From Smithellaceae bacterium (GTDB taxonomy: Bacteria > Desulfobacterota > Syntrophia > Syntrophales > Smithellaceae), in contig JAQUVQ010000009.1 of the NCBI GenBank assembly GCA_028693285.1, positions 165 to 64,164 on the forward strand: a DNA stretch of 64,000 nucleotides. The letters run 5' to 3'. The notes under the pieces are model-generated. The model was not told the DNA's origin. It was given only the letters and a program-made list of their open reading frames with translations, and did no database searches. Positions 1 through 64,000 of the stretch are shown piece by piece. The translations under genes and the position numbers were made by a program. Numbering within the stretch: position 1 is the stretch's first letter; each line of letters opens with the position of its first letter.

Positions 1-777
1 AACATTGCGGCCGCCGTCGGCGGGAGCGGAGGATTCAAACTGGAAGACCTGGCCGCCAGAGCGGACCTGATCGCCGTGCTGGGCGGCGACGGCACGATGC
101 TGCGCACCGCCCGCTATGTCGCGCAGCACCCCGTGCCCATCGTCGGCATCAACATGGGGACGTTCGGGTATCTCACGGAAGTCAATCTCAACGAGACGTA
201 CGCGGCTTTCGAACTGATTCTCAAGGGCGATTTCCTGACGGAAAAACGGATGATGCTGGATGCGAAAATCCGCCGGGGCAACAAAATCATCGGTTCGGGC
301 ATGGTGTTGAACGACGTGGTGATCAACCGCGGCAATCTTTCCCGCATCGTCGAGCTGGAAACGTCCGTTAACGGCCATTATCTCACAACCTACAAATCCG
401 ACGGTCTGATCATTTCAACCCCCACGGGCTCGACGGCCTATTCGCTTTCCGCCGGAGGCCCGATTGTTGTTCCCGGCAAAGAATTGATCATCATTAATCC
501 GATCTGTCCCCACACGCTGACCAACCGGCCGATTATTTTCCCCGAAAATTCCGACCTGCAGATCACGCTTTGGTCCAAGGAAAGCGGCGCCACCGTGACG
601 CTGGACGGACAGGAATCCTACCGGATCAGTTCCGGCGATGTCATGACCATACGAAAATCAAAATTTTATACGAGGCTGGTGCTTTCACCGCACCGCAGTT
701 ACGGGGAGATTCTGCGTTCAAAACTGGGCTGGGGCAGTCTGCCTTCAGGCGCTGGGAAAAGGAAAAATGCTTCGTGA
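1..777 (+). CDS. nadK: NAD(+) kinase, 5' end cut by window edge
   Basis: Frame 1 is open from nt 1. Carries the GGDGT motif (LGGDGTML), an NRG motif and TPTGSTAYSLSAGGPIV, typical of NadK/PpnK. Confidence 0.9.
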   Translation, partial: NIAAAVGGSGGFKLEDLAARADLIAVLGGDGTMLRTARYVAQHPVPIVGINMGTFGYLTEVNLNETYAAFELILKGDFLTEKRMMLDAKIRRGNKIIGSGMVLNDVVINRGNLSRIVELETSVNGHYLTTYKSDGLIISTPTGSTAYSLSAGGPIVVPGKELIIINPICPHTLTNRPIIFPENSDLQITLWSKESGATVTLDGQESYRISSGDVMTIRKSKFYTRLVLSPHRSYGEILRSKLGWGSLPSGAGKRKNAS

Positions 778-2488
778 TCTGAGCATTGCTAATTTTGCCA
801 TCATCGACGAACTGCGCGTTTCGTTTGAAGAAGGTCTGAACATTATTTCGGGAGAGACCGGCGCGGGCAAGTCCATTCTGATCGGGGCGGTCAGCCTGCT
901 TTTGGGCGACCGGGCCGCGGCGGACATGATCCGGACGCAAACGGACACGGCGACCGTGGAGGCGCTCTTTGATATTCAGGGCAACCGGGCGCTTCAGGAG
1001 AAGCTGGCCCGCATGGGGTTTGCCGACGGGGACGACCTCGTGATCCGCCGGGTCATTTCGCGCTCCGGCAAGAACAAAGCGCAAATCAACGGACAGATGG
1101 CAACGCTGGCGAATCTGGCCGCGATCAGCGAATCGCTGATCAATATCTGCGGGCAGCACGAACATCAGGTGATTCTCTTTTCGGAAAATCACATCGACAT
1201 TCTCGACGCTTTCGGCGGCATTCTGGACGCCCGCGGGGAATACGCGGCCGTTTATGACCGCTATCAGAAGTGCCTCGGCCGGATGGCGAAGCTGGAGGAT
1301 CTGCGCCGCCACCGCGCGGAAAAAGCCGATTGGATTCGGTTTCAGCTTGCGGAAATCAACGACCTGAATCCCGTCGCGGGCGAAGATGTTCTGCTTTCCG
1401 ATGAAAAGAAAGTACTGGCCAATGCGCAGAAGCTTGCGGACTGGGCGAACCGGGCTTACGCGCTGCTTTACGCGGATGCGGGCTCTATCAATGAAAAGCT
1501 CAAGGAAGCGCTCTCGCAGATTCAGGAAATTCAAAAGATCGATGCAGGGTTGAATCTTCGGCCGGCCGATGTGGAAGCGAGCTACGCCGTGTTGCAGGAA
1601 GCGGCGCTGACGCTTCGTGATTATAAGCAAAAACTGGTTTTTGATCCCGAACGGCTGGCGGCGATCGATGAACGGCAGGACGCCATGGGCCGGCTCAAGC
1701 GCAAGCATGGCCAGACGCTGGACGCCGTATTGAAACGGAAGCGGGAAATGGAAGAAGAGCTGCAGGACGTCTCCGGCGCGGAGGAAGAGCTGGCGCGGCT
1801 CGGGAAGGAAAAAGATGCGGTAGCGGGAGAGCTTCGCGAAAAGGCGCTCGAGCTTTCTCAGATGAGGCTGCGGGCCGCGCAAAGCCTGGAGCGGGCGGTG
1901 GACCGGGAAATCCGTGATCTGAACATGCCTCACGCATCCTTTGCCGTGAAATTTCTGCGTCGCTGTTCCAGGGACGAAAACACCTGCGGCCCGAAGGGCG
2001 GCGATGAGATTGAATTTTATCTGACGGCCAATGCCGGGGAGGAGCCTAAGGCGCTCCATAAAATTGCGTCCGGCGGCGAGTTGTCGCGCATCGTGCTGGC
2101 GCTGAAGAATGTTTTGACGCGGATCGGTTCGGTAGACACCGTTGTGTTTGATGAAGTGGATTCCGGCATCGGCGGCGCCACCGCGGAGATTGTCGGCCGC
2201 AAGTTGAAGACGTTGTCGGCGCATCATCAGGTGATCTGCATCACGCATCTGCCGCAGATTGCCAGCTTTGGCGGCCCTCATCTGCGGGTCAGCAAGCAGG
2301 TCGCCGGCGGCCGGACGTCCACGGTCGTGGAAAAAATCGACGACGCGCAGAAAATCGAGGAAATCGGCCGAATGCTGGGCGGCGTGGATGTGACCGAAAC
2401 CGCGAGGGACCATGCCCGCGAATTGCTGGCCGCCGCGGGGGCGGACGAAGGAGGAAGCAGACATGCTAAGAAAAGCGCGCATCGGTGA
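767..2488 (+). CDS. recN: DNA repair protein RecN
   Basis: 573 aa. N-terminal Walker A GETGAGKS, long coiled-coil middle, C-terminal SMC signature SGGELSRI and Walker B FDEVDSGIGG. Overlaps the nadK stop by 11 nt. Confidence 0.93.
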   Translation: MLRDLSIANFAIIDELRVSFEEGLNIISGETGAGKSILIGAVSLLLGDRAAADMIRTQTDTATVEALFDIQGNRALQEKLARMGFADGDDLVIRRVISRSGKNKAQINGQMATLANLAAISESLINICGQHEHQVILFSENHIDILDAFGGILDARGEYAAVYDRYQKCLGRMAKLEDLRRHRAEKADWIRFQLAEINDLNPVAGEDVLLSDEKKVLANAQKLADWANRAYALLYADAGSINEKLKEALSQIQEIQKIDAGLNLRPADVEASYAVLQEAALTLRDYKQKLVFDPERLAAIDERQDAMGRLKRKHGQTLDAVLKRKREMEEELQDVSGAEEELARLGKEKDAVAGELREKALELSQMRLRAAQSLERAVDREIRDLNMPHASFAVKFLRRCSRDENTCGPKGGDEIEFYLTANAGEEPKALHKIASGGELSRIVLALKNVLTRIGSVDTVVFDEVDSGIGGATAEIVGRKLKTLSAHHQVICITHLPQIASFGGPHLRVSKQVAGGRTSTVVEKIDDAQKIEEIGRMLGGVDVTETARDHARELLAAAGADEGGSRHAKKSAHR

Positions 2489-2921
2489 CGTCAAAACCAT
2501 TCACCGGCTGATCAATGTGTCGGCGGCGAAAGGGGAGATGCTGCCCCGTTCCCTGATGGACATCTATAATTCCGTTCGGGACTTCATCGTGTATTTTGAT
2601 GAAGCCGAGCAGAAGATCGTGGGAATCTGCGCGATGAACATCATCTGGGAAAACCTGGCCGAAATCCGTTCTCTTTATGTGGACGACGCCTTCCGGAGAA
2701 AAGGCATCGGCCGAAAGCTGGTTGAATTCTGCATTTCCGACGCCATCACCCTGGAGCTGTTTCGCATTTTTACCCTGACGTACAAGAAAGAATTCTTTGC
2801 CGGAGTAGGCTTTAAGGAAGTGGACCGTTCCATTTTGCCGGAGAAGGTCTGGTCGGACTGTTTCCGCTGCCCCAAATTTCCCGACTACTGCGACGAAACC
2901 GCGATGATCATCGAATTATGA
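2463..2921 (+). CDS. GNAT family N-acetyltransferase (short ArgA-like)
   Basis: Acetyl-CoA binding motif RRKGIGRKL. ATG at 2463 is preceded by GAAGGAGGAAG. The longer ORF-track start at 2412 has no RBS. Confidence 0.8.
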   Translation: MLRKARIGDVKTIHRLINVSAAKGEMLPRSLMDIYNSVRDFIVYFDEAEQKIVGICAMNIIWENLAEIRSLYVDDAFRRKGIGRKLVEFCISDAITLELFRIFTLTYKKEFFAGVGFKEVDRSILPEKVWSDCFRCPKFPDYCDETAMIIEL

Positions 2922-4105
2922 AGCTTCTGAAGATCTATTTTCTCCTGACGCTGACGGTCATGGCCCTGGCGGCCGGCTGCGCAAAAAAAGAGGCATTCAG
3001 GCCGGAGCCGCCCCCGCCCGAGAAGGCGCTGGTTCCGGCGGATGCCCGGCGGATGGACTTTGTCGACGACCTCGACGCCGAATCCCTTCTGCTGGCGATT
3101 GACCGCAGTCTGCGCTATTACGACGGTGCCGGAAAAAATCAGACCTTTCAGCTGGTGGACCGTAAGGTGAGCGCGCCGCGGATGAAGGAAACGCTGATCG
3201 CTTTTCGCGAAATTCTGGCATCCGATATTCCCGTTGAGCAGAAGAAAAAACGGATTGCGGAAGAATTTCTCCTGCTTCGGGCGGCGGGGGAAAACGGGGA
3301 CGGCGTCGTCCTGTTTACCGGCTACTATGAGCCGCTTTTGGAAGGCTCTCTGACGAAGACGGAGAAATACAAATATCCGCTCTACCGCCCGCCGCCGGAC
3401 ATCGTCGTGGAAAAGATTTCCAAACATGAAACCAGAATCAGCCGCCGTGAAGACGGCCGGCTGGTTCCCTATTACTCCCGCCGGGAAATCGATGTGGACG
3501 GCGTATTGCAGGGCAGGGGGCTGGAATTGATCTGGGTGTCCGACCCCGTCGAGCTGAATTCCCTGCACACCCAGGGATCGGGAAAGATTCGTCTGGAAGA
3601 CGGAAAAGTGCTGACCGTGAGCTACGCGCAGAACAACGGCCGGCCGTTTCGCTCCGCGACGCAGAACCTTTTGGATGAAAACAGGCTGGACCGGAGCGAC
3701 GCCTCCTACCGCGGGTTCAAAGCCTGGCTCAAAGGCAAGAGCGAAAAAGAAATCTATGAAATTTTAAGCCACAACGAACGCTACATTTTTTTCCGCTTCG
3801 TGGACCGCGAACCGGTCGGTTCGCTGGGGCAGCCGGTGACGCCTCACCGGTCGATTGCCACGGACCCGGCGTATTTTCCGCAGGGCGCGCCGGCGTTCAT
3901 CCGTTTGCGAAAACCGGTTCTGGACGAGGATTACCGTGTGGTCCGCCGCGTCGAATTTTCGCGCTTTGTCCTGAACCAGGACAAGGGATCCGCCATTCGG
4001 GGCCCCGGGCGCGTCGATCTGTTCTGCGGGTTCGGCCCCGAAGCGCAGGCCACCGCCGGCAGCCTCAAGGAAAAAGGCGAACTCTTCTTTCTGCTGCTCA
4101 AATAA
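2918..4105 (+). CDS. mltA: membrane-bound lytic murein transglycosylase A-like lipoprotein
   Basis: Lipobox LAAGC. MltA-type core (GYYEP..L.GS, YPLY) and a C-terminal 3D-domain motif DKGSAIRGPGRVDLFCG. ATGA overlap with the GNAT gene. Confidence 0.8.
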   Translation: MKLLKIYFLLTLTVMALAAGCAKKEAFRPEPPPPEKALVPADARRMDFVDDLDAESLLLAIDRSLRYYDGAGKNQTFQLVDRKVSAPRMKETLIAFREILASDIPVEQKKKRIAEEFLLLRAAGENGDGVVLFTGYYEPLLEGSLTKTEKYKYPLYRPPPDIVVEKISKHETRISRREDGRLVPYYSRREIDVDGVLQGRGLELIWVSDPVELNSLHTQGSGKIRLEDGKVLTVSYAQNNGRPFRSATQNLLDENRLDRSDASYRGFKAWLKGKSEKEIYEILSHNERYIFFRFVDREPVGSLGQPVTPHRSIATDPAYFPQGAPAFIRLRKPVLDEDYRVVRRVEFSRFVLNQDKGSAIRGPGRVDLFCGFGPEAQATAGSLKEKGELFFLLLK

Positions 4106-4309
4106 ATTCGATCTTTACTTATCGCCACTGACCGGGCGCTTTCCATTTTGACGGGACAGGCCGATCATTAAAACAGATCAGAATATCTTCCGCATAAGGA
4201 TATGCATTTGGTCTGGAGCAACCATGCCGGCATCTCCTAAAGTTTTCGGTTCAGGTGAGATACGTCTGAACCGGCAAAATCATATCGGATCATAATCATG
4301 CTTGCAGCA

Positions 4310-4425
4310 ATTCCCCATCGGGAATATTCATGCAGCAAGAAGCATATTCGCCATAAACGATTCCCTATCGGGAATATATTGCTTGACTGTGGCGTTATAA
4401 GCGGTTATTATTCCCGAAAAGGAAT
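4310..4425 (+). promoter_or_regulatory. three phased 16-bp palindromes ATTCCC-N4-GGGAAT, candidate HipB operators
   Basis: attccccatcgggaat at 4310-4325, attccctatcgggaat at 4360-4375, and attcccgaaaaggaat (imperfect) at 4410-4425. The starts are exactly 50 bp apart. Confidence 0.6.
4383..4411 (+). promoter_or_regulatory. sigma70-like promoter of hipBA (TTGACT-N17-TATTAT)
   Basis: -35 TTGACT at 4383-4388 and -10 TATTAT at 4406-4411. The -10 overlaps operator copy 3. Confidence 0.55.
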
Positions 4426-4442
4426 GACGGAGAACAGGAAAG

Positions 4443-4673
4443 TTGAAGATCAAAGCAGCCACGGCGGCAAATATCGGCGCAGCCATCAGGAAAAAACGCA
4501 AGGAAGACGGACTGACTCTGGCCGATGCGGCGGCTTTATGCGGCGTCGGGTACAGATTTTTGTCTGATCTGGAAAACGGCAAGCCGACCGCGCAGATGGG
4601 AAAAGTCCTGCAGGTGCTGACGGCGCTGGGACTCGATCTTTACATTGCATCCAGGGAGTGGCCGGATGAATAA
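4443..4673 (+). CDS. hipB: XRE-family HTH antitoxin, HipB-like
   Basis: 76 aa with TTG start after GGAGAACAGGAAAG. HTH segment LTLADAAALCGVGYRFLSDLENGK. Sits directly upstream of and overlapping hipA. Confidence 0.8.
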   Translation: MKIKAATAANIGAAIRKKRKEDGLTLADAAALCGVGYRFLSDLENGKPTAQMGKVLQVLTALGLDLYIASREWPDE

Positions 4674-5910
4674 TCATATCGGCAATCCGGGATTGGATGT
4701 CTATCTCCGGGATCAGAAAGTTGGGCGCCTGTGGCTGGATGAAAAAAGACGCTTTGTGTTTCAATATGACGAGGCCTGGATCAGCAAAAAAGGCGCCATA
4801 CCATTATCTTTGCACCTCCCCCTGAGAGCTGAGACCTATCCTGATGATCTGTCCCGTCCTTTTTTTTCCAATCTTCTGCCGGAAGCGGAGATCAAACGAA
4901 TCATCGCTCAGCGTCTGCAAATTTCAGTAAACAATGACTTTGCCATGCTGGGCAGCATCGGCGGCGAATGCGCCGGGGCGGTATCCGTGCTCCCCTCAGG
5001 CATTGCGCCTGCTGTGAAACCGGGTTATCGGGAACTTAAAGAAGAAGAACTGCACAAGATTATCATCGACCTGCCCCGAAGGCCGTTGATGGCCGGCGTG
5101 GAAGGGATGCGGCTTTCCCTGGCCGGAGCGCAAAACAAGCTGCCGGTTTACATGGAGGACGACCGCATCTTCATCGCCTCGGGAAATGCGCCAAGCACGC
5201 ATATTCTGAAACCGCCAATCAGGGATCTGGAGGATACGGTAGAAAATGAAGCTTTTTGCATGATGCTGGCTCAAAAGATGGCGCTGCCCGCTCCGCCGGT
5301 TAAAATCCGCCGGGGGCTTGATCAGCTTTTCATCATCGAGCGTTATGACCGGAGCCGCGATAAGAGTGGCCAAATCGTGCGCATGCACCAGGAAGACTTT
5401 TGCCAGGCCCTTGGATTTCTGCCCGATCAGAAATACGAAAGTGAAGGCGGCCCTTCTCTAAAACACTGTTTTACTCTGCTACAGGAAAAAAGCATACGCC
5501 CCGCTGCCGACCGCATGACCCTGTTGCGATGGGTGATCTTCAACTTCCTGATCGGCAATGCCGACGCCCACGCCAAGAATCTGGCCATGATCTTCACCGA
5601 CCGGGGGCCGCGCCTGGCGCCCTTTTACGATCTGATCTGCACGCAGGTCTATCCGGATTTAACGGAAAAGGCGGCCATGCGGATAGGCGGCGAAAACAGG
5701 CCGTCCTGGATACAGCAGAAACACTGGGAGAAACTGGGCGAGGCCGTTGCGATCAAGCCGGGCCTTATTGTAAAAACATGGAAAGATATGTCCAGCGGCA
5801 TCATTCCAAAGGCGCAAGTCATGGTGAATGATTTCAAAAAATCACACGGAAGCACAGGAATCATTGAAAAGATAATGGCCGTCATTGAGAAACGGGCCGG
5901 TGAAGTCTGA
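4666..5910 (+). CDS. hipA: type II toxin HipA family serine/threonine kinase
   Basis: N-terminal HipA coupling domain (VYLRDQKVGRLWLDE), SLAGAQNKLPV, and catalytic loop FLIGNADAHAKNLA. ATG at 4666 follows GGGAG. An alternative ATG at 4645 is possible. Confidence 0.88.
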   Translation: MNNHIGNPGLDVYLRDQKVGRLWLDEKRRFVFQYDEAWISKKGAIPLSLHLPLRAETYPDDLSRPFFSNLLPEAEIKRIIAQRLQISVNNDFAMLGSIGGECAGAVSVLPSGIAPAVKPGYRELKEEELHKIIIDLPRRPLMAGVEGMRLSLAGAQNKLPVYMEDDRIFIASGNAPSTHILKPPIRDLEDTVENEAFCMMLAQKMALPAPPVKIRRGLDQLFIIERYDRSRDKSGQIVRMHQEDFCQALGFLPDQKYESEGGPSLKHCFTLLQEKSIRPAADRMTLLRWVIFNFLIGNADAHAKNLAMIFTDRGPRLAPFYDLICTQVYPDLTEKAAMRIGGENRPSWIQQKHWEKLGEAVAIKPGLIVKTWKDMSSGIIPKAQVMVNDFKKSHGSTGIIEKIMAVIEKRAGEV

Positions 5911-5918
5911 AACAAAGG

Positions 5919-6125
5919 TCAGGCCAACCCGCCGAGCCTGAAGAAAAACATGCACAGTCCTCCAACAAAAATTGGGGTCGCAAGATCCGGGTTGCCCAGC
6001 GTCGGCATATCGGCAAAGCGATACATTCCACGTCCCAGTCGCTCAATGACGCCTTGATCGCGCATCTTGTAGCGGATCCGGGAAGGATGGAAATCAATGA
6101 ATGAGATCCTTTTAGGCCTGGCCAT
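5919..6125 (-). pseudogene. possible remnant of an AbiEi-type antitoxin N-terminal domain
   Basis: The 68-aa ORF contains ...MRDQGVIERLGRGMYRFADMP..., resembling the AbiEi_4 winged-helix motif (G.l.rl.RGvY). The rest of the family domain is missing, and the ORF overlaps the next gene's start. Confidence 0.3.
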
Positions 6126-6384
6126 AGCCCTGCAGATCGGCGACGGAGTGACGACCTGTTTTGCCCTTCAAAAGCAGGGCGTGAGGGAACGAAACGCCAT
6201 TCTGCGCCGGCTGTTTGACAGGCTCGGCGTTGTCCGCGGACTGGCGCTGGCCAAAAGCTTCGGCGTTGCGGTTTGCTGGATTGCCTACGCGTACGGCGGG
6301 CCGTTTGCCGTTTACACTCTGGGCTTCATCGTTGCTTTGTATGCGGTTGTCGTGATCAATAATCTTAAATCGCTTTGCCGGTGA
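6097..6384 (+). CDS. small integral membrane protein (DUF5658-like)
   Basis: 95 aa with three predicted hydrophobic helices. Motif GDGVTT near the N-terminus. Confidence 0.5.
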   Translation: MNEILLGLAIALQIGDGVTTCFALQKQGVRERNAILRRLFDRLGVVRGLALAKSFGVAVCWIAYAYGGPFAVYTLGFIVALYAVVVINNLKSLCR

Positions 6385-6431
6385 CGTTTCCCGCCACGGT
6401 CGCAAAGTCCTGTTGCCGCACATCCCCGATG

Positions 6432-7655
6432 CTATGTGAAATGAACGGCCAGCATGGAAAAGTCGTCTTCCAGGATTTTCTGGCCGTGGTAGTCCTGCAT
6501 CTTCAGGTACAGAGCGTCAATGTCTTCGCCCGCTTCCATTTTGTGCTGCAGCAGATATTCCCCCAGTTGATCCAGCGTCCACATGCTGCCTTCGGGAGGA
6601 TCCACTTCGTAAACGCCGTCGGAAAAGACGTAAAGATTCGCTCCGGCCGGAACAGTGACGGAACTTCCCTGATACGCGCTTTCCGGAAGGCCGCCGATGA
6701 ACAGGTTGTTCGTCATGAGTTTGGTCAGGGTTCCTTCTTTGGAGATGAGAAACGCGGGCGGGTGGCCGCCGCTGGCAAAGCGAAGCTCCCGGGTCCGGCG
6801 GTCGAAAACGCCGTACCAGATGGTGAAGTAAAGGTTGTTGTGATGTTCCATTTGAAAGGCGTTGTTGAGCGCCGCCAGAACCCGGTCCGGCGAATGGAAA
6901 TCCGTGTCGGGCAGCGTCTGGGAGCGGATGGCGTTGAAGGCGGAAACGGAAAGCAGTGCCGAGCCGACCCCGTGCCCGCAGACGTCCAGCAGGTAAACGG
7001 CAAAGGTGTTTTCATCGAGCCAGTGGTAGCCGAAGCTGTCGCCGCCCAGTTGGGCGCTGGGGAAAAAGCGCCATGCCGTCGTGATCGTCGGATCAGACAG
7101 CGGGGGCGGCATGAGCGACACCACGTAGTCGGCCGCCTGGGCCAGCTCCGCGGCCAGCGCCTGCCGGCTGGCGAGCAGCGCGGCATAGGCTTCGTTTCGC
7201 TGCAGCAGGTTGATATAGCCCCGGGAATGGTACCGGATGCGGGCGACGAGTTCGATGCGGTCGGGAAGCTTCACCAGGTAGTCATTGGCGCCGAGCGCGA
7301 AGGCGTCCGCTTTCGTGACCGCCTCTTCCTTGGAAGATAAAACGATCAGGGGCACGTCCTTGAGCTGGGGATGGACGCGGAAAAATTTCACCAGCGTCAG
7401 GCCGTCGATGTCCGGCATAATCAGGTCCTGAAGGATCACCGTCGGCTGAAACGAGGCGGCGGTGGGGATGGCCTGCGTGGGGTCCTGGCAGAACTGAAAA
7501 ACGATGTCCGTTTCCGGCTCGAGCATTCTTTTCACCGCCGCGCCGACAATCGCCTGATCGTCGATGAGCAGGACCTTGATTTTGTGGTCCGTCAGTATGG
7601 TTGCCGGGTCCCGGCTTCCGGACGGGGCGGGGTTTTGATTTTCTTTTTCGGTCAT
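6432..7655 (-). CDS. response regulator fused to PP2C/SpoIIE-type phosphatase (RsbU-like)
   Basis: Canonical receiver (LLIDDQ, LQDLIMPDIDG, VLSS, YLVKLP) followed by a PP2C domain (GGDSFGY, LLDVCGHGVGSAL, SDGVYE). Last gene of the che operon, with a 4-nt overlap with cheB. Confidence 0.87.
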   Translation of the reverse strand: MTEKENQNPAPSGSRDPATILTDHKIKVLLIDDQAIVGAAVKRMLEPETDIVFQFCQDPTQAIPTAASFQPTVILQDLIMPDIDGLTLVKFFRVHPQLKDVPLIVLSSKEEAVTKADAFALGANDYLVKLPDRIELVARIRYHSRGYINLLQRNEAYAALLASRQALAAELAQAADYVVSLMPPPLSDPTITTAWRFFPSAQLGGDSFGYHWLDENTFAVYLLDVCGHGVGSALLSVSAFNAIRSQTLPDTDFHSPDRVLAALNNAFQMEHHNNLYFTIWYGVFDRRTRELRFASGGHPPAFLISKEGTLTKLMTNNLFIGGLPESAYQGSSVTVPAGANLYVFSDGVYEVDPPEGSMWTLDQLGEYLLQHKMEAGEDIDALYLKMQDYHGQKILEDDFSMLAVHFT

Positions 7656-8689
7656 GATGGTTTCCCTTTTCGGTTGGTGATTTTTTTTGCAATGGATTCG
7701 GCGATGCTGTCCAGGGGCAGGATTTCTGAAGCGCCGCCTAGTTCCACGGCCGCCGCCGGCATGCCATAGACGACGGAGGTCTTTTCATCCTGGACGATCG
7801 TGTGCCAGCCGGTTTTAAAGAGAGCCGACAGGCCTTCTCCCCCGTCCCGCCCCATGCCGGTGAGGAGGATCGCCACGTCATTTTGCGGCCAGTATTGCCG
7901 AAGACTTTCAAAAAGCGCGTTGACGGACGGACGATAGGGATAATTTCGGGGGTGCTCCGTGTAGTGAAGCGATCCGTCCGGTCCAAGGACAAGGTGATCG
8001 TTGGTTTGGGCCACCAGGGCGGCGCCGGGCCGGGGCCGCATGCCTTCGCGGGCAATGGCTACGTCAAGCGGCGTCTGGGAATTCAGCCAGGAGGCGAGGC
8101 CCGAGGCAAACTGCGAATCAACATGCTGGCAGATGACGATCGCGGCGGGAAAATTCCCGGGGAGGCCGGCGAGAATCGTGGCCAGGGCCTTGGGGCCTCC
8201 CGTCGAAGAACCGATGGCGACGAGGGGCGGCCGCGGCTCTTTTTTCGTTTCATGGACGGTCGCAGCCGGTTTTTCCATTCGGGACGCGGTTCCCAGAAGC
8301 CTGGCCATGGTGTCGATTTTTTTGAGAAGGGCGTCTGCCCCTTCCAGAAACCCGTTGGAATGAAGCACGGGCGTGGCAATGACATCCAGCGCCCCGCAGC
8401 CCATGGCCTCGAACACTTTTCCCGCCTGCTGTTGCCGGGCATTGGAAAGGACCAGGATCGCGCAGGGGGTTTCTTTCATCACGTCGCAGATCAGCTTCGC
8501 GCCGTTGACGTCGGCAAGTTCCAGATCGATGAGCAGAATATCCGGCAGCCCATGACGGCATTGCCGGATGACATCGCTTCCGCGTCCCGTGGTCCAGATG
8601 ACCGCGCAGCCGGCATTCGGGGCAATGATTCGGCGCAGGATTTTCAGGGCGTTCTCCTCGTGATGGGCAATGGCGATTTTAAGTGTCAT
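7652..8689 (-). CDS. cheB: chemotaxis protein-glutamate methylesterase, CheB/WspF-like
   Basis: C-terminal CheB esterase domain (VAIGSSTGGP, ICQHVD, LLTGMGRDG). N-terminal receiver-like domain. Confidence 0.88.
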   Translation of the reverse strand: MTLKIAIAHHEENALKILRRIIAPNAGCAVIWTTGRGSDVIRQCRHGLPDILLIDLELADVNGAKLICDVMKETPCAILVLSNARQQQAGKVFEAMGCGALDVIATPVLHSNGFLEGADALLKKIDTMARLLGTASRMEKPAATVHETKKEPRPPLVAIGSSTGGPKALATILAGLPGNFPAAIVICQHVDSQFASGLASWLNSQTPLDVAIAREGMRPRPGAALVAQTNDHLVLGPDGSLHYTEHPRNYPYRPSVNALFESLRQYWPQNDVAILLTGMGRDGGEGLSALFKTGWHTIVQDEKTSVVYGMPAAAVELGGASEILPLDSIAESIAKKITNRKGKPS

Positions 8690-11052
8690 TCAGGTCCTCC
8701 GATCAGGTCGCGAACGGCGGTCAGCAGACTTTCGTCATGAAAGCTGCCCTTGGTCAGATAGTAATTGGCGCCGGCTTCCAGGCCCCGCAGCCGGTCTTCT
8801 TCACGGTCTTTATAGGAGACAATCATGACCGGCATGTCGTGGTGCTGCGGATCGGCTTTGACCGTCCGGACCAGATCGATGCCGTTCATGCGCGGCATGT
8901 CCACGTCGGAAACGAGCAGTTCAAAGGATTGCGACGTCAGCTTGTTCCAGCCGTCCACGCCGTCAATGGCGGTGGTGACCTCGTATCCGGCGTTTTCCAG
9001 AAGTCTGCGCTCCACTTCGCGCACGGTCAGGGAGTCGTCCACCACCAGTACGCGCTTTTTGCCCGTTTTCAGGGCCTGCCGTCCCCGGCCGATTTTCTGA
9101 AGCTTGCCGGTGGTCAGCAGTTGGTGAATGGAACGGACCAGATCGTCCACGTCGAAAATGACCACGGGCGAACCGTCGTCCAGAATGGCGCCGGCGCTGA
9201 CATTGGGAACTTTTCCGAGGCGGCTGTCCAGCGGCCGGACGACAAGATTTTCCTCCCCGATCACGCGGTCAACCACCAGGCCGTAGCGGTTCAGCCGGTC
9301 GCTGATGACGACGACGGAAAATCCTCCCGACGGGGCGGCGGCCGGCGGCAGCCCGAAAAGCTGGCGCGCGTCGAGAATGCCCACATGCTCACCGTCCAGC
9401 GTGCAGTAGGGTCGGTCTTCGATTTCCCGAATGTCGGCGGGGGCCAGAGACAAAACCCGGTCGATGCGGGAAAGGGGCAGAGCGTACGCTTCGCCGGCAA
9501 TCGACAACAGCAGGGTTCTGAGCACGGAAAGCGTCAGCGGCAGCTGCAGGTGAAAGCGGGCGCCCCGGCCTGCGTCTGCGTCAACGCGCACGGTTCCGCC
9601 CACTTCATGGGCCATGTTGAAAACGACATCCAGACCGACCCCCCGACCGGAAATTTCCGTCACCTTTCGGGCGGTGGAAAATCCCGGCAGAAACAGAAAC
9701 TCGAAAAGTTCCGCCCGGCTTAAGCTTCCGGCCATGTCCGGTGAAACATATCCTTTTTCAACGATCTTGCCCCGTAAATCCTCGGGATTGATTCCCCGGC
9801 CGTCGTCGGTGAGCGAAATGTTCAGCATTCCCGCGACGTGGCGCGCTTCCAGAAGGAGGGTTCCTTCCTCCGGCTTGCCCGCCGCCTGGCGCTCCCCGGG
9901 TGTTTCCATGCCGTGGTCGACGGCATTGCGGATCAAGTGGGACAGGGGCGCCTCCAGGCGCTCCAGAATGTCCCGGTCCACGGGCGTGGCGGCACCGGCG
10001 ATTTCAAAGCGGATCTGTTTCCCCGTTTCCCGGGCCAGATCCCTGACCAGACGGGGAAAGCCATGGAGACCGTCCGAAAAAGGCACCATGCGGCTCGAGA
10101 TGACTTCGTTGTAAAGGCGATGCGCCAGGTGTTCCAGTCGGCGTGAAAAACGCTCGAACCGGACAATTTCCCGCGAGACGGTCTGCTGGGCCGCCGCCGC
10201 GCCGGACAGCGTCTGTTGCAGGCCTTCCGCTCCTTCGTCCTGCCCGTTGGCCTCCTGCCGCTCCACAAAGTCGCGCAGGGGTTTTTCGATTTCAAAGATC
10301 TCCTTTTTGAGGGCCAGAAGACTTTGATAGACGGTTTTGACGGACTGGGCCTGAACGAGGCATTCGCCCGCCAGGGCCATCAGGCGGTTCATGTTTTCGG
10401 ACCGGACGCGTACCAGTCCCCCTTCGCCCTGATCCTGTACGCGGCGGGAACGGGCGGCCGGCGGTGCGATTTGCGGTCCCGGACAGGCGCTTTCCAAAAC
10501 GGCTGCCTCCGGCGGCTTTTGAGGTTCGGCCTCTTTGGTGCGCGCCGCGGCGGCATTGGCTTCTGGCGCTGCATTCCCGGCCGGTTTTTCTTTAACGGGA
10601 GCGGTTTCCTGCCGCGGGGGCGGCGAGGGAACGCTCTCCGGGGGAGAGGAGAGAAAGTTTCTCAGTTCCGCCGACATGCCGGTAATTTCATCGGCTCCCT
10701 TATCCAGCGCGGCGGGCAGTTCCTGAATGTCCACGCGGGAAAGAGCGGCAAAAAAATCATTCCCTTTGAGCAACCGGTCCACCGCCGCGGAGGTCAGCGG
10801 CCGTTTTCCGCTTTGTGCCGCCGACAGAACGTCCTCCATGGCGTGGGCAAGCGCAACGGCTTTGACGAGCCCCACGATCCGGGCGGCTCCCTTGATGGAA
10901 TGGGCGGCCCGCATCAGCGGTTCGATGCGCTCCGGCGTCTGATCGCGCTCCGCCGTGACCAGGCCGGCTTCCAGCGTCCGGGTGTTGTTCTCCAGCTCCA
11001 CGCGGAACAGGTCGAGCATCAAAGGATCAATGGGGGCGGCATCCGCGGTCAT
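8686..11052 (-). CDS. cheA: hybrid CheA-type histidine kinase with C-terminal receiver (WspE-like)
   Basis: Hpt domain (HSIKGAARIVG), Pro/Ala-rich linker, HATPase (DDGRGI, GRGVGLDVV), CheW-like P5 domain and a receiver (VLVVDDS, VSDVDMP, YLTKG). Confidence 0.9.
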   Translation of the reverse strand: MTADAAPIDPLMLDLFRVELENNTRTLEAGLVTAERDQTPERIEPLMRAAHSIKGAARIVGLVKAVALAHAMEDVLSAAQSGKRPLTSAAVDRLLKGNDFFAALSRVDIQELPAALDKGADEITGMSAELRNFLSSPPESVPSPPPRQETAPVKEKPAGNAAPEANAAAARTKEAEPQKPPEAAVLESACPGPQIAPPAARSRRVQDQGEGGLVRVRSENMNRLMALAGECLVQAQSVKTVYQSLLALKKEIFEIEKPLRDFVERQEANGQDEGAEGLQQTLSGAAAAQQTVSREIVRFERFSRRLEHLAHRLYNEVISSRMVPFSDGLHGFPRLVRDLARETGKQIRFEIAGAATPVDRDILERLEAPLSHLIRNAVDHGMETPGERQAAGKPEEGTLLLEARHVAGMLNISLTDDGRGINPEDLRGKIVEKGYVSPDMAGSLSRAELFEFLFLPGFSTARKVTEISGRGVGLDVVFNMAHEVGGTVRVDADAGRGARFHLQLPLTLSVLRTLLLSIAGEAYALPLSRIDRVLSLAPADIREIEDRPYCTLDGEHVGILDARQLFGLPPAAAPSGGFSVVVISDRLNRYGLVVDRVIGEENLVVRPLDSRLGKVPNVSAGAILDDGSPVVIFDVDDLVRSIHQLLTTGKLQKIGRGRQALKTGKKRVLVVDDSLTVREVERRLLENAGYEVTTAIDGVDGWNKLTSQSFELLVSDVDMPRMNGIDLVRTVKADPQHHDMPVMIVSYKDREEDRLRGLEAGANYYLTKGSFHDESLLTAVRDLIGGPE

Positions 11053-11714
11053 GGGTTCAGACTCCTTGTCATGGCGGGGAAGAGCCGCTCTTCATCCAGA
11101 AGCCCGACCGGGCTTCCGTCAAGCAGGAAAATTCCCCGGGTGAGGGCTCTCGCGCTTCGTGAAAGTGTGGCCGGGACTTCCCCGAGATCCTCCGGGGCAA
11201 TCCGATGAACCCCCAGAATCTGCTCGACGGGAAACGCGAAGCGCTGTCCCTCCTGCCCGACCACCAGCATTCGCTCATAAGCCGGCGCAGGCCCGCTTTC
11301 CTGCGCCTCGAAGGTCAAATCCAGAAGGTCCGCGACGGACAGGCACAGAAGCAGTTCTCCGTTGATGTTGGCGATTCCCCGGAAAATCCGGTTGACCTTC
11401 AAAGGCAGTGTGTGAACCGGGGAAGGTTCCGCCGCTTCCTGAAAATAGATGGTTTTGACGGCAAACTTCTCTCCGCACAGGCGGAAAACCATCACGGACA
11501 GCGTTCCCAGCCTGCCTGTCTCTTTGGGCAACGCCATCACGGCGGCCCGCTCCCCGAGGTATGCCGGCGGGAGGTTCCGGTCCAGATGCTGTCTTCCCGC
11601 TGCGGCGAAAACGGGGCAGCGGCGGCAGTGAATCAGACGGGGCAGTTCCGGACAGGATCCGTCGCCGTAGATTCCTTTTGCCTTCCAGCAGTATTTTTCC
11701 GTGTTCGTGGTCAT
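11049..11714 (-). CDS. cheW: CheW-like coupling protein with N-terminal 4-Cys region (WspD-like)
   Basis: 221 aa. Cys9, Cys21, Cys30 and Cys33 precede a CheW domain. 4-nt overlaps with both neighbours. Confidence 0.8.
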   Translation of the reverse strand: MTTNTEKYCWKAKGIYGDGSCPELPRLIHCRRCPVFAAAGRQHLDRNLPPAYLGERAAVMALPKETGRLGTLSVMVFRLCGEKFAVKTIYFQEAAEPSPVHTLPLKVNRIFRGIANINGELLLCLSVADLLDLTFEAQESGPAPAYERMLVVGQEGQRFAFPVEQILGVHRIAPEDLGEVPATLSRSARALTRGIFLLDGSPVGLLDEERLFPAMTRSLNP

Positions 11715-13048
11715 TGTTCCTTTTCGGATCCGTGCGATCCGCCTTTATTTCCTGCCGTTCGCAGGGCGCGCTCCCGGTAAAGCGCCGCTTTTTTTTCGTT
11801 TCCCTTCTGCCGGCAGATCAGGCTGATGTGGACCAGGCTTTCGTAGTGGCCGGGATCGAGGTAGAGGGCCTTCAAAAAATAGTCCTCCGCGCCGTTCGAA
11901 TCCTGCTCGGCCATGGAGAGGATTCCCATCAGGCAATAGGCTTCGGCGGCCGGTCCGAATTTGCGCGTGCATTCCCGGCAGAGACGGGCGGCGCCCTTCA
12001 TGTCGCCTGTGTCGGCCAGCCGCCGGGCCTCCTGAATCTGCTCGTCCGCCTGCGAAAGTTTGAAATTTTCACTTGCGGTTTCGGATTTTGCCGGCTGCCC
12101 CCGTCCCTTGCCCGCAGTCTTCCCCTGACCGGTGTTTGAAGGGGACGATGTTGCTTCCTGCGCCGCGGCGCCGGTTTTGCGGGGGAAGTTTTCGCCCGGT
12201 CGGACCGACGGTTTTGTCGGGGCTTTTGTCCTGATTGCCGCGGGCTGAGCCGGGGAAGCGGGCTTGGCCAGGGCAAAGGCCCTGTCCCACGGGAGGAGCT
12301 GATAGCCGCGCTGATGCCAGAAATTTGTTTCCGTATGGCCGGTGAAGAGCAGACCGCCGGGGATCAGAAGCCTGTTCATCCGGTCAAAAATCCGAAGACG
12401 GGCCTCGGGGGTCATGTAGATGAGAAGGTTTCTGCAGAAAATAATGTCGTACGGACCGCGTCCGGCAAGGCTTCCGGGCAGCGCCAGGTTCTCCGGTGAA
12501 AAGGAGACCAGGCTTGCGACGGCCTCGGCGACTTTGCGGCCCGAAGGCGTCGTTTCGAAAAAGCGGGCGACATCCTCGCCGATGCTTCCCCGGAAAGCGC
12601 TTTTCGGGTAGCAGGCGCGGCCGGCCGTCTCGAGGGCCCGCGCGCTCGCGTCCACGCCTTCCACCGTGAAGGCCGAAGGCGGCAGGCCGGCGGCCAGCAG
12701 GGTCATGACGATGGAGTAGGGCTCCTCGCCGGTTGCGCAGGGGGACGACAGAATCTTCAAGGTGCTTCCCGGATGCGTCTCCAGCCATTGGCGGGCGTGG
12801 CGGGCAAGCCAGAGAAAAGGCCCCCGGTCCCGGAAAAACCAGGTTTCCCCGACGACGACGGCGTCAATCAGCTTCTGCCTTGCGGCGGGAGAGGACAAAA
12901 ACAGCTTTTCATACTCCCGCGCATCCGAAACGCCTTCCTGACGCATGGCGAAAGCGACGGCGCGGCGCACGGCATCTTTTCCGGCGGAGCCCTGCTCCAT
13001 GCCCAGGGAATGCGTGATGAATTCCATGACGGCGGCAGGCGCGTTCAT
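11711..13048 (-). CDS. cheR: CheR methyltransferase with C-terminal TPR domain (WspC-like)
   Basis: CheR SAM-binding core (ETWFFRD, ILSSPCATGEEPYS, FCRNLLIYM), a P/A/S-rich linker, and TPR repeats at the C-terminus. Confidence 0.88.
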   Translation of the reverse strand: MNAPAAVMEFITHSLGMEQGSAGKDAVRRAVAFAMRQEGVSDAREYEKLFLSSPAARQKLIDAVVVGETWFFRDRGPFLWLARHARQWLETHPGSTLKILSSPCATGEEPYSIVMTLLAAGLPPSAFTVEGVDASARALETAGRACYPKSAFRGSIGEDVARFFETTPSGRKVAEAVASLVSFSPENLALPGSLAGRGPYDIIFCRNLLIYMTPEARLRIFDRMNRLLIPGGLLFTGHTETNFWHQRGYQLLPWDRAFALAKPASPAQPAAIRTKAPTKPSVRPGENFPRKTGAAAQEATSSPSNTGQGKTAGKGRGQPAKSETASENFKLSQADEQIQEARRLADTGDMKGAARLCRECTRKFGPAAEAYCLMGILSMAEQDSNGAEDYFLKALYLDPGHYESLVHISLICRQKGNEKKAALYRERALRTAGNKGGSHGSEKEQ

Positions 13049-13509
13049 CCGTTGGTGACCTCCGGCGGAAAAAGAGTGAACAGCAGGTCGCGGGTCAGCA
13101 GCCGTTCCATGTCCAGCACCTGAAGGGAGCCCCGCTCGTCAAATATCGTATCCCCCAGATAGGCCGCGCCGTCGACGCCGACCACCGGCTGCTGAAGGTT
13201 TTCCTTTTTGCATTCGATCATCTCCGTCACCGCCTCGGCCAGAAGACCCAGAATGTGGAAGCGGCCGTCTTCCCCCTGATAGTTGACGAGAATAATGCGC
13301 GTGCTCATTCGGGGACGGGATGGAGAGCCGGTCAGAAGCACGGTCAGGTCCACCACCGGGGTGAGCGTTCCCCGGTAATTGAACGTTCCCGCGACCTGGG
13401 GCGGCGCGTGGGGCACGGCCCTCAGGGAAACCAGGGAGGACACTTCAATGACCTGTCCGATGTCGAGGCCGTAGCGGTCAGGGCCTGCCTGAAACTGAAG
13501 TAGCAGCAT
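13045..13509 (-). CDS. cheW: CheW coupling protein (WspB-like)
   Basis: 154-aa single CheW domain, sitting between the MCP and cheR genes. Confidence 0.85.
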   Translation of the reverse strand: MLLLQFQAGPDRYGLDIGQVIEVSSLVSLRAVPHAPPQVAGTFNYRGTLTPVVDLTVLLTGSPSRPRMSTRIILVNYQGEDGRFHILGLLAEAVTEMIECKKENLQQPVVGVDGAAYLGDTIFDERGSLQVLDMERLLTRDLLFTLFPPEVTNG

Positions 13510-13524
13510 AGCGTTGTTTCCCGA

Positions 13525-15723
13525 TCAGGAACTGATTTTAAACCGGGAGACCTCGGACTGCAGCCCCGCGATGGCCTCGTTGAGCTGCTGGGTCGCCAGT
13601 TTGAATTCGTGAAGCGACGCCTTGGTCTGCTCGGCCGCCGTCGACAACTGGCCCATGGCTTCGCTGATCTGCTGCGCGCCCTGGGACTGGCCGAACATGC
13701 CGTCCTTTACATTGGTGAACTGCGGACCGTGGATGCGCACCTGATCAATGATCCGGGCAAGCTGCGTGCTCTGCGCGGCCATCGTTTCCACGCCGCGCCG
13801 GACTTCGTCGTTGAACTTGTCCATCTCCATCACGCCGGTGGCGACGGATGTCTGCATTTCAGAGACGACCTGCTGGATGTCCTGCGTGGCGATGGCCGTC
13901 TGATCGGCCAGCCGGCTGATCTCGCGGGCGACGACCGAAAAGCCCCTTCCGAATTCGCCGGCTTTTTCGGCCTCGATGGCGGCGTTTAACGACAGCAGAT
14001 TGGTCTGGTCGGAAATCTTGTTGATGGTGGTGACGACATGGGAGATCCGGTTGGCCCGGTCGTTGATGACGGTCAGCTTTGAAGAGATGGAGGACGTGGC
14101 CTTGACCAGTTCCCGCATGGCCGTTTCCATCCGGGAAAGGTCGCTGCGGCCCTCCTGGGCCATGCCGATGGTTTCGTTGAGCGATTCATTGACCCCGTCC
14201 ATGGTCTGGGCCAGTTCGTCGGCCGTGGCGGAGATTTCCCGGCTGGTGGCCGTTACTTCGGTGGTGGAAGCCGCCTGCTGCGCCACGGTCGCTTCGAGTT
14301 CGCGCGCCGAAGCGGCGATTTCCGTGGCGGACGTGGTGACCTGGATGCCCGAGCGGTGAACCTGGCCGATGAGGGAGTCGAGATTTCCCGTCATGGCCTG
14401 GAAGGCCTGGAGCAGTTTCCCGGTTTCGTCTCCGGCCTGAATGACCCGCGTTGACGCGGTTCCCGCCAGATCTTCGCGGGCCTGCTGAATATCGCCGGTA
14501 GCGATCTTCTGGGCAAGCGATGTCGTCAGTTCCAGAGGGGCCGTCAGCCGACGGGCCAGGACAGCGGCCAGCAGAACCGAAAGAAAGATGATCAGCGCCC
14601 CCGCCAGGAGCATTTTCAGAAAGATGGACTTGATCATGTCGTGCACGTGTCCGATGGGGCGGAAGAAGTCATCTTCATAGGTTCCGGCCACGATCACCCA
14701 GTCGAAGGGTTCAAAGTAAATGACGGACGATATCTTTTTTCTCGGCTCGGGCTCGCCGGGATTCTGCCAGATGTATTCATGGTAGAAGGATTCGCCTTTG
14801 GGCTGGGCCAGCGCCTTGGTGATCAGGGTCTGAATGATGAGGTTGCCGTGGACGTCTTTCTGATCCCAGATGTTTTCTCCGTCCCGCTTGCCGTCTTTGG
14901 AAATGATGTAGCGCCCCCGGTGCTCGTTCTTGCCGCCGACGACGCCCACATAGCCCAGCTTTCCCACCTTCATGCTCATGATCGCTTTTCGAAGCGAAGC
15001 GACGGCTTCCAGCTTTTCCCCCACGTACAGCATGCCGATGATTTTACCGCCGCGGTCCGTGACGGGCTCATAGGCGGTGAGGTACCACGTGTTGACCACA
15101 TAGGCGAGACCCCGGTAGGACTGTCCTTTCAGGACCGCCGCCGTCACCGGGTTGGCGCTCCCGTCCGTCAGCGTGTTTGGAATATAGGTGCCGATGGCCC
15201 GGCGATGGTTCAGGTCTTCCACGTTGGTGGCCACCCTCAGCATGTCGCCGTTTTCGTTCATGCGCTGAAAAATGGTGCAGGTGATGCCGACCAGACGCTT
15301 CACGTCATCGACGATGGGCGTGGGCGTAGAAGTGCTGCGGTTCTGTCCCAGCCAGACGCCGCCCGCCGTCAGTTTGGGAAGCTCGATTTTCTGGGTTTCC
15401 CGGGTCAACTGGTTTACGGCATCCCATGCGATCTTTTCCCTGGCGGTTTCGATGCCCCCGTGCTGCTTCAGGATGCTTCTGGCTACATTCAGCCCGTTGT
15501 TGATTTTTCGCTGGATCAGGTCGTTGGAAGTTTCGCACAGTCCGTACACGTCCCTGGAGATCTGGGACATGTTGGCCATTGCAACGTCGCTAAGCTCTTT
15601 CGAGGCCAGGTCGGAAACGGAGGTTTTGAAAGATCCCATGAGAATCATCATGACGGCGACCGGCAGAACGGCGGCCATGACGGCAAGGCCGATGATCTTT
15701 CGCTTCAGAGAAAGTTTTATCAT
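13525..15723 (-). CDS. methyl-accepting chemotaxis protein with periplasmic double-Cache sensor
   Basis: TM, Cache-like ectodomain, TM, HAMP, and an MA signalling domain (highly conserved LLSLNAAIEAEKAGE.GRGFSVVA). Start moved to the ATG at 15723 (AAGGA RBS) because the -10 box abuts the longer ORF start. Confidence 0.9.
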   Translation of the reverse strand: MIKLSLKRKIIGLAVMAAVLPVAVMMILMGSFKTSVSDLASKELSDVAMANMSQISRDVYGLCETSNDLIQRKINNGLNVARSILKQHGGIETAREKIAWDAVNQLTRETQKIELPKLTAGGVWLGQNRSTSTPTPIVDDVKRLVGITCTIFQRMNENGDMLRVATNVEDLNHRRAIGTYIPNTLTDGSANPVTAAVLKGQSYRGLAYVVNTWYLTAYEPVTDRGGKIIGMLYVGEKLEAVASLRKAIMSMKVGKLGYVGVVGGKNEHRGRYIISKDGKRDGENIWDQKDVHGNLIIQTLITKALAQPKGESFYHEYIWQNPGEPEPRKKISSVIYFEPFDWVIVAGTYEDDFFRPIGHVHDMIKSIFLKMLLAGALIIFLSVLLAAVLARRLTAPLELTTSLAQKIATGDIQQAREDLAGTASTRVIQAGDETGKLLQAFQAMTGNLDSLIGQVHRSGIQVTTSATEIAASARELEATVAQQAASTTEVTATSREISATADELAQTMDGVNESLNETIGMAQEGRSDLSRMETAMRELVKATSSISSKLTVINDRANRISHVVTTINKISDQTNLLSLNAAIEAEKAGEFGRGFSVVAREISRLADQTAIATQDIQQVVSEMQTSVATGVMEMDKFNDEVRRGVETMAAQSTQLARIIDQVRIHGPQFTNVKDGMFGQSQGAQQISEAMGQLSTAAEQTKASLHEFKLATQQLNEAIAGLQSEVSRFKISS

Positions 15724-15759
15724 GGCGACGCATCCTTGATTGGTATTTTTGCGCGGCAA

Positions 15760-15788
15760 AGTATAGGGAACGCCGTGGGGTCTGTCAA
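15760..15788 (-). promoter_or_regulatory. sigma70-type promoter of the chemosensory operon (TTGACA-N17-TATACT)
   Basis: The minus strand reads cTTGACAgaccccacggcgttcccTATACTttg. -35 at 15788-15783 and -10 at 15765-15760. Confidence 0.6.
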
Positions 15789-16033
15789 GAAAATCTTGGA
15801 AAATTCAGGGGGAAGTCCGCCGACCTGTTGCCGGATGGCCGGGAAAGACATTCCCCGCGCATATTATGTATTGACAGGATGAAGGGATTGCAGTTATCCC
15901 CGTCATGTCCGGAAAAACGAAAAAAGGAATTGCGTTTTCAAACGCGGAGCGTGAAGGGGGCCGGTTTGTTCACACGGCGGATTTGCCGGATAGGGAAGCC
16001 GGCGGGAAATTCCATGAGCGGCGGTGCGGCGAA

Positions 16034-16789
16034 ATGATGGACGAAGTGACGATTGACGAAATCCTGGGCGGACGCCTCAAAATCCGCCAGAGCAAAAGGG
16101 GCTACCGGTTTAACCTGGATTCTCTGATGCTGGCCGGTTTTGCCTCCATCAAACCCCGGTCCGTGAATCTGGACCTGGGCTGCGGCAACGGAATTCTCGC
16201 GCTGGTTCTGGCCGGAAGGCATCCCCTGACAAGATGGGTCGGCCTGGAGATTCAGGAGGGCCTGGCAAATCTTGCCCGCGCCAATGTGGAACAAAACGGC
16301 CTTGCGGGGCGAATCTCGATTGTCGCGGGCGACGCCAGGAATGCGGGGAAAATCTTTTCAAACCATTCGTTTGACCAGGTTGTTTTCAATCCTCCCTATC
16401 GGAAAATTTCCTCCGGCCGAATCAATCCGCTCTCCGAAAAAGCGATTGCCCGCCACGAGCTTCAGGGGGCACTGGCGGATTTTCTGGCGGCGTCAAAGAT
16501 TCTGCTGAAGCCGAAAGGACGGGTCTTCACGATTTATCCGGCGGCCCGGCTGGTGGAGCTGGTCAGCCTGTTTCGGGCCAGGGGCATCGAACCCAAGAGA
16601 ATGAAGCTGGTTTTTTCCGACGCGTCATCCGATGCGGTCTTCGTGCTGGCGGAGGGGCGAAGCGGTTCCGGTGAAGAGCTGAAGATGGAGCCGCCGCTTT
16701 ACATATATGAAGAGGGGAAAACCTACACGCCGGAGATGAAAAAGTTGTTCAGCGATCTTGCCGCTTTTCCCGAAGCCTGCGGCGGCTGA
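16034..16789 (+). CDS. N6-adenine-type SAM methyltransferase (tRNA m6A37 TrmN6/YfiC-like)
   Basis: Motif I DLGCGNGILAL and catalytic NPPY (VFNPPYRK). Start chosen at the internal ATG 16034 (MMDEVTIDEILGG...). Confidence 0.72.
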   Translation: MMDEVTIDEILGGRLKIRQSKRGYRFNLDSLMLAGFASIKPRSVNLDLGCGNGILALVLAGRHPLTRWVGLEIQEGLANLARANVEQNGLAGRISIVAGDARNAGKIFSNHSFDQVVFNPPYRKISSGRINPLSEKAIARHELQGALADFLAASKILLKPKGRVFTIYPAARLVELVSLFRARGIEPKRMKLVFSDASSDAVFVLAEGRSGSGEELKMEPPLYIYEEGKTYTPEMKKLFSDLAAFPEACGG

Positions 16790-17243
16790 TTTCCGCCTGC
16801 ATGACCCTTTTTACAACGGCGGCCAGTTCGGGATCTTTGAGCGTTTCGGTGCATTCGGCGATGATTCTTTTGTCTCTCTCTTTCAGGGCAGTCCCGGGCG
16901 GGACGGCCAGCCGGCCCGCGTCCCCGCGGGGAGGGCTGTAACCCACGCCAAAGTGGATTTCCTGCACGACCGTTTTTCCGGCCAGATCATTGATTTTTTT
17001 CCGGATGTCTTCTTTCATGAAATGAAGCTGCTGCACCCAGACCGAGGAGGTCGTTTTCACGAAGAGGGTGCCCGCGCGCCATCCGTCGGGACGGGTTTGC
17101 CGGGCGATTTTCGCGCCGACCGCCTGCGGCCAGAGCTTGAAGACGGGGTTGTCCGCCAGTTTGCCGGCCAGGCCTCTTCTCTTCAGGGCGGAAGAAAGAA
17201 TGTCTCCCACCGGCTGCAATTGACCTTTAAAGCGTCTTCTCAT
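16749..17243 (-). CDS. DUF721/DciA-like protein
   Basis: The pattern L..W..AVG..IA..T.P......TLFV...SS.W.Q.L matches DUF721. The ATG at 17243 overlaps the kinase stop (ATGA). Confidence 0.7.
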   Translation of the reverse strand: MRRRFKGQLQPVGDILSSALKRRGLAGKLADNPVFKLWPQAVGAKIARQTRPDGWRAGTLFVKTTSSVWVQQLHFMKEDIRKKINDLAGKTVVQEIHFGVGYSPPRGDAGRLAVPPGTALKERDKRIIAECTETLKDPELAAVVKRVMQAEISRRRLREKRQDR

Positions 17244-19249
17244 GGCTTTGAACTCCCGCATTGCGCGGCGGGATCCGGTTTTTCCAGAACCACCCGCAAT
17301 TTCCCGGCCAAATCGCTGATCGTGAAAGGCTTCTGAATGAAGCCGCTGCAGCCGCGTTCCATGATTTTGCCGGCCTGGCCGTTGAGGCTGTAGCCGCTGG
17401 AGAGCAGAACTTTGACGTCCGGATTGATCTCCCGAATGGCGTCGAAAACATCGCCGCCGTTCATGTCCGGCATGACCATGTCCAGAACGACCAGGTCAAC
17501 TCGTTTTTGCTCCCGCCGGTAGAGGTCGATCGCGTCGGCGCCGTTGGGGACGGTGATCACGCGGTAGTTCAGCATTTTCAGCATTTCGCCGGCCACATCC
17601 AGGATCATGGCTTCATCGTCCACGACCAGGATTGTTTCTCCGCCCGAGGATGGTTCGGGGGCGGATTCCCCCGCTGAATGCCGGTCTTTTGCGGCATGTT
17701 TCTCGGAGGCCGGCAGGTAGATGCTGAAGGTTGAGCCGTGCTCTTTTTCGGAATAGACGTTGATGAAGCCGTTGTGATTTTTGATGATGCCGTAAACGGT
17801 GGCCAGGCCCAGCCCGGTGCCCCGGCCCATTTCTTTGGTGGTGAAAAAAGGCTCAAAAATCCTTTCCCGGGTTTTCTCATCCATTCCGACGCCGTTGTCG
17901 GTGACGGATACCCTGACAAAGCGGCCCCCTTTGCCGCTGTAGTCCTTGAAGTGATTTTCGTCCACGACCTGGTTCTTCGTTTCGAGATGCAGATCCCCGC
18001 CGGCGGGCATGGCCTGCGAGGCATTGATAAACAGATTCACCAGAACCTGTTCGATCTGCTCCGGATCGATTTCCGCGGGCCACAGAGGATCTTCGAGATG
18101 ATGATGAATCTTGATTTCCTTTTTGGTTCGGCCGATGGTTTGGGACGTCTGACGGATCAGGTCATTGAGGTTCACGCTTTTGACTTCATGCTTGCCGCCG
18201 CGGGCAAAGCCGAGCAGCTGCTTGGTGAGCCCCGCGCCGCTGATGACCAGCTTTTCGATCGTGCGGATGTGTTCGCAATTGGGATCGCCGGGGCGAAGAT
18301 TCAAAAGCGCAAGCGAGGTATGGCCCTGAATGCCCATGAGCAGATTGTTGAAATCATGCGCGATGCCTCCCGCCAGCGTGCCGATGGATTCCATTTTCTG
18401 CGCCTGCAGAAGCCTCACCTCCGCCTTTTTTTGCCTTGTAATGTCGCGCATGAAGTTCAGCGTCGCCGAAGCGTTTTCCCACCGCATCATGACGCTGTTG
18501 GCGGCCACCCAGATGGTCGATTCGTCCTTGCGAACCATCCGGAAATGATTGTTTGACGACAGTTCCGTTCCCTGAAGAACGGCCTGCTGCCTCTCGGCGA
18601 TCATTTCGCGGTCCTCGGCGATCACCAGGTCGATGAAAGGCATCGCCTGAAGATCGGCCAGCGGATACCCCAGCATCTTTTCCGTGCGGCTGTTGGCAAA
18701 GCCGATTTTCCCGTTCGCGATGATGAAAATCGCCTCGCTGGAATATTCGATCAACTGGCGGTATTTTTCCTCGGATTTTCGCAGGGCTTCTTCCGCTTCC
18801 CTTCTCGGGGTGATGTCTTTGGAAACCACCGCCACGGCGATGATGGGTTCGGGGCTGGAGGAATCCCGCACCGGGCTGAAGGTGCGAAGAAAATACCGGC
18901 CGTCCCGCGCGCTCTGATGCTCGTCGAAAGCGGACTGGCCCGTTTGGTAAACGCTTTTGATTTTAAGCTCGAATTTGGCGTTCTGCTCGGGCGAGTGAAT
19001 GTCCTTGTAGGAAAGGCCGGCGACATCGTTTTGCGGCATTTTCAGGCGCCTGGCATGGTTCTGGTTGATAAACAGGTAGCGGCAGTCGGAATCCACCAGG
19101 TACAGGGAATCGCTGGTGGAGTCCACCAGGTTGCGGTATTGATTTTCGACAGCCTGCTGTTCGTTCACTTTCCGGGACAGCAGGGCGACTTTCTGCTCCA
19201 GTTCCTCGTAGGTCGGTTTAGCGTTCATGAAGGTTCCCGCGCCTCTCAC
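17240..19249 (-). CDS. PAS-domain hybrid sensor histidine kinase with C-terminal receiver
   Basis: Coiled-coil, two PAS domains, HisKA ([11 protein letters not shown]), HATPase ([15 protein letters not shown]) and a receiver ([24 protein letters not shown]). Start is GTG 19249 (GTGA overlap) or ATG 19228. Confidence 0.88.
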
Positions 19250-19785
19250 GTCATTAATTTTTTCAACTTTCCGGCGAAAATGTCATAGGTCCGCTCATCA
19301 AATAAAACATGGCGAATCAGCTTCAGCTCCGCGCTGCTGCGCGCAAACTCGAGGCAGGTTTGAAGCGCCAGGGAGGCGGCTTCGTGCACCGGGTATCCGT
19401 AAACCCCGCAGCTGATGGCCGGAAAGGAGATGCTGCCGACGCCTTTTTTGACGGCCAGCTTGAGGCTGTTTCGGTACGCCGAAGCCAGCAGGGCCGCCTC
19501 GCCTCGTCCTCCGCCGCGGTACACGGGGCCGACGGTATGGATGACATAGCGGGCTTTGAGATTGCCGCCGGTCGTGATGACGGCCTCGCCGACGGGACAG
19601 CCGCCGATTTTGCGGCATTCGGCCATGATGGCGGGTCCTCCGGCGCGGTGAATGGCCCCGTCAACGCCCGCGCCGCCCGAAAGTGTGCTGTTGGCGGCGT
19701 TGACGATGGCGTCGGTTTCTTCCTCGGTGATGTCTGCGCAAACGATTTCGATCACGGTTTGGTTCACTGTGATTTGCATGCTCAT
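19246..19785 (-). CDS. macro domain protein (O-acetyl-ADP-ribose deacetylase, YmdB-like)
   Basis: 179 aa with AIVNAAN, GGGVDGAIHRAGG and SISFPAISCGVYGYP. Only the last 179 codons of the 464-aa track ORF are credible. The ATG at 19785 overlaps the upstream stop. Confidence 0.88.
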   Translation of the reverse strand: MSMQITVNQTVIEIVCADITEEETDAIVNAANSTLSGGAGVDGAIHRAGGPAIMAECRKIGGCPVGEAVITTGGNLKARYVIHTVGPVYRGGGRGEAALLASAYRNSLKLAVKKGVGSISFPAISCGVYGYPVHEAASLALQTCLEFARSSAELKLIRHVLFDERTYDIFAGKLKKLMT

Positions 19786-21368
19786 TCCTCCGCGGGGATG
19801 GGGGTTCCCTCTCCGTAAACCAGCATCCGGTAGGTTTTTTCGATACGGTCCCAGTTTTCTTCGCGGTCCATCGACCAGTATCGTCCGATCACGGACACGA
19901 CCTGCCCGATTCCCAGCGAGCGGCATTTTTCCTCCACCTGCCGAATATAGCGCGCGCCGCTTTCGGCCTGCTCGCCGCGCCGCCCCAGCATGGAATGAAG
20001 ATACAGCTCGGAGACGCCCTGCTCTGCAGCCATGTCCATCAGGGCAAACAGATGTTCGATGGACCCGTGCGAGCTGAAAAAAGACACGATGCCCATGAGG
20101 TGCAGCGCACGGCGGTTTTGCCGGGCCAGGTTCATGGCGCGCGTGAAAGCCGGGTTTCGGTGAAAATCCCTGCGGGCAATCGACTGATCGATCATCAGGC
20201 GGTCGGAATAGATCCGCCGGCCCGCGCCGATGTGCAGATGCCCCGCTTCGGAGTTGCCCACGGTCCCGGCGGGAAGCCCCACGGCCAAACCGGAGGCGGC
20301 CAGCCGCGCATGGGGGTAATCCCGAAGCAGCCGGTCCATCACCGGCGTTTCGGCGCAGGCGATCAGGTTGCCCTTTTGGCTGTCGCAAAGCCCCCAGCCG
20401 TCTAAAATAAGCAGAAGCAGACGGGAAGCGGGGGCGAGGGAAGGAGGCTTTTCCTGAATCAAAGACGATCCGGTCATGGAATCGGGGACGGGCAGGCCCA
20501 GCAAATCCAGAATCGTCGGCGCGATGTCGGTCAGTTCTCCTTCGGGTTTCAGGGCGGGTTTTTGTTCCGGGTGCAGAAGAATGAAGGGCACGGGGCTGTC
20601 CGTGTGTCCGGTATCCACGCCGCCGTCCGGATACAGCCATTTTTCCACGGTGCCGTGATCCGCGGTGACGATGACGGTCATGTTCCGGCGAAGCGCCTGC
20701 TCCACGAGCAATCCGGCGTGCCGGTCCACCGCCGAAACCGCCCGAAGGATCGCCGGTTCGTTTTCAATATGGCCGACGACGTCCACGTTCGGGAAGTTGA
20801 CGACGATGAAACGGCAGGAGGGGTCCTGAATTTTGGCCCCTGCCGCGCGCGTGATTTCATCGATGGACATTTCGGGCGCTTCGTCGAACAGCCTGACGTC
20901 CTTGCGCGTCGGGACAACGATTCGTTCTTCTTTCGGCAGGGGATCGCTTTTCTTCCCGTTGAAGAAATAGCTGACATGCACGGCTTTTTCCGCTTCCGTT
21001 ATTTTTGCCTGCGCGAGGCCGTGCGCTGCGATGATGTCGCTCAGAGTGTCGGAAAGGACGCCCTGGGGAGGAAATGCGACGTCGGCGTTCAGCCCTTTGG
21101 AATACTCGATCATGGTGGCGAAGTGCACGGGGAGCGCCGGGTGAACGGGGAATTCCCGGAAGTTTTCTTCCGTGAAGCTGCGGGTCAGTTCAATTTCGCG
21201 CTCTCCGCGAATATTGTAGAAAATGATGGAGTCACCCGGCTGGATTCTTCCCAGCGGGGCCTGCTTTTGATCGACCAGAACCAGCGGAAGGAGCGTTTCG
21301 TCTTCCTTTCCCTGCGCGTAGGCGCCAAGGACGGCCCGGGACATGGGAAATGTCTTTTCAGAGCTCAT
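19782..21368 (-). CDS. gpmI: 2,3-bisphosphoglycerate-independent phosphoglycerate mutase homolog, circularly permuted domain order
   Basis: aa 1-303 match the C-terminal part of canonical iPGM (IIFYNIRGERE, NFPNVDVVGH, VTADHG, ILDLLGLP). aa 317-528 match the canonical N-terminus (LILDGWG, GNSEAGHLHIGAGR, GRYWSMDREENWDR). Confidence 0.8.
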   Translation of the reverse strand: MSSEKTFPMSRAVLGAYAQGKEDETLLPLVLVDQKQAPLGRIQPGDSIIFYNIRGEREIELTRSFTEENFREFPVHPALPVHFATMIEYSKGLNADVAFPPQGVLSDTLSDIIAAHGLAQAKITEAEKAVHVSYFFNGKKSDPLPKEERIVVPTRKDVRLFDEAPEMSIDEITRAAGAKIQDPSCRFIVVNFPNVDVVGHIENEPAILRAVSAVDRHAGLLVEQALRRNMTVIVTADHGTVEKWLYPDGGVDTGHTDSPVPFILLHPEQKPALKPEGELTDIAPTILDLLGLPVPDSMTGSSLIQEKPPSLAPASRLLLLILDGWGLCDSQKGNLIACAETPVMDRLLRDYPHARLAASGLAVGLPAGTVGNSEAGHLHIGAGRRIYSDRLMIDQSIARRDFHRNPAFTRAMNLARQNRRALHLMGIVSFFSSHGSIEHLFALMDMAAEQGVSELYLHSMLGRRGEQAESGARYIRQVEEKCRSLGIGQVVSVIGRYWSMDREENWDRIEKTYRMLVYGEGTPIPAEE

Positions 21369-21532
21369 CGAAAATTCCGGCTAAACGTTGAATGATATCG
21401 GGCAGGCTATGTAACGAAATAATGTCGAACTGTAAAGGAAAAAAATATCCGTCCGGCGGGCCATGAGCGATTTGAACTTGAAAATTAAGCGCTTGAATGA
21501 TAGAGGCCCTCAGAAATCGTTAAGAAGGCTCT

Positions 21533-21928
21533 ATGGTTCAGGTACTGCTCAAAGGAAGAGAAAAACAGCAGGAAAATTTGTATGAAGAACTGTTGCGGGA
21601 GAGGGCGGCGGTTCTTGCCAGGGCGGGTTTTGCCGTCGAGGACGCGCTTGAGAAACTGGAGAAGCTTGACCGGCGCATCGGAGAAATGATGAACCGCTGC
21701 CAGTCGCTGCAAACCGGCTCGCCTGTCGGTGCGCATCCGCGGGAACAGCAGTCGGTTTTTGAAGAAATCGACGAAATCATTGATCAATTTAACGCAACCT
21801 GCCAAAAAGCCGAGCTTCAGTATTATTATTTGATCGTGACCCGTGAAGCCCTTGGGTTGCGCCGTCACGAAACGGTGCAGAAATTCTACCGGATTCCCTC
21901 TAAAAAGAAAAAGATGCGAGCGCTTTAA
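21533..21928 (+). CDS. hypothetical protein
   Basis: 131-aa ORF whose stop overlaps the pcm start by 1 nt (TAATG). No family recognised. Confidence 0.45.
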   Translation: MVQVLLKGREKQQENLYEELLRERAAVLARAGFAVEDALEKLEKLDRRIGEMMNRCQSLQTGSPVGAHPREQQSVFEEIDEIIDQFNATCQKAELQYYYLIVTREALGLRRHETVQKFYRIPSKKKKMRAL

Positions 21929-22581
21929 TGGACAGGTATAAAAAACAGCGCATTCGAATGGTGGAAGCGCAGATTCGCGCCCGTGCCGTACGGGACGAAA
22001 GCGTTTTGAAGGTAATGGAGACGGTTCCGCGTCACCTTTTTGTGGACGAAGGGCTGATTAACCAGGCCTACAGCGACAATCCGCTGCCCATCGGGGAGCG
22101 GCAGACGATTTCTCAACCCTACATTGTCGCCCTGATGACGCAGGCCCTGGAGCTCAAAGGCATGGAGCGGGTTCTGGAAATCGGCACGGGATCCGGCTAC
22201 CAGACGGCCATTCTGGCCAAACTGGCCGACCGGGTCTTTTCCATCGAGCGCGTGGCCGTGCTGGCCTCGCGGGCCCGCCGAATCCTGGACCAGCTGAATT
22301 GCTACAATGTCGCCATTCGCGTCGGCGACGGGTCCTACGGGTGGAAGGAGGAGGCGCCTTTCGACGCGATCATTACGACCGCCGCCGCCCCGCAGCTTCC
22401 CCGGCATCTGCTCGATCAGCTTGCTGTCGGGGGCAGAATGGTGGTGCCGGTTGGCGGCCGGGAGGCGCAGACGCTTTATAAAATTACCCGCTCGTCCGAA
22501 AATCCGTCCGAGCTGAAAAGGGAAGATCTGGGGGGCTGCCGCTTTGTCAGCCTGATCGGAGAGAGCGGATGGAAAGAATGA
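21928..22581 (+). CDS. pcm: protein-L-isoaspartate O-methyltransferase
   Basis: Motifs ISQPYIVALM, VLEIGTGSGYQTA and GGRMVVPVG. Confidence 0.92.
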   Translation: MDRYKKQRIRMVEAQIRARAVRDESVLKVMETVPRHLFVDEGLINQAYSDNPLPIGERQTISQPYIVALMTQALELKGMERVLEIGTGSGYQTAILAKLADRVFSIERVAVLASRARRILDQLNCYNVAIRVGDGSYGWKEEAPFDAIITTAAAPQLPRHLLDQLAVGGRMVVPVGGREAQTLYKITRSSENPSELKREDLGGCRFVSLIGESGWKE

Positions 22582-23480
22582 GCCGGCACATTCTCCCCCG
22601 CCGGCATTTTGCCGTTTTCAGACGCCGGTATTTTGGGGCGTACTTGATTTTGTCCATGCTGGTGCTTCTGATGCCCGCCGGGTGCGCGAATTCCCAGGTG
22701 CACAGGAGCCAGGCCAGCGGCGTTTATCACATCGTCAAAAAGGGGGAAACCCTGTACGGCATCGCCCGCGCTTATTCAGCCAGCCTGCAGGACGTGGCGG
22801 AAATCAATAACATCGAGGATGTCTCCAACATCCGCGAAGGGGCCGTCATTTTTATTCCCAACGCCGATCAGGTGATCGAAGACGTTTTGGTATCCTCGGG
22901 GAAAGCCGCCGCGGACGAGAAACCATCCGTCAGGAAACCGCCTCCCGTTTCCGCCGAAGTTTTGCCGCCGCCGGGAAAAATCCCCGCAAAACCGGCCAAA
23001 CCATCCCGACCGGAGGTCCAATCCGTTCCGCCCGGACCGAAATCGGAAAAAACAAAAGCGCCCGTTGAGGAAAAACCGCAAATTTCGGAAGAAAAAGTGG
23101 TGATGGATAAAGGCCGGTTTGCGTGGCCCGCCAGGGGATCCGTGAAAACCCGCTTTGGAATTCAGCCGAACAAAACCTACCATAACTGGATCAAAATCGC
23201 CTGTCCGGCCGGGACAAGGGTGAAAGCGGCGGCCTTCGGGACCGTTATTTTCTCGGCCAATTTAAAGGATTTCGGCGAAACCGTGATTATCCGGCATGAG
23301 AAAGACTTCGCGACAGTCTATACGCACCTGAAAAAAAGATCCGTCCAGGCGGACCAGGATGTGGGGATTGGCCAGACCATTGGACTCGCCGGAAGAGCCG
23401 ATGAAGCGGGGGAAACGTACTTCAATTTTGAAATCCGCCTCAAGGGCAAAGCCCGGAATCCCCTGTTCTATCTGCCTTGA
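22569..23480 (+). CDS. LysM domain / M23 peptidase lipoprotein (NlpD-like)
   Basis: Lipobox MPAGC, LysM (YHIVKKGETLYGIARAY), a Pro/Lys-rich linker and a C-terminal M23 domain. Follows pcm, as in the pcm-nlpD arrangement. Confidence 0.85.
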   Translation: MERMSRHILPRRHFAVFRRRYFGAYLILSMLVLLMPAGCANSQVHRSQASGVYHIVKKGETLYGIARAYSASLQDVAEINNIEDVSNIREGAVIFIPNADQVIEDVLVSSGKAAADEKPSVRKPPPVSAEVLPPPGKIPAKPAKPSRPEVQSVPPGPKSEKTKAPVEEKPQISEEKVVMDKGRFAWPARGSVKTRFGIQPNKTYHNWIKIACPAGTRVKAAAFGTVIFSANLKDFGETVIIRHEKDFATVYTHLKKRSVQADQDVGIGQTIGLAGRADEAGETYFNFEIRLKGKARNPLFYLP

Positions 23481-23604
23481 ATGACCGCCGTTTAGGCCTC
23501 TCCAAAACATTTCTGAAGTATTTCAGTAAATTGTATTAATCATTGACTAAATCAAGCAAAAGTGATAATGTTCAACGTTCTTAAGAAAGGCAGGGAAATG
23601 TCCA

Positions 23605-24090
23605 ATGTTTAAAGTAGGTGATTTGGCCGTTTATCCGGCTCAGGGCGTTGGCGTCATTGAAGCTATTGAAAATAGAGAGGTTATGGGAAAGAAACAGCCC
23701 TTTTATGTGATGAAAATCATGGGCAACGGCATGAAGATCATGATTCCGACCAATTCCGCCAAGGCGGTTGGGCTCAGGGAAGTCATTCTGGAGAAAGAAA
23801 TACCCAAGGTTTACGAGATCCTGCGCAACAAAGACGTTACCATAGACAAACAAACCTGGAACAAGCGATACCGGGAGTACCTGGAGAAGATCAAAACCGG
23901 GTCTGTTTTCGAAATTGCAAGTGTTTTAAGGGACTTGTTCATTTTAAAAAGCGACAAAAACCTTTCTTTCGGCGAGCGGAAGATGATGGATACCGCAAAA
24001 AATCTGCTCGTAAAGGAAATTTCCGTCGCCACGAACGCGCAGGAAGCCAAGGTTGAACGCGATTTGCAGATGATTTTCACGGTGCAGTAG
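23605..24090 (+). CDS. carD: CarD/CdnL family RNA-polymerase-binding transcription factor
   Basis: The N-terminus MFKVGDLAVYPAQGVGVIE... is the CarD_CdnL_TRCF domain. 161 aa. Confidence 0.9.
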   Translation: MFKVGDLAVYPAQGVGVIEAIENREVMGKKQPFYVMKIMGNGMKIMIPTNSAKAVGLREVILEKEIPKVYEILRNKDVTIDKQTWNKRYREYLEKIKTGSVFEIASVLRDLFILKSDKNLSFGERKMMDTAKNLLVKEISVATNAQEAKVERDLQMIFTVQ

Positions 24091-24261
24091 CAAGCGGGTG
24101 CGTGGTCTGTCTCTTTTTCGCTCTTTGAAAACTGAAAATGGACAAACCCTATTTCCCTGAATCGTTTACGGCCCCTCCACGGTCAACAAGCAGTACGGAA
24201 GCATGATTCGCTCATTTCATTCCTGATTCATCATTATCCATTGAATTTATTTTGAAGGGAG

Positions 24262-25290
24262 GTGATACGATTGATCGTAAGAGCTTTACTGATTTTGATT
24301 TGTTCGGTTAGCGGTTATTTCATCGCCTACCACACGATGGCGGCAGCCGGCTCCTACGCTGTTTTTCAGGCAATTTTCGGCTTAATTATAGGCTTGGTCG
24401 TTGCGATGCTGGTTATTCGGATCGAACGAGATATCCGCAGACAGTCCGTAAGGACCATCGCAGGCGGCGTAGCCGGCATGATCACCGGCCTCCTGATCGC
24501 GCTGATCATCGGCTTTGGATTGAACATGATCATCCGAATTCCGCCCAATCAGCAGATTGTTCCATGGATTTACCTGCTTATGATCGGCATTCTGGGGTAC
24601 CTGGGACTGGTGATCGGCTCGAAAAAGGCGGAGGAAATCAGCTTCCGCACTACGGATTCGAGGAAGCTGATGGATCACCGCCTGCTGGACACCAGCGTGA
24701 TCATCGACGGAAGAATCGCGGACATCTGCGATACGGGTTTCGTTGACGGAGAGCTGATCGTTCCGCGTTTTGTCTTGAACGAGCTGCAGTTTATCGCGGA
24801 TTCTTCGGATTCCATGAAGCGCTCCAGGGGCCGCCGCGGACTGGATGTTCTCAACCGGATGCAGAAAAGCACGGCCATCAATATTGAAATTGTCGAGCAG
24901 GATTTTCCCAAAATTAAAGGCGTGGACGGGAAACTGGTGGCCCTGGCTCAGAAATTGAACGCCAAACTGCTGACCAACGACTACAACCTGAACAAGGTTG
25001 CCGAACTGCAGGGCGTGCGCGTCCTCAACGTCAACGAACTGGCCAACGCCATGAAGCCGGTGGTCCTGCCCGGAGAGCAGATGACGGTGAAAATTATCCG
25101 GGAAGGCAAGGAACAGGGCCAGGGCGTCGGCTATCTGGACGACGGGACCATGATTATCGTGGACAGCGCGCAGAAAATGATCAACATGACCGTCGATGTC
25201 ATCGTGACCAGCGTGCTGCAGACGACGGCCGGCCGAATGATCTTCACGGAGCTGAAGGAAGCCGCCGACAGGAAAAGCGGCAATGCATAG
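24262..25290 (+). CDS. membrane-anchored PIN + TRAM domain protein (YacL-like)
   Basis: Four N-terminal TM helices, a PIN domain (LLDTSVIIDGRI) and a C-terminal TRAM. The start may be TTG 24271, which follows GGGAGGTG. Confidence 0.83.
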   Translation: MIRLIVRALLILICSVSGYFIAYHTMAAAGSYAVFQAIFGLIIGLVVAMLVIRIERDIRRQSVRTIAGGVAGMITGLLIALIIGFGLNMIIRIPPNQQIVPWIYLLMIGILGYLGLVIGSKKAEEISFRTTDSRKLMDHRLLDTSVIIDGRIADICDTGFVDGELIVPRFVLNELQFIADSSDSMKRSRGRRGLDVLNRMQKSTAINIEIVEQDFPKIKGVDGKLVALAQKLNAKLLTNDYNLNKVAELQGVRVLNVNELANAMKPVVLPGEQMTVKIIREGKEQGQGVGYLDDGTMIIVDSAQKMINMTVDVIVTSVLQTTAGRMIFTELKEAADRKSGNA

Positions 25291-25385
25291 GCATCTTTAA
25301 GCGCAGGTTTTTTGGCCGGGAAGAAAGATATCCTGAACAGGCCCGGAAAATGGTTTTCCGGGCCTGTTTTTGCAAGAGATTCGCT

Positions 25386-26576
25386 ATGAAAACCGTGGCC
25401 ATTATTCCCGCCGGCGGCTCAGGCAGAAGGGCCGGCGCATCAATCGCCAAGCAGTACCTCCTGCTCCACGGGGTGCCCCTGCTGGCGCGCACGCTTCGCG
25501 TGTTTCAGAACGCGGAGGCAATTTCCGCCATCGTGCTGGTCGTGCCGACGCCGGATGTCGAATCCGTCCGGGAGCGGATCGTGGAGAAGTACAGCCTCAC
25601 CAAAGTGGCCGCCGTTGTCGCCGGAGGCGGGGAGCGTCAGGATTCCGTCGCCAGCGGCCTGCGGGCCGTTCCGCCGGACTGCGACATCGTCATGGTTCAC
25701 GACGCCGTAAGGCCGTTTGTCACGGGGGAAATGATCGACCGGGTTGCGGCCGCGGCAGCCTGTTGCGGCGCCGCTTCGCTGGGCGTCCCGGCGAAAGATA
25801 CGATCAAGGAAACGACCGATGACGGCATCGTCACGAGAACGTTTCCCCGGAGCCGTTTGTGGCAGACGCAGACGCCCCAGGCGTTTGCCTGCGACCTGTT
25901 GCGCCGCGCGCATGCGTCGGCAAAAGAGGATCACTATTACGGAACGGATGATGCGTCACTGGTGGAAAGAATCGGCGCCAAAGTCCAAATGATCGCGGGA
26001 TCCGGTGAAAATATGAAAATTACAACGCCCGAAGATATGAAGATGGCGGAGTCCCTGCTCTGCGCCGGAAGAGGAGAGCGGATCCGCCGCCCAAGCGGAT
26101 TGGGTTACGACAGCCATCGGTTCGCGAAAGACCGGAAACTAGTCCTGGGCGGCGTGGACATTCCCTTTGACCGGGGGCTTGCGGGGCACTCCGATGCCGA
26201 CGCGCTTCTGCATGCCGTCTGTGACGCGCTTCTGGGCATGGCCGGTGAAGGGGACATCGGCCGGCATTTTCCGGATCACGATCCCGCTTATAAAAATATT
26301 TCCAGCCTCATCCTTTTGGAACGGGTCGGAAAGATGGTCGAGTCCAGAGGTGTGAGCATTGAGAACATTGACGCGACTCTCGTGCTGGAGAAGCCCAGGC
26401 TGGCGCCCTACGCGCAGGCCATGGCGGCCAACATCGCCCGTGTACTGAAGATTCCGGAAACGGCCGTGAACATCAAAGCCAAGACCAACGAGGGAATGGG
26501 CTTTACGGGCCGCGGAGAGGGAGTGGCCGTGTGGGCGGTGGCCTCAGGCGCGGAAAGGATCGCGGATGGAGAATAA
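25386..26576 (+). CDS. ispDF: bifunctional 2-C-methyl-D-erythritol 4-phosphate cytidylyltransferase / MEcPP synthase
   Basis: IspD N-terminus (AIIPAGGSGRR, VHDAVRPF) fused to IspF (GYDSHRF, GHSDADALLHA). Confidence 0.92.
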   Translation: MKTVAIIPAGGSGRRAGASIAKQYLLLHGVPLLARTLRVFQNAEAISAIVLVVPTPDVESVRERIVEKYSLTKVAAVVAGGGERQDSVASGLRAVPPDCDIVMVHDAVRPFVTGEMIDRVAAAAACCGAASLGVPAKDTIKETTDDGIVTRTFPRSRLWQTQTPQAFACDLLRRAHASAKEDHYYGTDDASLVERIGAKVQMIAGSGENMKITTPEDMKMAESLLCAGRGERIRRPSGLGYDSHRFAKDRKLVLGGVDIPFDRGLAGHSDADALLHAVCDALLGMAGEGDIGRHFPDHDPAYKNISSLILLERVGKMVESRGVSIENIDATLVLEKPRLAPYAQAMAANIARVLKIPETAVNIKAKTNEGMGFTGRGEGVAVWAVASGAERIADGE

Positions 26577-28017
26577 GGCCAGAGTCCGTTTTGCTCCGTC
26601 TCCCACCGGAGAGCTGCATGTGGGCAATGCGCGCACCGCTTTGTTCAACTGGATGTTCGCCCGGCACGAAGGCGGCCGCTTCATTCTTCGGATTGAAGAC
26701 ACGGATGAATCCCGCAGCGATTCGGCCTACCAGACCAGTCTGCTGGAGGACTTGAAATGGCTGGGCCTCACCTGGGACGAAGGCCCGGACATCGGCGGCG
26801 GCTATGGCCCTTACCGTCAGAGTGAGCGGCTGGACCTCTACGAGGCACACCTTAAAAAACTGGTGGACGCGGACCTGGCGTACCCCTGCTACTGCACGGA
26901 AGAAGAGCTGGAAGAGGAGCGCCAGACGCTGATTCTCGCCAAGCGCATGCCGCGCTACCTGGGGAAATGCCGCAATCTCAGCGCAGGCGAACGCGAAGCG
27001 CTGGCCGCGTCCGGCCGGAAGCCTTCCTGCCGTTTCAAGGTTCCCCGGACAACGATCGAATTTAATGACCTGATCCGCGGGCCGATCCGGTTTGAAGGCG
27101 AAGCCATGGGCGATTTTATCATCGTGCGGTCCAACGGAATGCCCGCCTACAACTTTGCCGTAGTCATCGACGACCACCGGATGGCGGTCACGCATGTCAT
27201 CCGCGGCGAAGACCATTTGTCCAATACGGCCCTGCAGATCATGCTGTATCGGGCCTTAGGATTTGAGCCGCCGGCTTTTGCCCACCATTGTCTGATTCTG
27301 GGCAAGGACCACGCCAAACTCAGCAAGCGCCACGGTTCCGTATCCGTGGGCGAATTCCGCAGACAGGGATTTCTGCCCGAAGCGCTGATTAATTATCTCG
27401 GGCTTCTGGGAAGTTCCTTTGCCGGAGGAAGGGAAATCCTTTCGCGCGACGAAATGATCGATGCGTTTTCTCTCTCTCGGGCGTCCAGAAGCGGCGCGGT
27501 CTTTGATGAAGACAAACTCCGGTGGCTCAACGCCGCCTACATCCGCAAAACCTCAACGGAAGATCTGCTCAGGAAGCTTGAGCCTTTTTTGCGCGCCGCG
27601 GGCTTTCGGCCGGAAACGCTTGACGCCGCCTGGCTTAAAAACGTTCTGGAAACCGTGAAAGGTGAATTGACGACGCTCGCGGAGATCGGCGCTCACATCG
27701 ATCTGTTTTTCGATGAACGCTATTCCCTGTCTGATGAAGCTCGAAGGCTGCTGGCGGCGCCGGGCGCCCGCGAGGTGGTCGGGGCTTTCGGCGATTATCT
27801 GGAGCGGGCCGAAGACAATGCCGGGGATATTTACGCCGCGGCGATCCGGCACGCAAAGGAAAAATCCGGCGCAAAAGGAAGGGATTTGTTCATGCCCGTC
27901 CGGGCGGCGCTGACCGGAAAATTGAAAGGTCCGGAACTCGACCGGGTTTTTGCCGTTCTGGGCGTGGATTCCGCCCGCGGCAGATTTCAGCAGGTGAAAA
28001 AAACATTGGGCATCTGA
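26566..28017 (+). CDS. gltX: glutamate--tRNA ligase
   Basis: HIGH-type motif (PTGELHVGNARTA) and KMSKS-type motif (KLSKRHG). 483 aa. Confidence 0.95.
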   Translation: MENKARVRFAPSPTGELHVGNARTALFNWMFARHEGGRFILRIEDTDESRSDSAYQTSLLEDLKWLGLTWDEGPDIGGGYGPYRQSERLDLYEAHLKKLVDADLAYPCYCTEEELEEERQTLILAKRMPRYLGKCRNLSAGEREALAASGRKPSCRFKVPRTTIEFNDLIRGPIRFEGEAMGDFIIVRSNGMPAYNFAVVIDDHRMAVTHVIRGEDHLSNTALQIMLYRALGFEPPAFAHHCLILGKDHAKLSKRHGSVSVGEFRRQGFLPEALINYLGLLGSSFAGGREILSRDEMIDAFSLSRASRSGAVFDEDKLRWLNAAYIRKTSTEDLLRKLEPFLRAAGFRPETLDAAWLKNVLETVKGELTTLAEIGAHIDLFFDERYSLSDEARRLLAAPGAREVVGAFGDYLERAEDNAGDIYAAAIRHAKEKSGAKGRDLFMPVRAALTGKLKGPELDRVFAVLGVDSARGRFQQVKKTLGI

Positions 28018-28214
28018 AAGGGCGGCGTTCGCATTCGCTGGTTTGCCTTTTATTGTTTTCTTCGGGTTGCCGGATCATCCCCGAACCCGCCTCAAAGAAA
28101 GCCGATCACCCGCTGAAACAGTTCGTCTGCCTCCTGAGCTGATGAACCACGGCAAATCATAACCAATGCTGATGACGATTTCGGGGCGGATTTACCGGAG
28201 CGTGGAAGAAGGGC

Positions 28215-28841
28215 ATGGATAGCGGGAAGCGGAATTTTGATCAGGATGCGGCGCGGTGGGATTTGAATCCCGCAAGGGTAAAACTGGCCTCGGAGATCGG
28301 CAGCGCTATTCTTCGGGAAATTTCTCTGTTGCCTGATAGCGATGTCCTTGATTTCGGCTGCGGAACGGGCCTCCTCACGCTGATGCTTCAGCCGCATGTC
28401 CGCTCCATCACCGGCGTGGACAGCTCACAAGGCATGCTGGACATTTTAAACCGGAAAATATCCGAAAGGAATCTCACCAATGTCATCACCCGTTATGCGG
28501 ATTTGGATCAGGGGGATGTCCTTTCCGGGGCATTTCATCTGGCGGTCAGCAGCATGACCCTTCACCACATCCGGGATGTGGCGCCGCTTTTAAAACGCTT
28601 CTGCCATCTTCTGCATCCTTCCGGCCTCTTGTGCATCGCGGATCTGGACGAAGACGGCGGGCGGTTTCACACCTCCAGCGAAGGCGTCTTCCATTTCGGC
28701 TTTGACCGACAAAAGCTTGCCCGGCAGTTCGAAGAGGCTGGATTTCAAAACGTCCGCGCCGTCCAGGCGGCTTCGGTTGAGAAGCCGGTTGCGGGCACAA
28801 TGCAGCGCTTCACCGTTTTTTTGATGATCGGAAGGAAATAG
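28215..28841 (+). CDS. class I SAM-dependent methyltransferase
   Basis: Motif I VLDFGCGTGLLTL. 208 aa. Confidence 0.75.
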   Translation: MDSGKRNFDQDAARWDLNPARVKLASEIGSAILREISLLPDSDVLDFGCGTGLLTLMLQPHVRSITGVDSSQGMLDILNRKISERNLTNVITRYADLDQGDVLSGAFHLAVSSMTLHHIRDVAPLLKRFCHLLHPSGLLCIADLDEDGGRFHTSSEGVFHFGFDRQKLARQFEEAGFQNVRAVQAASVEKPVAGTMQRFTVFLMIGRK

Positions 28842-29007
28842 GCGCCGCGGGCGTTTGCCGGTTGCCGGTCAGGAGAAACGGCAGGGCCGTCATTTCCGTA
28901 AGCGCAGACGGCGAAGGATGGCTCAGGCAACGCCCCCGCCCAATTCCTGTTGGCGTTTTGGAAAAAAATGTGTTCAGATGTCAAGCCGAATCAAGGAGAA
29001 AAGCATT

Positions 29008-30366
29008 TTGAAAAAGAGCAAGACCAGCTTCTTCTGTCAGCACTGCGGATACATGTCGCCCAAGTGGCTGGGAAAGTGTCCGTCCTGCAGCGGCTGGAAC
29101 TGTTTTGCCGAGGAGCTGGTGACGGAACCGGATTCGGTCAGCCGCGCCGATCGGGTGTTCGGGGGCAAGCCCATGCCCATTTTCGATATTCCCGCCGTTG
29201 AGGGAGAGCGAACGTCCACCGGCATTGTTGAAGTTGACCGGGTGCTGGGCGGCGGCATCGTCAGCGGTTCGGCCATCCTCATCGGCGGCGAGCCGGGCAT
29301 CGGCAAATCGACGCTGATGCTGCAGGTAATGAAGAATCTGGCGATGGGCGGGCGGAAAGTGCTGTACGTTTCCGGCGAGGAGTCCGCCTCCCAGATCAAG
29401 CTGCGAGCCGACCGGATCGGCGCGCAGGCGAAGGATCTCCTGGTGCTGGTGGAAGTGTCCCTGGAGAAAATCCTGGAGCAGATTCGAAAAACCGAACCGG
29501 CCATGGTGGTGATCGATTCCGTTCAGACGGTTTATTCCAGCGACCTGATGTCCGCGCCGGGAAGCGTCGGGCAGGTGCGTGAAGCGTCGTCGCGCCTGAT
29601 TCTGGCCGCCAAGAAAAGCTCCATTCCGGTGTTTCTGGTCGGCCATGTGACAAAAGACGGCTCGATTGCCGGGCCGAAAGTGCTGGAGCACATGGTGGAT
29701 ACGGTTTTGTATTTTGAGGGCGATTCCGGGCACGCCTACCGGATTGTCCGAAGCATGAAAAACCGGTTCGGACCCGCCAATGAAATCGGCGTTTTTGAAA
29801 TGCGCGACCGCGGACTTCAGGAAGTGCCCAACCCCTCTGCCTTTTTCCTGGCCGAACGGCCGGAAAACGCTCCCGGCTCGGTGGTGCTGGCGAGCCTCGA
29901 AGGCACCCGTCCGATTCTTGTGGAGATCCAGGCGCTGGTGAGCCAGTCCAATTTGGGCATGCCCAGGCGAACGGCCATCGGGGTGGATCACAACAGGGTG
30001 TCGCTGCTGGTGGCCGTGCTGGATAAAATCTGCGGCCTGCATCTGGGCGGATCGGATATTTTCCTGAATGTCGCGGGAGGCGTCCGTGTGGAAGAGCCGG
30101 CCGTGGATCTGGCCGTCGTCTCGGCCATGGCGTCCAGTTTTCTGGACCGGCCGGTGGACGCCCGGACGGTGATTCTGGGGGAAGTCGGCCTCACGGGCGA
30201 GGTGCGGGCCGTCTCGCAGATTGAAACGCGGGTGAAGGAAGCGGCCCGTCTGGGTTTTAACCGGTGCATCGTGCCCAAAACCAATATTGCCTCCCTTGGC
30301 AAAGCGGCAAAAATGGAAATCCAAACCATCACTTCCCTGAAGGAACTGCTGGATATACTCTTCTGA
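29008..30366 (+). CDS. radA: DNA repair protein RadA
   Basis: Zinc ribbon CQHCG..CPSC, Walker A GEPGIGKST, KNRFG motif and a Lon-like C-terminal domain. TTG at 29008 follows AAGGAG. The ATG at 28978 is an alternative start. Confidence 0.92.
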   Translation: MKKSKTSFFCQHCGYMSPKWLGKCPSCSGWNCFAEELVTEPDSVSRADRVFGGKPMPIFDIPAVEGERTSTGIVEVDRVLGGGIVSGSAILIGGEPGIGKSTLMLQVMKNLAMGGRKVLYVSGEESASQIKLRADRIGAQAKDLLVLVEVSLEKILEQIRKTEPAMVVIDSVQTVYSSDLMSAPGSVGQVREASSRLILAAKKSSIPVFLVGHVTKDGSIAGPKVLEHMVDTVLYFEGDSGHAYRIVRSMKNRFGPANEIGVFEMRDRGLQEVPNPSAFFLAERPENAPGSVVLASLEGTRPILVEIQALVSQSNLGMPRRTAIGVDHNRVSLLVAVLDKICGLHLGGSDIFLNVAGGVRVEEPAVDLAVVSAMASSFLDRPVDARTVILGEVGLTGEVRAVSQIETRVKEAARLGFNRCIVPKTNIASLGKAAKMEIQTITSLKELLDILF

Positions 30367-30407
30367 GGACATCGTAAGAATTTCCCCAAAAATAGTGTCC
30401 CAATGCC

Positions 30408-30435
30408 TTGACAGGGGTTAAATCGTGCATAAAAT
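30408..30435 (+). promoter_or_regulatory. promoter upstream of groES (TTGACA-N16-TAAAAT, also partly sigma32-like CTTGACA)
   Basis: ccTTGACAggggttaaatcgtgcaTAAAATag, about 65 nt upstream of the groES ATG. Confidence 0.45.
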
Positions 30436-30497
30436 AGCGCCGCTAATTCGATAGTTTGCAATTTAATATTTACAAGGAAGAAAGGAGAAGAAACCGT

Positions 30498-30788
30498 ATG
30501 AAAATCAGACCCTTACAGGATCGGATCATTGTAAAACGATTGGAAGAGGAAACCAAAACCAAAGGCGGCATCATCATTCCCGACACGGCCAAGGAAAAAC
30601 CCATTGAAGGCAAAATAATTGCGGTCGGCAAAGGCAAAGTGGCGGATGACGGCAAACTGATCAAACCCGAAGTCAGGGTGGGCGACAAAGTTCTTTTCAG
30701 CAAATACGGCGGAACCGAAGTGAAAATCGACGGCGAAGAATACCTGATCATGAGAGAAGACGACATTCTGGGCATTATTGAAAAATAA
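30498..30788 (+). CDS. groES: co-chaperonin GroES
   Basis: [14 protein letters not shown]...[13 protein letters not shown]. 96 aa from the ATG that follows GGAGAAGAAA. Confidence 0.96.
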
Positions 30789-30798
30789 GAAAATATAA

Positions 30799-32457
<1,659 letters not shown>

Positions 32458-32502
32458 AAAAGGCTATCGGCTATAGGCGATAGGTCATAGGGTAAAAAGT
32501 AA

Positions 32503-32539
32503 AGCCCCTTGTCCGTCCGGACAAGGGGCTTTTTATTTT
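32503..32539. terminator. rho-independent terminator after groEL (bidirectional geometry)
   Basis: 13-bp perfect stem agccccttgtccg / cggacaaggggct followed by ttttatttt. An A-run on the other side also faces the convergent minus-strand gene. Confidence 0.8.
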
Positions 32540-32541
32540 GT

Positions 32542-32889
32542 TTATTTTGATTGAAGCAGTTTCTCTCGGATTTGGGCTGACAGGGAATACCAGCGCTGAA
32601 CGCTGTTTTCCAGACGGTAGTAATGCAGAATGTAGGCGGCCGAAAGAATCAGAAGAAGCGCGGTGAGCAGGATGTACGGCGCCGTGAAATGAATGAGCGT
32701 CCATCCGAAGGCCAGAAGAAAGAAAAGACAGACAAACATCATCGTGATCAGATGGGCCAGGCGTTCCTGCTGCACCCAGGAAATCTGCTTGTCGTGATAG
32801 GCCAGCAGTTCGGCAAGCGTTTCTTTTTCCGAATGGCCTGCCAGCACATCCCTGACGTAGGCTTCATGCCGCAAGATATAGTCGATCAT
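32542..32889 (-). CDS. hypothetical membrane protein
   Basis: 115 aa with two central hydrophobic helices. 4-nt overlap with the upstream peptidase gene. Confidence 0.5.
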   Translation of the reverse strand: MIDYILRHEAYVRDVLAGHSEKETLAELLAYHDKQISWVQQERLAHLITMMFVCLFFLLAFGWTLIHFTAPYILLTALLLILSAAYILHYYRLENSVQRWYSLSAQIREKLLQSK

Positions 32890-33752
32890 TCCGATTCTCC
32901 CTTTTTTGCGTCCGGCGCTTTTGCGAAGGCCGATCCGGTTTCACGGGTTTGTTCTTCCCGCGCCGCCGCATATTGGCCTTCGCGGGCGGCGGGGTCCTGG
33001 CGGTAGTAATTTTTCAAAACCCGGTACAGCTCCGGCGCTGCCCTCCTCATGCGCAGCGGCTGGTCGAAAAAATGTTCCGTGGAGACGGCGAAAAATTCCA
33101 CCTCGTCTTTTGCGCCATAGTCGTCCAAAAACGTTCTTTTTCCTCTTTCCACGTCTTTGAGGAGTTTTTGATACTCACGCGAACAGGTTTTGACCCAGTC
33201 GCGGTACTCCGCTCTGTCCCTTAAACGGGGAGTGCCGTCCGCAACGCCGTCCTGCATATCCAGTTTATGGGCGAATTCATGATAAACCACGTTGTAGCCG
33301 CTCCCGGCATAACGGATGCTTTCGGCAACCGCGTCCCAGACCAGGATGACCGGACCCTGTTCGAAAGCCTGCCCGCTGATGGGGCCCGGGGTTTCCAGCG
33401 GCGCGAGCGCGGTTTCAAAAAAACCGATCTTTGGTTCGGGCAGGACCCGTTCGGAAGGATAGACCAGGATGGATTCAACATTTTCGTAGCCCTGGCGGGG
33501 AAGGTTCAGGATCAGAAGACAGGCCATGGCGGAAATGGTGACGCGAATTTCATCCGTGAGTTCAAGGCCGCCGCACCCTTCCCAGTTTTTTTCAGCCATG
33601 AACACGGCGATCCGTTCGCAAAGACGCTTTTGTTCGTCTTCATTGAGCATTCGGTAATGCGCCATCCTCTTTTGAATGATGTTTTCCCATTCGAAGGGAA
33701 AAGGCGCCTCCAGGATCTTTTTCCGCCGTTTTTTCGTCAGCCAGCCAAACAT
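32886..33752 (-). CDS. zinc metallopeptidase, MtfA/M90-like
   Basis: HEFAHKLD zinc motif, with length and context matching the MtfA (DUF980) family. Confidence 0.72.
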   Translation of the reverse strand: MFGWLTKKRRKKILEAPFPFEWENIIQKRMAHYRMLNEDEQKRLCERIAVFMAEKNWEGCGGLELTDEIRVTISAMACLLILNLPRQGYENVESILVYPSERVLPEPKIGFFETALAPLETPGPISGQAFEQGPVILVWDAVAESIRYAGSGYNVVYHEFAHKLDMQDGVADGTPRLRDRAEYRDWVKTCSREYQKLLKDVERGKRTFLDDYGAKDEVEFFAVSTEHFFDQPLRMRRAAPELYRVLKNYYRQDPAAREGQYAAAREEQTRETGSAFAKAPDAKKGESE

Positions 33753-33870
33753 CGCGGTCCCCCGTTCAACGGTTGTCTTTGTACCATAAAAACAGGGATA
33801 TGAAAAACAGCGGTTTATCGTTGAACCAAACGCCGGGCGGCGCTATAGTGGGGCGGGGGCAGGGAAGGTT

Positions 33871-34254
33871 ATGTACAATCTGCTGGCCGATGCGGTCATC
33901 ATTGTTCATTTTTTGTTTATCCTTTTCGTCGCGGCGGGCGGCCTGCTTATTCTTCGCCGGCCGCGAATGGCCTGGCTGCATCTTCCCGCCGCCTGCTGGG
34001 GGGCTTTCATCGAATTTGCCGGATGGATTTGTCCGCTGACCCCTCTGGAGAATCATCTGCGACGGCTGGGCGGTGAAGCGCCCTACACGGGAGACTTTGT
34101 CGTTTACTATCTGGTCCCGGTGATTTATCCGGCGGGACTCACGCCCCTTACTCAGTACATTCTCGGCGGACTGGTTGTCGCGGTCAACCTGGTGATCTAC
34201 GGCTATGTTTTATACAGGCGTTTCTTGCGCAGGGCGCAGGCGTCCGATCAGTGA
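33871..34254 (+). CDS. DUF2784-like membrane protein
   Basis: 127 aa with four hydrophobic segments. Motif CPLTPLEN. Confidence 0.55.
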   Translation: MYNLLADAVIIVHFLFILFVAAGGLLILRRPRMAWLHLPAACWGAFIEFAGWICPLTPLENHLRRLGGEAPYTGDFVVYYLVPVIYPAGLTPLTQYILGGLVVAVNLVIYGYVLYRRFLRRAQASDQ

Positions 34255-34318
34255 CGGGCATGAAGTTGCAAAGGTGAAAGAGGTTGATAAGGCGGGCACT
34301 GTCTGATATCCCAAACCC

Positions 34319-35245
34319 ATGCAAACTCCGTTTCGAATCCATGATTTGATTCTGATCGTCGTCGTGGTCCTGACCATGGCTGTCGCGGTTATTTTCCCCG
34401 ATTTCGGCTCCCGTTTCCAGGCGTTTCCCGTTTACTGTCTGATGGTGAATTTTTTTCTAAGCTATCTGTCGATTGATCCGGCGGATGTCTGGAAAGCGTT
34501 CAGGGACCACATCCGGGAAATCCTGGGTTTTACGGTGCTGAAGCTCGCGCTTCTGCCGGTGGTCCTTTACGGCGTGTTTTATCTGGTCGCTCCGGATTAC
34601 GCGCTTGCCGCCCTGCTTTTGACGGGCGTTTCCACCGGCGTGGTTTCGCCGATGATTTCCAACATGGTCAAGGGCAACTCGTCGCTGGTTCTGCTGGTCG
34701 TGGTCATTACCTCCGCTCTCGCGCCGTTTACGCTGCCGGCGCTCGTCAAGATCGTGATCGCGAAGGAAGCGGCCATTTCCTTCTGGGCCATGCTCCGGCT
34801 GCTTGCGACCGTCATTTTCGTTCCGATTGCCCTGGTCGAAATCATCCGCTGCCTCACGCCCCGGCTCATCGCGCCGATTCTGAAGATTCAGTTTCCAGTC
34901 TCACTGTTGATGTTTGCCCTGATCAACCTCGGCGTTTTTTACCGCTATGCGCCTTTTTTTCAGGAGAAGCCGTCCGTGATTATCATGGCGACCGTCGTCG
35001 TGTTTGTCCTGGCGGCGATTTACTGCGCCGTTGGAATATTTTTCTTCCGGAAGGGGCCCCTGCATAATCATCTGGCCGGCGCCGTGATGCTGGGAAACAT
35101 CAACAACGTGCTCGTGATCGTCTTCTCCTCCCAGTTTTTTGGTCCCGTCGAACCGCTGGTTGCCGCCATGTACATGATTCCTTTTTTCGTCATCGTCATT
35201 CCGCTGCGCTACTACCGGTACCGCAAAATCAGGCATCGGTCATAA
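34319..35245 (+). CDS. bile acid:sodium symporter (BASS/SBF)-like transporter
   Basis: 308 aa, about 9-10 TM helices, SBF-like pattern (LLLTGVSTGVVSPMIS). Confidence 0.55.
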   Translation: MQTPFRIHDLILIVVVVLTMAVAVIFPDFGSRFQAFPVYCLMVNFFLSYLSIDPADVWKAFRDHIREILGFTVLKLALLPVVLYGVFYLVAPDYALAALLLTGVSTGVVSPMISNMVKGNSSLVLLVVVITSALAPFTLPALVKIVIAKEAAISFWAMLRLLATVIFVPIALVEIIRCLTPRLIAPILKIQFPVSLLMFALINLGVFYRYAPFFQEKPSVIIMATVVVFVLAAIYCAVGIFFFRKGPLHNHLAGAVMLGNINNVLVIVFSSQFFGPVEPLVAAMYMIPFFVIVIPLRYYRYRKIRHRS

Positions 35246-35367
35246 GCGGTGTGTATTTTTTATGCGTCAGGGCTGAAGGGTGTTCCCCCTTCTTTTCCAT
35301 TGAAACCAGGGAATAATTCCAGTATATTTTCTTCACCGCAATACTTGTTCAACCTGGAGGGAGTCAC

Positions 35368-36525
35368 ATGAACAATTTTACGTTTTACAACCCGACGAAA
35401 ATTCTGTTTGGCGAGGGCAGGATCAAGGATATTGCCGAAGAAATTCCAATGGATGCAAAGATCCTGATGACCTACGGAGGCGGCAGCATCAAGCGCAACG
35501 GCGTATATGATGAGGTCAGGGCGGCGCTTCAGGGCCGAGCGATGGAAGAATTCGAAGGCATTGAGCCCAATCCGACCTATGAGACGCTGATGCGGTGCGT
35601 GGAGATGGCGCGAAAAAACAAAATTGATTTTCTGCTGGCCGTAGGCGGCGGTTCCGTGATCGACGGCACAAAATTTATCGCGGCCGCCGTTCCCTATGAA
35701 GGCGATCCCTGGGAGATTGTCGCAACCTACGGCAAGAAGGCAAAGGGGGCCATGCCCTTCGGAACGGTTTTGACGATTCCGGCGACCGGATCCGAGATGA
35801 ACAACGGAGCGGTCATAACGAATCGCGCCTTAAACGCCAAGCTTCCTTTCATGCATCCGTCGCTGTTTCCAAAATTTTCCGTGCTGGACCCCGCAAAGAC
35901 CTTCACGCTTCCGCCGGAGCAGATCGGCAACGGCGTGGTGGATACATTTGTCCATGTGACCGAGCAGTATCTTACGTTTCCCGTCAACGGAAAGCTGCAG
36001 GATCGTTTCGCGGAAGGCCTGCTGCTCACCCTGATCGAGGAAGGGCCGCGGGCCTTGGCCGAACCGGAGAATTATGACGTGCGCGCCAACCTGATGTGGT
36101 GCGCCACGCTCGGCCTGAACGGACTGATCAGTGTCGGGGTTCCGCAGGACTGGGCGACGCATATGATCGGCCATGAACTGACAGCGCTGCGCGGCCTGGA
36201 TCACGGCAAATCCCTGGCGGTGGTGCTGCCGGTGCTGCTGAAGATCCGCGCGGGGGAGAAGAAGGAAAAGCTTCTGCAATACGCCGAACGCGTGTGGGGG
36301 ATCGCGGCCGGGGATGAGGCTGCGCGCATCGACGCCGCCATTGAAAAAACGCGCGATTTCTTTGAAAGCATGAAGGTGCCGACGCGTCTTTGCGCGTACA
36401 ACATCGGCGCGGATGTCATTCCGGAAGTCGTTGAGAATTTGAAAGCGCACGGCATGGTCAAACTGGGTGAGACCAGGGATATCACGCCGGAGCTGGTGGA
36501 ATCGATGATGAAGGATTGCCTGTAG
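35368..36525 (+). CDS. iron-containing NAD(P)H-dependent alcohol dehydrogenase (YqhD/butanol dehydrogenase-like)
   Basis: Motifs GGGSVIDGTKFIAA, TIPATGSEMN and H..GHELTA. Confidence 0.9.
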   Translation: MNNFTFYNPTKILFGEGRIKDIAEEIPMDAKILMTYGGGSIKRNGVYDEVRAALQGRAMEEFEGIEPNPTYETLMRCVEMARKNKIDFLLAVGGGSVIDGTKFIAAAVPYEGDPWEIVATYGKKAKGAMPFGTVLTIPATGSEMNNGAVITNRALNAKLPFMHPSLFPKFSVLDPAKTFTLPPEQIGNGVVDTFVHVTEQYLTFPVNGKLQDRFAEGLLLTLIEEGPRALAEPENYDVRANLMWCATLGLNGLISVGVPQDWATHMIGHELTALRGLDHGKSLAVVLPVLLKIRAGEKKEKLLQYAERVWGIAAGDEAARIDAAIEKTRDFFESMKVPTRLCAYNIGADVIPEVVENLKAHGMVKLGETRDITPELVESMMKDCL

Positions 36526-36576
36526 TCGGGATCGGGTCGTTTGCTTTCATGAAAACAGCATAAAGAGGATCAGGAT

Positions 36577-36948
36577 ATGCAATTTACTTTTGCCCACAAC
36601 AATTTCAACGTGCTGAATCTGGAAAAAAGTCTGGCTTTTTATCGTGAGGCGCTCGGGTTGAAGGAAGCGCGGCGTTATGAACCGCCGGACGGCAGTTTTG
36701 TTCTGGTGTATCTCGGCGACGGCCAAACAGCGCATCAACTGGAGCTGACCTGGATGAGAGAGCGAACGGATCCATACAGTTTGGGGGACAATGAGTTTCA
36801 TCTGGCTTTCCGGGTGGATGATTTTGCCGCGGCGCACGCGCTGCATGAAAAAATGGGTTGCATCTGTTTTGAAAACAAAAAGATGGGGATATACTTCATC
36901 AACGATCCGGACGATTATTGGCTTGAAATCGTTCCTGCAAAACGATAG
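36577..36948 (+). CDS. VOC family protein / lactoylglutathione lyase-like
   Basis: 123 aa. MQFTFAHNNFNVLNLEKSLAFY...ELTW...FHLAF...DPDDYWLEI is the glyoxalase I pattern. Confidence 0.8.
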   Translation: MQFTFAHNNFNVLNLEKSLAFYREALGLKEARRYEPPDGSFVLVYLGDGQTAHQLELTWMRERTDPYSLGDNEFHLAFRVDDFAAAHALHEKMGCICFENKKMGIYFINDPDDYWLEIVPAKR

Positions 36949-37021
36949 GTTCTAACCGTGGGTCAAGCCGCCCTTTTCGGTGACCGGAGGGGCGACATCG
37001 CTTGAGAAAGGAGACAGTACA

Positions 37022-37618
37022 ATGAAAAAGTTTTTCTTCGGGATGATTTTCCTGGCGCTGGTCGTGTTGACGCCGATTTCGGCCATGGCGGACGTGGATG
37101 TCAAAATAGGGATCAATATCCCCCTTCCGCCGCCGATCATTTTTCCGGCGCCGCCGGAGGTGGTCGTGATTCCGGAAACCTATGTTTACGCGGTTCCCGA
37201 CGTCGATGCGGATATCTTCTTTTACGGCGGCTGGTGGTGGCGGCCGTGGGAGGGGCGCTGGTATCGATCCCGTTACTATGACAGTGGCTGGAACTACTAC
37301 GACAGAGTGCCCTCGTTTTACCGGGGGGTGCCGCCGGGGTGGAAAAACGATTATCGGGACCGCCGTTGGAAAGGCCGTGAGTGGGATCAGCGCCGTATTC
37401 CCTCCGGCGACGCGCAGAAAAACTGGCGAAGCTGGAAGCGCAACAAGCACTGGGAAAAGGAAAACCACTGGGGTGTGAGGGAGATGGACCGTCGTCCTCC
37501 CGGACAGCAGAAAAAGTACCAGGACCGCTATGACGGGCCGCCAAGAGGAGGTGGTCCCGGCAACGGCCCCAAGGGCGGACCGGGAAAAGGCCGTCCGGAC
37601 AAAGGCAATAAACGATAA
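37022..37618 (+). CDS. secreted Trp/Arg/Tyr-rich low-complexity protein
   Basis: Signal peptide MKKFFFGMIFLALVVLTPISAMA, then GGWWWRPWEGRWYRSRYYDSGWNYY... and a Gly/Pro/Lys-rich basic tail. RBS GGAGA. Confidence 0.6.
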   Translation: MKKFFFGMIFLALVVLTPISAMADVDVKIGINIPLPPPIIFPAPPEVVVIPETYVYAVPDVDADIFFYGGWWWRPWEGRWYRSRYYDSGWNYYDRVPSFYRGVPPGWKNDYRDRRWKGREWDQRRIPSGDAQKNWRSWKRNKHWEKENHWGVREMDRRPPGQQKKYQDRYDGPPRGGGPGNGPKGGPGKGRPDKGNKR

Positions 37619-37939
37619 GTGTCTTATTCGGCTGCCGGCCGGGCCGCCTGCGCAAACCACGGGCTGTCGGGTCGGCTTGCCGCTTGTTTTCCGGATCGGT
37701 TTTTTTCTGCCGATCGATTTTTTTCCGATCCGGCAAAGGGCGCCCCGGGAGTTGTCCGCAATGTAAAAATCGATTGATTTTTATGGGATTGTCCTTTAGA
37801 GTCTGCCGCGTAAATGGGTTTGCGATCCGCTGACCGTAGTTTTCAGGATGCCGGCGATACCCTCTTCAGTCCTCAAATCACTGCGCCGTGTTGTGTTCAG
37901 GAACGGAAGGAACAACAAATCAATTCAGGGAGTGAGCAA

Positions 37940-39802
37940 TTGAACATCGATAAGACTATTTTGAGCGAAGAAAATCTGCGGAAGATTAAAGCCCTCAACA
38001 ACCCCCATGTGGAAAGAATCGTTGAGGAGTATGCGGCGTTATGCAAGCCGGCGAAAGTATCCGTGATCACGGACAGTTTCGCGGATATCGGCTACATCCG
38101 CCAGATGGCCCTGGATCTGGGCGAAGAAAAAAAGCTGGCCATGCCCGGCCACACGATTCATTTCGACAGTTTTTACGACCAGGGGCGCGACAAGAAAAAC
38201 ACCTGCCTGCTGGTGACGCAGGATATGAAAGTGTCCAAGATCATCGACGTGAAAGACCGGGAGGAAGGCCTCACGGAAATCCGCGGAATCATGGACGGCA
38301 TCATGAAGGGCAAGGAATGTTTTGTCCGGTTCTTCTGCCTGGGACCGCTCCATTCCCGTTTTTCCATCGCCGCCCTGCAGATCACCGATTCCGCTTATGT
38401 TTCCCACAGCGAAGATTTGCTCTATCGGGTCGGCTACGAGCATTTCAAGACCCTGAACGGGTCGGATGATTTTTTCTACCTGGTCCATTCCGCGGGCGAA
38501 CTCGATGAGCGGGGCAACACCAAAAACATCAAGGACCGCAGGATTTACATCGACGTGATCGGGAAAAAAGTGCTGACCGTCAACAATCAGTATGCGGGCA
38601 ACAGCGTCGGGTTGAAGAAACTGGCGCTTCGTCTGGCGATCTACAAGGCCAACAAAGAGGACTGGCTCACCGAACATATGTTCATCATGGGCGTGAAGCC
38701 GGAAGGCAGGAAGCGCGTGACCTACTTTACCGGCGCGTTTCCCAGCGCCTGCGGCAAAACCTCGACGGCCATGGTGCCGGGCCAGCAGATTGTCGGCGAC
38801 GACATCGCCTACATCCGCCACGGCGAGGACGGCCGGGCGTATGCGGTCAATATCGAACAGGGCATCTTCGGCATTATCGAAGACGTCAATCCCATCGACG
38901 ACCCGGTGATTTACGAAGCGCTGACGACGCCGCGCGAGCTTATCTTCTCCAACGTCCTGGTGAAAGACGACAAACCCTACTGGCTGGGCATGGGCCGGAT
39001 TCTTCCGGAGGAGGGCCATAATTTTTCCGGCGAGTGGAAAAAAGGCAAGAAGGATGAAAAGGGCAACGAGATTCTGCTGGCCCACAAGAACGCCCGCTAC
39101 ACGATCCGCCTCAACGAACTGAAAAACGTGGACCCCAAACTCTACGATCCGGAAGGCGTTCCCGTGAGCGGCATCATTTACGGCGGGCGCGATTCCGACA
39201 CGTCCGTGCCCGTGTACCAGAGCTTTGACTGGGCCCACGGCATGTTTATCGGCGCGTCGCTGGAGTCGGAGACGACCGCCGCGACGATCGGCGCGGTGGG
39301 CGTCCGGGAGCTTTCTCCCATGGCCAACCTGGATTTCCTGGTGGTTCCGCTGGGGACGTATCTTTCCAACCATCTGAAGTTCGGCAACCGCCTGATCGTC
39401 AAGCCGCTGGTTTTTGCCACCAACTACTTTCTGAAGGAAGACGGCAAATTCCTGAATGAGAAAGTGGACAAGAAAGTCTGGCTCATGTGGATGGAAGGCC
39501 GGGTGCACGGCGAATACAAGGCGATCGAAACGCCGATCGGCTATATTCCGCATTACGAAGACCTTGCCAAGCTGTTTGTTCAGATTTTCGGCAAAAAGTT
39601 TTCGCGGGAAATGTACGACAAGCTGTTTGCCGTTCGGGTGGAAAAGTTTCTGGAGAAGCTGGTCCGCGTGGAAAAGGCCTACCGGGACGAGGAAAACATT
39701 CCCGATGAATTCCACGCCATCCTCGACATGCTGCGCAACCGTCTGACCGCCGCCAAAGCGAAAGCCGGACAGTCCGTCATCACGCCCGGCGAATTCGAAT
39801 AA
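37940..39802 (+). CDS. pckG: phosphoenolpyruvate carboxykinase (GTP)
   Basis: GTP-PEPCK motifs (FPSACGKTS kinase-1a, YGGRDSD). TTG at 37940 follows GGGAG. The upstream extension of the track ORF looks non-coding. Confidence 0.9.
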   Translation: MNIDKTILSEENLRKIKALNNPHVERIVEEYAALCKPAKVSVITDSFADIGYIRQMALDLGEEKKLAMPGHTIHFDSFYDQGRDKKNTCLLVTQDMKVSKIIDVKDREEGLTEIRGIMDGIMKGKECFVRFFCLGPLHSRFSIAALQITDSAYVSHSEDLLYRVGYEHFKTLNGSDDFFYLVHSAGELDERGNTKNIKDRRIYIDVIGKKVLTVNNQYAGNSVGLKKLALRLAIYKANKEDWLTEHMFIMGVKPEGRKRVTYFTGAFPSACGKTSTAMVPGQQIVGDDIAYIRHGEDGRAYAVNIEQGIFGIIEDVNPIDDPVIYEALTTPRELIFSNVLVKDDKPYWLGMGRILPEEGHNFSGEWKKGKKDEKGNEILLAHKNARYTIRLNELKNVDPKLYDPEGVPVSGIIYGGRDSDTSVPVYQSFDWAHGMFIGASLESETTAATIGAVGVRELSPMANLDFLVVPLGTYLSNHLKFGNRLIVKPLVFATNYFLKEDGKFLNEKVDKKVWLMWMEGRVHGEYKAIETPIGYIPHYEDLAKLFVQIFGKKFSREMYDKLFAVRVEKFLEKLVRVEKAYRDEENIPDEFHAILDMLRNRLTAAKAKAGQSVITPGEFE

Positions 39803-39820
39803 ACGGAAGCCGGTAAAACA

Positions 39821-39856
39821 AAAAAGCCCCGTCCTTTCCGGTGGGGCTTTTTTTGT
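39821..39856. terminator. rho-independent terminator after pckG (bidirectional geometry)
   Basis: aaaaagcccc-gtcctttccggt-ggggctttttttg: a GC stem flanked by an A-run and a T-run. Confidence 0.75.
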
Positions 39857-39923
39857 GTTTTGCATCTCATGACAGCTGTTGCACGGTAAACCTGAAATCT
39901 CTGAATCTTTTCCCTTCCGTCTG

Positions 39924-39963
39924 CAGCCTTCAGCCTTTACCCTTCAGCCTTCAGTCTTCAGCC
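39924..39963 (-). repeat. degenerate tandem 8-mer array (GCTGAAGG units in gene sense) at the 3' end of dctM
   Basis: The plus strand reads cagccttcagcctttacccttcagccttcagtcttcagcc. It shares an exact 17-mer, ccttcagccttcagtct, with the reverse complement of 52856-52892. Confidence 0.7.
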
Positions 39964-41264
39964 TATTTAAGCATCTGCGGAAGGAAGGTTGCGATTTTCG
40001 GAAAGACCATCAGCAAGACCGCCAGCGCGATCATCGCGTAGAGCATGTGCAGCGTGCCTTTAAAGATGACATGCAAAGGCACATCGCGGGCCACGCCCGC
40101 CACCACGTAGGCATTGATGCCGACGGGCGGCGTGATGACGCCCATCCCCGAAACGACGACGATGATCACGCCGAACCAGATCGGGTCAAAACCCAGCGTG
40201 AGTACGACCGGATAAAAAATGGGAATCGTCAGCATGATCATGGCCAGCGAATCCATCAGACAGCCCAGAAGCAGGTAGATGACGATGATGATGCCCATGA
40301 TCACCATGGGAGGAAGCTCTAGACCGGAAACGAATGTTCCGATGTCCGCCGGGATCCTTGTCACCGCCAGAAAATGTCCGAAGACCGTCGCACCGGCGAC
40401 CACGACGAAGATCATGCAGGTGATCCGGGTGGTATCGTACAGAGCGTTCTTGAACCCCTTCCAGGTCAAATGGCGTCCGATCAAAGCGATCAGAATCGTT
40501 CCCGCAGCCCCGATGCCGGCGGCCTCCGTTGGCGTAAAGAAACCGGCAAACAGGCCGCCCATGACCAGAACAAATAGAAGCAGGGTTTCGATGAGGCCGG
40601 ATAAGGATTTGAATTTTTCGGTCCAGGTGCTTTTGGGACCGCGCGGCCCGATTTCCGGACGGAAATATGCCCAGATCAAAACGGACAGAACAAAGAAGCA
40701 GGACAGGAGAATGCCCGGGACCACGCCGGCCATGAACAGCTCGCCGATAGACTGCTCGGTCATAATCCCGTAAATGATGAAAATGGTGCTGGGAGGTATG
40801 AGGATTCCCAGGCTTCCGCCGGCCGCGACCACGCCGGTGGCCAGCGCCGGGTCGTACTTGTATTTTTTCATCTCGGGAAGCGCCACGGAAGCCATGGTGG
40901 CGGCCGTGGCGCTGGTCGAGCCGCACACGGCCGAGAAGCCGGCACAGGCGCCGATGGTGGCGATGGCGAGCCCCCCCGGCAGATGACCGAAAAACTTGTG
41001 GGCCGCGTTGAAGAGGCGGCCGCTGATGCCCGAATGAAAGGCGATTTGACCCATCAGCACAAACAGGGGAATGACGGTTAAGCTATAGGAGCTGAAGGTG
41101 GAATAGAAGTCGCGAATGACCAGGCTCGAGGCGGCGCTCCAGGAAACCAGCACGCCGAATCCCAGGTAGCCGACCAGGGCCATGACAAATCCCACGGGCA
41201 TCCGCAAAAACATCAAAATAATCAGTACGGCAAAGCCGATCAAACCGGTCGTGGTGGGAGTCAT
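39963..41264 (-). CDS. dctM: TRAP transporter large permease
   Basis: 433 aa, polytopic, DctM family pattern. Overlaps dctQ by 4 nt. Confidence 0.92.
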   Translation of the reverse strand: MTPTTTGLIGFAVLIILMFLRMPVGFVMALVGYLGFGVLVSWSAASSLVIRDFYSTFSSYSLTVIPLFVLMGQIAFHSGISGRLFNAAHKFFGHLPGGLAIATIGACAGFSAVCGSTSATAATMASVALPEMKKYKYDPALATGVVAAGGSLGILIPPSTIFIIYGIMTEQSIGELFMAGVVPGILLSCFFVLSVLIWAYFRPEIGPRGPKSTWTEKFKSLSGLIETLLLFVLVMGGLFAGFFTPTEAAGIGAAGTILIALIGRHLTWKGFKNALYDTTRITCMIFVVVAGATVFGHFLAVTRIPADIGTFVSGLELPPMVIMGIIIVIYLLLGCLMDSLAMIMLTIPIFYPVVLTLGFDPIWFGVIIVVVSGMGVITPPVGINAYVVAGVARDVPLHVIFKGTLHMLYAMIALAVLLMVFPKIATFLPQMLK

Positions 41265-41746
41265 GCGTCAATCGTCCTCCGCACGGATTTGATGAAATCG
41301 GCGACCAAGAGCAGGCATAAAAGAGCGCAGCCCGCGGCGATGCCGAAAATGAAGGGATAGGGCGGCATCTGCAGCGTCAGGGATACTTCGCCGCTTTTCC
41401 GGATATCCAGCGCGTAGAGAACCGCCTGGCAGGCGATGACGCCAAAAAGCAGCGCGCCGATGAGGTTGCAGAAGCTTTCGATGGCCAACTGCGCGCGCTG
41501 CGGCAATTTTTCCACCAGGATCTCCACGGCGATGTGCCCTTTTTCCATGGAGGTGAAAGCCAGGGCGAAGGATACGACGATGGTTCCCAGGAATCCCACC
41601 AGTTCATAGGTTCCGGGGATGGGCTTGCCCAACAGGCGCAAAAAAACATCCGCCGTGGACAGCAGCATCATGGCGATGACGGCCGCGCAGGCCAGAATGT
41701 TGAACGCTTTGCCCGCGCGCGTCAGGTATTTTGCCGGACTGAACAT
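41261..41746 (-). CDS. dctQ: TRAP transporter small permease
   Basis: 161 aa with four TM helices, sitting between dctP and dctM. Confidence 0.85.
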   Translation of the reverse strand: MFSPAKYLTRAGKAFNILACAAVIAMMLLSTADVFLRLLGKPIPGTYELVGFLGTIVVSFALAFTSMEKGHIAVEILVEKLPQRAQLAIESFCNLIGALLFGVIACQAVLYALDIRKSGEVSLTLQMPPYPFIFGIAAGCALLCLLLVADFIKSVRRTIDA

Positions 41747-41758
41747 GAATCGGTCCTT

Positions 41759-42790
41759 TTATTTTTTTGCCTTTGCGTGTTTCTTGATCAGGAGCTCCAC
41801 TTCGGCGACGGCCTGCCGTCCGGGCAAACCTTTGCTCTCGGCGCTTTTGATGTAGCCTTCGGCGACCGGCTTGACGGCCTTCTTCCATCGGGCCTGCTCC
41901 GCCGCGGACAGTTTGATTACTTTGTTGCCCAGTTCGGCGGAGAATTTATATCCTTCAATATCCGCATCGTCCCAGGCCTTGCCGGCCACGGCAATCCACT
42001 CCTCACTGACGTCGTCAAACACCTTCTGCACGTCTTTAGGCAGAGCATTCCATTTATTTCTGTTCATGACGACGAACATGGCGGTGGTGTAGCCAATGTT
42101 GGTGCAATCGGTCGTGTATTTGACGACCTGCGCCTGCTTCCATCCCTTCAGGGTTTCCATGGGGGCCAGTGTGCCCTGCACAACGCCTTTTTGCAGCGCT
42201 TCATAGGTTCCGCCCTGCGGCATGGCCACGGAGACGCCGCCCAGCATCTCCACGATTTTAGCGGAAAGCCCCGTGGACCTGATTTTCATGCCTTTGACAT
42301 CCGCCATCGTCCGGACGGGCTTCTGTGTATGCAGAAGCCCCGGGCCGTGTGCGTGCAGATACAGAACCTTGACGTTGTCCAGTTCTTTGGGCTTCATCTT
42401 TTTCGCGAAGTCATTGGCCACGCGGGTGGCAACCATGCCGCTGGGGTAGCCCATCGGCAGATCGAGTGCTTCCAGAAGCGGCAGGCGGCCCCGCGTATAG
42501 GCGAAGCAGGACATGCCGATGTCGGAAATTCCCTTGACAACGCCGTCAAAACACTGATCGGCCGGGGTCAGCGAACCGCCGGCGAAGATGTTGATTTTGA
42601 CCTTGTCCCCGGTGCGTTTTTCAATTTCCTTTGCCCAGGCTTCGCCGGCTTTTGCCTGCGCATGCGTGGCCGGAAAAAAGATGCTGTATGTCAGGGTTGT
42701 CTGCGCCTGAACGCCGCAAGTCCACCCAAAAACAAAAAACACTGCCGCACAGATGATTGAAATGACTGTCAATAAGCTATTCTTTTTCAT
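41759..42790 (-). CDS. dctP: TRAP transporter substrate-binding protein
   Basis: Signal peptide MKKNSLLTVISIICAAVFFVFG. DctP family. The ATG at 42790 follows GGAGGA, and the longer track ORF start is unsupported. Confidence 0.9.
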   Translation of the reverse strand: MKKNSLLTVISIICAAVFFVFGWTCGVQAQTTLTYSIFFPATHAQAKAGEAWAKEIEKRTGDKVKINIFAGGSLTPADQCFDGVVKGISDIGMSCFAYTRGRLPLLEALDLPMGYPSGMVATRVANDFAKKMKPKELDNVKVLYLHAHGPGLLHTQKPVRTMADVKGMKIRSTGLSAKIVEMLGGVSVAMPQGGTYEALQKGVVQGTLAPMETLKGWKQAQVVKYTTDCTNIGYTTAMFVVMNRNKWNALPKDVQKVFDDVSEEWIAVAGKAWDDADIEGYKFSAELGNKVIKLSAAEQARWKKAVKPVAEGYIKSAESKGLPGRQAVAEVELLIKKHAKAKK

Positions 42791-43072
42791 ATAACCCGTT
42801 TCCTCCGATATCCCCAATGTTTCCATCAATAGATACATATCCGCGTTCTTTGGTTGATGCTGGTTTTGGATTTGCGCTGGTGCTTTTGGAAAAGCCTGCT
42901 TACCTGAAGGAATCGGGCAAGCAGGCATCAATACATGTAGGTATAATAAGGCGAGAACGGATTTACTGTAAAAAATGCACTCATGTTAAGTCCATAACGA
43001 TGTATTGAATGTTGCTCTTATGTGATTTTACCGGCGGTGTCAAGATGTATTTGTGCGGTGCGCCGCCGTGTT

Positions 43073-43369
43073 TCAGCTTTGCTTCTTTTCATCCTTTAAC
43101 CGGTCCAGTTCATCGCGGTAGCGTTCGGCCTGGGCTTTGGCGGATTCAATTTCTTCCCTGGCTCGCTCCAATTCTTCATTTTGCCGCTGTCTTTCTTCCC
43201 GTATTTTGTCCTGAATATCGTCAAAACCGACATAGACGGCCAGAGCGCCTCCCAGAAAAAGGAAGATGGGCAGCGCACCCCGGAGAATGGCCAGGAAATC
43301 AGACCACCAGAAAATCAAACTGATCAGTCCGATGACCGCGGCAACGACGCCTCCGAGCAGCAAAGACAT
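43073..43369 (-). CDS. hypothetical membrane protein with charged coiled-coil tail
   Basis: 98 aa with two N-terminal TM helices, then the helix REERQRQNEELERAREEIESAKAQAERYRDELDRLKDEKK. Confidence 0.5.
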   Translation of the reverse strand: MSLLLGGVVAAVIGLISLIFWWSDFLAILRGALPIFLFLGGALAVYVGFDDIQDKIREERQRQNEELERAREEIESAKAQAERYRDELDRLKDEKKQS

Positions 43370-43563
43370 AAGCCCAATCCTCCGCCAATAAAGTTAAATC
43401 CTTTTAATACGATGCTGACGGTTTTTTTATCATGATTGGAAGACGCAGGCAAGCCGGAAATCAACGAAACGAAAGCTAAAATTTCTCTTGATTTAATGGG
43501 GTTCATCCATTAAACATCTTATTTTTATAAGGCGGTAAATAATTGAATTTGCGGAAGGGACCC

Positions 43564-43938
43564 ATGATCGAACCAAACTTTAATAAAACGGACGGGTTGA
43601 TTCCGGCCATCGTGCAGGATGCCCAAACCAAAGACATCCTCATGCTGGCCTACATGAACAGGGCCTCCTGGGAGGCGACGCTGCAGTCGGGCAAGGCCAC
43701 GTTCTGGAGTCGTTCCCGGCAAAAGCTGTGGCTGAAGGGGGAAACCTCCGGCCACGTCCAGATTGTCAAAGAGATTTATATCGATTGCGACGAGGACACC
43801 CTTTTGCTTCAGGTGGAGCAGCTCGGCGGGGCGGCCTGCCACACGGGGCATCGTTCCTGTTTTTTCCGCAAACGCGAGGGCGGCGATTTCGTGGTCGTCG
43901 GCGAGAAGGTTTTTGATCCCGGAGAAGTATATAAATGA
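43564..43938 (+). CDS. hisI: phosphoribosyl-AMP cyclohydrolase
   Basis: [26 protein letters not shown] and DCDEDTLL motifs. Confidence 0.9.
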
Positions 43939-44807
43939 ATGTTTTGAAGTTGGGAATCCCGAAAGGGAGCCTGGAAAAGAATACGGTTGATTTATTTCAA
44001 AAAGCCGGCTGGCGGATCACCTATGACAGCCGCAGCTATTTCCCGGATATTGACGATCCGGAGCTTTCCTGCTCGCTGGTCAGGGCGCAGGAAATGTCCC
44101 GCTACATCGAAGACGGTCATCTGGACCTGGGGCTGACCGGCATTGACTGGATCATGGAAAACGACTCCGACGTAGTGGCCGTGCAGGATCTGATTTATTC
44201 CAAGGTTTCCACGCGCCAGGCCAGGTGGGTGCTGGTGGTGCGGGACGATTCGCCCATCCGTTCGCTTGCGGATTTGGAGGGCAAACACATCTCGACGGAG
44301 CTGGTCAACTTTACCCGGAGATATTTTGCTGAAAAGAAGATCAAGGTCGGCGTGGAGTTTTCCTGGGGCGCGACCGAGGCGAAAGTGGTTGACGGTCTGG
44401 TGGACGCCGTCGTGGAGGTCACGGAAACGGGATCGACCATCCGGGCCAACAAGCTCAGGATCGTGCATGAACTGATGAAAACCAACACGCAGCTCATCGC
44501 CAACCGCGAGGCCTGGAACGATCCCTGGAAGAGAAAGAAAATCGATCAGATCCGGACGCTGCTGACCGGGTCGCTGCTGGCGATGGGCAAGGTTGGAATC
44601 AAGTTGAATGTTTCCAGAGCCAATCTGGACCGCGTGATGAGCCTTCTGCCGTCGCTGAAAGCCCCGACCATTTCCAGCCTCTATTCCGAGGAATGGTTCG
44701 CCATTGAATCCGTCATCGATACGGGGGTCGTGCGGGATCTGATTCCCCAGCTTCTGGAGGCGGGAGCGCAGGGCATCATCGAGTATCCCCTGAATAAAGT
44801 CATCTAA
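43935..44807 (+). CDS. hisG: ATP phosphoribosyltransferase (long form)
   Basis: 290 aa with [10 protein letters not shown] and ETGSTIRAN motifs. ATGA overlap with hisI. Confidence 0.92.
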
Positions 44808-44821
44808 TCCGGAGGGCAGCC

Positions 44822-45409
44822 ATGGCCAGAAAGGCAAAGATCGTCCGTAAGACAACGGAAACGGATATCGCGCTGGACATTGATTTGGATAAATCCGCCG
44901 CCAGCAGGATCGATACAACCATTCCCTTCCTGAATCACATGCTGGAGCTGTTCGCCCGTCACGGGCAGTTCAAACTGGTTGTAAAAAGCAAGGGCGACAC
45001 GGAAATCGACGATCATCATTTGGTGGAAGACCTGGGGATTTGCCTGGGGCAGGCCGTGGGGCAGGCGCTGGGCAAAAAGACGGGCATCAATCGCTACGGA
45101 TCGGCGTCCGTGCCGATGGACGAGAGCCTGTGCCGCGTGGACATGGACATCTGCGGCCGCCCCTATCTGATTTACAAGGTCCGGTATGAACGCAGGAAAA
45201 TAGGCGGGTTTGATCCCGCGCTGGTCAAGGAATTTTTCAAGGCGTTCACGGATCACAGCGGCATTACCCTGCACATTACCCTGGAATACGGCAGCAACAG
45301 TCATCACATCATCGAGTCCGTCTTCAAAGCCTTTGCCCGGGCGCTCAGGCAGGCGGTGACTATCAATCCGGAAATTTCAGGCGTTCTGTCCACCAAGGGA
45401 ACGCTTTGA
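44822..45409 (+). CDS. hisB: imidazoleglycerol-phosphate dehydratase
   Basis: RKTTETDI, DDHHLVEDLGI and GSNSHHIIES motifs. Confidence 0.93.
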   Translation: MARKAKIVRKTTETDIALDIDLDKSAASRIDTTIPFLNHMLELFARHGQFKLVVKSKGDTEIDDHHLVEDLGICLGQAVGQALGKKTGINRYGSASVPMDESLCRVDMDICGRPYLIYKVRYERRKIGGFDPALVKEFFKAFTDHSGITLHITLEYGSNSHHIIESVFKAFARALRQAVTINPEISGVLSTKGTL

Positions 45410-45428
45410 AAGAAAGATCAGGCGTCTC

Positions 45429-46115
45429 GTGATCCTGCACCAGGTTCATAGCAAAAGCATCGTCTGCGCCATGTGGCTTCTGGGGTTGCTCATTCTTTGC
45501 CCCGGCGTCCCGCAGGCGCGGGAAGCGGCGAAGGCCGACGATAAAACCGTGGCGCGCGTCGCGGTCATCCCTTTTCAGAAGGTGCTGCCGGAAGAGACGT
45601 CCTCCACCGTTCAATGCCCGATTTGCGGCAGCGTCAATTCCAGCGGCGTCATCTTCGAAGGCGCGGAAAAAATCGTTGAGGAAATGGCGACCGATCATTT
45701 GAGGGATTATAAGGGCGTGGAGATCCTTCCCGCGGAAAAGGCGGCAGGCGTTTACCGGCGGGTATCGACGAGTCTTCTCAAGCAGTCTTTGCTGCAGGTT
45801 TTCCTGGAAACCGGACGGGAACTGAAAGCGGATGTCCTGATGGCGGGGTTTGTGTACCGCTGCCGGGAAAGAGTGGGCTACGATTATTCCGCGGAGCGCC
45901 CCGCGGCGGTTGCCTTTGAAATTCATCTGATTTCCGTGAGCGACGGCCGCACCCTGTGGCGGGGAACTTTCGACAAAACGCAAAAATCTCTGATGGAAGA
46001 TGTTTTTCAGGTATCTTCTTTCTTCAGGGGCGGCGGGAAGTGGCTGACGGCGCGCCAGTTGACGAAGCTGGGAGTCGACCAGATTTTTAAAACCTTTCCC
46101 GGTTTTGAGCGCTGA
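45429..46115 (+). CDS. hypothetical exported protein / lipoprotein inserted in the his cluster
   Basis: Hydrophobic N-terminus MWLLGLLILCPG, VAVIPF motif and a CPICG motif. Start codon uncertain (GTG 45429 or ATG 45471). Confidence 0.55.
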   Translation: MILHQVHSKSIVCAMWLLGLLILCPGVPQAREAAKADDKTVARVAVIPFQKVLPEETSSTVQCPICGSVNSSGVIFEGAEKIVEEMATDHLRDYKGVEILPAEKAAGVYRRVSTSLLKQSLLQVFLETGRELKADVLMAGFVYRCRERVGYDYSAERPAAVAFEIHLISVSDGRTLWRGTFDKTQKSLMEDVFQVSSFFRGGGKWLTARQLTKLGVDQIFKTFPGFER

Positions 46116-46193
46116 CCGGACCGGGGCGTGAATGCCCGCGGAAATGCTCCGGCCGATGTTTCATGAAACGGATCCTTCAAGGAGTCACTCAAG

Positions 46194-46925
46194 GTGCTGA
46201 TTATTCCGGCGGTCGATGTTAAAAACGGACAATGCGTGCGGCTGGCGCAGGGCGATTTCAACCGGGTGACCGTTTACGCTGAAAATCCCGCGGACGTGGC
46301 CAGTCGCTGGGCTCAAAAAGGGGCCAAAAGAATTCACCTCGTGGATCTGGACGGCTCCGTCGCCGGATTGCCGAAGAACGCGCCGGTCATCGTCGAAATC
46401 GCGCAGTCGGTGCCGGTGCCGGTTGAGGTCGGCGGCGGCATCCGCAGCATGGAAACGGTCAACTACTACCTGGAAAACGGCGTATCGAGCGTGATCCTGG
46501 GGACGGCGGCCATTCAGGACGAATCGTTCGTCCGGACGGCGGCCCGAACCCATCGGGGAAAAATCATCCTGGGGATCGACGCGCTCGGAGGGGAGGTCGC
46601 GGTCCGCGGCTGGACGCAAAAGACGGGCGAGAACGCGGTCGAACTGGCGCGGCGCTATGCCCGCGACGGGATCCAGGCCATTGTCTATACGGACATTGCT
46701 CGCGACGGCATGGAGACGGGCGTCAATGTGGAGCAAACCAGGGCTCTGGCGAAAGCCGTCGATATTCCGGTGATCGCGTCGGGGGGCGTGGCGACGCTGG
46801 CCGACATCGATGCCCTGCTGGCCGTCAAGGACTGTTCGTTTTACGGCGTCATTGTCGGCCGCGCGCTTTACACGGGCGCCATCGCCCTGGAAGACGCGAT
46901 TGCGAAGACACAGCGGGCTTCATAA
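46194..46925 (+). CDS. hisA: 1-(5-phosphoribosyl)-5-[(5-phosphoribosylamino)methylideneamino]imidazole-4-carboxamide isomerase
   Basis: MLIIPAVDVKNGQCVRL, HLVDLDG, VGGGIRS and IASGGV motifs. GTG start. Confidence 0.93.
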   Translation: MLIIPAVDVKNGQCVRLAQGDFNRVTVYAENPADVASRWAQKGAKRIHLVDLDGSVAGLPKNAPVIVEIAQSVPVPVEVGGGIRSMETVNYYLENGVSSVILGTAAIQDESFVRTAARTHRGKIILGIDALGGEVAVRGWTQKTGENAVELARRYARDGIQAIVYTDIARDGMETGVNVEQTRALAKAVDIPVIASGGVATLADIDALLAVKDCSFYGVIVGRALYTGAIALEDAIAKTQRAS

Positions 46926-46946
46926 AGCCGGAAGGAGGAAAAGCAT

Positions 46947-47288
46947 ATGGCAGAGTGCATATTCTGCAAGATCATCAAGGGAGACATTCCTTCCAGGAAA
47001 GTTTACGAAGACGATGCTGTGCTGGCGTTTGACGATATCAGTCCCATGGCGCCGGCGCACGTCGTCATCATTCCCAAAAAACACATTGCGACGCTGATGG
47101 ATGTTGATGCGAAAGCGGACATCACGGGAAAATTGATTGCGGCCGCGCAGCAGGTAGCTGAAATAAAGCAGGTGGCCGAGAGCGGATTCCGGCTGGCGAT
47201 CAATTGCAACGCCGACGGGGGGCAGGTGGTATTTCATCTGCACATGCATCTGCTGGGAGGCAGAAAACTGGAAGATCAGTTGGGGTAA
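46947..47288 (+). CDS. histidine triad (HIT) nucleotide-binding protein
   Basis: CIFCKII and the HIT motif HLHMHLLGG. Confidence 0.9.
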   Translation: MAECIFCKIIKGDIPSRKVYEDDAVLAFDDISPMAPAHVVIIPKKHIATLMDVDAKADITGKLIAAAQQVAEIKQVAESGFRLAINCNADGGQVVFHLHMHLLGGRKLEDQLG

Positions 47289-47298
47289 AACGAGGAAA

Positions 47299-47751
47299 GT
47301 GCTTATGGATATTCAGGCCAAATTGAATGAAGACATGGTGACGGCTGCGAAGGCCAAAGACAAAATCCGGCTCTCCGCGCTTCGCATGCTGAAAACGGCG
47401 CTCCACAACAGGGAAATCGACCTGATGCGGCCGCTCAACGAGACGGAAACGATGCAGGTCCTTTCCGGGCTCGTCAAGCAGAGAAAAGATTCCATCGAAC
47501 AGTTTGCCAAGGGGGGCCGGCAGGATCTTGTGGAGAAAGAAGAAGCGGAGCTGAAAATTCTGCAGGATTTCATGCCCGCGCAAATGTCGGATGAAGAAGT
47601 GGAAACGCTCATCCAAAAGGCGATTGCCGACGTGGGCGCCGCTTCCGTCAAGGACATGGGCAAGGTGATGAAGGTGCTGATGCCGCAGATTACCGGCAGG
47701 GCGGACGGGAAAGCCGCCGGTGAAAAGGTAAAAGCGCTTCTGTCGCGGTAA
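47299..47751 (+). CDS. GatB/YqeY domain protein
   Basis: 150 aa. The pattern L.ED...AMKAKD..RL..LR.. matches the YqeY family. Confidence 0.85.
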   Translation: MLMDIQAKLNEDMVTAAKAKDKIRLSALRMLKTALHNREIDLMRPLNETETMQVLSGLVKQRKDSIEQFAKGGRQDLVEKEEAELKILQDFMPAQMSDEEVETLIQKAIADVGAASVKDMGKVMKVLMPQITGRADGKAAGEKVKALLSR

Positions 47752-47806
47752 GGCAGGTTATTCGCGAAACGGACTCAAACCATCAAAACAGGGCAGGCAA
47801 TCCTTC

Positions 47807-49570
47807 GTGCGCTTTGACGACAGCAAGATTGAAGAAATTAAAAGCAGGGTGGATATTGTCGAGCTTGCCTCCGAATATCTGACCCTGAAAAAGGCGGGCC
47901 GGAATTATCTGGGGCTTTGTCCCTTTCATCAGGAAAAGACGCCTTCGTTCACCGTCAGCCGCGAGAAACAGATTTTCTACTGTTTCGGCTGCGGGGAAGG
48001 CGGCAATGTCATTACGCTGCTGATGAAAATGGCCAACAAGAGTTTTCCCGAGGCCATTCAATACCTGGCGGAAAAAACAGGCGTCCTGTTGCCGGTGCGG
48101 ACCTTCGGCCGGGACAGTCGAGAAAAGGATTCCCTGCACGATGAGATTCTTCGCCTGAATGCTAGGGCGGCGCAGTTCTTTGCCCGTCAGCTCTCCTCGC
48201 CGGGGGGCAGGACGGCCCGCGACTATCTGCAGAAAAGAGCCGTCACCGAAGACATTGTCCGGCAATTCCGCATGGGATACGCTCCGGATGCCTGGCGCTC
48301 CCTGGCGGATGATATCGAAGGCGGCGGTTTGTCCCTGAAAATGGCTGAACAGGCCGGTCTGGTCATCGCCGGAAAAGAGGGGGGGGGCTATGACCGGTTT
48401 CGCGGCCGCCTGATGTTCCCCATTGAAAATCCTTTCGGTGAAATCGTCGCCTTTGGCGGACGGATCCTCGGAGAGGGGGAACCCAAATATCTCAACTCGC
48501 CGGAATCGCCGGTTTACAGCAAAGGGAAAAATTTATATGGACTCAACAAGGCCAAAGAGGCGATCCGCCGCAAGGGTTTTTGCCTCATGGTGGAAGGGTA
48601 TTTTGACGTAATCTCCCTGTGGAATGCGGGGGTGTGCAATGTCGTGGCCACGCTGGGCACGGCGCTGACCCGCGATCATCTGGAGCTGCTCAGGCGCTAC
48701 ACGCAGGACGTTGTCGCCCTGTTTGATCCGGACACGGCCGGACGCAAGGCGCTGGACCGGTCGCTGGAGCTTTTTCTGGGGGCCAATATGCGCGCCCGTG
48801 CTTTAATTTTGCCCGACGGCTGCGACCCGGATGATTTTGTAAAAAAACACGGACCGGCCCGGCTGGATGAGCTGATCGCCCTTGCGCCGTCCATCAGCGA
48901 TTATTATATTGACACTGTTCTGGGAAACGGCAGGACATTTGAAGAAAACCGCGATCTGGTAAGAGAAGCGTTGGAATTTGCGGGGAAAATCAACAACGAA
49001 ATCGAAAAGAATCTCTTTATCAAGCGCCTCGCGGAAAAATCGGGCGTCGATCAGGTGTTGTTGAAGCGGGAGGCCCGCCGTAAAGCGGCGCCCGCCCCGT
49101 CCGGTAAAAAAGCATCTGCCCCGACCGCGATGAATCTCCTGGAGCTGAATCTGATCCGGCTCATGCTGGAGTATCCGCAGAGAGCGCTCCTGGTGGAGCA
49201 GGAAAACATACTGGACTGCTTTCTGGAGAACGTATTGAAAGACCTGGGAACGAAGATCCTTGAGACTTATAAACTGCTGGGGTACGTGGACATCAACGTT
49301 CTGCTGCCCTCGGATGAAGACAAACCGCTGCGGGAGCGCCTTTATAAAATGAGCGTGGAAGAGCCTCCGGCCGAGGACGACCAGGTGGAGCGAAATTTTG
49401 CCGATAACATGCGAAGAATCCGTGAAAAATGGTATAAGGAACAAAAGCGTCAGGTTCAGCACAAACTGCGGCAGGCGCAGGAAGGCGGGAATCAGGATCT
49501 CATCCGGGAACTGACCTTCCAGAAACAGAACCTGATGAAGGAAGAAAATAAATACGTGAACAAATCATAA
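47807..49570 (+). CDS. dnaG: DNA primase
   Basis: Zinc finger [11 protein letters not shown]...[12 protein letters not shown] polymerase core and TOPRIM (VEGYFDV). GTG start. Confidence 0.93.
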
Positions 49571-49587
49571 CATTCGGGGGCATCCAA

Positions 49588-51333
49588 ATGGCGAAAGAAA
49601 TACAGTCCGATGAATTTAAAAAACTGTTATCCCTGGGGGAAGAAAAGGGTTTTTTAACCTATGATGACGTGAATGACATGCTGCCGGCAGATTTGAATTC
49701 CTCGGAGCAAATCGATGATATTATCATGCTGTTTGGAGAAAAAAACATCGACATCATTGATATGGAGCAGGGGGAAAAACTGGTGGTGAAAAAGCCGGTG
49801 GAAGACGCCCTGCCGTCCAAACTCCCGGAAGCTCTCGCGCTGGTTCCCGGCGTGGGAAAAACCGGCGATCCGGTCAAGATGTACTTGCGGGAAATGGGGC
49901 TGGTTTCGCTCCTGAGCCGTGAAGGCGAAGTCGAGATCGCCAAGAAAATCGAAGAGGGCGCCCGCGAAACCATGTGGGCCATTTTCAGCCTGACCGTTTC
50001 CATCGACGAAGTGCTCAGCATCGGCGAAAAGCTGGAATCCGGGGAAATCCGCGTCAAAAATGTGGTGGACAACATCGAAGATGAAGAAGGATTCATGGAG
50101 GAGGATGATCATAAAGACAGAGTGCTCCGGCTGATCGCCCGAATCCGTCTTTTCAACGACCGCAATAAAGTCCTGCGCGAGAAGCTCAAATCCAAGACCA
50201 TGAAACCCAAGCAAAGGGAAGCATTGAGCGCGGAGCTGGCGAAAAACACGAAGAACATCATCACGCTTTGCCGGAAAATCCGCTTCAGCAAGAAGCAGAT
50301 GCACCGTTTTATCGCAAGGCTGAAAGTCTTCGCGGACGAGATTGAACGCTCCGAACGCGTGATCAATCATTTCAAGAAGGAGTCGGGCCTGACGATTACG
50401 CAAATGGAAAAGGCCTGGTCCCGAATGAAGAAATCCAAACAGGACGAGCGGCAGGCGGCCAGGTCCGCCAAGGTCTCCATCGAGTGGCTGCACAGAAGCC
50501 AGGCGTCCGTCACGGAGGCGCAAAAACGGCTGCGGCGCATTGCCAAGGACGTGGGAATTCCAACCGCCACGCTCAAGACGGTGGTCTATTCCATAGAAGA
50601 CGGCGAAGCCAAGGCCGAAATCGCCAAACGGAAGCTGGTCGAAGCCAACCTGCGGCTGGTGGTCAGCATTGCCAAGAAATATACCAATCGCGGCCTGCAG
50701 TTTCTGGACCTGATTCAGGAAGGCAATATCGGGCTCATGAAAGCGGTGGATAAATTCGAATACCAGCGGGGCTACAAGTTTTCCACCTATGCAACCTGGT
50801 GGATCCGTCAGGCCATCACGCGCGCCATTGCCGACCAGGCCCGCACCATTCGCATTCCGGTCCACATGATTGAAACGATCAACAAACTGATCCGGACGTC
50901 GCGCTACCTTGTTCAGGAACTGGGGCGCGAACCGACGCCGGAGGAAATCGCCAACAAAATGGAGTATCCGCTGGAAAAAGTGCGCAAGGTGCTCAAAATC
51001 GCCAAGGAGCCGATTTCCCTGGAAACGCCGATCGGCGAGGAGGAGGACAGTCATCTTGGGGACTTCATCGAGGACAAAAAGATCATGTCTCCTTCGGAGG
51101 CCACCATCAGCATGGATCTGGCGGACCAGACGCGCAAAATCCTGTCCACGCTGACGCCGCGGGAAGAAAAGGTCCTGCGGATGCGCTTCGGCATCAGTGA
51201 TCGGCTGGGTACGGCGGTCATGGGGGAAGTGTCGGTGGAGGAAACCGTGATCGCCGAGATGGAAGAGCCGGAAGTCGTGGAAGAAGAGCCGAAGAAAGCA
51301 AAGCATTCTTCCCGCAAGCGTCCGGCAAAATAA
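49588..51333 (+). CDS. rpoD: RNA polymerase sigma factor RpoD homolog with non-canonical C-terminus (region 4.2 absent)
   Basis: Regions 1.1-4.1 are intact ([28 protein letters not shown]..., [23 protein letters not shown]). The last 45 aa ([12 protein letters not shown]...KRPAK) do not resemble the region 4.2 HTH. Confidence 0.85.
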
Positions 51334-51335
51334 TA

Positions 51336-51364
51336 TTGACAAGCACCGGGATTGGGTATATTTC
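51336..51364 (+). promoter_or_regulatory. candidate promoter for the tRNA gene (TTGACA then TATATT/TATTTC)
   Basis: TTGACAagcaccgggattgggTATATTtc lies immediately after the rpoD stop. Spacer is 15-17 nt depending on which -10 register is used. Confidence 0.4.
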
Positions 51365-51410
51365 AACGCACCTTGATGCCGGTTAAATCCGCGCAAATGC
51401 TCAAAAAGGC

Positions 51411-51486
51411 GGGCCTATAGCTCAATTGGTAGAGCCACCGGCTCATAACCGGTAGGTCCCTGGTTCGATTCCAGGTGGGCCCACCA
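51411..51486 (+). tRNA. tRNA with CAU anticodon (elongator Met, or Ile2 if lysidinylated), CCA encoded
   Basis: Manual cloverleaf: acceptor gggccta/tgggccc, D arm gctc-aattggta-gagc, anticodon arm accgg-cuCAUaa-ccggt, T arm cctgg-ttcgatt-ccagg, then A-CCA. Confidence 0.9.
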
Positions 51487-51643
51487 GATTTTATGGATAA
51501 AATATTGACGATGGCCGGAAAAATGCGATTTTTACAAGCAAGGAGCTGCTGCGACAAAACTGTCGAAGCAAAAGCCGCGATCAGAAACCTTCGATTATTC
51601 TATCGCGGCGCCCAAAACCGGACCCATCGACCGACGATCTGAA

Positions 51644-51673
51644 AATGCACCCCTCAAAAGGTGCATTTTTTTT
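51644..51673 (+). terminator. rho-independent terminator
   Basis: aatgcacc-cctcaaaa-ggtgcatt followed by a run of T residues. Confidence 0.75.
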
Positions 51674-51716
51674 GCGCCCCCCGGGGGACGAAAAATTATA
51701 AAGAAGGAGAACAGGA

Positions 51717-52436
51717 GTGAAAGAAGAATTACGGCTGTTGATTGAGTTGCAGGAGTGCGATTCGCAGCTGGTCGCGCTTGCCGCTAAAAAGACCAGACTG
51801 CCGGAGAAAATCCTTGCGATGGAAAATGAATTTCAGGCCTGTCGGGAGAAGCTTTCGCTAAACCGGCAAAAGCACGATGAACTCAAGGCCAAACGCGCGG
51901 AATACGAAGCCGCCATTAAAAAGCTCGGCGATGGAATGACCAAAACCAAAGAAAGACTCCTGGAAGTAAAAAACAATAAAGAATATCAGGCCATGCTCAA
52001 GGAGATCGAGACCGCGGAGAAAACAAGCGGTGAGATGGAGACAAGGATGATCGCCCTTCTGGAAGACACGGATAAGCTTTTCGTGCTGATGCGCGAGGAT
52101 GATGAAGCCCTGCAGCGGGAAACCCGCCGGTACGAACAGGACAAGAAAGCCATCGAGGAGGATTTGAATGCCGTGGACGCCGATGCGGAAAGCTGGGCCC
52201 GCAAGCGCGCCGAACTGCAGAAACAAATCTCCGCGGATCTTCAGGCGAGGTACGAAAAAGTAAAAAAGCGCAACAACGGGCTGGGCGTGATTTCCGTTTG
52301 GAAAGCGGTTTGCAGCGGCTGTCACATGAACATTCCGCCGCAGCTCTACAATGAACTGCAGCGTTCCAATGAAATGCTGAGCTGCCCCAACTGCAACCGG
52401 ATTATGTATTTTAAAAATCAGGAAAAGTCTGAGTAG
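51717..52436 (+). CDS. COG1579-type coiled-coil protein with C-terminal C4 zinc ribbon
   Basis: LLIELQECDSQL, a long coiled coil, then CSGCHMNIPPQ...CPNCNRI. GTG start after GGAGAACAGGAG. Confidence 0.8.
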   Translation: MKEELRLLIELQECDSQLVALAAKKTRLPEKILAMENEFQACREKLSLNRQKHDELKAKRAEYEAAIKKLGDGMTKTKERLLEVKNNKEYQAMLKEIETAEKTSGEMETRMIALLEDTDKLFVLMREDDEALQRETRRYEQDKKAIEEDLNAVDADAESWARKRAELQKQISADLQARYEKVKKRNNGLGVISVWKAVCSGCHMNIPPQLYNELQRSNEMLSCPNCNRIMYFKNQEKSE

Positions 52437-52442
52437 CCTTTG

Positions 52443-52874
52443 ATGAAAGTGCGGCCGGTCAAATTATTCAGCGACGGCGCCTGCCGGGGAAATCCCGGCC
52501 CGGGGGGAGGCGGGGCGGTGATTACCGACGCCGAAGGCCGGGTTCTGTGGGAGGGCAGGGAGTACTTCGGTTTCTGCACCAATAATATCGCGGAATATAA
52601 AGCATTGATCCTTGGCCTGAAGGGGGCATTGGCCTGCGGATGCAAAAACCTGGAAATTTATCTGGATTCGGAGCTTTTGGCCAACCAGATCAACGGCTCC
52701 TACAAAGTCAAAAACGAAAAGCTGAAACAATTGATGCAGGATGTCCGGAAACTGCTGTCTTCTTTTGAATCCGCAATGGTCCGGCATGTTCCGCGGTGCC
52801 GCAATGCGACAGCCGACCGGCTGGCCAACATGGCCATTGATGAACATGCTGATAGACTGAAGGCTGAAGGCTGA
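52443..52874 (+). CDS. rnhA: ribonuclease HI family protein
   Basis: LFSDGACRGNPGPGG, NNIAEYKALI, DSELL and ADRLAN (DEDD-type RNase H residues). A TTG at 52440 is an alternative start. Confidence 0.85.
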   Translation: MKVRPVKLFSDGACRGNPGPGGGGAVITDAEGRVLWEGREYFGFCTNNIAEYKALILGLKGALACGCKNLEIYLDSELLANQINGSYKVKNEKLKQLMQDVRKLLSSFESAMVRHVPRCRNATADRLANMAIDEHADRLKAEG

Positions 52875-52892
52875 AGGTTTGAAACTGAAGGA
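52856..52892 (+). repeat. tandem 8-mer array CTGAAGG(C) spanning the rnhA stop codon
   Basis: actgaaggctgaaggctgaaggtttgaaactgaagg. Same unit and same gene-sense orientation as the array at 39924-39963. Confidence 0.7.
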
Positions 52893-52965
52893 AAAAGGCG
52901 CTAAATATCTTTTTAGAAGTTGTCTTGAACAAAATCCGAATCAATTGTAGGATAGGTTCCAGGCC

Positions 52966-53337
52966 GGAGAAAATCGGATGATCGCGGGCAGAGTCTGCTC
53001 TGCCGGAGGAAAGTCCGAGCTCCACAGGGCAGGATGGTCGCTAACGGCGACCGGGGGCGACCCCAGGGAAAGTGCCACAGAAAAAATACCGCCCCGCCGC
53101 AAGGCGGGGTAAGGGTGAAAAGGCGAGGTAAGAGCTCACCGCTTTTCCGGTGACGGAAAAGGCATGGTAAACCCCATCCGGAGCAAGACCAAATAGGAGA
53201 ACGTTTAAGGGCGGCCCGCCTGATGTTCTCGGGTAGTGTCGCTAGAGGCGGCAGGCAACTGCCGTCCCAGATGAATGATCATCGCCGCGGCGAGGGCAAC
53301 CGGACCGCGGAACAGAACTCGGCTTACGATTTTCTCC
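52966..53337 (+). ncRNA. rnpB: RNase P RNA, bacterial type A
   Basis: P1 pairing ggagaaaatcg/cgattttctcc. Conserved GGAGGAAAGTCCGAGCTCCACAGGGCAGG, GGTAAGGGTGAAA and ACAGAACTCGGCTTAC blocks. Confidence 0.92.
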
Positions 53338-53398
53338 GTGCCTGCCTGTTCTGACTGGAACCGCCCCGTGATAAAGGCGAAGCGCCTGCTCACGGCGG

Positions 53399-53608
53399 CT
53401 AGACCTGGATAAGGCTCATCAGCCGTTTGATCCAATCCAGCCCCGTCTCCGTAAAGAGTGCGACCAGAATCAAAAAGAGAATGAAGACCGTAATCAACTC
53501 GGCATTGCGGACTTTGGGATATTTTCTTTTTACGGCAAACAGGAGAATGCCGCCCGCCGCCAGTACCACCAGGTGCAGAAAGGGGAAAAGCTTTAAAAAG
53601 GCATCCAT
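53399..53608 (-). CDS. small two-TM membrane protein, hypothetical
   Basis: 69-aa ORF with two hydrophobic helices. No family recognised. Confidence 0.4.
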   Translation of the reverse strand: MDAFLKLFPFLHLVVLAAGGILLFAVKRKYPKVRNAELITVFILFLILVALFTETGLDWIKRLMSLIQV

Positions 53609-53674
53609 TCGAATCTCCTTGTGGACCGGATTTATAAAACCTCTTCCGGAAAATTCATCCAGGCCGACATCAAT

Positions 53675-53708
53675 AAAAAAGGCCGAATCGAAATTCGGCC
53701 TTTTTTTT
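53675..53708 (-). terminator. rho-independent terminator after the Cache-protein gene (bidirectional geometry)
   Basis: aaaaaa-ggccgaat-cgaa-attcggcc-tttttttt. Confidence 0.8.
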
Positions 53709-53724
53709 CATGAATCAACGCTGC

Positions 53725-55038
53725 TTATTTGTCTTCATCGTCGTCATCATTCAGCCCCGACAAATCCCCTTCGGAACCTTCCGGAACTTCCGACTGAATG
53801 GAGCGGGAAATTCCGCGAACCAGAATCAGCATGATGAAGAACAGGATCACCATGGCCACGATGAGCACCAGAATGACCGTTGCCGTCCATGCCTTGGATT
53901 CCTTCTCGATGTTCTGAGAGACCTTCATGGCCGCTTCGTTGTACTTCTCGACTTCGACCCCCAGACAGACCCATCCAAAACCGGCGGGCTCAGGAATGTT
54001 TGACGCGTAAAACTTGATCGGCGCATAGGCGACAAACTTGGTCATCCCGAATAATTTATACGCCTTGATCCCCGTTTTGCCTTCCGCCGTCTCTTTCGCG
54101 AGAGCCGTTAAATTGGGATCCAGGAAACCGGCCTGAATAATGTTCAAGGCATCGGCGCCCTTATCCGTCAGTTCTTTCACGTTTTGCTGCGTGATGATCG
54201 GAACCGGCGTTCCGTCCGGATTCAGGCCTACGATATGGTAATCGTTCGGATGCGCGATCGCGTTGCCGCGGTAATCGAACATGTACGCGTAATTGCCGGA
54301 GGATGCTTCCGTTTCAAACACCCGCTCCGCCTGCGTGGGAATGAGCTGGTCGGTGATCTGGCCCAGGTGACGGTAGTCCAGGGACAGCACGATGATCCCG
54401 GAAAAACCTTCCTGATTGAAAACCGGTGTTGCAAAACGGACAACACCGTTGAATCGTTCTCCCTTATCGAAGGCCGCTTTATTCACATACCAGCCGGTAA
54501 CCGGAGAAACGTACACTTCGCCCCGGTTCAGATTTTTTGTTCGGACGAAATAATCTTCATTTTTATAGGTGGTATTGGCCGGCTTGCTCACGTCAACCAG
54601 TTTTCCCGCCGGCACCGCCTGACCGTCGGCAATTTTAATTCTTTCGTTGCCGTTTTTGTCGATCAGGGACATTTCCTTGTACAGCGGTGTCAGCACCTGC
54701 TGGACCTTGCCGTCTTTCTTGACCCAGAGCGGTGCTTTATTTTCAGCAATAAACTGCTTGTAGACGGATTCTGTCGAGGGAATAATGGTTGCGACCTGCA
54801 AATCCTTCTTGCTTTCCATGAGTAAGTTGGCAACCTGATTTGCAGTGTTGATGGCCCTTGCTTTAATATCTTCCTGGGATTTGACATCCAGAACGTTAAC
54901 GGCCCTTTCTTTTATGGTAACCCCCAGTTTAAACATGCCGTTAGCGATTAAAAACGCCATCAGTGATAAGGGGATTACAATAAGCAGGAAGAATACGCCT
55001 GCAACAGGTAATGACTTCTTATCTTTAGATTGTGACAT
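53725..55038 (-). CDS. double-Cache ectodomain membrane protein with no output domain and an acidic tail
   Basis: TM, then a roughly 330-aa Cache-like ectodomain (YFVRTKNLNRGEVYVSPV, VVRFATPVF, GIIVLSLDY, YAYMFDYRGNAIAHPN), a second TM, and a 38-aa tail ending in LNDDDDEDK. Confidence 0.8.
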   Translation of the reverse strand: MSQSKDKKSLPVAGVFFLLIVIPLSLMAFLIANGMFKLGVTIKERAVNVLDVKSQEDIKARAINTANQVANLLMESKKDLQVATIIPSTESVYKQFIAENKAPLWVKKDGKVQQVLTPLYKEMSLIDKNGNERIKIADGQAVPAGKLVDVSKPANTTYKNEDYFVRTKNLNRGEVYVSPVTGWYVNKAAFDKGERFNGVVRFATPVFNQEGFSGIIVLSLDYRHLGQITDQLIPTQAERVFETEASSGNYAYMFDYRGNAIAHPNDYHIVGLNPDGTPVPIITQQNVKELTDKGADALNIIQAGFLDPNLTALAKETAEGKTGIKAYKLFGMTKFVAYAPIKFYASNIPEPAGFGWVCLGVEVEKYNEAAMKVSQNIEKESKAWTATVILVLIVAMVILFFIMLILVRGISRSIQSEVPEGSEGDLSGLNDDDDEDK

Positions 55039-55089
55039 TATAATTTCCCCCTAACCTTGGTTAATTTTGTAGTGAACTTCTCAATAGCA

Positions 55090-55467
55090 TTAACCCAAGA
55101 AGAAAGGCTTGAAGGGGTTGGCGTACAATAAGATCAGTGCGATAACCAGAGCGTAAATGGCGATCGATTCGGCCATGGCCATGCCGACCAGCATCACCAT
55201 CATGATTTTGCCCTGAACGCCGGGGTTTCTTCCCACTGCCTGGCAGGCGCCGTTTGCCGCGTTGCCGATGCCCGCGCCCGCGCCGATGGCGCCAAGACCG
55301 ATGGCAAGACCCGCGCCGATCATGGCGCCGACGACAAAGATCACTTTAATGTAGGATTCTCCGCCCACCGGAATCGCATCCGCCGCGAAGGCAAACTGGC
55401 TCGAAAGCAGCAGAGCCGCTACCGATGTGAAGACCGTTAAAATTGTTTTTCCGTGTTTGTGTGACAT
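55090..55467 (-). CDS. atpE: F-type ATP synthase subunit c paralog with N-terminal signal-peptide-like extension
   Basis: GAIGAGAGIG...AVGRNPG loop, ion-binding helix MAMAESIAIYALVIALILLYANPF. N-terminus MSHKHGKTILTVFTSVAALLLSSQFAFA-AD. RBS AAGGAG. Confidence 0.85.
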   Translation of the reverse strand: MSHKHGKTILTVFTSVAALLLSSQFAFAADAIPVGGESYIKVIFVVGAMIGAGLAIGLGAIGAGAGIGNAANGACQAVGRNPGVQGKIMMVMLVGMAMAESIAIYALVIALILLYANPFKPFFLG

Positions 55468-55575
55468 TATCTGACTCCTTTCATGACAAATGGTTTATTT
55501 GTTTCTTTTTTGCGCTGCATAACACATTAATCATTGCTGCGCAAAGAAGAATTAACATCAATCGGCTCGACGCTA

Positions 55576-55592
55576 ATGCATGAGATGTGCCA
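55576..55592 (-). promoter_or_regulatory. sigma54 (-24/-12) promoter TGGCAC-N6-ATGCAT upstream of the atpE paralog
   Basis: The minus strand reads TGGCACatctcaTGCAT. GG and GC have the canonical spacing (consensus TGGCACG-N4-TTGCW). About 100 nt upstream of the ATG at 55467. Confidence 0.65.
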
Positions 55593-55659
55593 TGGTTTCA
55601 ATTGAGAAAATTTGTTTTTTGCCGCGGCGCGGGCGGCGCCCGTCCGTTTCGGCGGGCTG

Positions 55660-55673
55660 TTCAATGCATTGAA
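55660..55673. promoter_or_regulatory. perfect 14-bp palindrome TTCAATGCATTGAA upstream of the sigma54 promoter
   Basis: Read directly from the sequence. Lies about 70-95 bp upstream of the -24 element. The partial motif TTGAAATTT recurs at 55880-55888. Confidence 0.35.
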
Positions 55674-55772
55674 ATTTCTGTTCGTTTGGGTTCGGCGCCG
55701 GCGCGAAAGAACGCAGGGGGGAATGACTTTGGTTTTCCGGCGGGTCGCGCAAGAGGGTGCGTTTCAGCGCGT

Positions 55773-55815
55773 CGTTTAATGTTTTGTTCAATGGCCTGCC
55801 ATAAAACATTAAACG
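55773..55815. promoter_or_regulatory. 13-bp perfect inverted repeat CGTTTAATGTTTT-N17-AAAACATTAAACG, candidate enhancer (UAS)
   Basis: Arms at 55773-55785 and 55803-55815, about 180-240 bp upstream of the sigma54 promoter in the divergent intergenic region. Confidence 0.4.
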
Positions 55816-55963
55816 GGCTGTAGCGTGAAGGGAGAGACGCCTTTTGCAAATCGGGGTGAAAAACGTTTTCTGATATTTCAGTTGAAATTTTGGATCAATG
55901 TCGTTACGATGCCCAAACCTGTGCCAAATCATGGGACATCATTACGAATGACAAAGGATCGTT

Positions 55964-56137
55964 ATGCAGGAGCTTTTAACCGTAGTTACGTACCCGATTA
56001 TCTGGCTGGTGTGTTCTTACCTTTTAAAAATTGAAAGCGGCCTGGCAAAACTGCTGATCTCGCTCACGGCGGCGGTTCTGGTTTATGTTTTGTACGGTTT
56101 GTGGCAGTCTCAAAAAGAAAAACAAAAGGAAAATTAA
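55964..56137 (+). CDS. possible 57-aa membrane micro-protein upstream of the sensor kinase
   Basis: ATG 55964 to TAA 56137, translating to MQELLTVVTYPIIWLVCSYLLKIESGLAKLLISLTAAVLVYVLYGLWQSQKEKQKEN (two hydrophobic segments). Ends 6 nt before the kinase GTG. Shorter than the shortest ORF listed in the track. Confidence 0.3.
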   Translation: MQELLTVVTYPIIWLVCSYLLKIESGLAKLLISLTAAVLVYVLYGLWQSQKEKQKEN

Positions 56138-56143
56138 GATTCA

Positions 56144-58714
56144 GTGGCATTGCTGAGAAACTCATACCGATTTCTGCGCCAGGCGTTCAGTCTGCGCATC
56201 TGGTTGACCAGCCTCATTGTTATTCTGCTGATCCTTCTGTTGGCTCTGACCGTGAACAACGCGCGGGAAAAGGAAATGGCGGATTTGTTCAGCCGCCAGC
56301 AGTTGGCGTCCGCTCAAAACGCCTCCGCCCGCATGACGGAAATTCTTTCGCAGGTTGAAAGAAACGTCGCTCTGTTCTCCTACTTTGATCCCAACGGAAA
56401 AATTCTGTCGCCGAAAGATCACCGGGAAATCGAAATCCTTTATTCCGTTTGGGGAAAAACGATCGACGCCGTGCTGGTGTTTGACGCCCGGGAGGGCGTC
56501 CGGCGCGTTCTGTCGCAGGAGGCGCTGCCCCGCGTCAACCTGATCCCCCATTTCCGGATCCTGAAAAATCAGAAACGGCAATATTTAAGTCTGGCCCTGT
56601 CCGATGTTCGCGCAGGCGGCGCCCCGGCTTCCAGACAGGATTGGTATTTAATATGGGGGAATCCCATCTGGCGCGACCGCAATATTTTTGACGGCGCGTG
56701 GATGGTGTCCTTTTCACTGGCCGCGCTGGTCCATGCCGGAGAAAGGCAAATTCAGGAAAACCGGCTGGGAGACCTTTGGCTGATCGATGACCGGGGGCGG
56801 ATTGTCCTGCATCCGAATTCGCCCTACATCGGCAAGAACACCGGTGATCTAGTCCGGGACAGCCGGGGAAACGCAATCACCCTTTCGCCGGCAGGAGGAA
56901 GACTCATTGACGCGAGGGTTTTACGGCAAAGCGGCGCTTTGGAAAGAAGCGTTATTGCCTACTATCCGTTTCAGGTTGCCGGGAACAGCTGGTCCGTCAT
57001 GGTGAGCGCTCCCTACGCCGAGGTCGTCGCTCCCGTGCGCACGACTTTTCTTTACACGATGTTCAGCGCATTTCTGCTGATGCTGATCCTGGTGGTCGCC
57101 GGCATCTTTTACGCGTTCCGGGAGGGAAGGCGATTGCGGATGCGGGAGGTGCAGGAGCGGCTGAAGGAGCGTGAGACCTGGCAGGAGAAACTGCTTCGGG
57201 AAAAGAAAACGATTGAAGGCATCATCGAAGGATCGCCCATTCCCAGCTTCGTGATCAACAAACAGCATCAGGTGATTCTGTGGAACAGGGCCTGCGTGGA
57301 GCTGACCGGGCAGTCGGCGGAAGACACGCTGGGGACGGACGGTCATTACCGGGCGTTTTACCCCGTCAAAAGGCCCATGGTGGCCGACTTGATCATCGAC
57401 AGCGACATCGACGCGCTCAACAAGTACTACAGCGCCAAAAAAGTCAAAAAATCGGAAAAGGTGCTGGGCGCCTATGAAGCCTACGATTATTACGAAAACC
57501 TCGGCGGCCGCAGCCGGTACATGTATTTTCTCGCGGCGCCGATTTATGACGAGGATGGGAACATCATCGCGGCGATTGAAACGCTTCAGGACATCTCCCG
57601 CGAGCAGGAGCTGACGCGCAGCCTGCAGGAATACGCCGAGACGCTGCAGAATGAACTCTCGGAGAACATCGAGCTCCGCAAAGAGATCGAAGGCCTGCTG
57701 AATTACATGCAGTCCATTGTGAAAAGCCTGCCGGATAAAATCTATGAGCTGGACAAGGACGGCGTCATCAACTTTATCAGTTGGGGGCTGAAGAAACCCA
57801 AAAATGAATTTCGTGGAAGGCATTTTCTGGAATTTGTCGCGCCGGAGAACGCGGATTTTGTCGTTTCCAAGTGGGAAGACGCCAAGCGGGGAAACTACTC
57901 CCCCTATGAGATTGAAACGGTGGCCCAGGACGGGCGCAAGGTTAATTTAATGGTGACGACGTCCCCGGTGATCGGGAGCGACCATTACATCCTGGTGCAG
58001 AGAGACATTACCGAGTTCAAGAACCTGGAAAAGAAGCTTTACGACAGCCAGAAGCTCGCGGCGCTGGGGCAGCTTTCCGCCGGCATTGCCCATGAAATCC
58101 GCAATCCGCTCTCGTCCATCAAGATGAGCCTCCAGATTCTGGAAAAACGCATCAAGCCCGAAGGCAACGATCTGAAACGCTTCAAAATCGCGCAAAAGGA
58201 AGTCGAGCACCTCGAAGAGCTGGTGAACAACGTTCTGGTGTTTGCCAAACCGATGGAGCCCAAAATCGAATCGGTCGATCTTGCGAAAGTCCTGGACCAG
58301 GCGGCGGCTCTCTCCGAGCACATTATTCAGGATAAAAAAATTAATGTTACCCAGGACACCCGGGATGTTCCCGCGGTGAACGTGGATGTGGCGATGATTA
58401 CGGACGCTTTCGTCAACATCATCCGCAACGCGGTGGAGGCGATGGAGGACGGCGGCCACATTCACATTTACGCCCGCAGCATCGGATCCCGGCCGCCTTC
58501 CGTGCTGGTGGTCGTGGAAGACGATGGCTGCGGCATCGACGATGCGGACATGCCCCATCTGTATAATCCGTTTTTCACAAAGAAGAAATACGGGACGGGC
58601 CTCGGCCTGTCGCAGGTCCTGAAGATCGTGGAAGTGCACCAGGGGAAGCTGGAGATCATCAGCGAGAAAGGCAAGGGCACGAAAGTTTGCGTGACATTAC
58701 CCTGCAATAAATGA
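56144..58714 (+). CDS. sensor histidine kinase (periplasmic Cache-like domain, two PAS, HisKA, HATPase)
   Basis: TM, roughly 260-aa ectodomain, TM, PAS x2, H-box SAGIAHEIRNPL, N/G boxes (IIRNAVEAM, DDGCGI, GTGLGLS). Confidence 0.9.
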   Translation: MALLRNSYRFLRQAFSLRIWLTSLIVILLILLLALTVNNAREKEMADLFSRQQLASAQNASARMTEILSQVERNVALFSYFDPNGKILSPKDHREIEILYSVWGKTIDAVLVFDAREGVRRVLSQEALPRVNLIPHFRILKNQKRQYLSLALSDVRAGGAPASRQDWYLIWGNPIWRDRNIFDGAWMVSFSLAALVHAGERQIQENRLGDLWLIDDRGRIVLHPNSPYIGKNTGDLVRDSRGNAITLSPAGGRLIDARVLRQSGALERSVIAYYPFQVAGNSWSVMVSAPYAEVVAPVRTTFLYTMFSAFLLMLILVVAGIFYAFREGRRLRMREVQERLKERETWQEKLLREKKTIEGIIEGSPIPSFVINKQHQVILWNRACVELTGQSAEDTLGTDGHYRAFYPVKRPMVADLIIDSDIDALNKYYSAKKVKKSEKVLGAYEAYDYYENLGGRSRYMYFLAAPIYDEDGNIIAAIETLQDISREQELTRSLQEYAETLQNELSENIELRKEIEGLLNYMQSIVKSLPDKIYELDKDGVINFISWGLKKPKNEFRGRHFLEFVAPENADFVVSKWEDAKRGNYSPYEIETVAQDGRKVNLMVTTSPVIGSDHYILVQRDITEFKNLEKKLYDSQKLAALGQLSAGIAHEIRNPLSSIKMSLQILEKRIKPEGNDLKRFKIAQKEVEHLEELVNNVLVFAKPMEPKIESVDLAKVLDQAAALSEHIIQDKKINVTQDTRDVPAVNVDVAMITDAFVNIIRNAVEAMEDGGHIHIYARSIGSRPPSVLVVVEDDGCGIDDADMPHLYNPFFTKKKYGTGLGLSQVLKIVEVHQGKLEIISEKGKGTKVCVTLPCNK

Positions 58715-58782
58715 CGGATCGTTTTCGAAGAGGGGACTGAAACTCCGAAAGAAAGCGCGCCGCGGCGCAGGCAGCGAAGGTT

Positions 58783-60174
58783 ATGACTATGGCAAGTATT
58801 CTGGTGATTGATGACGATGCATCCATTGCGGAAACGCTGGATTTGTATTTAACCGAAGAGGGATACAGCGTCCGGACGGCGCTGACCGGCACCGACGGAC
58901 TGAACAAATACGTCCAGGAGCCTTCGGACGTGGTCATTCTGGACATTCGCCTGCCGGACGTGGACGGGTTCGCCGTCCTGGAAGACCTCAAGGAAGAAAA
59001 TGAAAACGTCAAGGTGATCATGATCACCGCTTTCCACGACATGGAAACGACGATCAACGCCATGAAGGGCGGCGCCTTTGACTATATTCACAAGCCGGTC
59101 AACGTGGACGAATTGGATCTGGCCATCCGGAAAGCCCTGAAATCCCTGGAGATGGAGAAGAAAATCGACGGGCTGCTGATGGAGCCGTCGCGCAGTTTCC
59201 GGGTGGGGGACATCATCGGGACCGGCAACGAGATGCGGGAAATTTTCAAGACGATCGGCACCGTATCCCAGAGCCGAACGACGGTGCTGATTTACGGAGA
59301 AAGCGGCACCGGCAAGGAATTGATCGCCAAGGTGATTCACAACAACACTTCTCCGGACGAACCGTTTATCGCCGTGAACTGCTCCGCCATCGTGGAGACG
59401 CTTCTGGAATCGGAGTTGTTCGGCCACGAAAAGGGGTCCTTTACCGGCGCCATCGCGCGCAAGCTGGGCAAGTTCGAGCTGGCCCGGTTCGGCACCGTGT
59501 TCCTCGACGAAATCAGCGAGATGTCGGTGAATCTCCAGGCGAAGCTTTTGCGCGTTCTGCAGGAGATGGAATTCGAGCGCGTCGGGGGCAAGGACAGGGT
59601 GAAGGTCAATGCCCGCATCATGGCCGCCACGAATAAAGACCTGCGGGCGATGGTCAAGGAGGGGAAATTCCGGGATGACCTGTTTTACCGTCTGAACATT
59701 GTTTCCATCCACCTGCCGCCGCTTCGCAGCCGGCGCCAGGACATTCCGCCTTTGATTGATTACCTGCTTTCGAAAATCAATCTGGATCTGCATAAAAAAA
59801 TCATCGGCGTTTCCGGCGAAATGATGGAGAAGTTTATGACGTATCCCTGGCCGGGAAACGTTCGCGAGCTGGAGAATCTGCTGGTCCGGGCGTGCGTCAT
59901 CGCCAAAGGCCAGGTGCTGGGCGTCGGAGATTTTCCGGAGCTGGGCAAGGATTATGAGGCGCTCCCGGATAAGAAAGACACGACCGGGGAGGTGTTCACG
60001 CCGGAAGAGCCGGGCAAATTTTTGACGCTGGATCAGATTGAAGAACGTTACATTCGCAAGATCATCAAGGAAACCAGCAAGAACAAGGGGGAAATCTGCG
60101 AGACGCTCGGCATTTCCCGCCCCACGTTCGAACGCAAGCTGGAAAAATACGGCATCACCTTTGAACGGGACTAA
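58783..60174 (+). CDS. sigma54-dependent response regulator (NtrC/AtoC family enhancer-binding protein)
   Basis: Receiver (ILVIDDD, ILDIRLPDVDG, HKP), AAA+ domain (GESGTGKE, GSFTGA loop, FLDEI, RDDLFYRL) and a Fis-type HTH (ICETLGISRPTFERKLEKYGI). Confidence 0.93.
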   Translation: MTMASILVIDDDASIAETLDLYLTEEGYSVRTALTGTDGLNKYVQEPSDVVILDIRLPDVDGFAVLEDLKEENENVKVIMITAFHDMETTINAMKGGAFDYIHKPVNVDELDLAIRKALKSLEMEKKIDGLLMEPSRSFRVGDIIGTGNEMREIFKTIGTVSQSRTTVLIYGESGTGKELIAKVIHNNTSPDEPFIAVNCSAIVETLLESELFGHEKGSFTGAIARKLGKFELARFGTVFLDEISEMSVNLQAKLLRVLQEMEFERVGGKDRVKVNARIMAATNKDLRAMVKEGKFRDDLFYRLNIVSIHLPPLRSRRQDIPPLIDYLLSKINLDLHKKIIGVSGEMMEKFMTYPWPGNVRELENLLVRACVIAKGQVLGVGDFPELGKDYEALPDKKDTTGEVFTPEEPGKFLTLDQIEERYIRKIIKETSKNKGEICETLGISRPTFERKLEKYGITFERD

Positions 60175-60218
60175 CCGGCGCCCCATTGCTGGAAACCTGT
60201 TTTGCGCCAATACCGATA

Positions 60219-61937
60219 TTAATGTTCGAAGTGCAGAACAATCCTTGACCGGCCGTCTTTTTCCGAAACAGTGATTGCGTCGGCGTCTTTCCGTATTAAG
60301 CGCAGAGAGAGCTGCGCGATCGAAACATCCGCATCCACCGAGAGAGGCTCAACGTAATCCCCGGTGAGCGCGAGCGGTTTTCCTTCGTACTGCAGAGTCA
60401 GATCCAGGTTGAATTCGTCAAACATCATTTCCAGACGCACGGGCTTTTGCGTCAGCTCAAGGGCGGCCATCAGCTCCAGGAGTTCGTTCAGCGCGTGCGT
60501 GGCCTGCGTGATCACGGCGGGCCTTGCGCCCCAGAGGCCGCCCTGCTTTTCCATAAGATCCGCAAGCTCCTCATACCTGGTTTTGTCCAACTCCAGGGTC
60601 GAGACCGTTTTTTTCTTGAGGCCGATTTGAAAAAGGATTGTGAGCCCGATGGCCAGCAGCGTGGAAAGATAAAGCGACGAACCGAAAATCGGGCGAAGCC
60701 AGGAAATCCCGATCCGGCTGTACACGTCCAGCAGAGCCGTGACGCTCAAACCGAAAATCATCGAGATCCCCAGAATAAAAATCTTCCGGGCATCCATCAT
60801 CCTCGACATCATGATCTGAAGGCCGGTGAAGATAATGAAGCAGACGGCAAAAAGAGGGGTTGCTCCCATCACCGGCTGCGGCATGACCACGAAAACCTCG
60901 GCAAACCGCGGCAGGAAGGCGAGCAGAATCAGAATTCCGCCCGTGGTGAACGCAATCGAACGGCTGGTGGCGCCGGTTCCCAGTGACAGCCCGATGTTGC
61001 TGGAGGCCGTGGACTGCCCCATGCCTCCCAGAACGCCGCTGAGACTGACGCTCATGCCGTCCGCCAGCAGGCCCTTCTTGAGGCTGGGCATGTCGGGCCG
61101 CTTCCACTCCGCGTCGTTGATCTTCTGGCAGGTCGTCAGATTCCCGATCGTCTTTACCGACGTGCAGAGGCTGGCGATCAGAAAGGGGATGATCAGCGAG
61201 GCGTCGAACGACCAGCCCAGCATGGACCAATCCGGCGCGGCCAAAAGGGGTTTGTCCAGAATCTGCTTAAAATGCGCCTCGGGCAGAAGGCCGGTCAGGT
61301 ATGAAACGATGTACCCTGTCACCATGCCGATGATGACGGAAAACAGGCGAAGCTTGCCCTTGCTCCATACCGTGATCGCCACCATGGTTCCCAGCGTAAT
61401 CAGGGAAACGACCAGGACGTTCGGGTTGATCGCAGCTCCCTCTCCTCCGGCGATTCCCAGAAAGTTTTTTGTCGCCACCGGAATGACCGATATGCCCACC
61501 ATCGTTACGACCAGCCCCATGACTTCGGGCGTAAAGATTCTGCGCAGACGGTGAACGACGCGCGAAAGGATCATTTCAAAAACGCCGCTGAGCGCGGTCA
61601 TCCCCAGCACCAGCGGCAGACCGCCGATTTTGGCGGCCATCACGGACGCGGAGATATAGGCGGGTTCGCAGACGGAAGGCGCAAAATAACCGGACCCGAC
61701 GCCCTTTCTGTTCAGGGCCTGAAGGATGACCGCGATCCCGCCGGCCAGAAGCGACATGCTGATAAAAAACCCCGCCTGCCCAGCCGATGCACCCATGCCC
61801 TGAAGCACGATGATGGCAAAGATCAGGGCCGTCGTGACGTGAAAACTGTGCTGCAAACCTAGCAGCAGACGAATCGGCAGCGGGACGGGATCATCAAGTC
61901 CGTAGATCAGATTTGCGGGTTTGCGTTTTTGATCCAT
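60219..61937 (-). CDS. NCS2 (xanthine/uracil permease) family transporter with roughly 130-aa soluble C-terminal extension
   Basis: Polytopic core with the NCS2-like pattern (LLLGLQH, ...GGMGQSTASSNIGL...). ATG at 61937 follows GGAGA. The C-terminal 130 aa are hydrophilic. Confidence 0.72.
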   Translation of the reverse strand: MDQKRKPANLIYGLDDPVPLPIRLLLGLQHSFHVTTALIFAIIVLQGMGASAGQAGFFISMSLLAGGIAVILQALNRKGVGSGYFAPSVCEPAYISASVMAAKIGGLPLVLGMTALSGVFEMILSRVVHRLRRIFTPEVMGLVVTMVGISVIPVATKNFLGIAGGEGAAINPNVLVVSLITLGTMVAITVWSKGKLRLFSVIIGMVTGYIVSYLTGLLPEAHFKQILDKPLLAAPDWSMLGWSFDASLIIPFLIASLCTSVKTIGNLTTCQKINDAEWKRPDMPSLKKGLLADGMSVSLSGVLGGMGQSTASSNIGLSLGTGATSRSIAFTTGGILILLAFLPRFAEVFVVMPQPVMGATPLFAVCFIIFTGLQIMMSRMMDARKIFILGISMIFGLSVTALLDVYSRIGISWLRPIFGSSLYLSTLLAIGLTILFQIGLKKKTVSTLELDKTRYEELADLMEKQGGLWGARPAVITQATHALNELLELMAALELTQKPVRLEMMFDEFNLDLTLQYEGKPLALTGDYVEPLSVDADVSIAQLSLRLIRKDADAITVSEKDGRSRIVLHFEH

Positions 61938-61963
61938 TCCGTCTCCAGATATGGAATTCTTAA

Positions 61964-61981
61964 ATGCAAAGCTTTTTCCGG
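61964..61981 (-). promoter_or_regulatory. weak candidate sigma54 promoter upstream of the NCS2 permease
   Basis: The minus strand reads CCGGAAaaagctTTGCAT. GG/GC spacing is correct and the -12 TTGCAT is perfect, but the -24 element is poor (CGGAAA versus TGGCAC). Confidence 0.3.
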
Positions 61982-62145
61982 ATATAGAAGACGTATCCAT
62001 TTAAAATCAAAATCATGAATGGATTTGTTTTCGTCGCTCATCTGCCTGTCGCTTCGGTCTTTCCTTTCTGATTTCCATCCAATCCTTGGGCCGGCTGATG
62101 GCCTTAAATCCCGCTTTCTCGTACACACCGTTTTTGAATACCTCT

Positions 62146-62835
62146 CTAATTTTCTTCTTTGCCGATCAGGCGATAAATCAGTGCGCCAAGCATGCCGCCG
62201 ACAATCGGGGCCACCCAGAAGAGCCAAAGCTGTGAAATCGCCCAACCGCCTGCATATAGAGCAACGCCCGTACTGCGCGCAGGATTCACCGAGGTGTTGG
62301 TAACCGGGATGCTGATCAAATGGATAAGTGTCAGGCACAACCCGATGGCAATCGGCGCGAAGCCCTGCGGCGCGCGTTTGTCGGTGGCGCCCATAATGAC
62401 AAAGATAAACATCATGGTCATGACCACTTCGGTAATCAGGGCAGCCGGCAAACTATATCCCCCGGGCGAATGGGCGCCGTAGCCGTTTGAGGCAAAACCG
62501 GCGGATAGATCAAAGCCTGCCTGACCGGAAGCAATGAGATACAGAACGCCCCCTGCTGCGATTCCGCCCAAAACCTGCGCGACAACGTAGGGCGGCAACT
62601 CTTTTGCCGGGAAGCGACCGCCGGCCCAGAGACCAAACGAAACAGCCGGATTGAGATGGCAGCCGGAGATGTGCCCGATGGCGAAGGCCATCGTCAGCAC
62701 GGTCAAGCCGAAAGCGAGGGATACGCCAAGCAAACCGATTCCTACATTGGGAAACGCCGCAGCCAATACCGCACTGCCGCACCCACCGAGAACCAACCAG
62801 AAAGTTCCAAAAAACTCTGCGCCGTATTTTTTCAT
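62146..62835 (-). CDS. aqpZ: aquaporin Z
   Basis: Two NPA boxes (HLNPAVS, SVNPARS) and six TM helices. ATG at 62835 follows GGAGGA. Confidence 0.93.
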
Positions 62836-62927
62836 GTCTTTCCTCCTTTGCATTGTCGATTATATGTCCAACGTGTTGGTCAGCCGCGGCCGAAGGCCGT
62901 CGGCTGACTTTGCCGGTCGTGTGTTCT

Positions 62928-63779
62928 CTAAGACTTTTTTGCTATTACTGCAAATTCCCTGCTCTGTGAACAGAATGGTGTCCCAGAGACATCTGAATAA
63001 TAATTTTCAATGGCAAAGCCGCACTCCATAAACTCCCTCTCTAAATCTTCCGGACTGAAATATTGAAGCCAATTGTAGATGGTGCGTGAACGTTCCGCTT
63101 CAATGATCGTGTATTGATCAAGAACCACTTTTTCTTTATCATACTTGAAGGTGTTCAGAAAACCGTAATATGGACCGGGAGACCAAAAGCCATTGAGGAG
63201 ATTCGGTTCATACAGAGTTTTTTCTTCCCGTTCATTAAAGGCATTCAGCGAATACACATCCAGGAGAACCGAACCGGATGGTTCGAGAAACCTTTGGAAC
63301 CGGGAAAGAATATTTCTCCTTTGGGCGGGGCTGAGCGCGCAGAAATCACACATTATCATCAGGATGAGATGAAAGCGATCATCCGTTTCAAAATCCAGGT
63401 AGTTTTGATGGATAAAATCAATGGGCAGTTTTCCCCCGGCGGCCGACTCCCGCGCATACTGAATGGACCTCTTCGAAAAGTCTATGCCCGTCACCGCCGC
63501 ATGCTTTCGTGCCAGACTCACGGCATACAAACCGGGACCGCAGCCGAAGTCGGCAATTTTTTTTCCGGCGCCGATGTCGAATCGGGAAGCCATCCAGTCA
63601 ACCGACCGATCGATGAAAGCCGTGTTGCGCGAGGAGACATCGATTTTTTCGTCCAGGTGGAACCTGAGCATCTGCCGGGATGTATGATCATCGGCCCAGA
63701 GATCGGCTGCCGTGTAAAACCGGAAAGGAGCCGGGCGGGTATTTATTTTTTCAAGACGGTCAAACATCCTGCCATCCAT
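62928..63779 (-). CDS. class I SAM-dependent methyltransferase
   Basis: Motif I IADFGCGPGLYA. 283 aa. The gene looks more AT-rich than its surroundings by eye. Confidence 0.8.
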   Translation of the reverse strand: MDGRMFDRLEKINTRPAPFRFYTAADLWADDHTSRQMLRFHLDEKIDVSSRNTAFIDRSVDWMASRFDIGAGKKIADFGCGPGLYAVSLARKHAAVTGIDFSKRSIQYARESAAGGKLPIDFIHQNYLDFETDDRFHLILMIMCDFCALSPAQRRNILSRFQRFLEPSGSVLLDVYSLNAFNEREEKTLYEPNLLNGFWSPGPYYGFLNTFKYDKEKVVLDQYTIIEAERSRTIYNWLQYFSPEDLEREFMECGFAIENYYSDVSGTPFCSQSREFAVIAKKS

Positions 63780-63845
63780 TCGATTTTTGCATATACCAGA
63801 AACATCAGCCGTCGCGGCGTTCGATTTGTATCTTCGGTTTGTCGG

Positions 63846-64000
63846 TCACAACGTGAAGGAGCGTTCCTCGCCGGCCCGCGCCACGGCATCCCCGGCTGCT
63901 TTTTCCTGCTCCGGCGTGCCGGAAACGGCCAGCCACACGGAACCCTCCGCGCCGCAAACGCCGCCCGCGGCAACCAGATGCGCCTGAACACCGGTGAGGA
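63846..64000 (-). CDS. 3' end of an unidentified CDS running off the window
   Basis: An open frame on the minus strand ends ...GTPEQEKAAGDAVARAGEERSFTL-stop (TGA at 63848-63846). GC-rich third positions. No start is visible and no family was recognised. Confidence 0.3.
   Translation of the reverse strand, partial: LTGVQAHLVAAGGVCGAEGSVWLAVSGTPEQEKAAGDAVARAGEERSFTL

Follow-up and report, generated by a model that had tools for sequence, protein, structure and literature searches.

In textbook bacteria, one primary sigma polypeptide reads both the −10 and the −35 element. The rpoD gene in the stretch of Smithellaceae DNA analysed here (64,000 nucleotides; the window) encodes a protein that stops short of this, and raises the question of what, if anything, reads the −35 element in this organism. 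An earlier note, made from the sequence of the window, had described a textbook primary sigma factor through region 4.1, ending in a 45-residue acidic-then-basic tail in place of the region 4.2 helix-turn-helix, with nothing resembling region 4.2 between position 51196 and the tRNA gene downstream. It had left three explanations standing: −35 recognition is lost, it is supplied in trans, or the locus marks a rearrangement or assembly junction. A second, intact rpoD, with this copy as a decaying paralogue, would in its view have spoken against the observation.

The rpoD gene and its 3′ end

Profile searches bear out the description of the gene. Regions 1.1, 1.2, 2 and 3 are matched in full and above the cut-off by Pfam, the non-essential region gives a Pfam match below threshold, and the protein scores 612 bits (cut-off 555) against PRK05658, the NCBIfam equivalog for RpoD, covering model positions 20–586 of 631. 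Sigma70_r4 is matched only at profile positions 2–18 of 50 (aa 519–535), and the score of 23.0 bits falls below the cut-off (24.1). The tail starts with S537, whose codon begins at 51196, and runs to the stop codon at 51331–51333; on its own it matches no Pfam family, and when the whole genome was searched in six frames with Sigma70_r4, no match lay 3′ of rpoD. The gene has dnaG directly 5′, the canonical dnaG–rpoD arrangement. In its regions 1.1 to 3, its equivalog score and its status as sole copy with dnaG synteny, RpoD is a group 1 primary sigma factor; a full region 4, comprising both 4.1 and the helix-turn-helix of 4.2, also defines the group and is not found on this polypeptide. The features are listed in Table 1.

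Table 1. Positions of the features discussed (in the window, except for the C-piece gene, which lies on contig C64)
Feature	Position	Strand	Description and basis
dnaG (primase)	47807..49570	+	587-aa ORF, primase-like; assigned from translation and synteny only
rpoD (N-piece)	49588..51333	+	581 aa; regions 1.1, 1.2, 2, 3 and 4.1; without the region 4.2 helix-turn-helix
Retained region 4.1 helix (aa 519–536)	51142..51195	+	Sigma70_r4 profile positions 2–18
45-aa tail (aa 537–581), a decayed region 4.2	51196..51330	+	No Pfam match; graded intermediates
Candidate tRNA promoter, perfect TTGACA	51336..51341	+	Read from the sequence
tRNA-Met (CAT)	51411..51486	+	ARAGORN
C-piece gene, 94-aa ORF	C64:22812-23096		Sigma70_r4 match at C64:22935-23033

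A mis-join, a rearrangement junction or a decaying paralogue kept alongside an intact rpoD would account for such an end, and the 95 contigs of the assembly (2.68 Mb) and the tRNA gene just 3′ of rpoD would suit these explanations. Against them, the same gene end is present in closed genomes: within the genus in the single-contig G006 and G008 and the two-contig G016, and in other Syntrophales families, including G031. In most relatives from the genus, RpoD is 86–94% identical over its full length, tail included. The 901 bases spanning the end of rpoD occur verbatim in some 20 publicly available runs (2017–2025) sampled from digesters and wastewater. Two metatranscriptomes and two DNA runs supply contigs that read across position 51196; these show neither differences nor joints. 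The contigs of other samples continue through the tRNA-Met gene, which is thus an ordinary downstream neighbour and no junction marker. No second intact rpoD is present in the genome, which is rated 99.45% complete; sigma-70 region 2 is found genome-wide in two genes only, rpoD and a 304-aa rpoH-like gene (contig C42). The rpoD core is also under strong purifying selection, as its dN/dS within the genus is 0.015. These data refute the junction and leave the decaying copy without an intact partner, and we regard both as extremely improbable.

The candidate promoter hexamer in Table 1 sits just past the rpoD stop codon, 15 nt 5′ of a TATATT and about 70 nt 5′ of tRNA-Met; the spacer between the two hexamers is atypical for a promoter.

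The RpoD tail

The tail has 11 D/E among its first 33 residues, followed by a basic end (..SRKRAAK in the genus). The RpoD tails of other Syntrophales families still hold fragments of canonical region 4.2, in G035 (...RTLTDTRERARQIEANTLGKFRNPSRKR, with ...TLTDTRERARQIEANTLGKFRNPSRKR as an example of a degenerated homologue), G031 (...INRERNKQSETNTVRKLRNPSRRK), G118 (...LGVTVERTKQIEANALKRLRNPSRRR) and G030 (...ATIRRAKQIEKNVLKKLRGTPRKR). Against a profile of the canonical C-terminus built from 82 RpoD C-termini, the RpoDs of the Smithella genus score 59–67 bits, most being aligned only up to region 4.1, and those of other families 70–102 bits, a graded decay. These intermediates in other families show that the tail is a degenerated homologue of region 4.2; the earlier note, which had called it unrelated, was wrong in the evolutionary sense.

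Within the genus, the dN/dS of the tail is 0.31, compared to 0.015 for the core, and its non-synonymous rate is about 20 times that of the core. The region 4.1 helix is identical in every Syntrophales RpoD compared, while region 4.2 decays. The lineage-specific decay fits relaxed selection once the function had been replaced, and the tail is probably disordered. Some constraint is left, as the tail has kept its length within the genus and is still acidic in the middle and basic at its end. The dN/dS of 0.31, together with the conserved length and basic end, means that the tail may have a function of its own, beyond the two-piece model that we develop below.

A separate protein with region 4.2

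Three places in the genome were matched in the six-frame Sigma70_r4 search. One is the rpoH-like gene, another a weak match on contig C85, and the third lies on contig C64 within a 94-aa ORF. This last is an orphan region-4 ORF of the kind that the earlier note had suggested looking for, and its match covers Sigma70_r4 positions 18–50, exactly the part missing from rpoD. We call its product the C-piece and RpoD the N-piece. The C-piece scores 49.4 bits against Pfam Sigma70_r4 (PF04545; cut-off 24.1), at profile positions 18–50 only, and aligns to PRK05658 at model positions 590–628 of 631. It consists of a 45-residue cysteine-containing head and an RpoD-type region 4.2 that reaches the canonical C-terminal LKDF; alignment of residues 43–87 with canonical region 4.2 through LKDF gives an hhalign probability of 99.7%. 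R58, E59, R60, R62 and Q63, which align to the recognition helix TRERIRQIE (the helix that contacts the −35 hexamer), are invariant across 83 sequences.

The head has the pattern C7-x10-C18-x4-C23-x11-C35, with C40 as a fifth cysteine in Syntrophia. C7, C18, C23 and C35 are invariant in 83 homologues and C40 is nearly so. Homology of the head to region 4.1 was considered and rejected, as profile–profile comparison detects no similarity between the two. A Pfam scan of the C-piece at E-values up to 1 returned only Sigma70_r4 and weak helix-turn-helix families, with no match to WhiB. The head defines a narrow family, which forms 20 clusters at 50% identity in a set of 1.84 billion proteins and whose confident matches are all small proteins. 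NCBI annotates the C-piece as ‘sigma factor-like helix-turn-helix DNA-binding protein [Smithella sp. / Syntrophales bacterium]’ or as hypothetical. AlphaFold2 models of the C-piece alone are of low confidence (pLDDT 57 and 54 with 18 and 83 sequences, respectively), which is compatible with a protein that folds only in a complex or with a metal. The head may serve as a metal site, for docking or as a redox switch.

The rpoD and C-piece genes are unlinked; they lie on contigs C14 and C64 here and are 0.5 to 4.6 Mb apart in closed genomes. Larger Smithella genomes have extra copies, paralogues of the C-piece. An FTR-like/glutaredoxin-like thiol-redox pair lies 5′ of the C-piece gene in only two of the families sampled, that of this genome and one other; given this restriction we rejected the pair as a conserved functional link to the C-piece. 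Convergent enoyl-CoA hydratase and IHF genes are its more general neighbours. At most loci across the order, the C-piece gene is preceded by a perfect TTGACA, a 16–18-bp spacer and a weak −10 element of the TAAGTT type.

The position of the break could suggest that the two polypeptides are rejoined into a full-length RpoD, after translation by a split intein or at the RNA level by trans-splicing. The break falls exactly at the boundary of 4.1 and 4.2, each piece carries about 45 extra residues there, and the tail begins with a serine. These roughly 90 residues in total are, however, too few for a HINT fold, which needs more than that. Neither piece matches an intein or HINT family in Pfam, and the end of the head has no terminal Asn before a Ser/Thr/Cys nucleophile; on these grounds a split intein was rejected. 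The tail is, moreover, poorly conserved and is itself homologous to region 4.2, and the RNA contigs contain no joints. We give rejoining, by either route, almost no credence.

Co-occurrence of the C-piece with RpoD decay

The C-piece was detected in 147 of 151 sampled Syntrophia genomes, closed ones included; the sample falls within one order and spans 23 families and 57 genera. Congeners of the four genomes in which it was undetected carry it. Assembly graphs break inside the region 4.2 stretch of the C-piece, where 31-mers are common to the rpoD of other organisms, so sporadic loss of the C-piece from metagenome-assembled genomes is expected, and the four absences are probably assembly gaps.

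In a sample of the phylum (401 genomes, 256 genera), the cysteine head is confined to the 14 Syntrophia genomes and one other genus, represented by G170 and G212, whose heads are 43–45% identical. The 578-aa RpoD of that genus also lacks region 4.2 and ends in a sequence that is acidic and then basic (...RLRFGITEGAEGIIERVEDEDGETEGVITFDPRALIRARMSARKRRKSSVE). In a reciprocal test, we searched the 401 genomes with a peptide across the intact 4.1-to-4.2 junction (E ≤ 1e-12). An intact junction is present in 385; the 16 without it are 12 Syntrophia, G170 and three assemblies that either lack the 3′ end of rpoD or have it truncated at a contig end. Three head-positive genomes pass the junction threshold: G031, the tail of which is only partly decayed, and G048 and G212, each of which has an extra sigma factor of about 490 aa. 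The association between the head and loss of the junction is very strong (Fisher p ~1e-19), although it amounts effectively to two lineages only.

We note that the additional sigma factors of about 490 aa, all with region 4 intact, are present in G048, G212 and also G033, where the gene is on a 3.1-kb contig. In G017, a 578-aa frame with a region-4-like stretch was considered as an intact rpoD and rejected; the protein there, of 535 aa, is not a sigma factor and has a helix-turn-helix embedded in it.

Use of the −35 element

We scanned 2131 upstream regions of the genome for promoters anchored on TAnnnT with at most one mismatch to TATAAT. TTGACA-like hexamers occur 48 times at a spacer of 17, 12 times each at 16 and 18, and about five times at other spacers (Poisson p ~1e-30); the peak at 17 is absent from gene interiors. 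In a motif-free count at spacer 17, exact TTGACA is the top hexamer, with 30 occurrences against 0.43 expected (~70-fold). No TGn extended −10 signal was found at the anchored promoters in these regions. With region 2 present only in rpoD and the rpoH-like gene, RpoD is the sole candidate sigma factor for such promoters. The −35 boxes are thus still in use in this genome, and the enrichment of TTGACA at 17 bp speaks against the suggestion that −35 recognition had been lost. The β-flap tip helix of RpoB, on which sigma-4 docks, is intact (EEKLLRAIFGEKA).

Both genes are transcribed, as judged from metatranscriptome contigs. Contig depth is 66–80 at the 3′ end of rpoD and 73–146 at the C-piece locus, both without differences; such depth is a crude measure of expression, and these libraries can contain DNA.

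A probable housekeeping sigma factor in two pieces

The two proteins are complementary. RpoD covers positions 20–586 of PRK05658 and the C-piece 590–628, and their matches to Sigma70_r4 span positions 2–18 and 18–50. By model coverage, the functions of region 2 and region 4 are therefore placed on two separate polypeptides, as in a split sigma factor; the adjacent or co-transcribed genes that usually go with this arrangement are not found here. There is no −35 reader in RpoD, phased −35 boxes are kept, and a separate, constrained region 4.2 exists, so a sigma factor in two pieces is the simplest explanation. We consider it likely that −35 recognition is supplied in trans and that the housekeeping sigma factor, in this bacterium and in Syntrophia at large, consists of two polypeptides that bind RNA polymerase and divide the labour between them. 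Of the possibilities originally raised, supply in trans is the one that gains support, from an orphan region 4.2 ORF that co-occurs with RpoD decay across the phylum.

We suggest that the N-piece would carry out core binding, −10 recognition and melting through regions 1.1 to 3, while keeping its region 4.1 helix. The C-piece would dock at the conserved β-flap tip, against the retained 4.1 helix of RpoD, or both, and the docked C-piece and RpoD would together rebuild a sigma-4 domain, which would read TTGACA at the usual 17 bp from the −10 element. Phasing at 17 bp favours a −35 reader that is anchored on the polymerase, in the way sigma-4 is on the flap, over a free DNA-binding protein. That region 4.1 is unchanged suggests that this helix still has a partner, plausibly the helix-turn-helix of the C-piece. 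The cysteine head is probably a metal-binding module that stabilises or regulates the assembly of sigma-4. As to history, the 3′ end of rpoD may have been duplicated and fused to the head, giving the C-piece first; the resident region 4.2 would then have become dispensable and decayed independently in different families. This order is suggested by the graded and family-specific character of the decay.

That the head shows no detectable similarity to region 4.1 counts against the two-piece model. So do the unlinked genes, as the genes of most known split sigma factors are linked. They would fit better with a C-piece that acts as an independent regulator or a sigma-4 mimic, for example one that represses or competes at the −35 element or that activates some promoters only, with an RpoD that does not read −35 or a different −35 reader. 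The extra paralogues in larger Smithella genomes are in keeping with such a regulator, as are the diverged relatives on phage-like contigs, where a role in regulation or appropriation is plausible, and the thiol-redox pair adjoining the Smithellaceae C-piece gene, which hints at a conditional role. However, the strict 17-bp phasing calls for a reader whose distance from sigma region 2 is fixed, as it would be on the flap, and the only other region-4 proteins genome-wide are the rpoH-like sigma factor and one weak hit. A C-piece that is near-universal, near-invariant and tightly co-occurring with RpoD decay in two lineages is not what we would expect of an independent regulator, nor is an RpoD that retains region 4.1 unchanged. 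We judge an independent regulator unlikely and prefer the two-piece sigma factor.

Comparison with known systems

To our knowledge, every split sigma factor described so far is an alternative sigma factor or belongs to a phage or mobile element, and the genes are usually adjacent. T4 gp33 binds the flap and is not known to read DNA. Two-subunit sigma factors include Bacillus subtilis SigO–RsoA, T4 gp55 with gp33, SPO1 gp33 with gp34, and Tn916 Sig7–Sig8 (bioRxiv 10.64898/2026.10.01.756105). The Syntrophia pair resembles these four in that region 2 and the flap, −35 or region 4 parts are encoded separately. It differs from them in that the protein concerned is the single housekeeping group 1 sigma factor of a whole class, the genes are unlinked, and the split lies inside sigma-4, between 4.1 and 4.2, the large piece keeping a fossil of the module. 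Unlike T4 gp33, the C-piece keeps all the −35-contact residues. With Escherichia coli sigma-70/RpoD and SigA, the system shares dnaG–rpoD synteny, regions 1.1 to 4.1 and the TTGACA-17-TATAAT promoter architecture; unlike in these canonical group 1 sigma factors, region 4.2 is located off the RpoD polypeptide, on a separate 94-aa protein. Full-text literature searches returned nothing on a split or region 4.2-less primary sigma factor in Syntrophales, and we put the pair forward as a first candidate for a split housekeeping sigma factor.

If this is correct, a free-living bacterial class has split an essential sigma factor within domain 4 and made the −35 reader a separate small protein, and in-trans assembly of sigma-4 is possible on the housekeeping holoenzyme of a cell. 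The class comprises bacteria that degrade fatty acids and alkanes in syntrophy and are central to methanogenic digesters; it would offer a natural system in which to study sigma-4/β-flap assembly and the global control of −35-dependent promoters. Current annotation would then mislabel both genes, the one as a full ‘RpoD’ and the other as a ‘sigma factor-like HTH protein’ or hypothetical.

Small proteins that act at sigma region 4 or the −35 element of a housekeeping holoenzyme are known from T4 (AsiA/MotA) and from the WhiB-like (Wbl) Fe–S proteins. The C-piece is like the Wbl proteins in being small, rich in cysteine and, by its predicted placement, at the sigma region 4/−35 position. WhiB7–SigA is an actinobacterial Wbl case (PMC3905903). 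There is no sequence relationship between the C-piece and AsiA/MotA or Wbl proteins, and those bind an intact sigma-4, whereas the C-piece would be the region 4.2 module itself.

A bolder version of the two-piece proposal makes the detachable −35 reader a metal- or redox-sensitive Cys4 mini-protein of phage relationship within the class-wide two-polypeptide sigma factor, perhaps a domesticated phage device for appropriating sigma-4; domestication of such a device may be what made the resident region 4.2 dispensable. As part of the same reading, the C-piece would drive its own promoter through the perfect −35 and weak −10 elements. We hold the whole, self-activation included, as possible but doubtful. 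Were it true, control of one 94-aa protein could tune all −35-dependent transcription globally.

The relationship to phages comes from two phage-like contigs in IMG/VR, L178 and L179, which encode diverged relatives of the C-piece of about 100 aa (40–43% identity). Like the C-piece, these proteins have a head (C..C....C.W...NC) fused to a region-4.2-like helix-turn-helix; unlike it, they have a degenerate helix-turn-helix (SGERIRKIEQK) and lie in a phage-like context. Because of these relatives, we conclude that the module of cysteine head and region 4.2 circulates in phages as well, and transfer in either direction is possible.

Promoter and surroundings of the C-piece gene

The promoter of the gene for the C-piece, the 94-residue protein that joins a Cys-rich head to an RpoD-type region 4.2, is conserved between the own genome and its relatives: a perfect -35 element (TTGACA) and a 17-bp spacer are followed by a weak -10, which is TACCTT in the own genome and TAAGTT in most relatives. 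With such a promoter, the C-piece gene would need -35 reading to be expressed, and may thus need the C-piece itself. The upstream pair of glutaredoxin-like and ferredoxin-thioredoxin reductase-like genes was found, among the sampled families, only in the own genome and one other; the more widely conserved neighbours are the convergent enoyl-CoA hydratase and IHF genes. Contigs of several runs stop or branch inside the part of the gene that encodes region 4.2, because this stretch has k-mers in common with rpoD of other organisms. Such breaks probably explain the few MAGs that apparently lack the gene.

Relatives of the C-piece

In the larger Smithella genomes the C-piece has a second paralogue, which is shorter (some 88 residues aligned, 78-83% identity) and ends in ...DVLKDFATLQ; besides the two genomes tabulated, it is also present in G021 and G007. 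Two IMG/VR contigs encode proteins of about 100 residues in which the Cys-head pattern of the C-piece is joined to a degenerate region-4.2-like helix-turn-helix, with 40-43% identity to the Syntrophia head. The gene content of both contigs is phage-like (nuclease, SbcCD-like, RuvC-like and lysozyme-like genes). In the second lineage, a genus of the phylum to which Syntrophia belongs, with genomes of about 1.9 Mb (G170 and G212), an RpoD without region 4.2 and a diverged C-piece, whose fifth Cys is replaced by Val, occur together; this may go back either to an ancestor shared with Syntrophia or to a transfer. G212 additionally has a sigma factor in a 497-residue frame with region 4 intact.

Other frames and elements

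The G017 protein is no sigma factor; its sigma-4-like helix-turn-helix sits mid-protein. The long frame antisense to rpoD is most likely no gene but a consequence of codon and GC composition. A perfect TTGACA starts 3 nt past the stop codon of rpoD. TATATT follows 15 nt further downstream, about 50 nt ahead of tRNA-Met; the two may be the promoter of this tRNA gene, and the spacer between them is unusually short.

Coordinates of the features (L, extracted loci; G, genomes, with C for the contig)
Feature	Location	Remark
C-piece gene promoter	L004 1437-1465 (own genome)	homologous positions in L006-L067
Contig ends and branches in region-4.2-coding part of C-piece gene	L004 1655-1706	
Glutaredoxin-like and ferredoxin-thioredoxin reductase catalytic-subunit-like genes	L002 718-1301 (contig C64)	same strand as C-piece, directly upstream
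Second C-piece paralogue	G016:C2:36103-36357 (L069)	
Second C-piece paralogue	G008:C1:4525435-4525698 (L070)	
Phage-like Cys-head/region-4.2-like protein	L178 5983-6282	IMG/VR contig
Phage-like Cys-head/region-4.2-like protein	L179 3770-4090	IMG/VR contig
578-aa RpoD without region 4.2	G170:C1:202927-203511 (L170)	
578-aa RpoD without region 4.2	G212:C5:11826-12410 (L173)	
Diverged C-piece, 98 aa	L176/L177	second lineage
535-aa protein, embedded sigma-4-like helix-turn-helix (WTLEELGDREKITRERVRQIEEK)	L071 1185-2792 (G017)	
580-aa open frame antisense to rpoD	window 49654-51396	spans nearly the whole gene
Candidate tRNA promoter, TTGACA + TATATT	window 51336-51364	read from sequence

Follow-up and report, generated by a model that had tools for sequence, protein, structure and literature searches.

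A likely additional ATP synthase c-subunit gene shares a conserved operon with an output-less Cache protein behind a sigma-54-type element in Syntrophales

A gene for an F-type ATP synthase c-subunit (atpE2) and a gene for a membrane-anchored Cache protein without output domain form a conserved operon behind a sigma-54 -24/-12 element, divergent from the genes for a sensor histidine kinase and an NtrC-type regulator (Table 1). The reading that we favour, with a probability of roughly 0.5, is that atpE2 encodes a signal-induced alternative rotor subunit which is co-expressed with an accessory co-sensor. This reading has no transcript, binding or protein data behind it, and nothing shows that the atpE2 product enters the F1Fo ring or alters its stoichiometry.

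The sequence-only reading of the window (the whole stretch of DNA analysed, 64,000 nucleotides) had proposed a two-gene minus-strand operon with a hairpin terminator behind a sigma-54 element, a divergent kinase and regulator, and no atp genes besides the c-subunit paralogue. All of the ORFs it claimed were confirmed at their coordinates, and the operon with its clean terminator and the divergent arrangement held. The absence of atp genes held for AtpB, AtpD and AtpE: tblastn with the E. coli proteins as queries found no core atp genes in the 64 kb. The 57-aa membrane ORF, the upstream inverted repeat and the sigma-70-like promoter had been overlooked. Conservation of the neighbourhood, one of the checks it had proposed, also held. 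The c-subunit/Cache pair was kept in 19 of 23 genome loci and the divergent kinase/regulator in 17/23, and additional metagenome loci showed the arrangement of the window. The window itself comes from Smithella (Syntrophales). The arrangement and the sigma-54 element were present in all orthologous loci examined, down to approximately 52% Cache identity. Two loci (L016 and L019) harboured the pair and the element without an adjacent kinase or regulator; an rpoN gene is present in L019 and absent from the window.

Table 1. Features of the atpE2 locus, with positions in the window.
Feature	Position	Strand	Basis or remark
Two-helix membrane ORF, 69 aa	53399..53608	-	Downstream of terminator; conserved beside the operon in Smithellaceae loci
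Intrinsic terminator of the atpE2-cache operon	53675..53708	-	Fold energy, shuffles
TM-dCache-TM protein, 437 aa, short acidic cytoplasmic tail, no output domain	55038-53725	-	Pfam, AlphaFold2 and Foldseek
atpE2, F-type ATP synthase c-subunit of 'type-2', likely an extra copy, 125 aa	55467-55090	-	PF00137, TIGR01260
5'-UTR hairpin of atpE2	55503..55551	-	Blocks conserved in alignment A1
Sigma-54 -24/-12 element, TGGCAC-N5-aTGCA	55576..55592	-	Pattern match, core conserved
Palindrome	55660..55673		Between upstream site and promoter
Candidate upstream activator site (inverted repeat)	55777..55811		About 200 bp upstream of the -24 element
Sigma-70-like promoter, TTGAAA-N17-TACGAT, of the small-ORF/kinase/regulator operon	55882..55910	+	Consensus scan
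Two-helix membrane protein, 57 aa, first gene of the kinase operon	55964..56137	+	Conserved ORF
Sensor histidine kinase, 856 aa, TM-dCache-TM-PAS-PAS-HisKA-HATPase	56144-58714	+	Pfam; dCache weak
NtrC/AtoC-type sigma-54 enhancer-binding response regulator, 463 aa, REC-AAA+-HTH_8	58783-60174	+	Pfam

No atp gene accompanied atpE2 in any type-2 locus, with the exception of an AtpZ-family paralogue nearby in some lineages. In several lineages this extra gene (PF09527, 32-35 bits against a cut-off of 26.6) is found a short way downstream; where present, it comes after the 69-aa ORF, and the window lacks it. We cite it in support of our main reading, as a link of the module to ATP synthase biology. 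The 69-aa ORF itself is possibly associated with the module.

The pattern TGGCAYN6TGCW had a single match in the 64 kb, TGGCACATCTCATGCA at 55592-55577, and the GG/GC doublet spacing criterion (TGGCAC-N5-TTGCA) was met upstream of atpE2. The match is not significant by the window alone, because 41 of 100 shuffles gave at least one match. The position and core of the element were invariant in the 19 orthologous genome loci (19/19) and in those added later, with diverging flanks, and the element lies 95-126 nt upstream of the ATG across 19 c-subunit loci. The promoter claim held for the element and its conservation, while sigma-54-dependent transcription remains inferred in the absence of transcript data. 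Further upstream, the inverted repeat TAATGTTTT-N17-AAAACATTA is unique in the window, and none of 100 shuffles matched it even at 3 mismatches. It was equally distant in 11 related loci besides the window (those named are L001-L008, L018 and L024). We consider it a candidate binding site of the regulator; there are no binding data, and control by this regulator is inferred. A CTCAAnnAATTGAG-like palindromic block was found at the same place in Smithellaceae loci, and the palindrome of the window, TTCAATGCATTGAA, might be a bending-protein site or a second activator site, a function that is likewise inferred. On the kinase side, TTGAAATTTT and the -10 block of the sigma-70-like promoter were conserved in Smithellaceae-type and Syntrophaceae-type loci.

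The terminator is formed by the stem GGCCGAAU-UUCG-AUUCGGCC followed by U6 (-20 kcal/mol, z = -4.6; 0 of 200 shuffles folded as well), and it is possibly bidirectional because an A-run and a T-run flank it. In the 5'-UTR of atpE2, the pyrimidine arm UUCUUCUUU of the hairpin has an alternative pairing with the Shine-Dalgarno GAAAGGAG. Single-sequence folds of orthologous 5'-UTRs flipped between these two pairings, and RNAalifold gave no consensus for the atpE2 5'-UTR. A known RNA family in the 5'-UTR/intergenic region was rejected, Rfam giving only sub-threshold terminator-like matches.

The 57-aa ORF was located directly 5' of the kinase gene in all of the genome loci compared (17/17, 51-96% identity) and is a called gene in the metagenome loci; it has no Pfam family. 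The identities proposed earlier for the Cache-PAS-PAS kinase and the NtrC-type sigma-54 activator held, the dCache match of the kinase being weak. The kinase is AtoS/ZraS-like but under the cut-off (AtoS, 246 vs. 646 bits). The regulator exceeded the Pfam cut-offs for Sigma54_activat (222 bits), Response_reg (101 bits) and HTH_8 (28 bits), but it reached no equivalog cut-off (AtoC, 461 vs. 714 bits). Its AAA+ loop, read in the translation, is GSFTGA, which meets the criterion of a GAFTGA-type loop.

The atpE2 protein was above the cut-offs of PF00137 (67.1 bits vs. 24) and TIGR01260 (45.3 bits vs. 43.95), and every c-subunit hallmark is kept (GxGxGxG motif, RNP loop and helix-2 Glu). An N-terminal signal peptide is present, with cleavage predicted between AFA and AD. 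The segments GAIGAGAGIG, GRNPG and MAMAESIAIY aligned column by column to the I. tartaricus, F. nucleatum, S. platensis and A. woodii chains, and the loop (RNPG(V)QGK) and a stretch of helix 2 (AESxAIY) match those of ring-forming subunits. A pseudogene or decaying duplicate was ruled out because dN/dS was 0.01-0.16, indicating strong purifying selection. Identity of atpE2 between the window and L001-L004 was 98-99%, compared to 90-92% for the kinase in the same comparison. From the motifs, dN/dS and identity we infer a working c-subunit; its place in the ring and its role as an extra subunit are inferred without protein data.

The Na+ signature was defined as Gln/Glu at I. tartaricus position 32, Glu65-Ser66-Thr67 and Tyr70. 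Only the Glu, Ser and Tyr are kept in atpE2, which has Ile at positions 32 and 67 (Gln32 and Thr67 in I. tartaricus). The signature is not met and the Na+-binding subtype was rejected; atpE2 looks proton-type, proton coupling being inferred. An N-ATPase c-subunit (TIGR03322) was also rejected (63.6 bits vs. a cut-off of 130.85, and no atpDCQRBEFAG operon). The criterion of gene linkage to other Fo/F1 genes was not met by atpE2.

A rival explanation is that atpE2 is the only, housekeeping c-subunit gene, moved away from atpB as in Campylobacterota and Aquificota. This explanation was initially attractive because long c-subunits with signal peptides are stand-alone housekeeping genes in other phyla. 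In its favour, the best NCBIfam match of atpE2 is PRK08482, the long epsilonproteobacterial c-subunit model, and the NCBI name of the protein is ATP synthase F0 subunit C. However, a distinct long c-subunit (type-1) is present on Syntrophales contigs, in the conserved block atpE<>asnC-hemL-gmd-fcl-atpZ-atpI-atpB, and these contigs carry proteins labelled by NCBI as Smithellaceae, Syntrophaceae or Syntrophales. In L063 and L129 the type-1 protein measures 117 aa. A type-1 gene was present in every Syntrophales-like atpZ-atpI-atpB locus with sufficient upstream sequence. Locus L064 (taxon unknown), with atpZ-atpI-atpB and no c-subunit within 15 kb, is a point for the sole-gene explanation. Type-1 loci matched the type-2 lineages in GC range (37-55%) and in kinds of sample. 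In L028 the type-1 gene is preceded by a sigma-70-like promoter and lacks a sigma-54 element. In a separate observation, the AtpB of locus L036 proved to belong to Desulfobulbales and not to Smithella.

The two types were not found together in one assembly, the MAG accessions of the compared loci showing no overlap, and this too can be held in favour of a sole gene. Tetranucleotide matching of type-1 with type-2 loci mainly reflected GC content and did not settle the question. Consequently, the same-genome evidence rests on one published MAG table whose sequences we did not inspect. The Ca. Smithella cisternae M82_1 MAG is listed with two 'ATP synthase subunit C' genes on separate contigs (4_31 and 437_33), a single atpB (4_23) and one F1 set (PMC5606693 Table S9). 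On the type-1 block in Syntrophales and the two genes of M82_1 we reject the sole-gene explanation as very unlikely; the result that would have refuted the sequence-only reading, an only and constitutively expressed atpE, was not borne out. We conclude that atpE2 is very likely an extra copy, with the limitation that both types were not directly seen in one genome.

An extra copy might serve dosage only. Here, atpE2 would be an equivalent spare that raises the c-subunit supply and leaves the ring unchanged, and the Cache protein would be an unrelated co-regulated sensor. No other subunit of the complex is as abundant as the c-subunit, and both types have the signal peptide, the (D/S)Y(T/I)K N-terminal motif, the RNP loop, the E-S ion site and a proton-type helix 1. 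The signal peptide, which had been noted earlier in the paralogue, is present but not special, as the canonical Syntrophales type-1 c-subunit has one too. Against dosage, type-2 and Syntrophales type-1 proteins are only 52-55% identical, and each type is tightly conserved within itself. Most differences fall beside the ion-binding Glu and in the packing motif of helix 1, where type-2 mainly has Ala for the Thr/Leu of type-1 at the x positions of GxGxGxG. Moreover, the pairing of atpE2 with the Cache gene is strict across type-2 loci. We regard dosage alone as unlikely.

Another explanation places atpE2 outside the ATP synthase, its oligomers acting with or without the Cache protein as a ligand-responsive ion leak or channel, or as a sensor scaffold. 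In support, atpE2 never adjoins core F1Fo genes, its operon always includes a two-helix membrane protein (Cache) whose membrane helix is unusually conserved, and helix 1 contains an invariant Cys specific to type-2. On the other hand, the RNP loop and the entire ion-binding signature are preserved in the way seen in functional rotor subunits, and the extra AtpZ-family gene lies near atpE2 in several lineages. The cytoplasmic RNP loop contacts the central stalk in known enzymes. Bacterial F-type c-subunits are not known to work outside a rotary ATPase. This explanation also appears unlikely compared to our preferred one, an alternative rotor subunit.

The Cache protein, with a periplasmic domain of about residues 45-380, has a Pfam dCache_1 score (32.4 bits) below the cut-off of 45, and no PDB relative was found by sequence profile. 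The mean pLDDT of the AlphaFold2 model was 59, the membrane-distal module being confident and the proximal one weak. Foldseek matched the model to solved dCache sensor domains (E approximately 1e-10, probability 1.0), and the top matches were all dCache (3LID, Mlp24, TlpA, Tlp3 and PctA; E 3e-10 to 1e-7). The model thus meets the criterion of a double PAS-like periplasmic fold between two membrane helices, a fold that is predicted. Amino-acid-binding dCache domains have a conserved Arg/Trp/Tyr/Asp ligand-contact motif in the distal module. The corresponding stretch, located by eye without a motif model, is NEDYFVRTKNL and has no R-x-W-Y.

Close homologues of the Cache protein, among the 791 collected, were all from Smithella/Syntrophales, and its nearest relatives outside the family are sensor domains of kinases that precede NtrC-type regulators. 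The first membrane helix (TM1), to which Pro23, Ser25 and Asn33 belong, is the most conserved segment (column identity 0.90, compared to 0.76 in the periplasmic part). In the Syntrophaceae-type lineage the kinase lacks a periplasmic domain and the Cache gene is still kept. Duplication of the kinase's sensor domain was rejected as the origin of the Cache protein, since BLASTP found no significant similarity between the two. We propose that the Cache protein is an accessory co-sensor; contact with the kinase is inferred from conservation only, and the ligand is inferred. An accessory sensor was one of three functional options in the sequence-only reading, and it gained support from the kinase-sensor relatives, the sensor-less kinase lineage and the conservation of TM1. 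The overall interpretation of that reading was supported, and all of its refutation tests that could be run favoured it. Its three options (regulated remodelling of the c-ring, a c-subunit-derived membrane pore and an accessory sensor feeding back on the kinase) still stand.

In the mechanism that we propose, the kinase would, on perceiving a signal, phosphorylate the regulator. This signal could be a periplasmic ligand sensed via Cache domains, a cytoplasmic redox or energy cue sensed via PAS domains, or both. The regulator would bind the upstream inverted repeat and activate the sigma-54 RNA polymerase. The atpE2 product would be exported by means of its signal peptide and inserted in the membrane, where it would build or join the rotor ring of the single F1Fo, alongside the housekeeping type-1 subunit or replacing it. 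The ring would as a result differ in properties such as its stability or its number of subunits (the H+/ATP 'gear ratio'). The co-induced Cache protein would use its highly conserved TM1 to associate with the kinase and/or the small membrane protein, and as an accessory ligand sensor of the kinase it would close a feedback loop.

A bolder reading, which we consider no more than possible, is that Syntrophales change the gearing of their ATP synthase in response to a signal, the two-component system and the Cache co-sensor inducing an alternative c-subunit that forms a ring with a different subunit number and changes the H+/ATP ratio. The purpose would be to make ATP when the proton-motive force is very low, or to energise the membrane with ATP for reverse electron transport. 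Ring size sets the number of ions per ATP and is generally treated as constant for a species. Smithella-like syntrophs live near the thermodynamic limit, and their enzyme must run in both directions. If true, a conserved and separately regulated second rotor gene would offer a natural genetic means of varying the coupling ratio, and the old idea of variable coupling would become directly testable. The inference would be that these energy-starved syntrophs can refit their ATP synthase when needed. The locus further points to a sigma-54 regulon that targets energy conversion, and to a possible split sensor whose ligand-binding domain is encoded within the regulated operon. For annotation, the finding means that two distinct genes go under the name 'ATP synthase F0 subunit C' in Smithella genomes.

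In the literature searched, no two-component/sigma-54 system with an ATP synthase subunit as regulated product has been described. Searches on Smithella/Syntrophus atpE or 'atpE2' returned nothing describing the module (the S. aciditrophicus genome paper was not covered). The earlier claim that this is not a described regulon held within these limits. NtrC/AtoC/ZraR-type systems share the REC-AAA+-HTH_8 regulator, the upstream palindrome and the -24/-12 promoter, but their curated equivalog cut-offs are not reached here. By inference, the membrane protein of the target operon could modulate the kinase as accessory sensors do (YycH/YycI with WalK). N-ATPases are also a second rotary-ATPase gene set in one genome; however, they are encoded by a complete operon and have their own c-subunit signature, whereas atpE2 has no other subunit genes nearby.

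The long c-subunits of Helicobacter/Campylobacter and Aquifex (PRK08482) resemble atpE2 in the N-terminal signal-like extension and the GxGN-type helix 1. In these bacteria atpE stands alone, apart from atpB. There it is the sole atpE, whereas in Syntrophales type-1 already has that form and atpE2 is additional. Podospora anserina has two structurally different c-subunit isoforms (Atp9-5 and Atp9-7) for one ATP synthase, with condition-dependent expression (PMC4956034). As proposed here, the c-subunit genes are paralogous and differentially regulated, but they are eukaryotic nuclear genes under developmental control, without two-component/sigma-54 control and without a sensor partner gene. The Na+ F1Fo of Acetobacterium woodii, with a mixed c-ring (c1 plus c2/c3; PDB 4BEM), likewise has more than one c-subunit gene per enzyme, and the 4BEM chains were the top structural-sequence matches of atpE2. 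In A. woodii all c genes belong to the atp operon, c1 is a duplicated subunit with four helices and one ion site missing, and the enzyme is Na+-coupled. By contrast, atpE2 encodes a normal hairpin that looks proton-type, and it is an orphan gene behind its own putative sigma-54 promoter.

The type-2 c-subunit gene (atpE2) and the Cache gene, separated by 51 nt, diverge from a small ORF, a histidine kinase gene and an NtrC-type regulator gene. The sequence-only reading had delimited all of these ORFs except the 57-aa two-helix ORF, which was absent from its gene list, and its coordinates held. It had also stated that the window contains no other atp gene, and this held: tblastn of the 64 kb with E. 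coli AtpB, AtpD and AtpE revealed none besides the c-subunit. RNase P RNA lies directly downstream of the module, and a tRNA-Met was placed after rpoD. The Pfam domain of the NCS2 permease stops near residue 424-458, and its C-terminal extension of ~130 aa has no assigned family.

Features of the module and its surroundings in the window
Feature	Position	Strand	Remarks
tRNA-Met	51411-51486	+	
RNase P RNA	52966-53341	+	class A, 334 bits
Two-helix membrane ORF	53399-53608	-	66-69 aa across loci; conserved; 3' of operon terminator
Terminator		-	hairpin and U-run 3' of Cache gene; fold -20 kcal/mol, z = -4.6
Cache protein	55038-53725	-	437 aa; two membrane helices flanking periplasmic domain
atpE2 c-subunit	55467-55090	-	125 aa; ATP-synt_C 67 bits; above TIGR01260 cut-off
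atpE2 5'-UTR	55465-55568	-	hairpin 55503-55551; conserved pyrimidine block UUCUUCUUU / UUCCUCUUU
Sigma-54 element	55592-55577		TGGCACATCTCATGCA
Second small palindrome	55660-55673		between inverted repeat and promoter
Perfect inverted repeat	55777-55811		TAATGTTTT-N17-AAAACATTA; ~200 bp upstream of sigma-54 element
TTGAAA-N17-TACGAT	55882-55910		upstream of small ORF
Small two-helix ORF	55964-56137	+	57 aa
Kinase	56144-58714	+	dCache-PAS-PAS-HisKA-HATPase
Regulator	58783-60174	+	REC/sigma-54-AAA+/HTH_8
NCS2 permease	60219-62000	-	593 aa; xanthine/uracil type

The Cache protein had 791 homologues, and the names given to its close relatives were Smithella, Smithellaceae or Deltaproteobacteria. 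Scanning one genome per species gave 23 loci. The divergent arrangement read from the window was kept in 17 of them (L001-L015, L017 and L018; Cache identity 95% to ~61%, and 91-95% in L001-L005) and was observed again in metagenome loci. The 91-95% identity in L001-L005 identifies the organism of the window as a Smithella. L016 and L019 (60% and 52%) kept the c-subunit/Cache pair and the sigma-54 element with other neighbours. L020-L023 (29-35%) have no c-subunit; what matched there was the sensor domain at the N-terminus of a complete TM-dCache-TM-HAMP kinase, with an NtrC-type regulator encoded after it. In the UBA6087 locus (L019), an ABC-transporter ATPase gene precedes rpoN (6953-8338), which is ~5 kb downstream of the pair.

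The sigma-54 promoter proposed in the sequence-only reading is present as the sole TGGCAYN6TGCW match in the window. As at least one match arises by chance in 41% of shuffles, this match alone is little proof, and comparative conservation carries the weight: the core lies 95-126 nt 5' of the start codon in 19 of 19 related c-subunit genome loci, with diverging flanks, and the element was found in locus L030 too. The inverted repeat occurs only once in the window (none of 100 shuffles matched, even allowing three mismatches) and lies at an equal distance from the promoter in 11 related loci, among them L001-L008, L018 and L024. At the corresponding position, the more distant Syntrophaceae-type loci carry another conserved block. 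The TTGAAA-N17-TACGAT element is conserved in both the Smithellaceae-type and Syntrophaceae-type groups. This layout and its conservation indicate that the region has the anatomy of a classic enhancer-dependent promoter, opposite which runs a sigma-70-driven regulator operon; sigma-54 dependence is inferred from this anatomy, without transcript or binding data. Between the upstream palindrome and the promoter of the kinase operon, locus L006 harbours a ~450-bp intergenic insertion (~6600-7100), containing two copies of a ~60-nt repeat (GTCCCTGCCACC..GGTGGCGGGATAATTCGCTCTAAGATTTTCCGAGCAC) and absent from every other locus, which might be a small mobile or repeat element.

In the atpE2 5'-UTR, the pyrimidine block has two possible partners, the Shine-Dalgarno GAAAGGAG and an internal purine run, and these two alternative pairings swap among orthologous loci in minimum-energy folds. 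The swapping suggests that translational control is possible, an inference from folds; the 5'-UTR gave no Rfam match and no RNAalifold consensus.

We aligned type-2 with solved c-subunits and with type-1, the other long c-subunit (52-55% identical). The signal peptide of type-2 carries an AxA site and is followed by a short periplasmic stretch, at the end of which stands the (D/S)Y(T/I)K motif common to both types; helix 1 is Gly-rich, the loop reads GRNPG and helix 2 contains AESxAIY. The shared N-terminal architecture suggests that the two types are old paralogues of a single subfamily. The Na+-binding positions of Ilyobacter are only partially present (Gln32 and Thr67 are both Ile), and therefore type-2, like type-1, is likely proton-coupled, as inferred from the alignment. 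Approximately 45% of positions differ between the two types: on the GxGxGxG packing face several x positions are Thr/Leu in type-1 and Ala in type-2, the Ile before the Glu is Ala in type-2, and type-2 has a specific Cys near the loop. A decaying duplicate was ruled out, as atpE2 is under strongly purifying selection (dN/dS 0.01-0.16) and its product in the window shares 98-99% identity with those of L001-L004 (kinase, 90-92%). The strongest library matches to the c-subunit (P0241-P0259 and others) were proteins of 230-1139 aa with 3 to 15 tandem c-subunit repeats, inferred from sequence alone to be covalently fused multi-hairpin rotor proteins.

We initially suspected that atpE2 was the sole atpE, because the NCBIfam model that it matches best is that of the long epsilonproteobacterial type, whose genes stand alone in those phyla. 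This reading was dropped after a cluster-representative search and gene-context evidence for type-1. Long c-subunits of locus L033 (53% identical) and of a Desulfobulbales relative (64% over the mature part) are encoded inside normal atpZ-atpI-atpB-atpE operons. The homologue P0405 (52%) is encoded by a stand-alone gene facing the block asnC-hemL-gmd-fcl-atpZ-atpI-atpB, with no c gene after atpB, on a contig whose proteins belong to 90% clusters named Smithellaceae or Syntrophaceae by NCBI. A metagenome scan by AtpB alignment showed that this block recurs across lineages (AtpB 63-94% identical, GC 40-55%), two of them Syntrophales MAGs, and also in a UBA MAG. The Syntrophales Fo layout is unusual and fixed (L028/L038-L047, L051-L065, L129-L138, L144-L146): a long signal-peptide atpE runs opposite to the block, five to six unrelated genes away from atpB. 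The type-1 gene of L028 lacks a sigma-54 element; its promoter is sigma-70-like (TTGACA-N17). These contexts tie the canonical Syntrophales atpE to the atpB region, making the type-2 gene of the window distinct. Locus L064 (taxon unknown) has atpZ-atpI-atpB at 4321-5657 (AtpB 57% identical to that of L028), a vapBC-like toxin-antitoxin pair just upstream, and no c-subunit gene within the 15.6 kb examined.

Type-1 and type-2 were not found in one assembly (accessions of the examined loci never overlapped), and composition matching was uninformative. For the Ca. Smithella cisternae M82_1 MAG, the published gene list (PMC5606693, text and Table S9) places atpCDGAH and the genes of two B subunits on contig 463; atpB is 4_23 and an 'ATP synthase subunit C' is 4_31; a second one, 437_33, lies on another contig, without comment by the authors. 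The eight genes between atpB and the first c gene are consistent with the type-1 block, judging from the table only, without inspecting sequences. The window c-subunit is thus very likely an extra copy, with same-genome support limited to this table. That atpE2 is the sole housekeeping gene, an outcome the sequence-only reading had named as refuting it, is favoured by the NCBIfam model but is very unlikely given the type-1 atpE at the Syntrophales atpB region and the two subunit C genes of M82_1.

The Cache protein scored 32 bits with Pfam dCache_1, below the cut-off. Its AlphaFold2 model had a mean pLDDT of 59, with a confident distal module, and its top Foldseek matches were all solved dCache sensor domains (E ~1e-10). 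There was no detectable similarity to the sensor domain of the window kinase; outside its own family, the Cache protein is closest to the sensor domains of kinases preceding NtrC-type regulators. The kinase of the Syntrophaceae-type lineage combines membrane helices with three PAS domains but lacks a periplasmic domain, and the Cache gene is still kept in the target operon. TM1 (VFFLLIVIPLSLMAxLIANG) is the best conserved part (column identity 0.90 vs. 0.76 in the periplasmic domain, 14 orthologues), indicating a likely contact inside the membrane, inferred from conservation only. Together, these observations favour an accessory or split sensor working with the kinase and/or the 57-aa protein; ligand sensing and contact are inferred. 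By eye, the stretch corresponding to the amino-acid-binding Arg/Trp motif of dCache domains differs.

The gene set, the anatomy and conservation of the promoter, the intact c-subunit signature and the purifying selection are shown. In the model we propose, with a probability of roughly 0.5, a signal would act, by way of the kinase and the regulator, on the sigma-54 promoter of the atpE2-cache operon, the atpE2 product would join the rotor ring of the only F1Fo enzyme, and the Cache protein would return ligand information to the kinase; all three steps are inferred. An altered ring size is conceivable, a speculation based solely on the packing-motif substitutions. A pure dosage role for atpE2 cannot be excluded; a role outside the ATP synthase is unlikely.

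Several Smithellaceae lineages have, after the two-helix ORF downstream of the operon, an extra AtpZ-family gene (PF09527 32-35 bits, cut-off 26.6), besides the canonical atpZ-atpI-atpB present elsewhere in Syntrophales. This region corresponds to 10041-10295 in L006 and 3996-4523 in locus L165. The extra gene is absent from the window lineage, with rnpB in its place. The paralogue is tentatively another tie between the module and ATP synthase.

NtrC-type systems and sigma-54 promoters are textbook knowledge, and multiple c genes are also known. The literature searched described no orphan c-subunit gene of a bacterium that is controlled by a two-component/sigma-54 system and has a Cache partner, so the combination is apparently new within this limited search. 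For bioenergetics, the interest of the module is that regulated remodelling of the rotor becomes testable, and this in organisms for which the coupling ratio counts most. Podospora has c-subunit isoforms under differential regulation (PMC4956034), and Trypanosoma brucei expresses and assembles three distinct isoforms (PMC3542316). Acetobacterium woodii has multiple c-subunit genes for one enzyme, and the likeness lies in more than one c-subunit gene serving a single enzyme; in A. woodii, however, the c genes lie inside the operon, c1 is duplicated and the enzyme is Na+-dependent, whereas atpE2 is an orphan gene whose product is likely proton-coupled.
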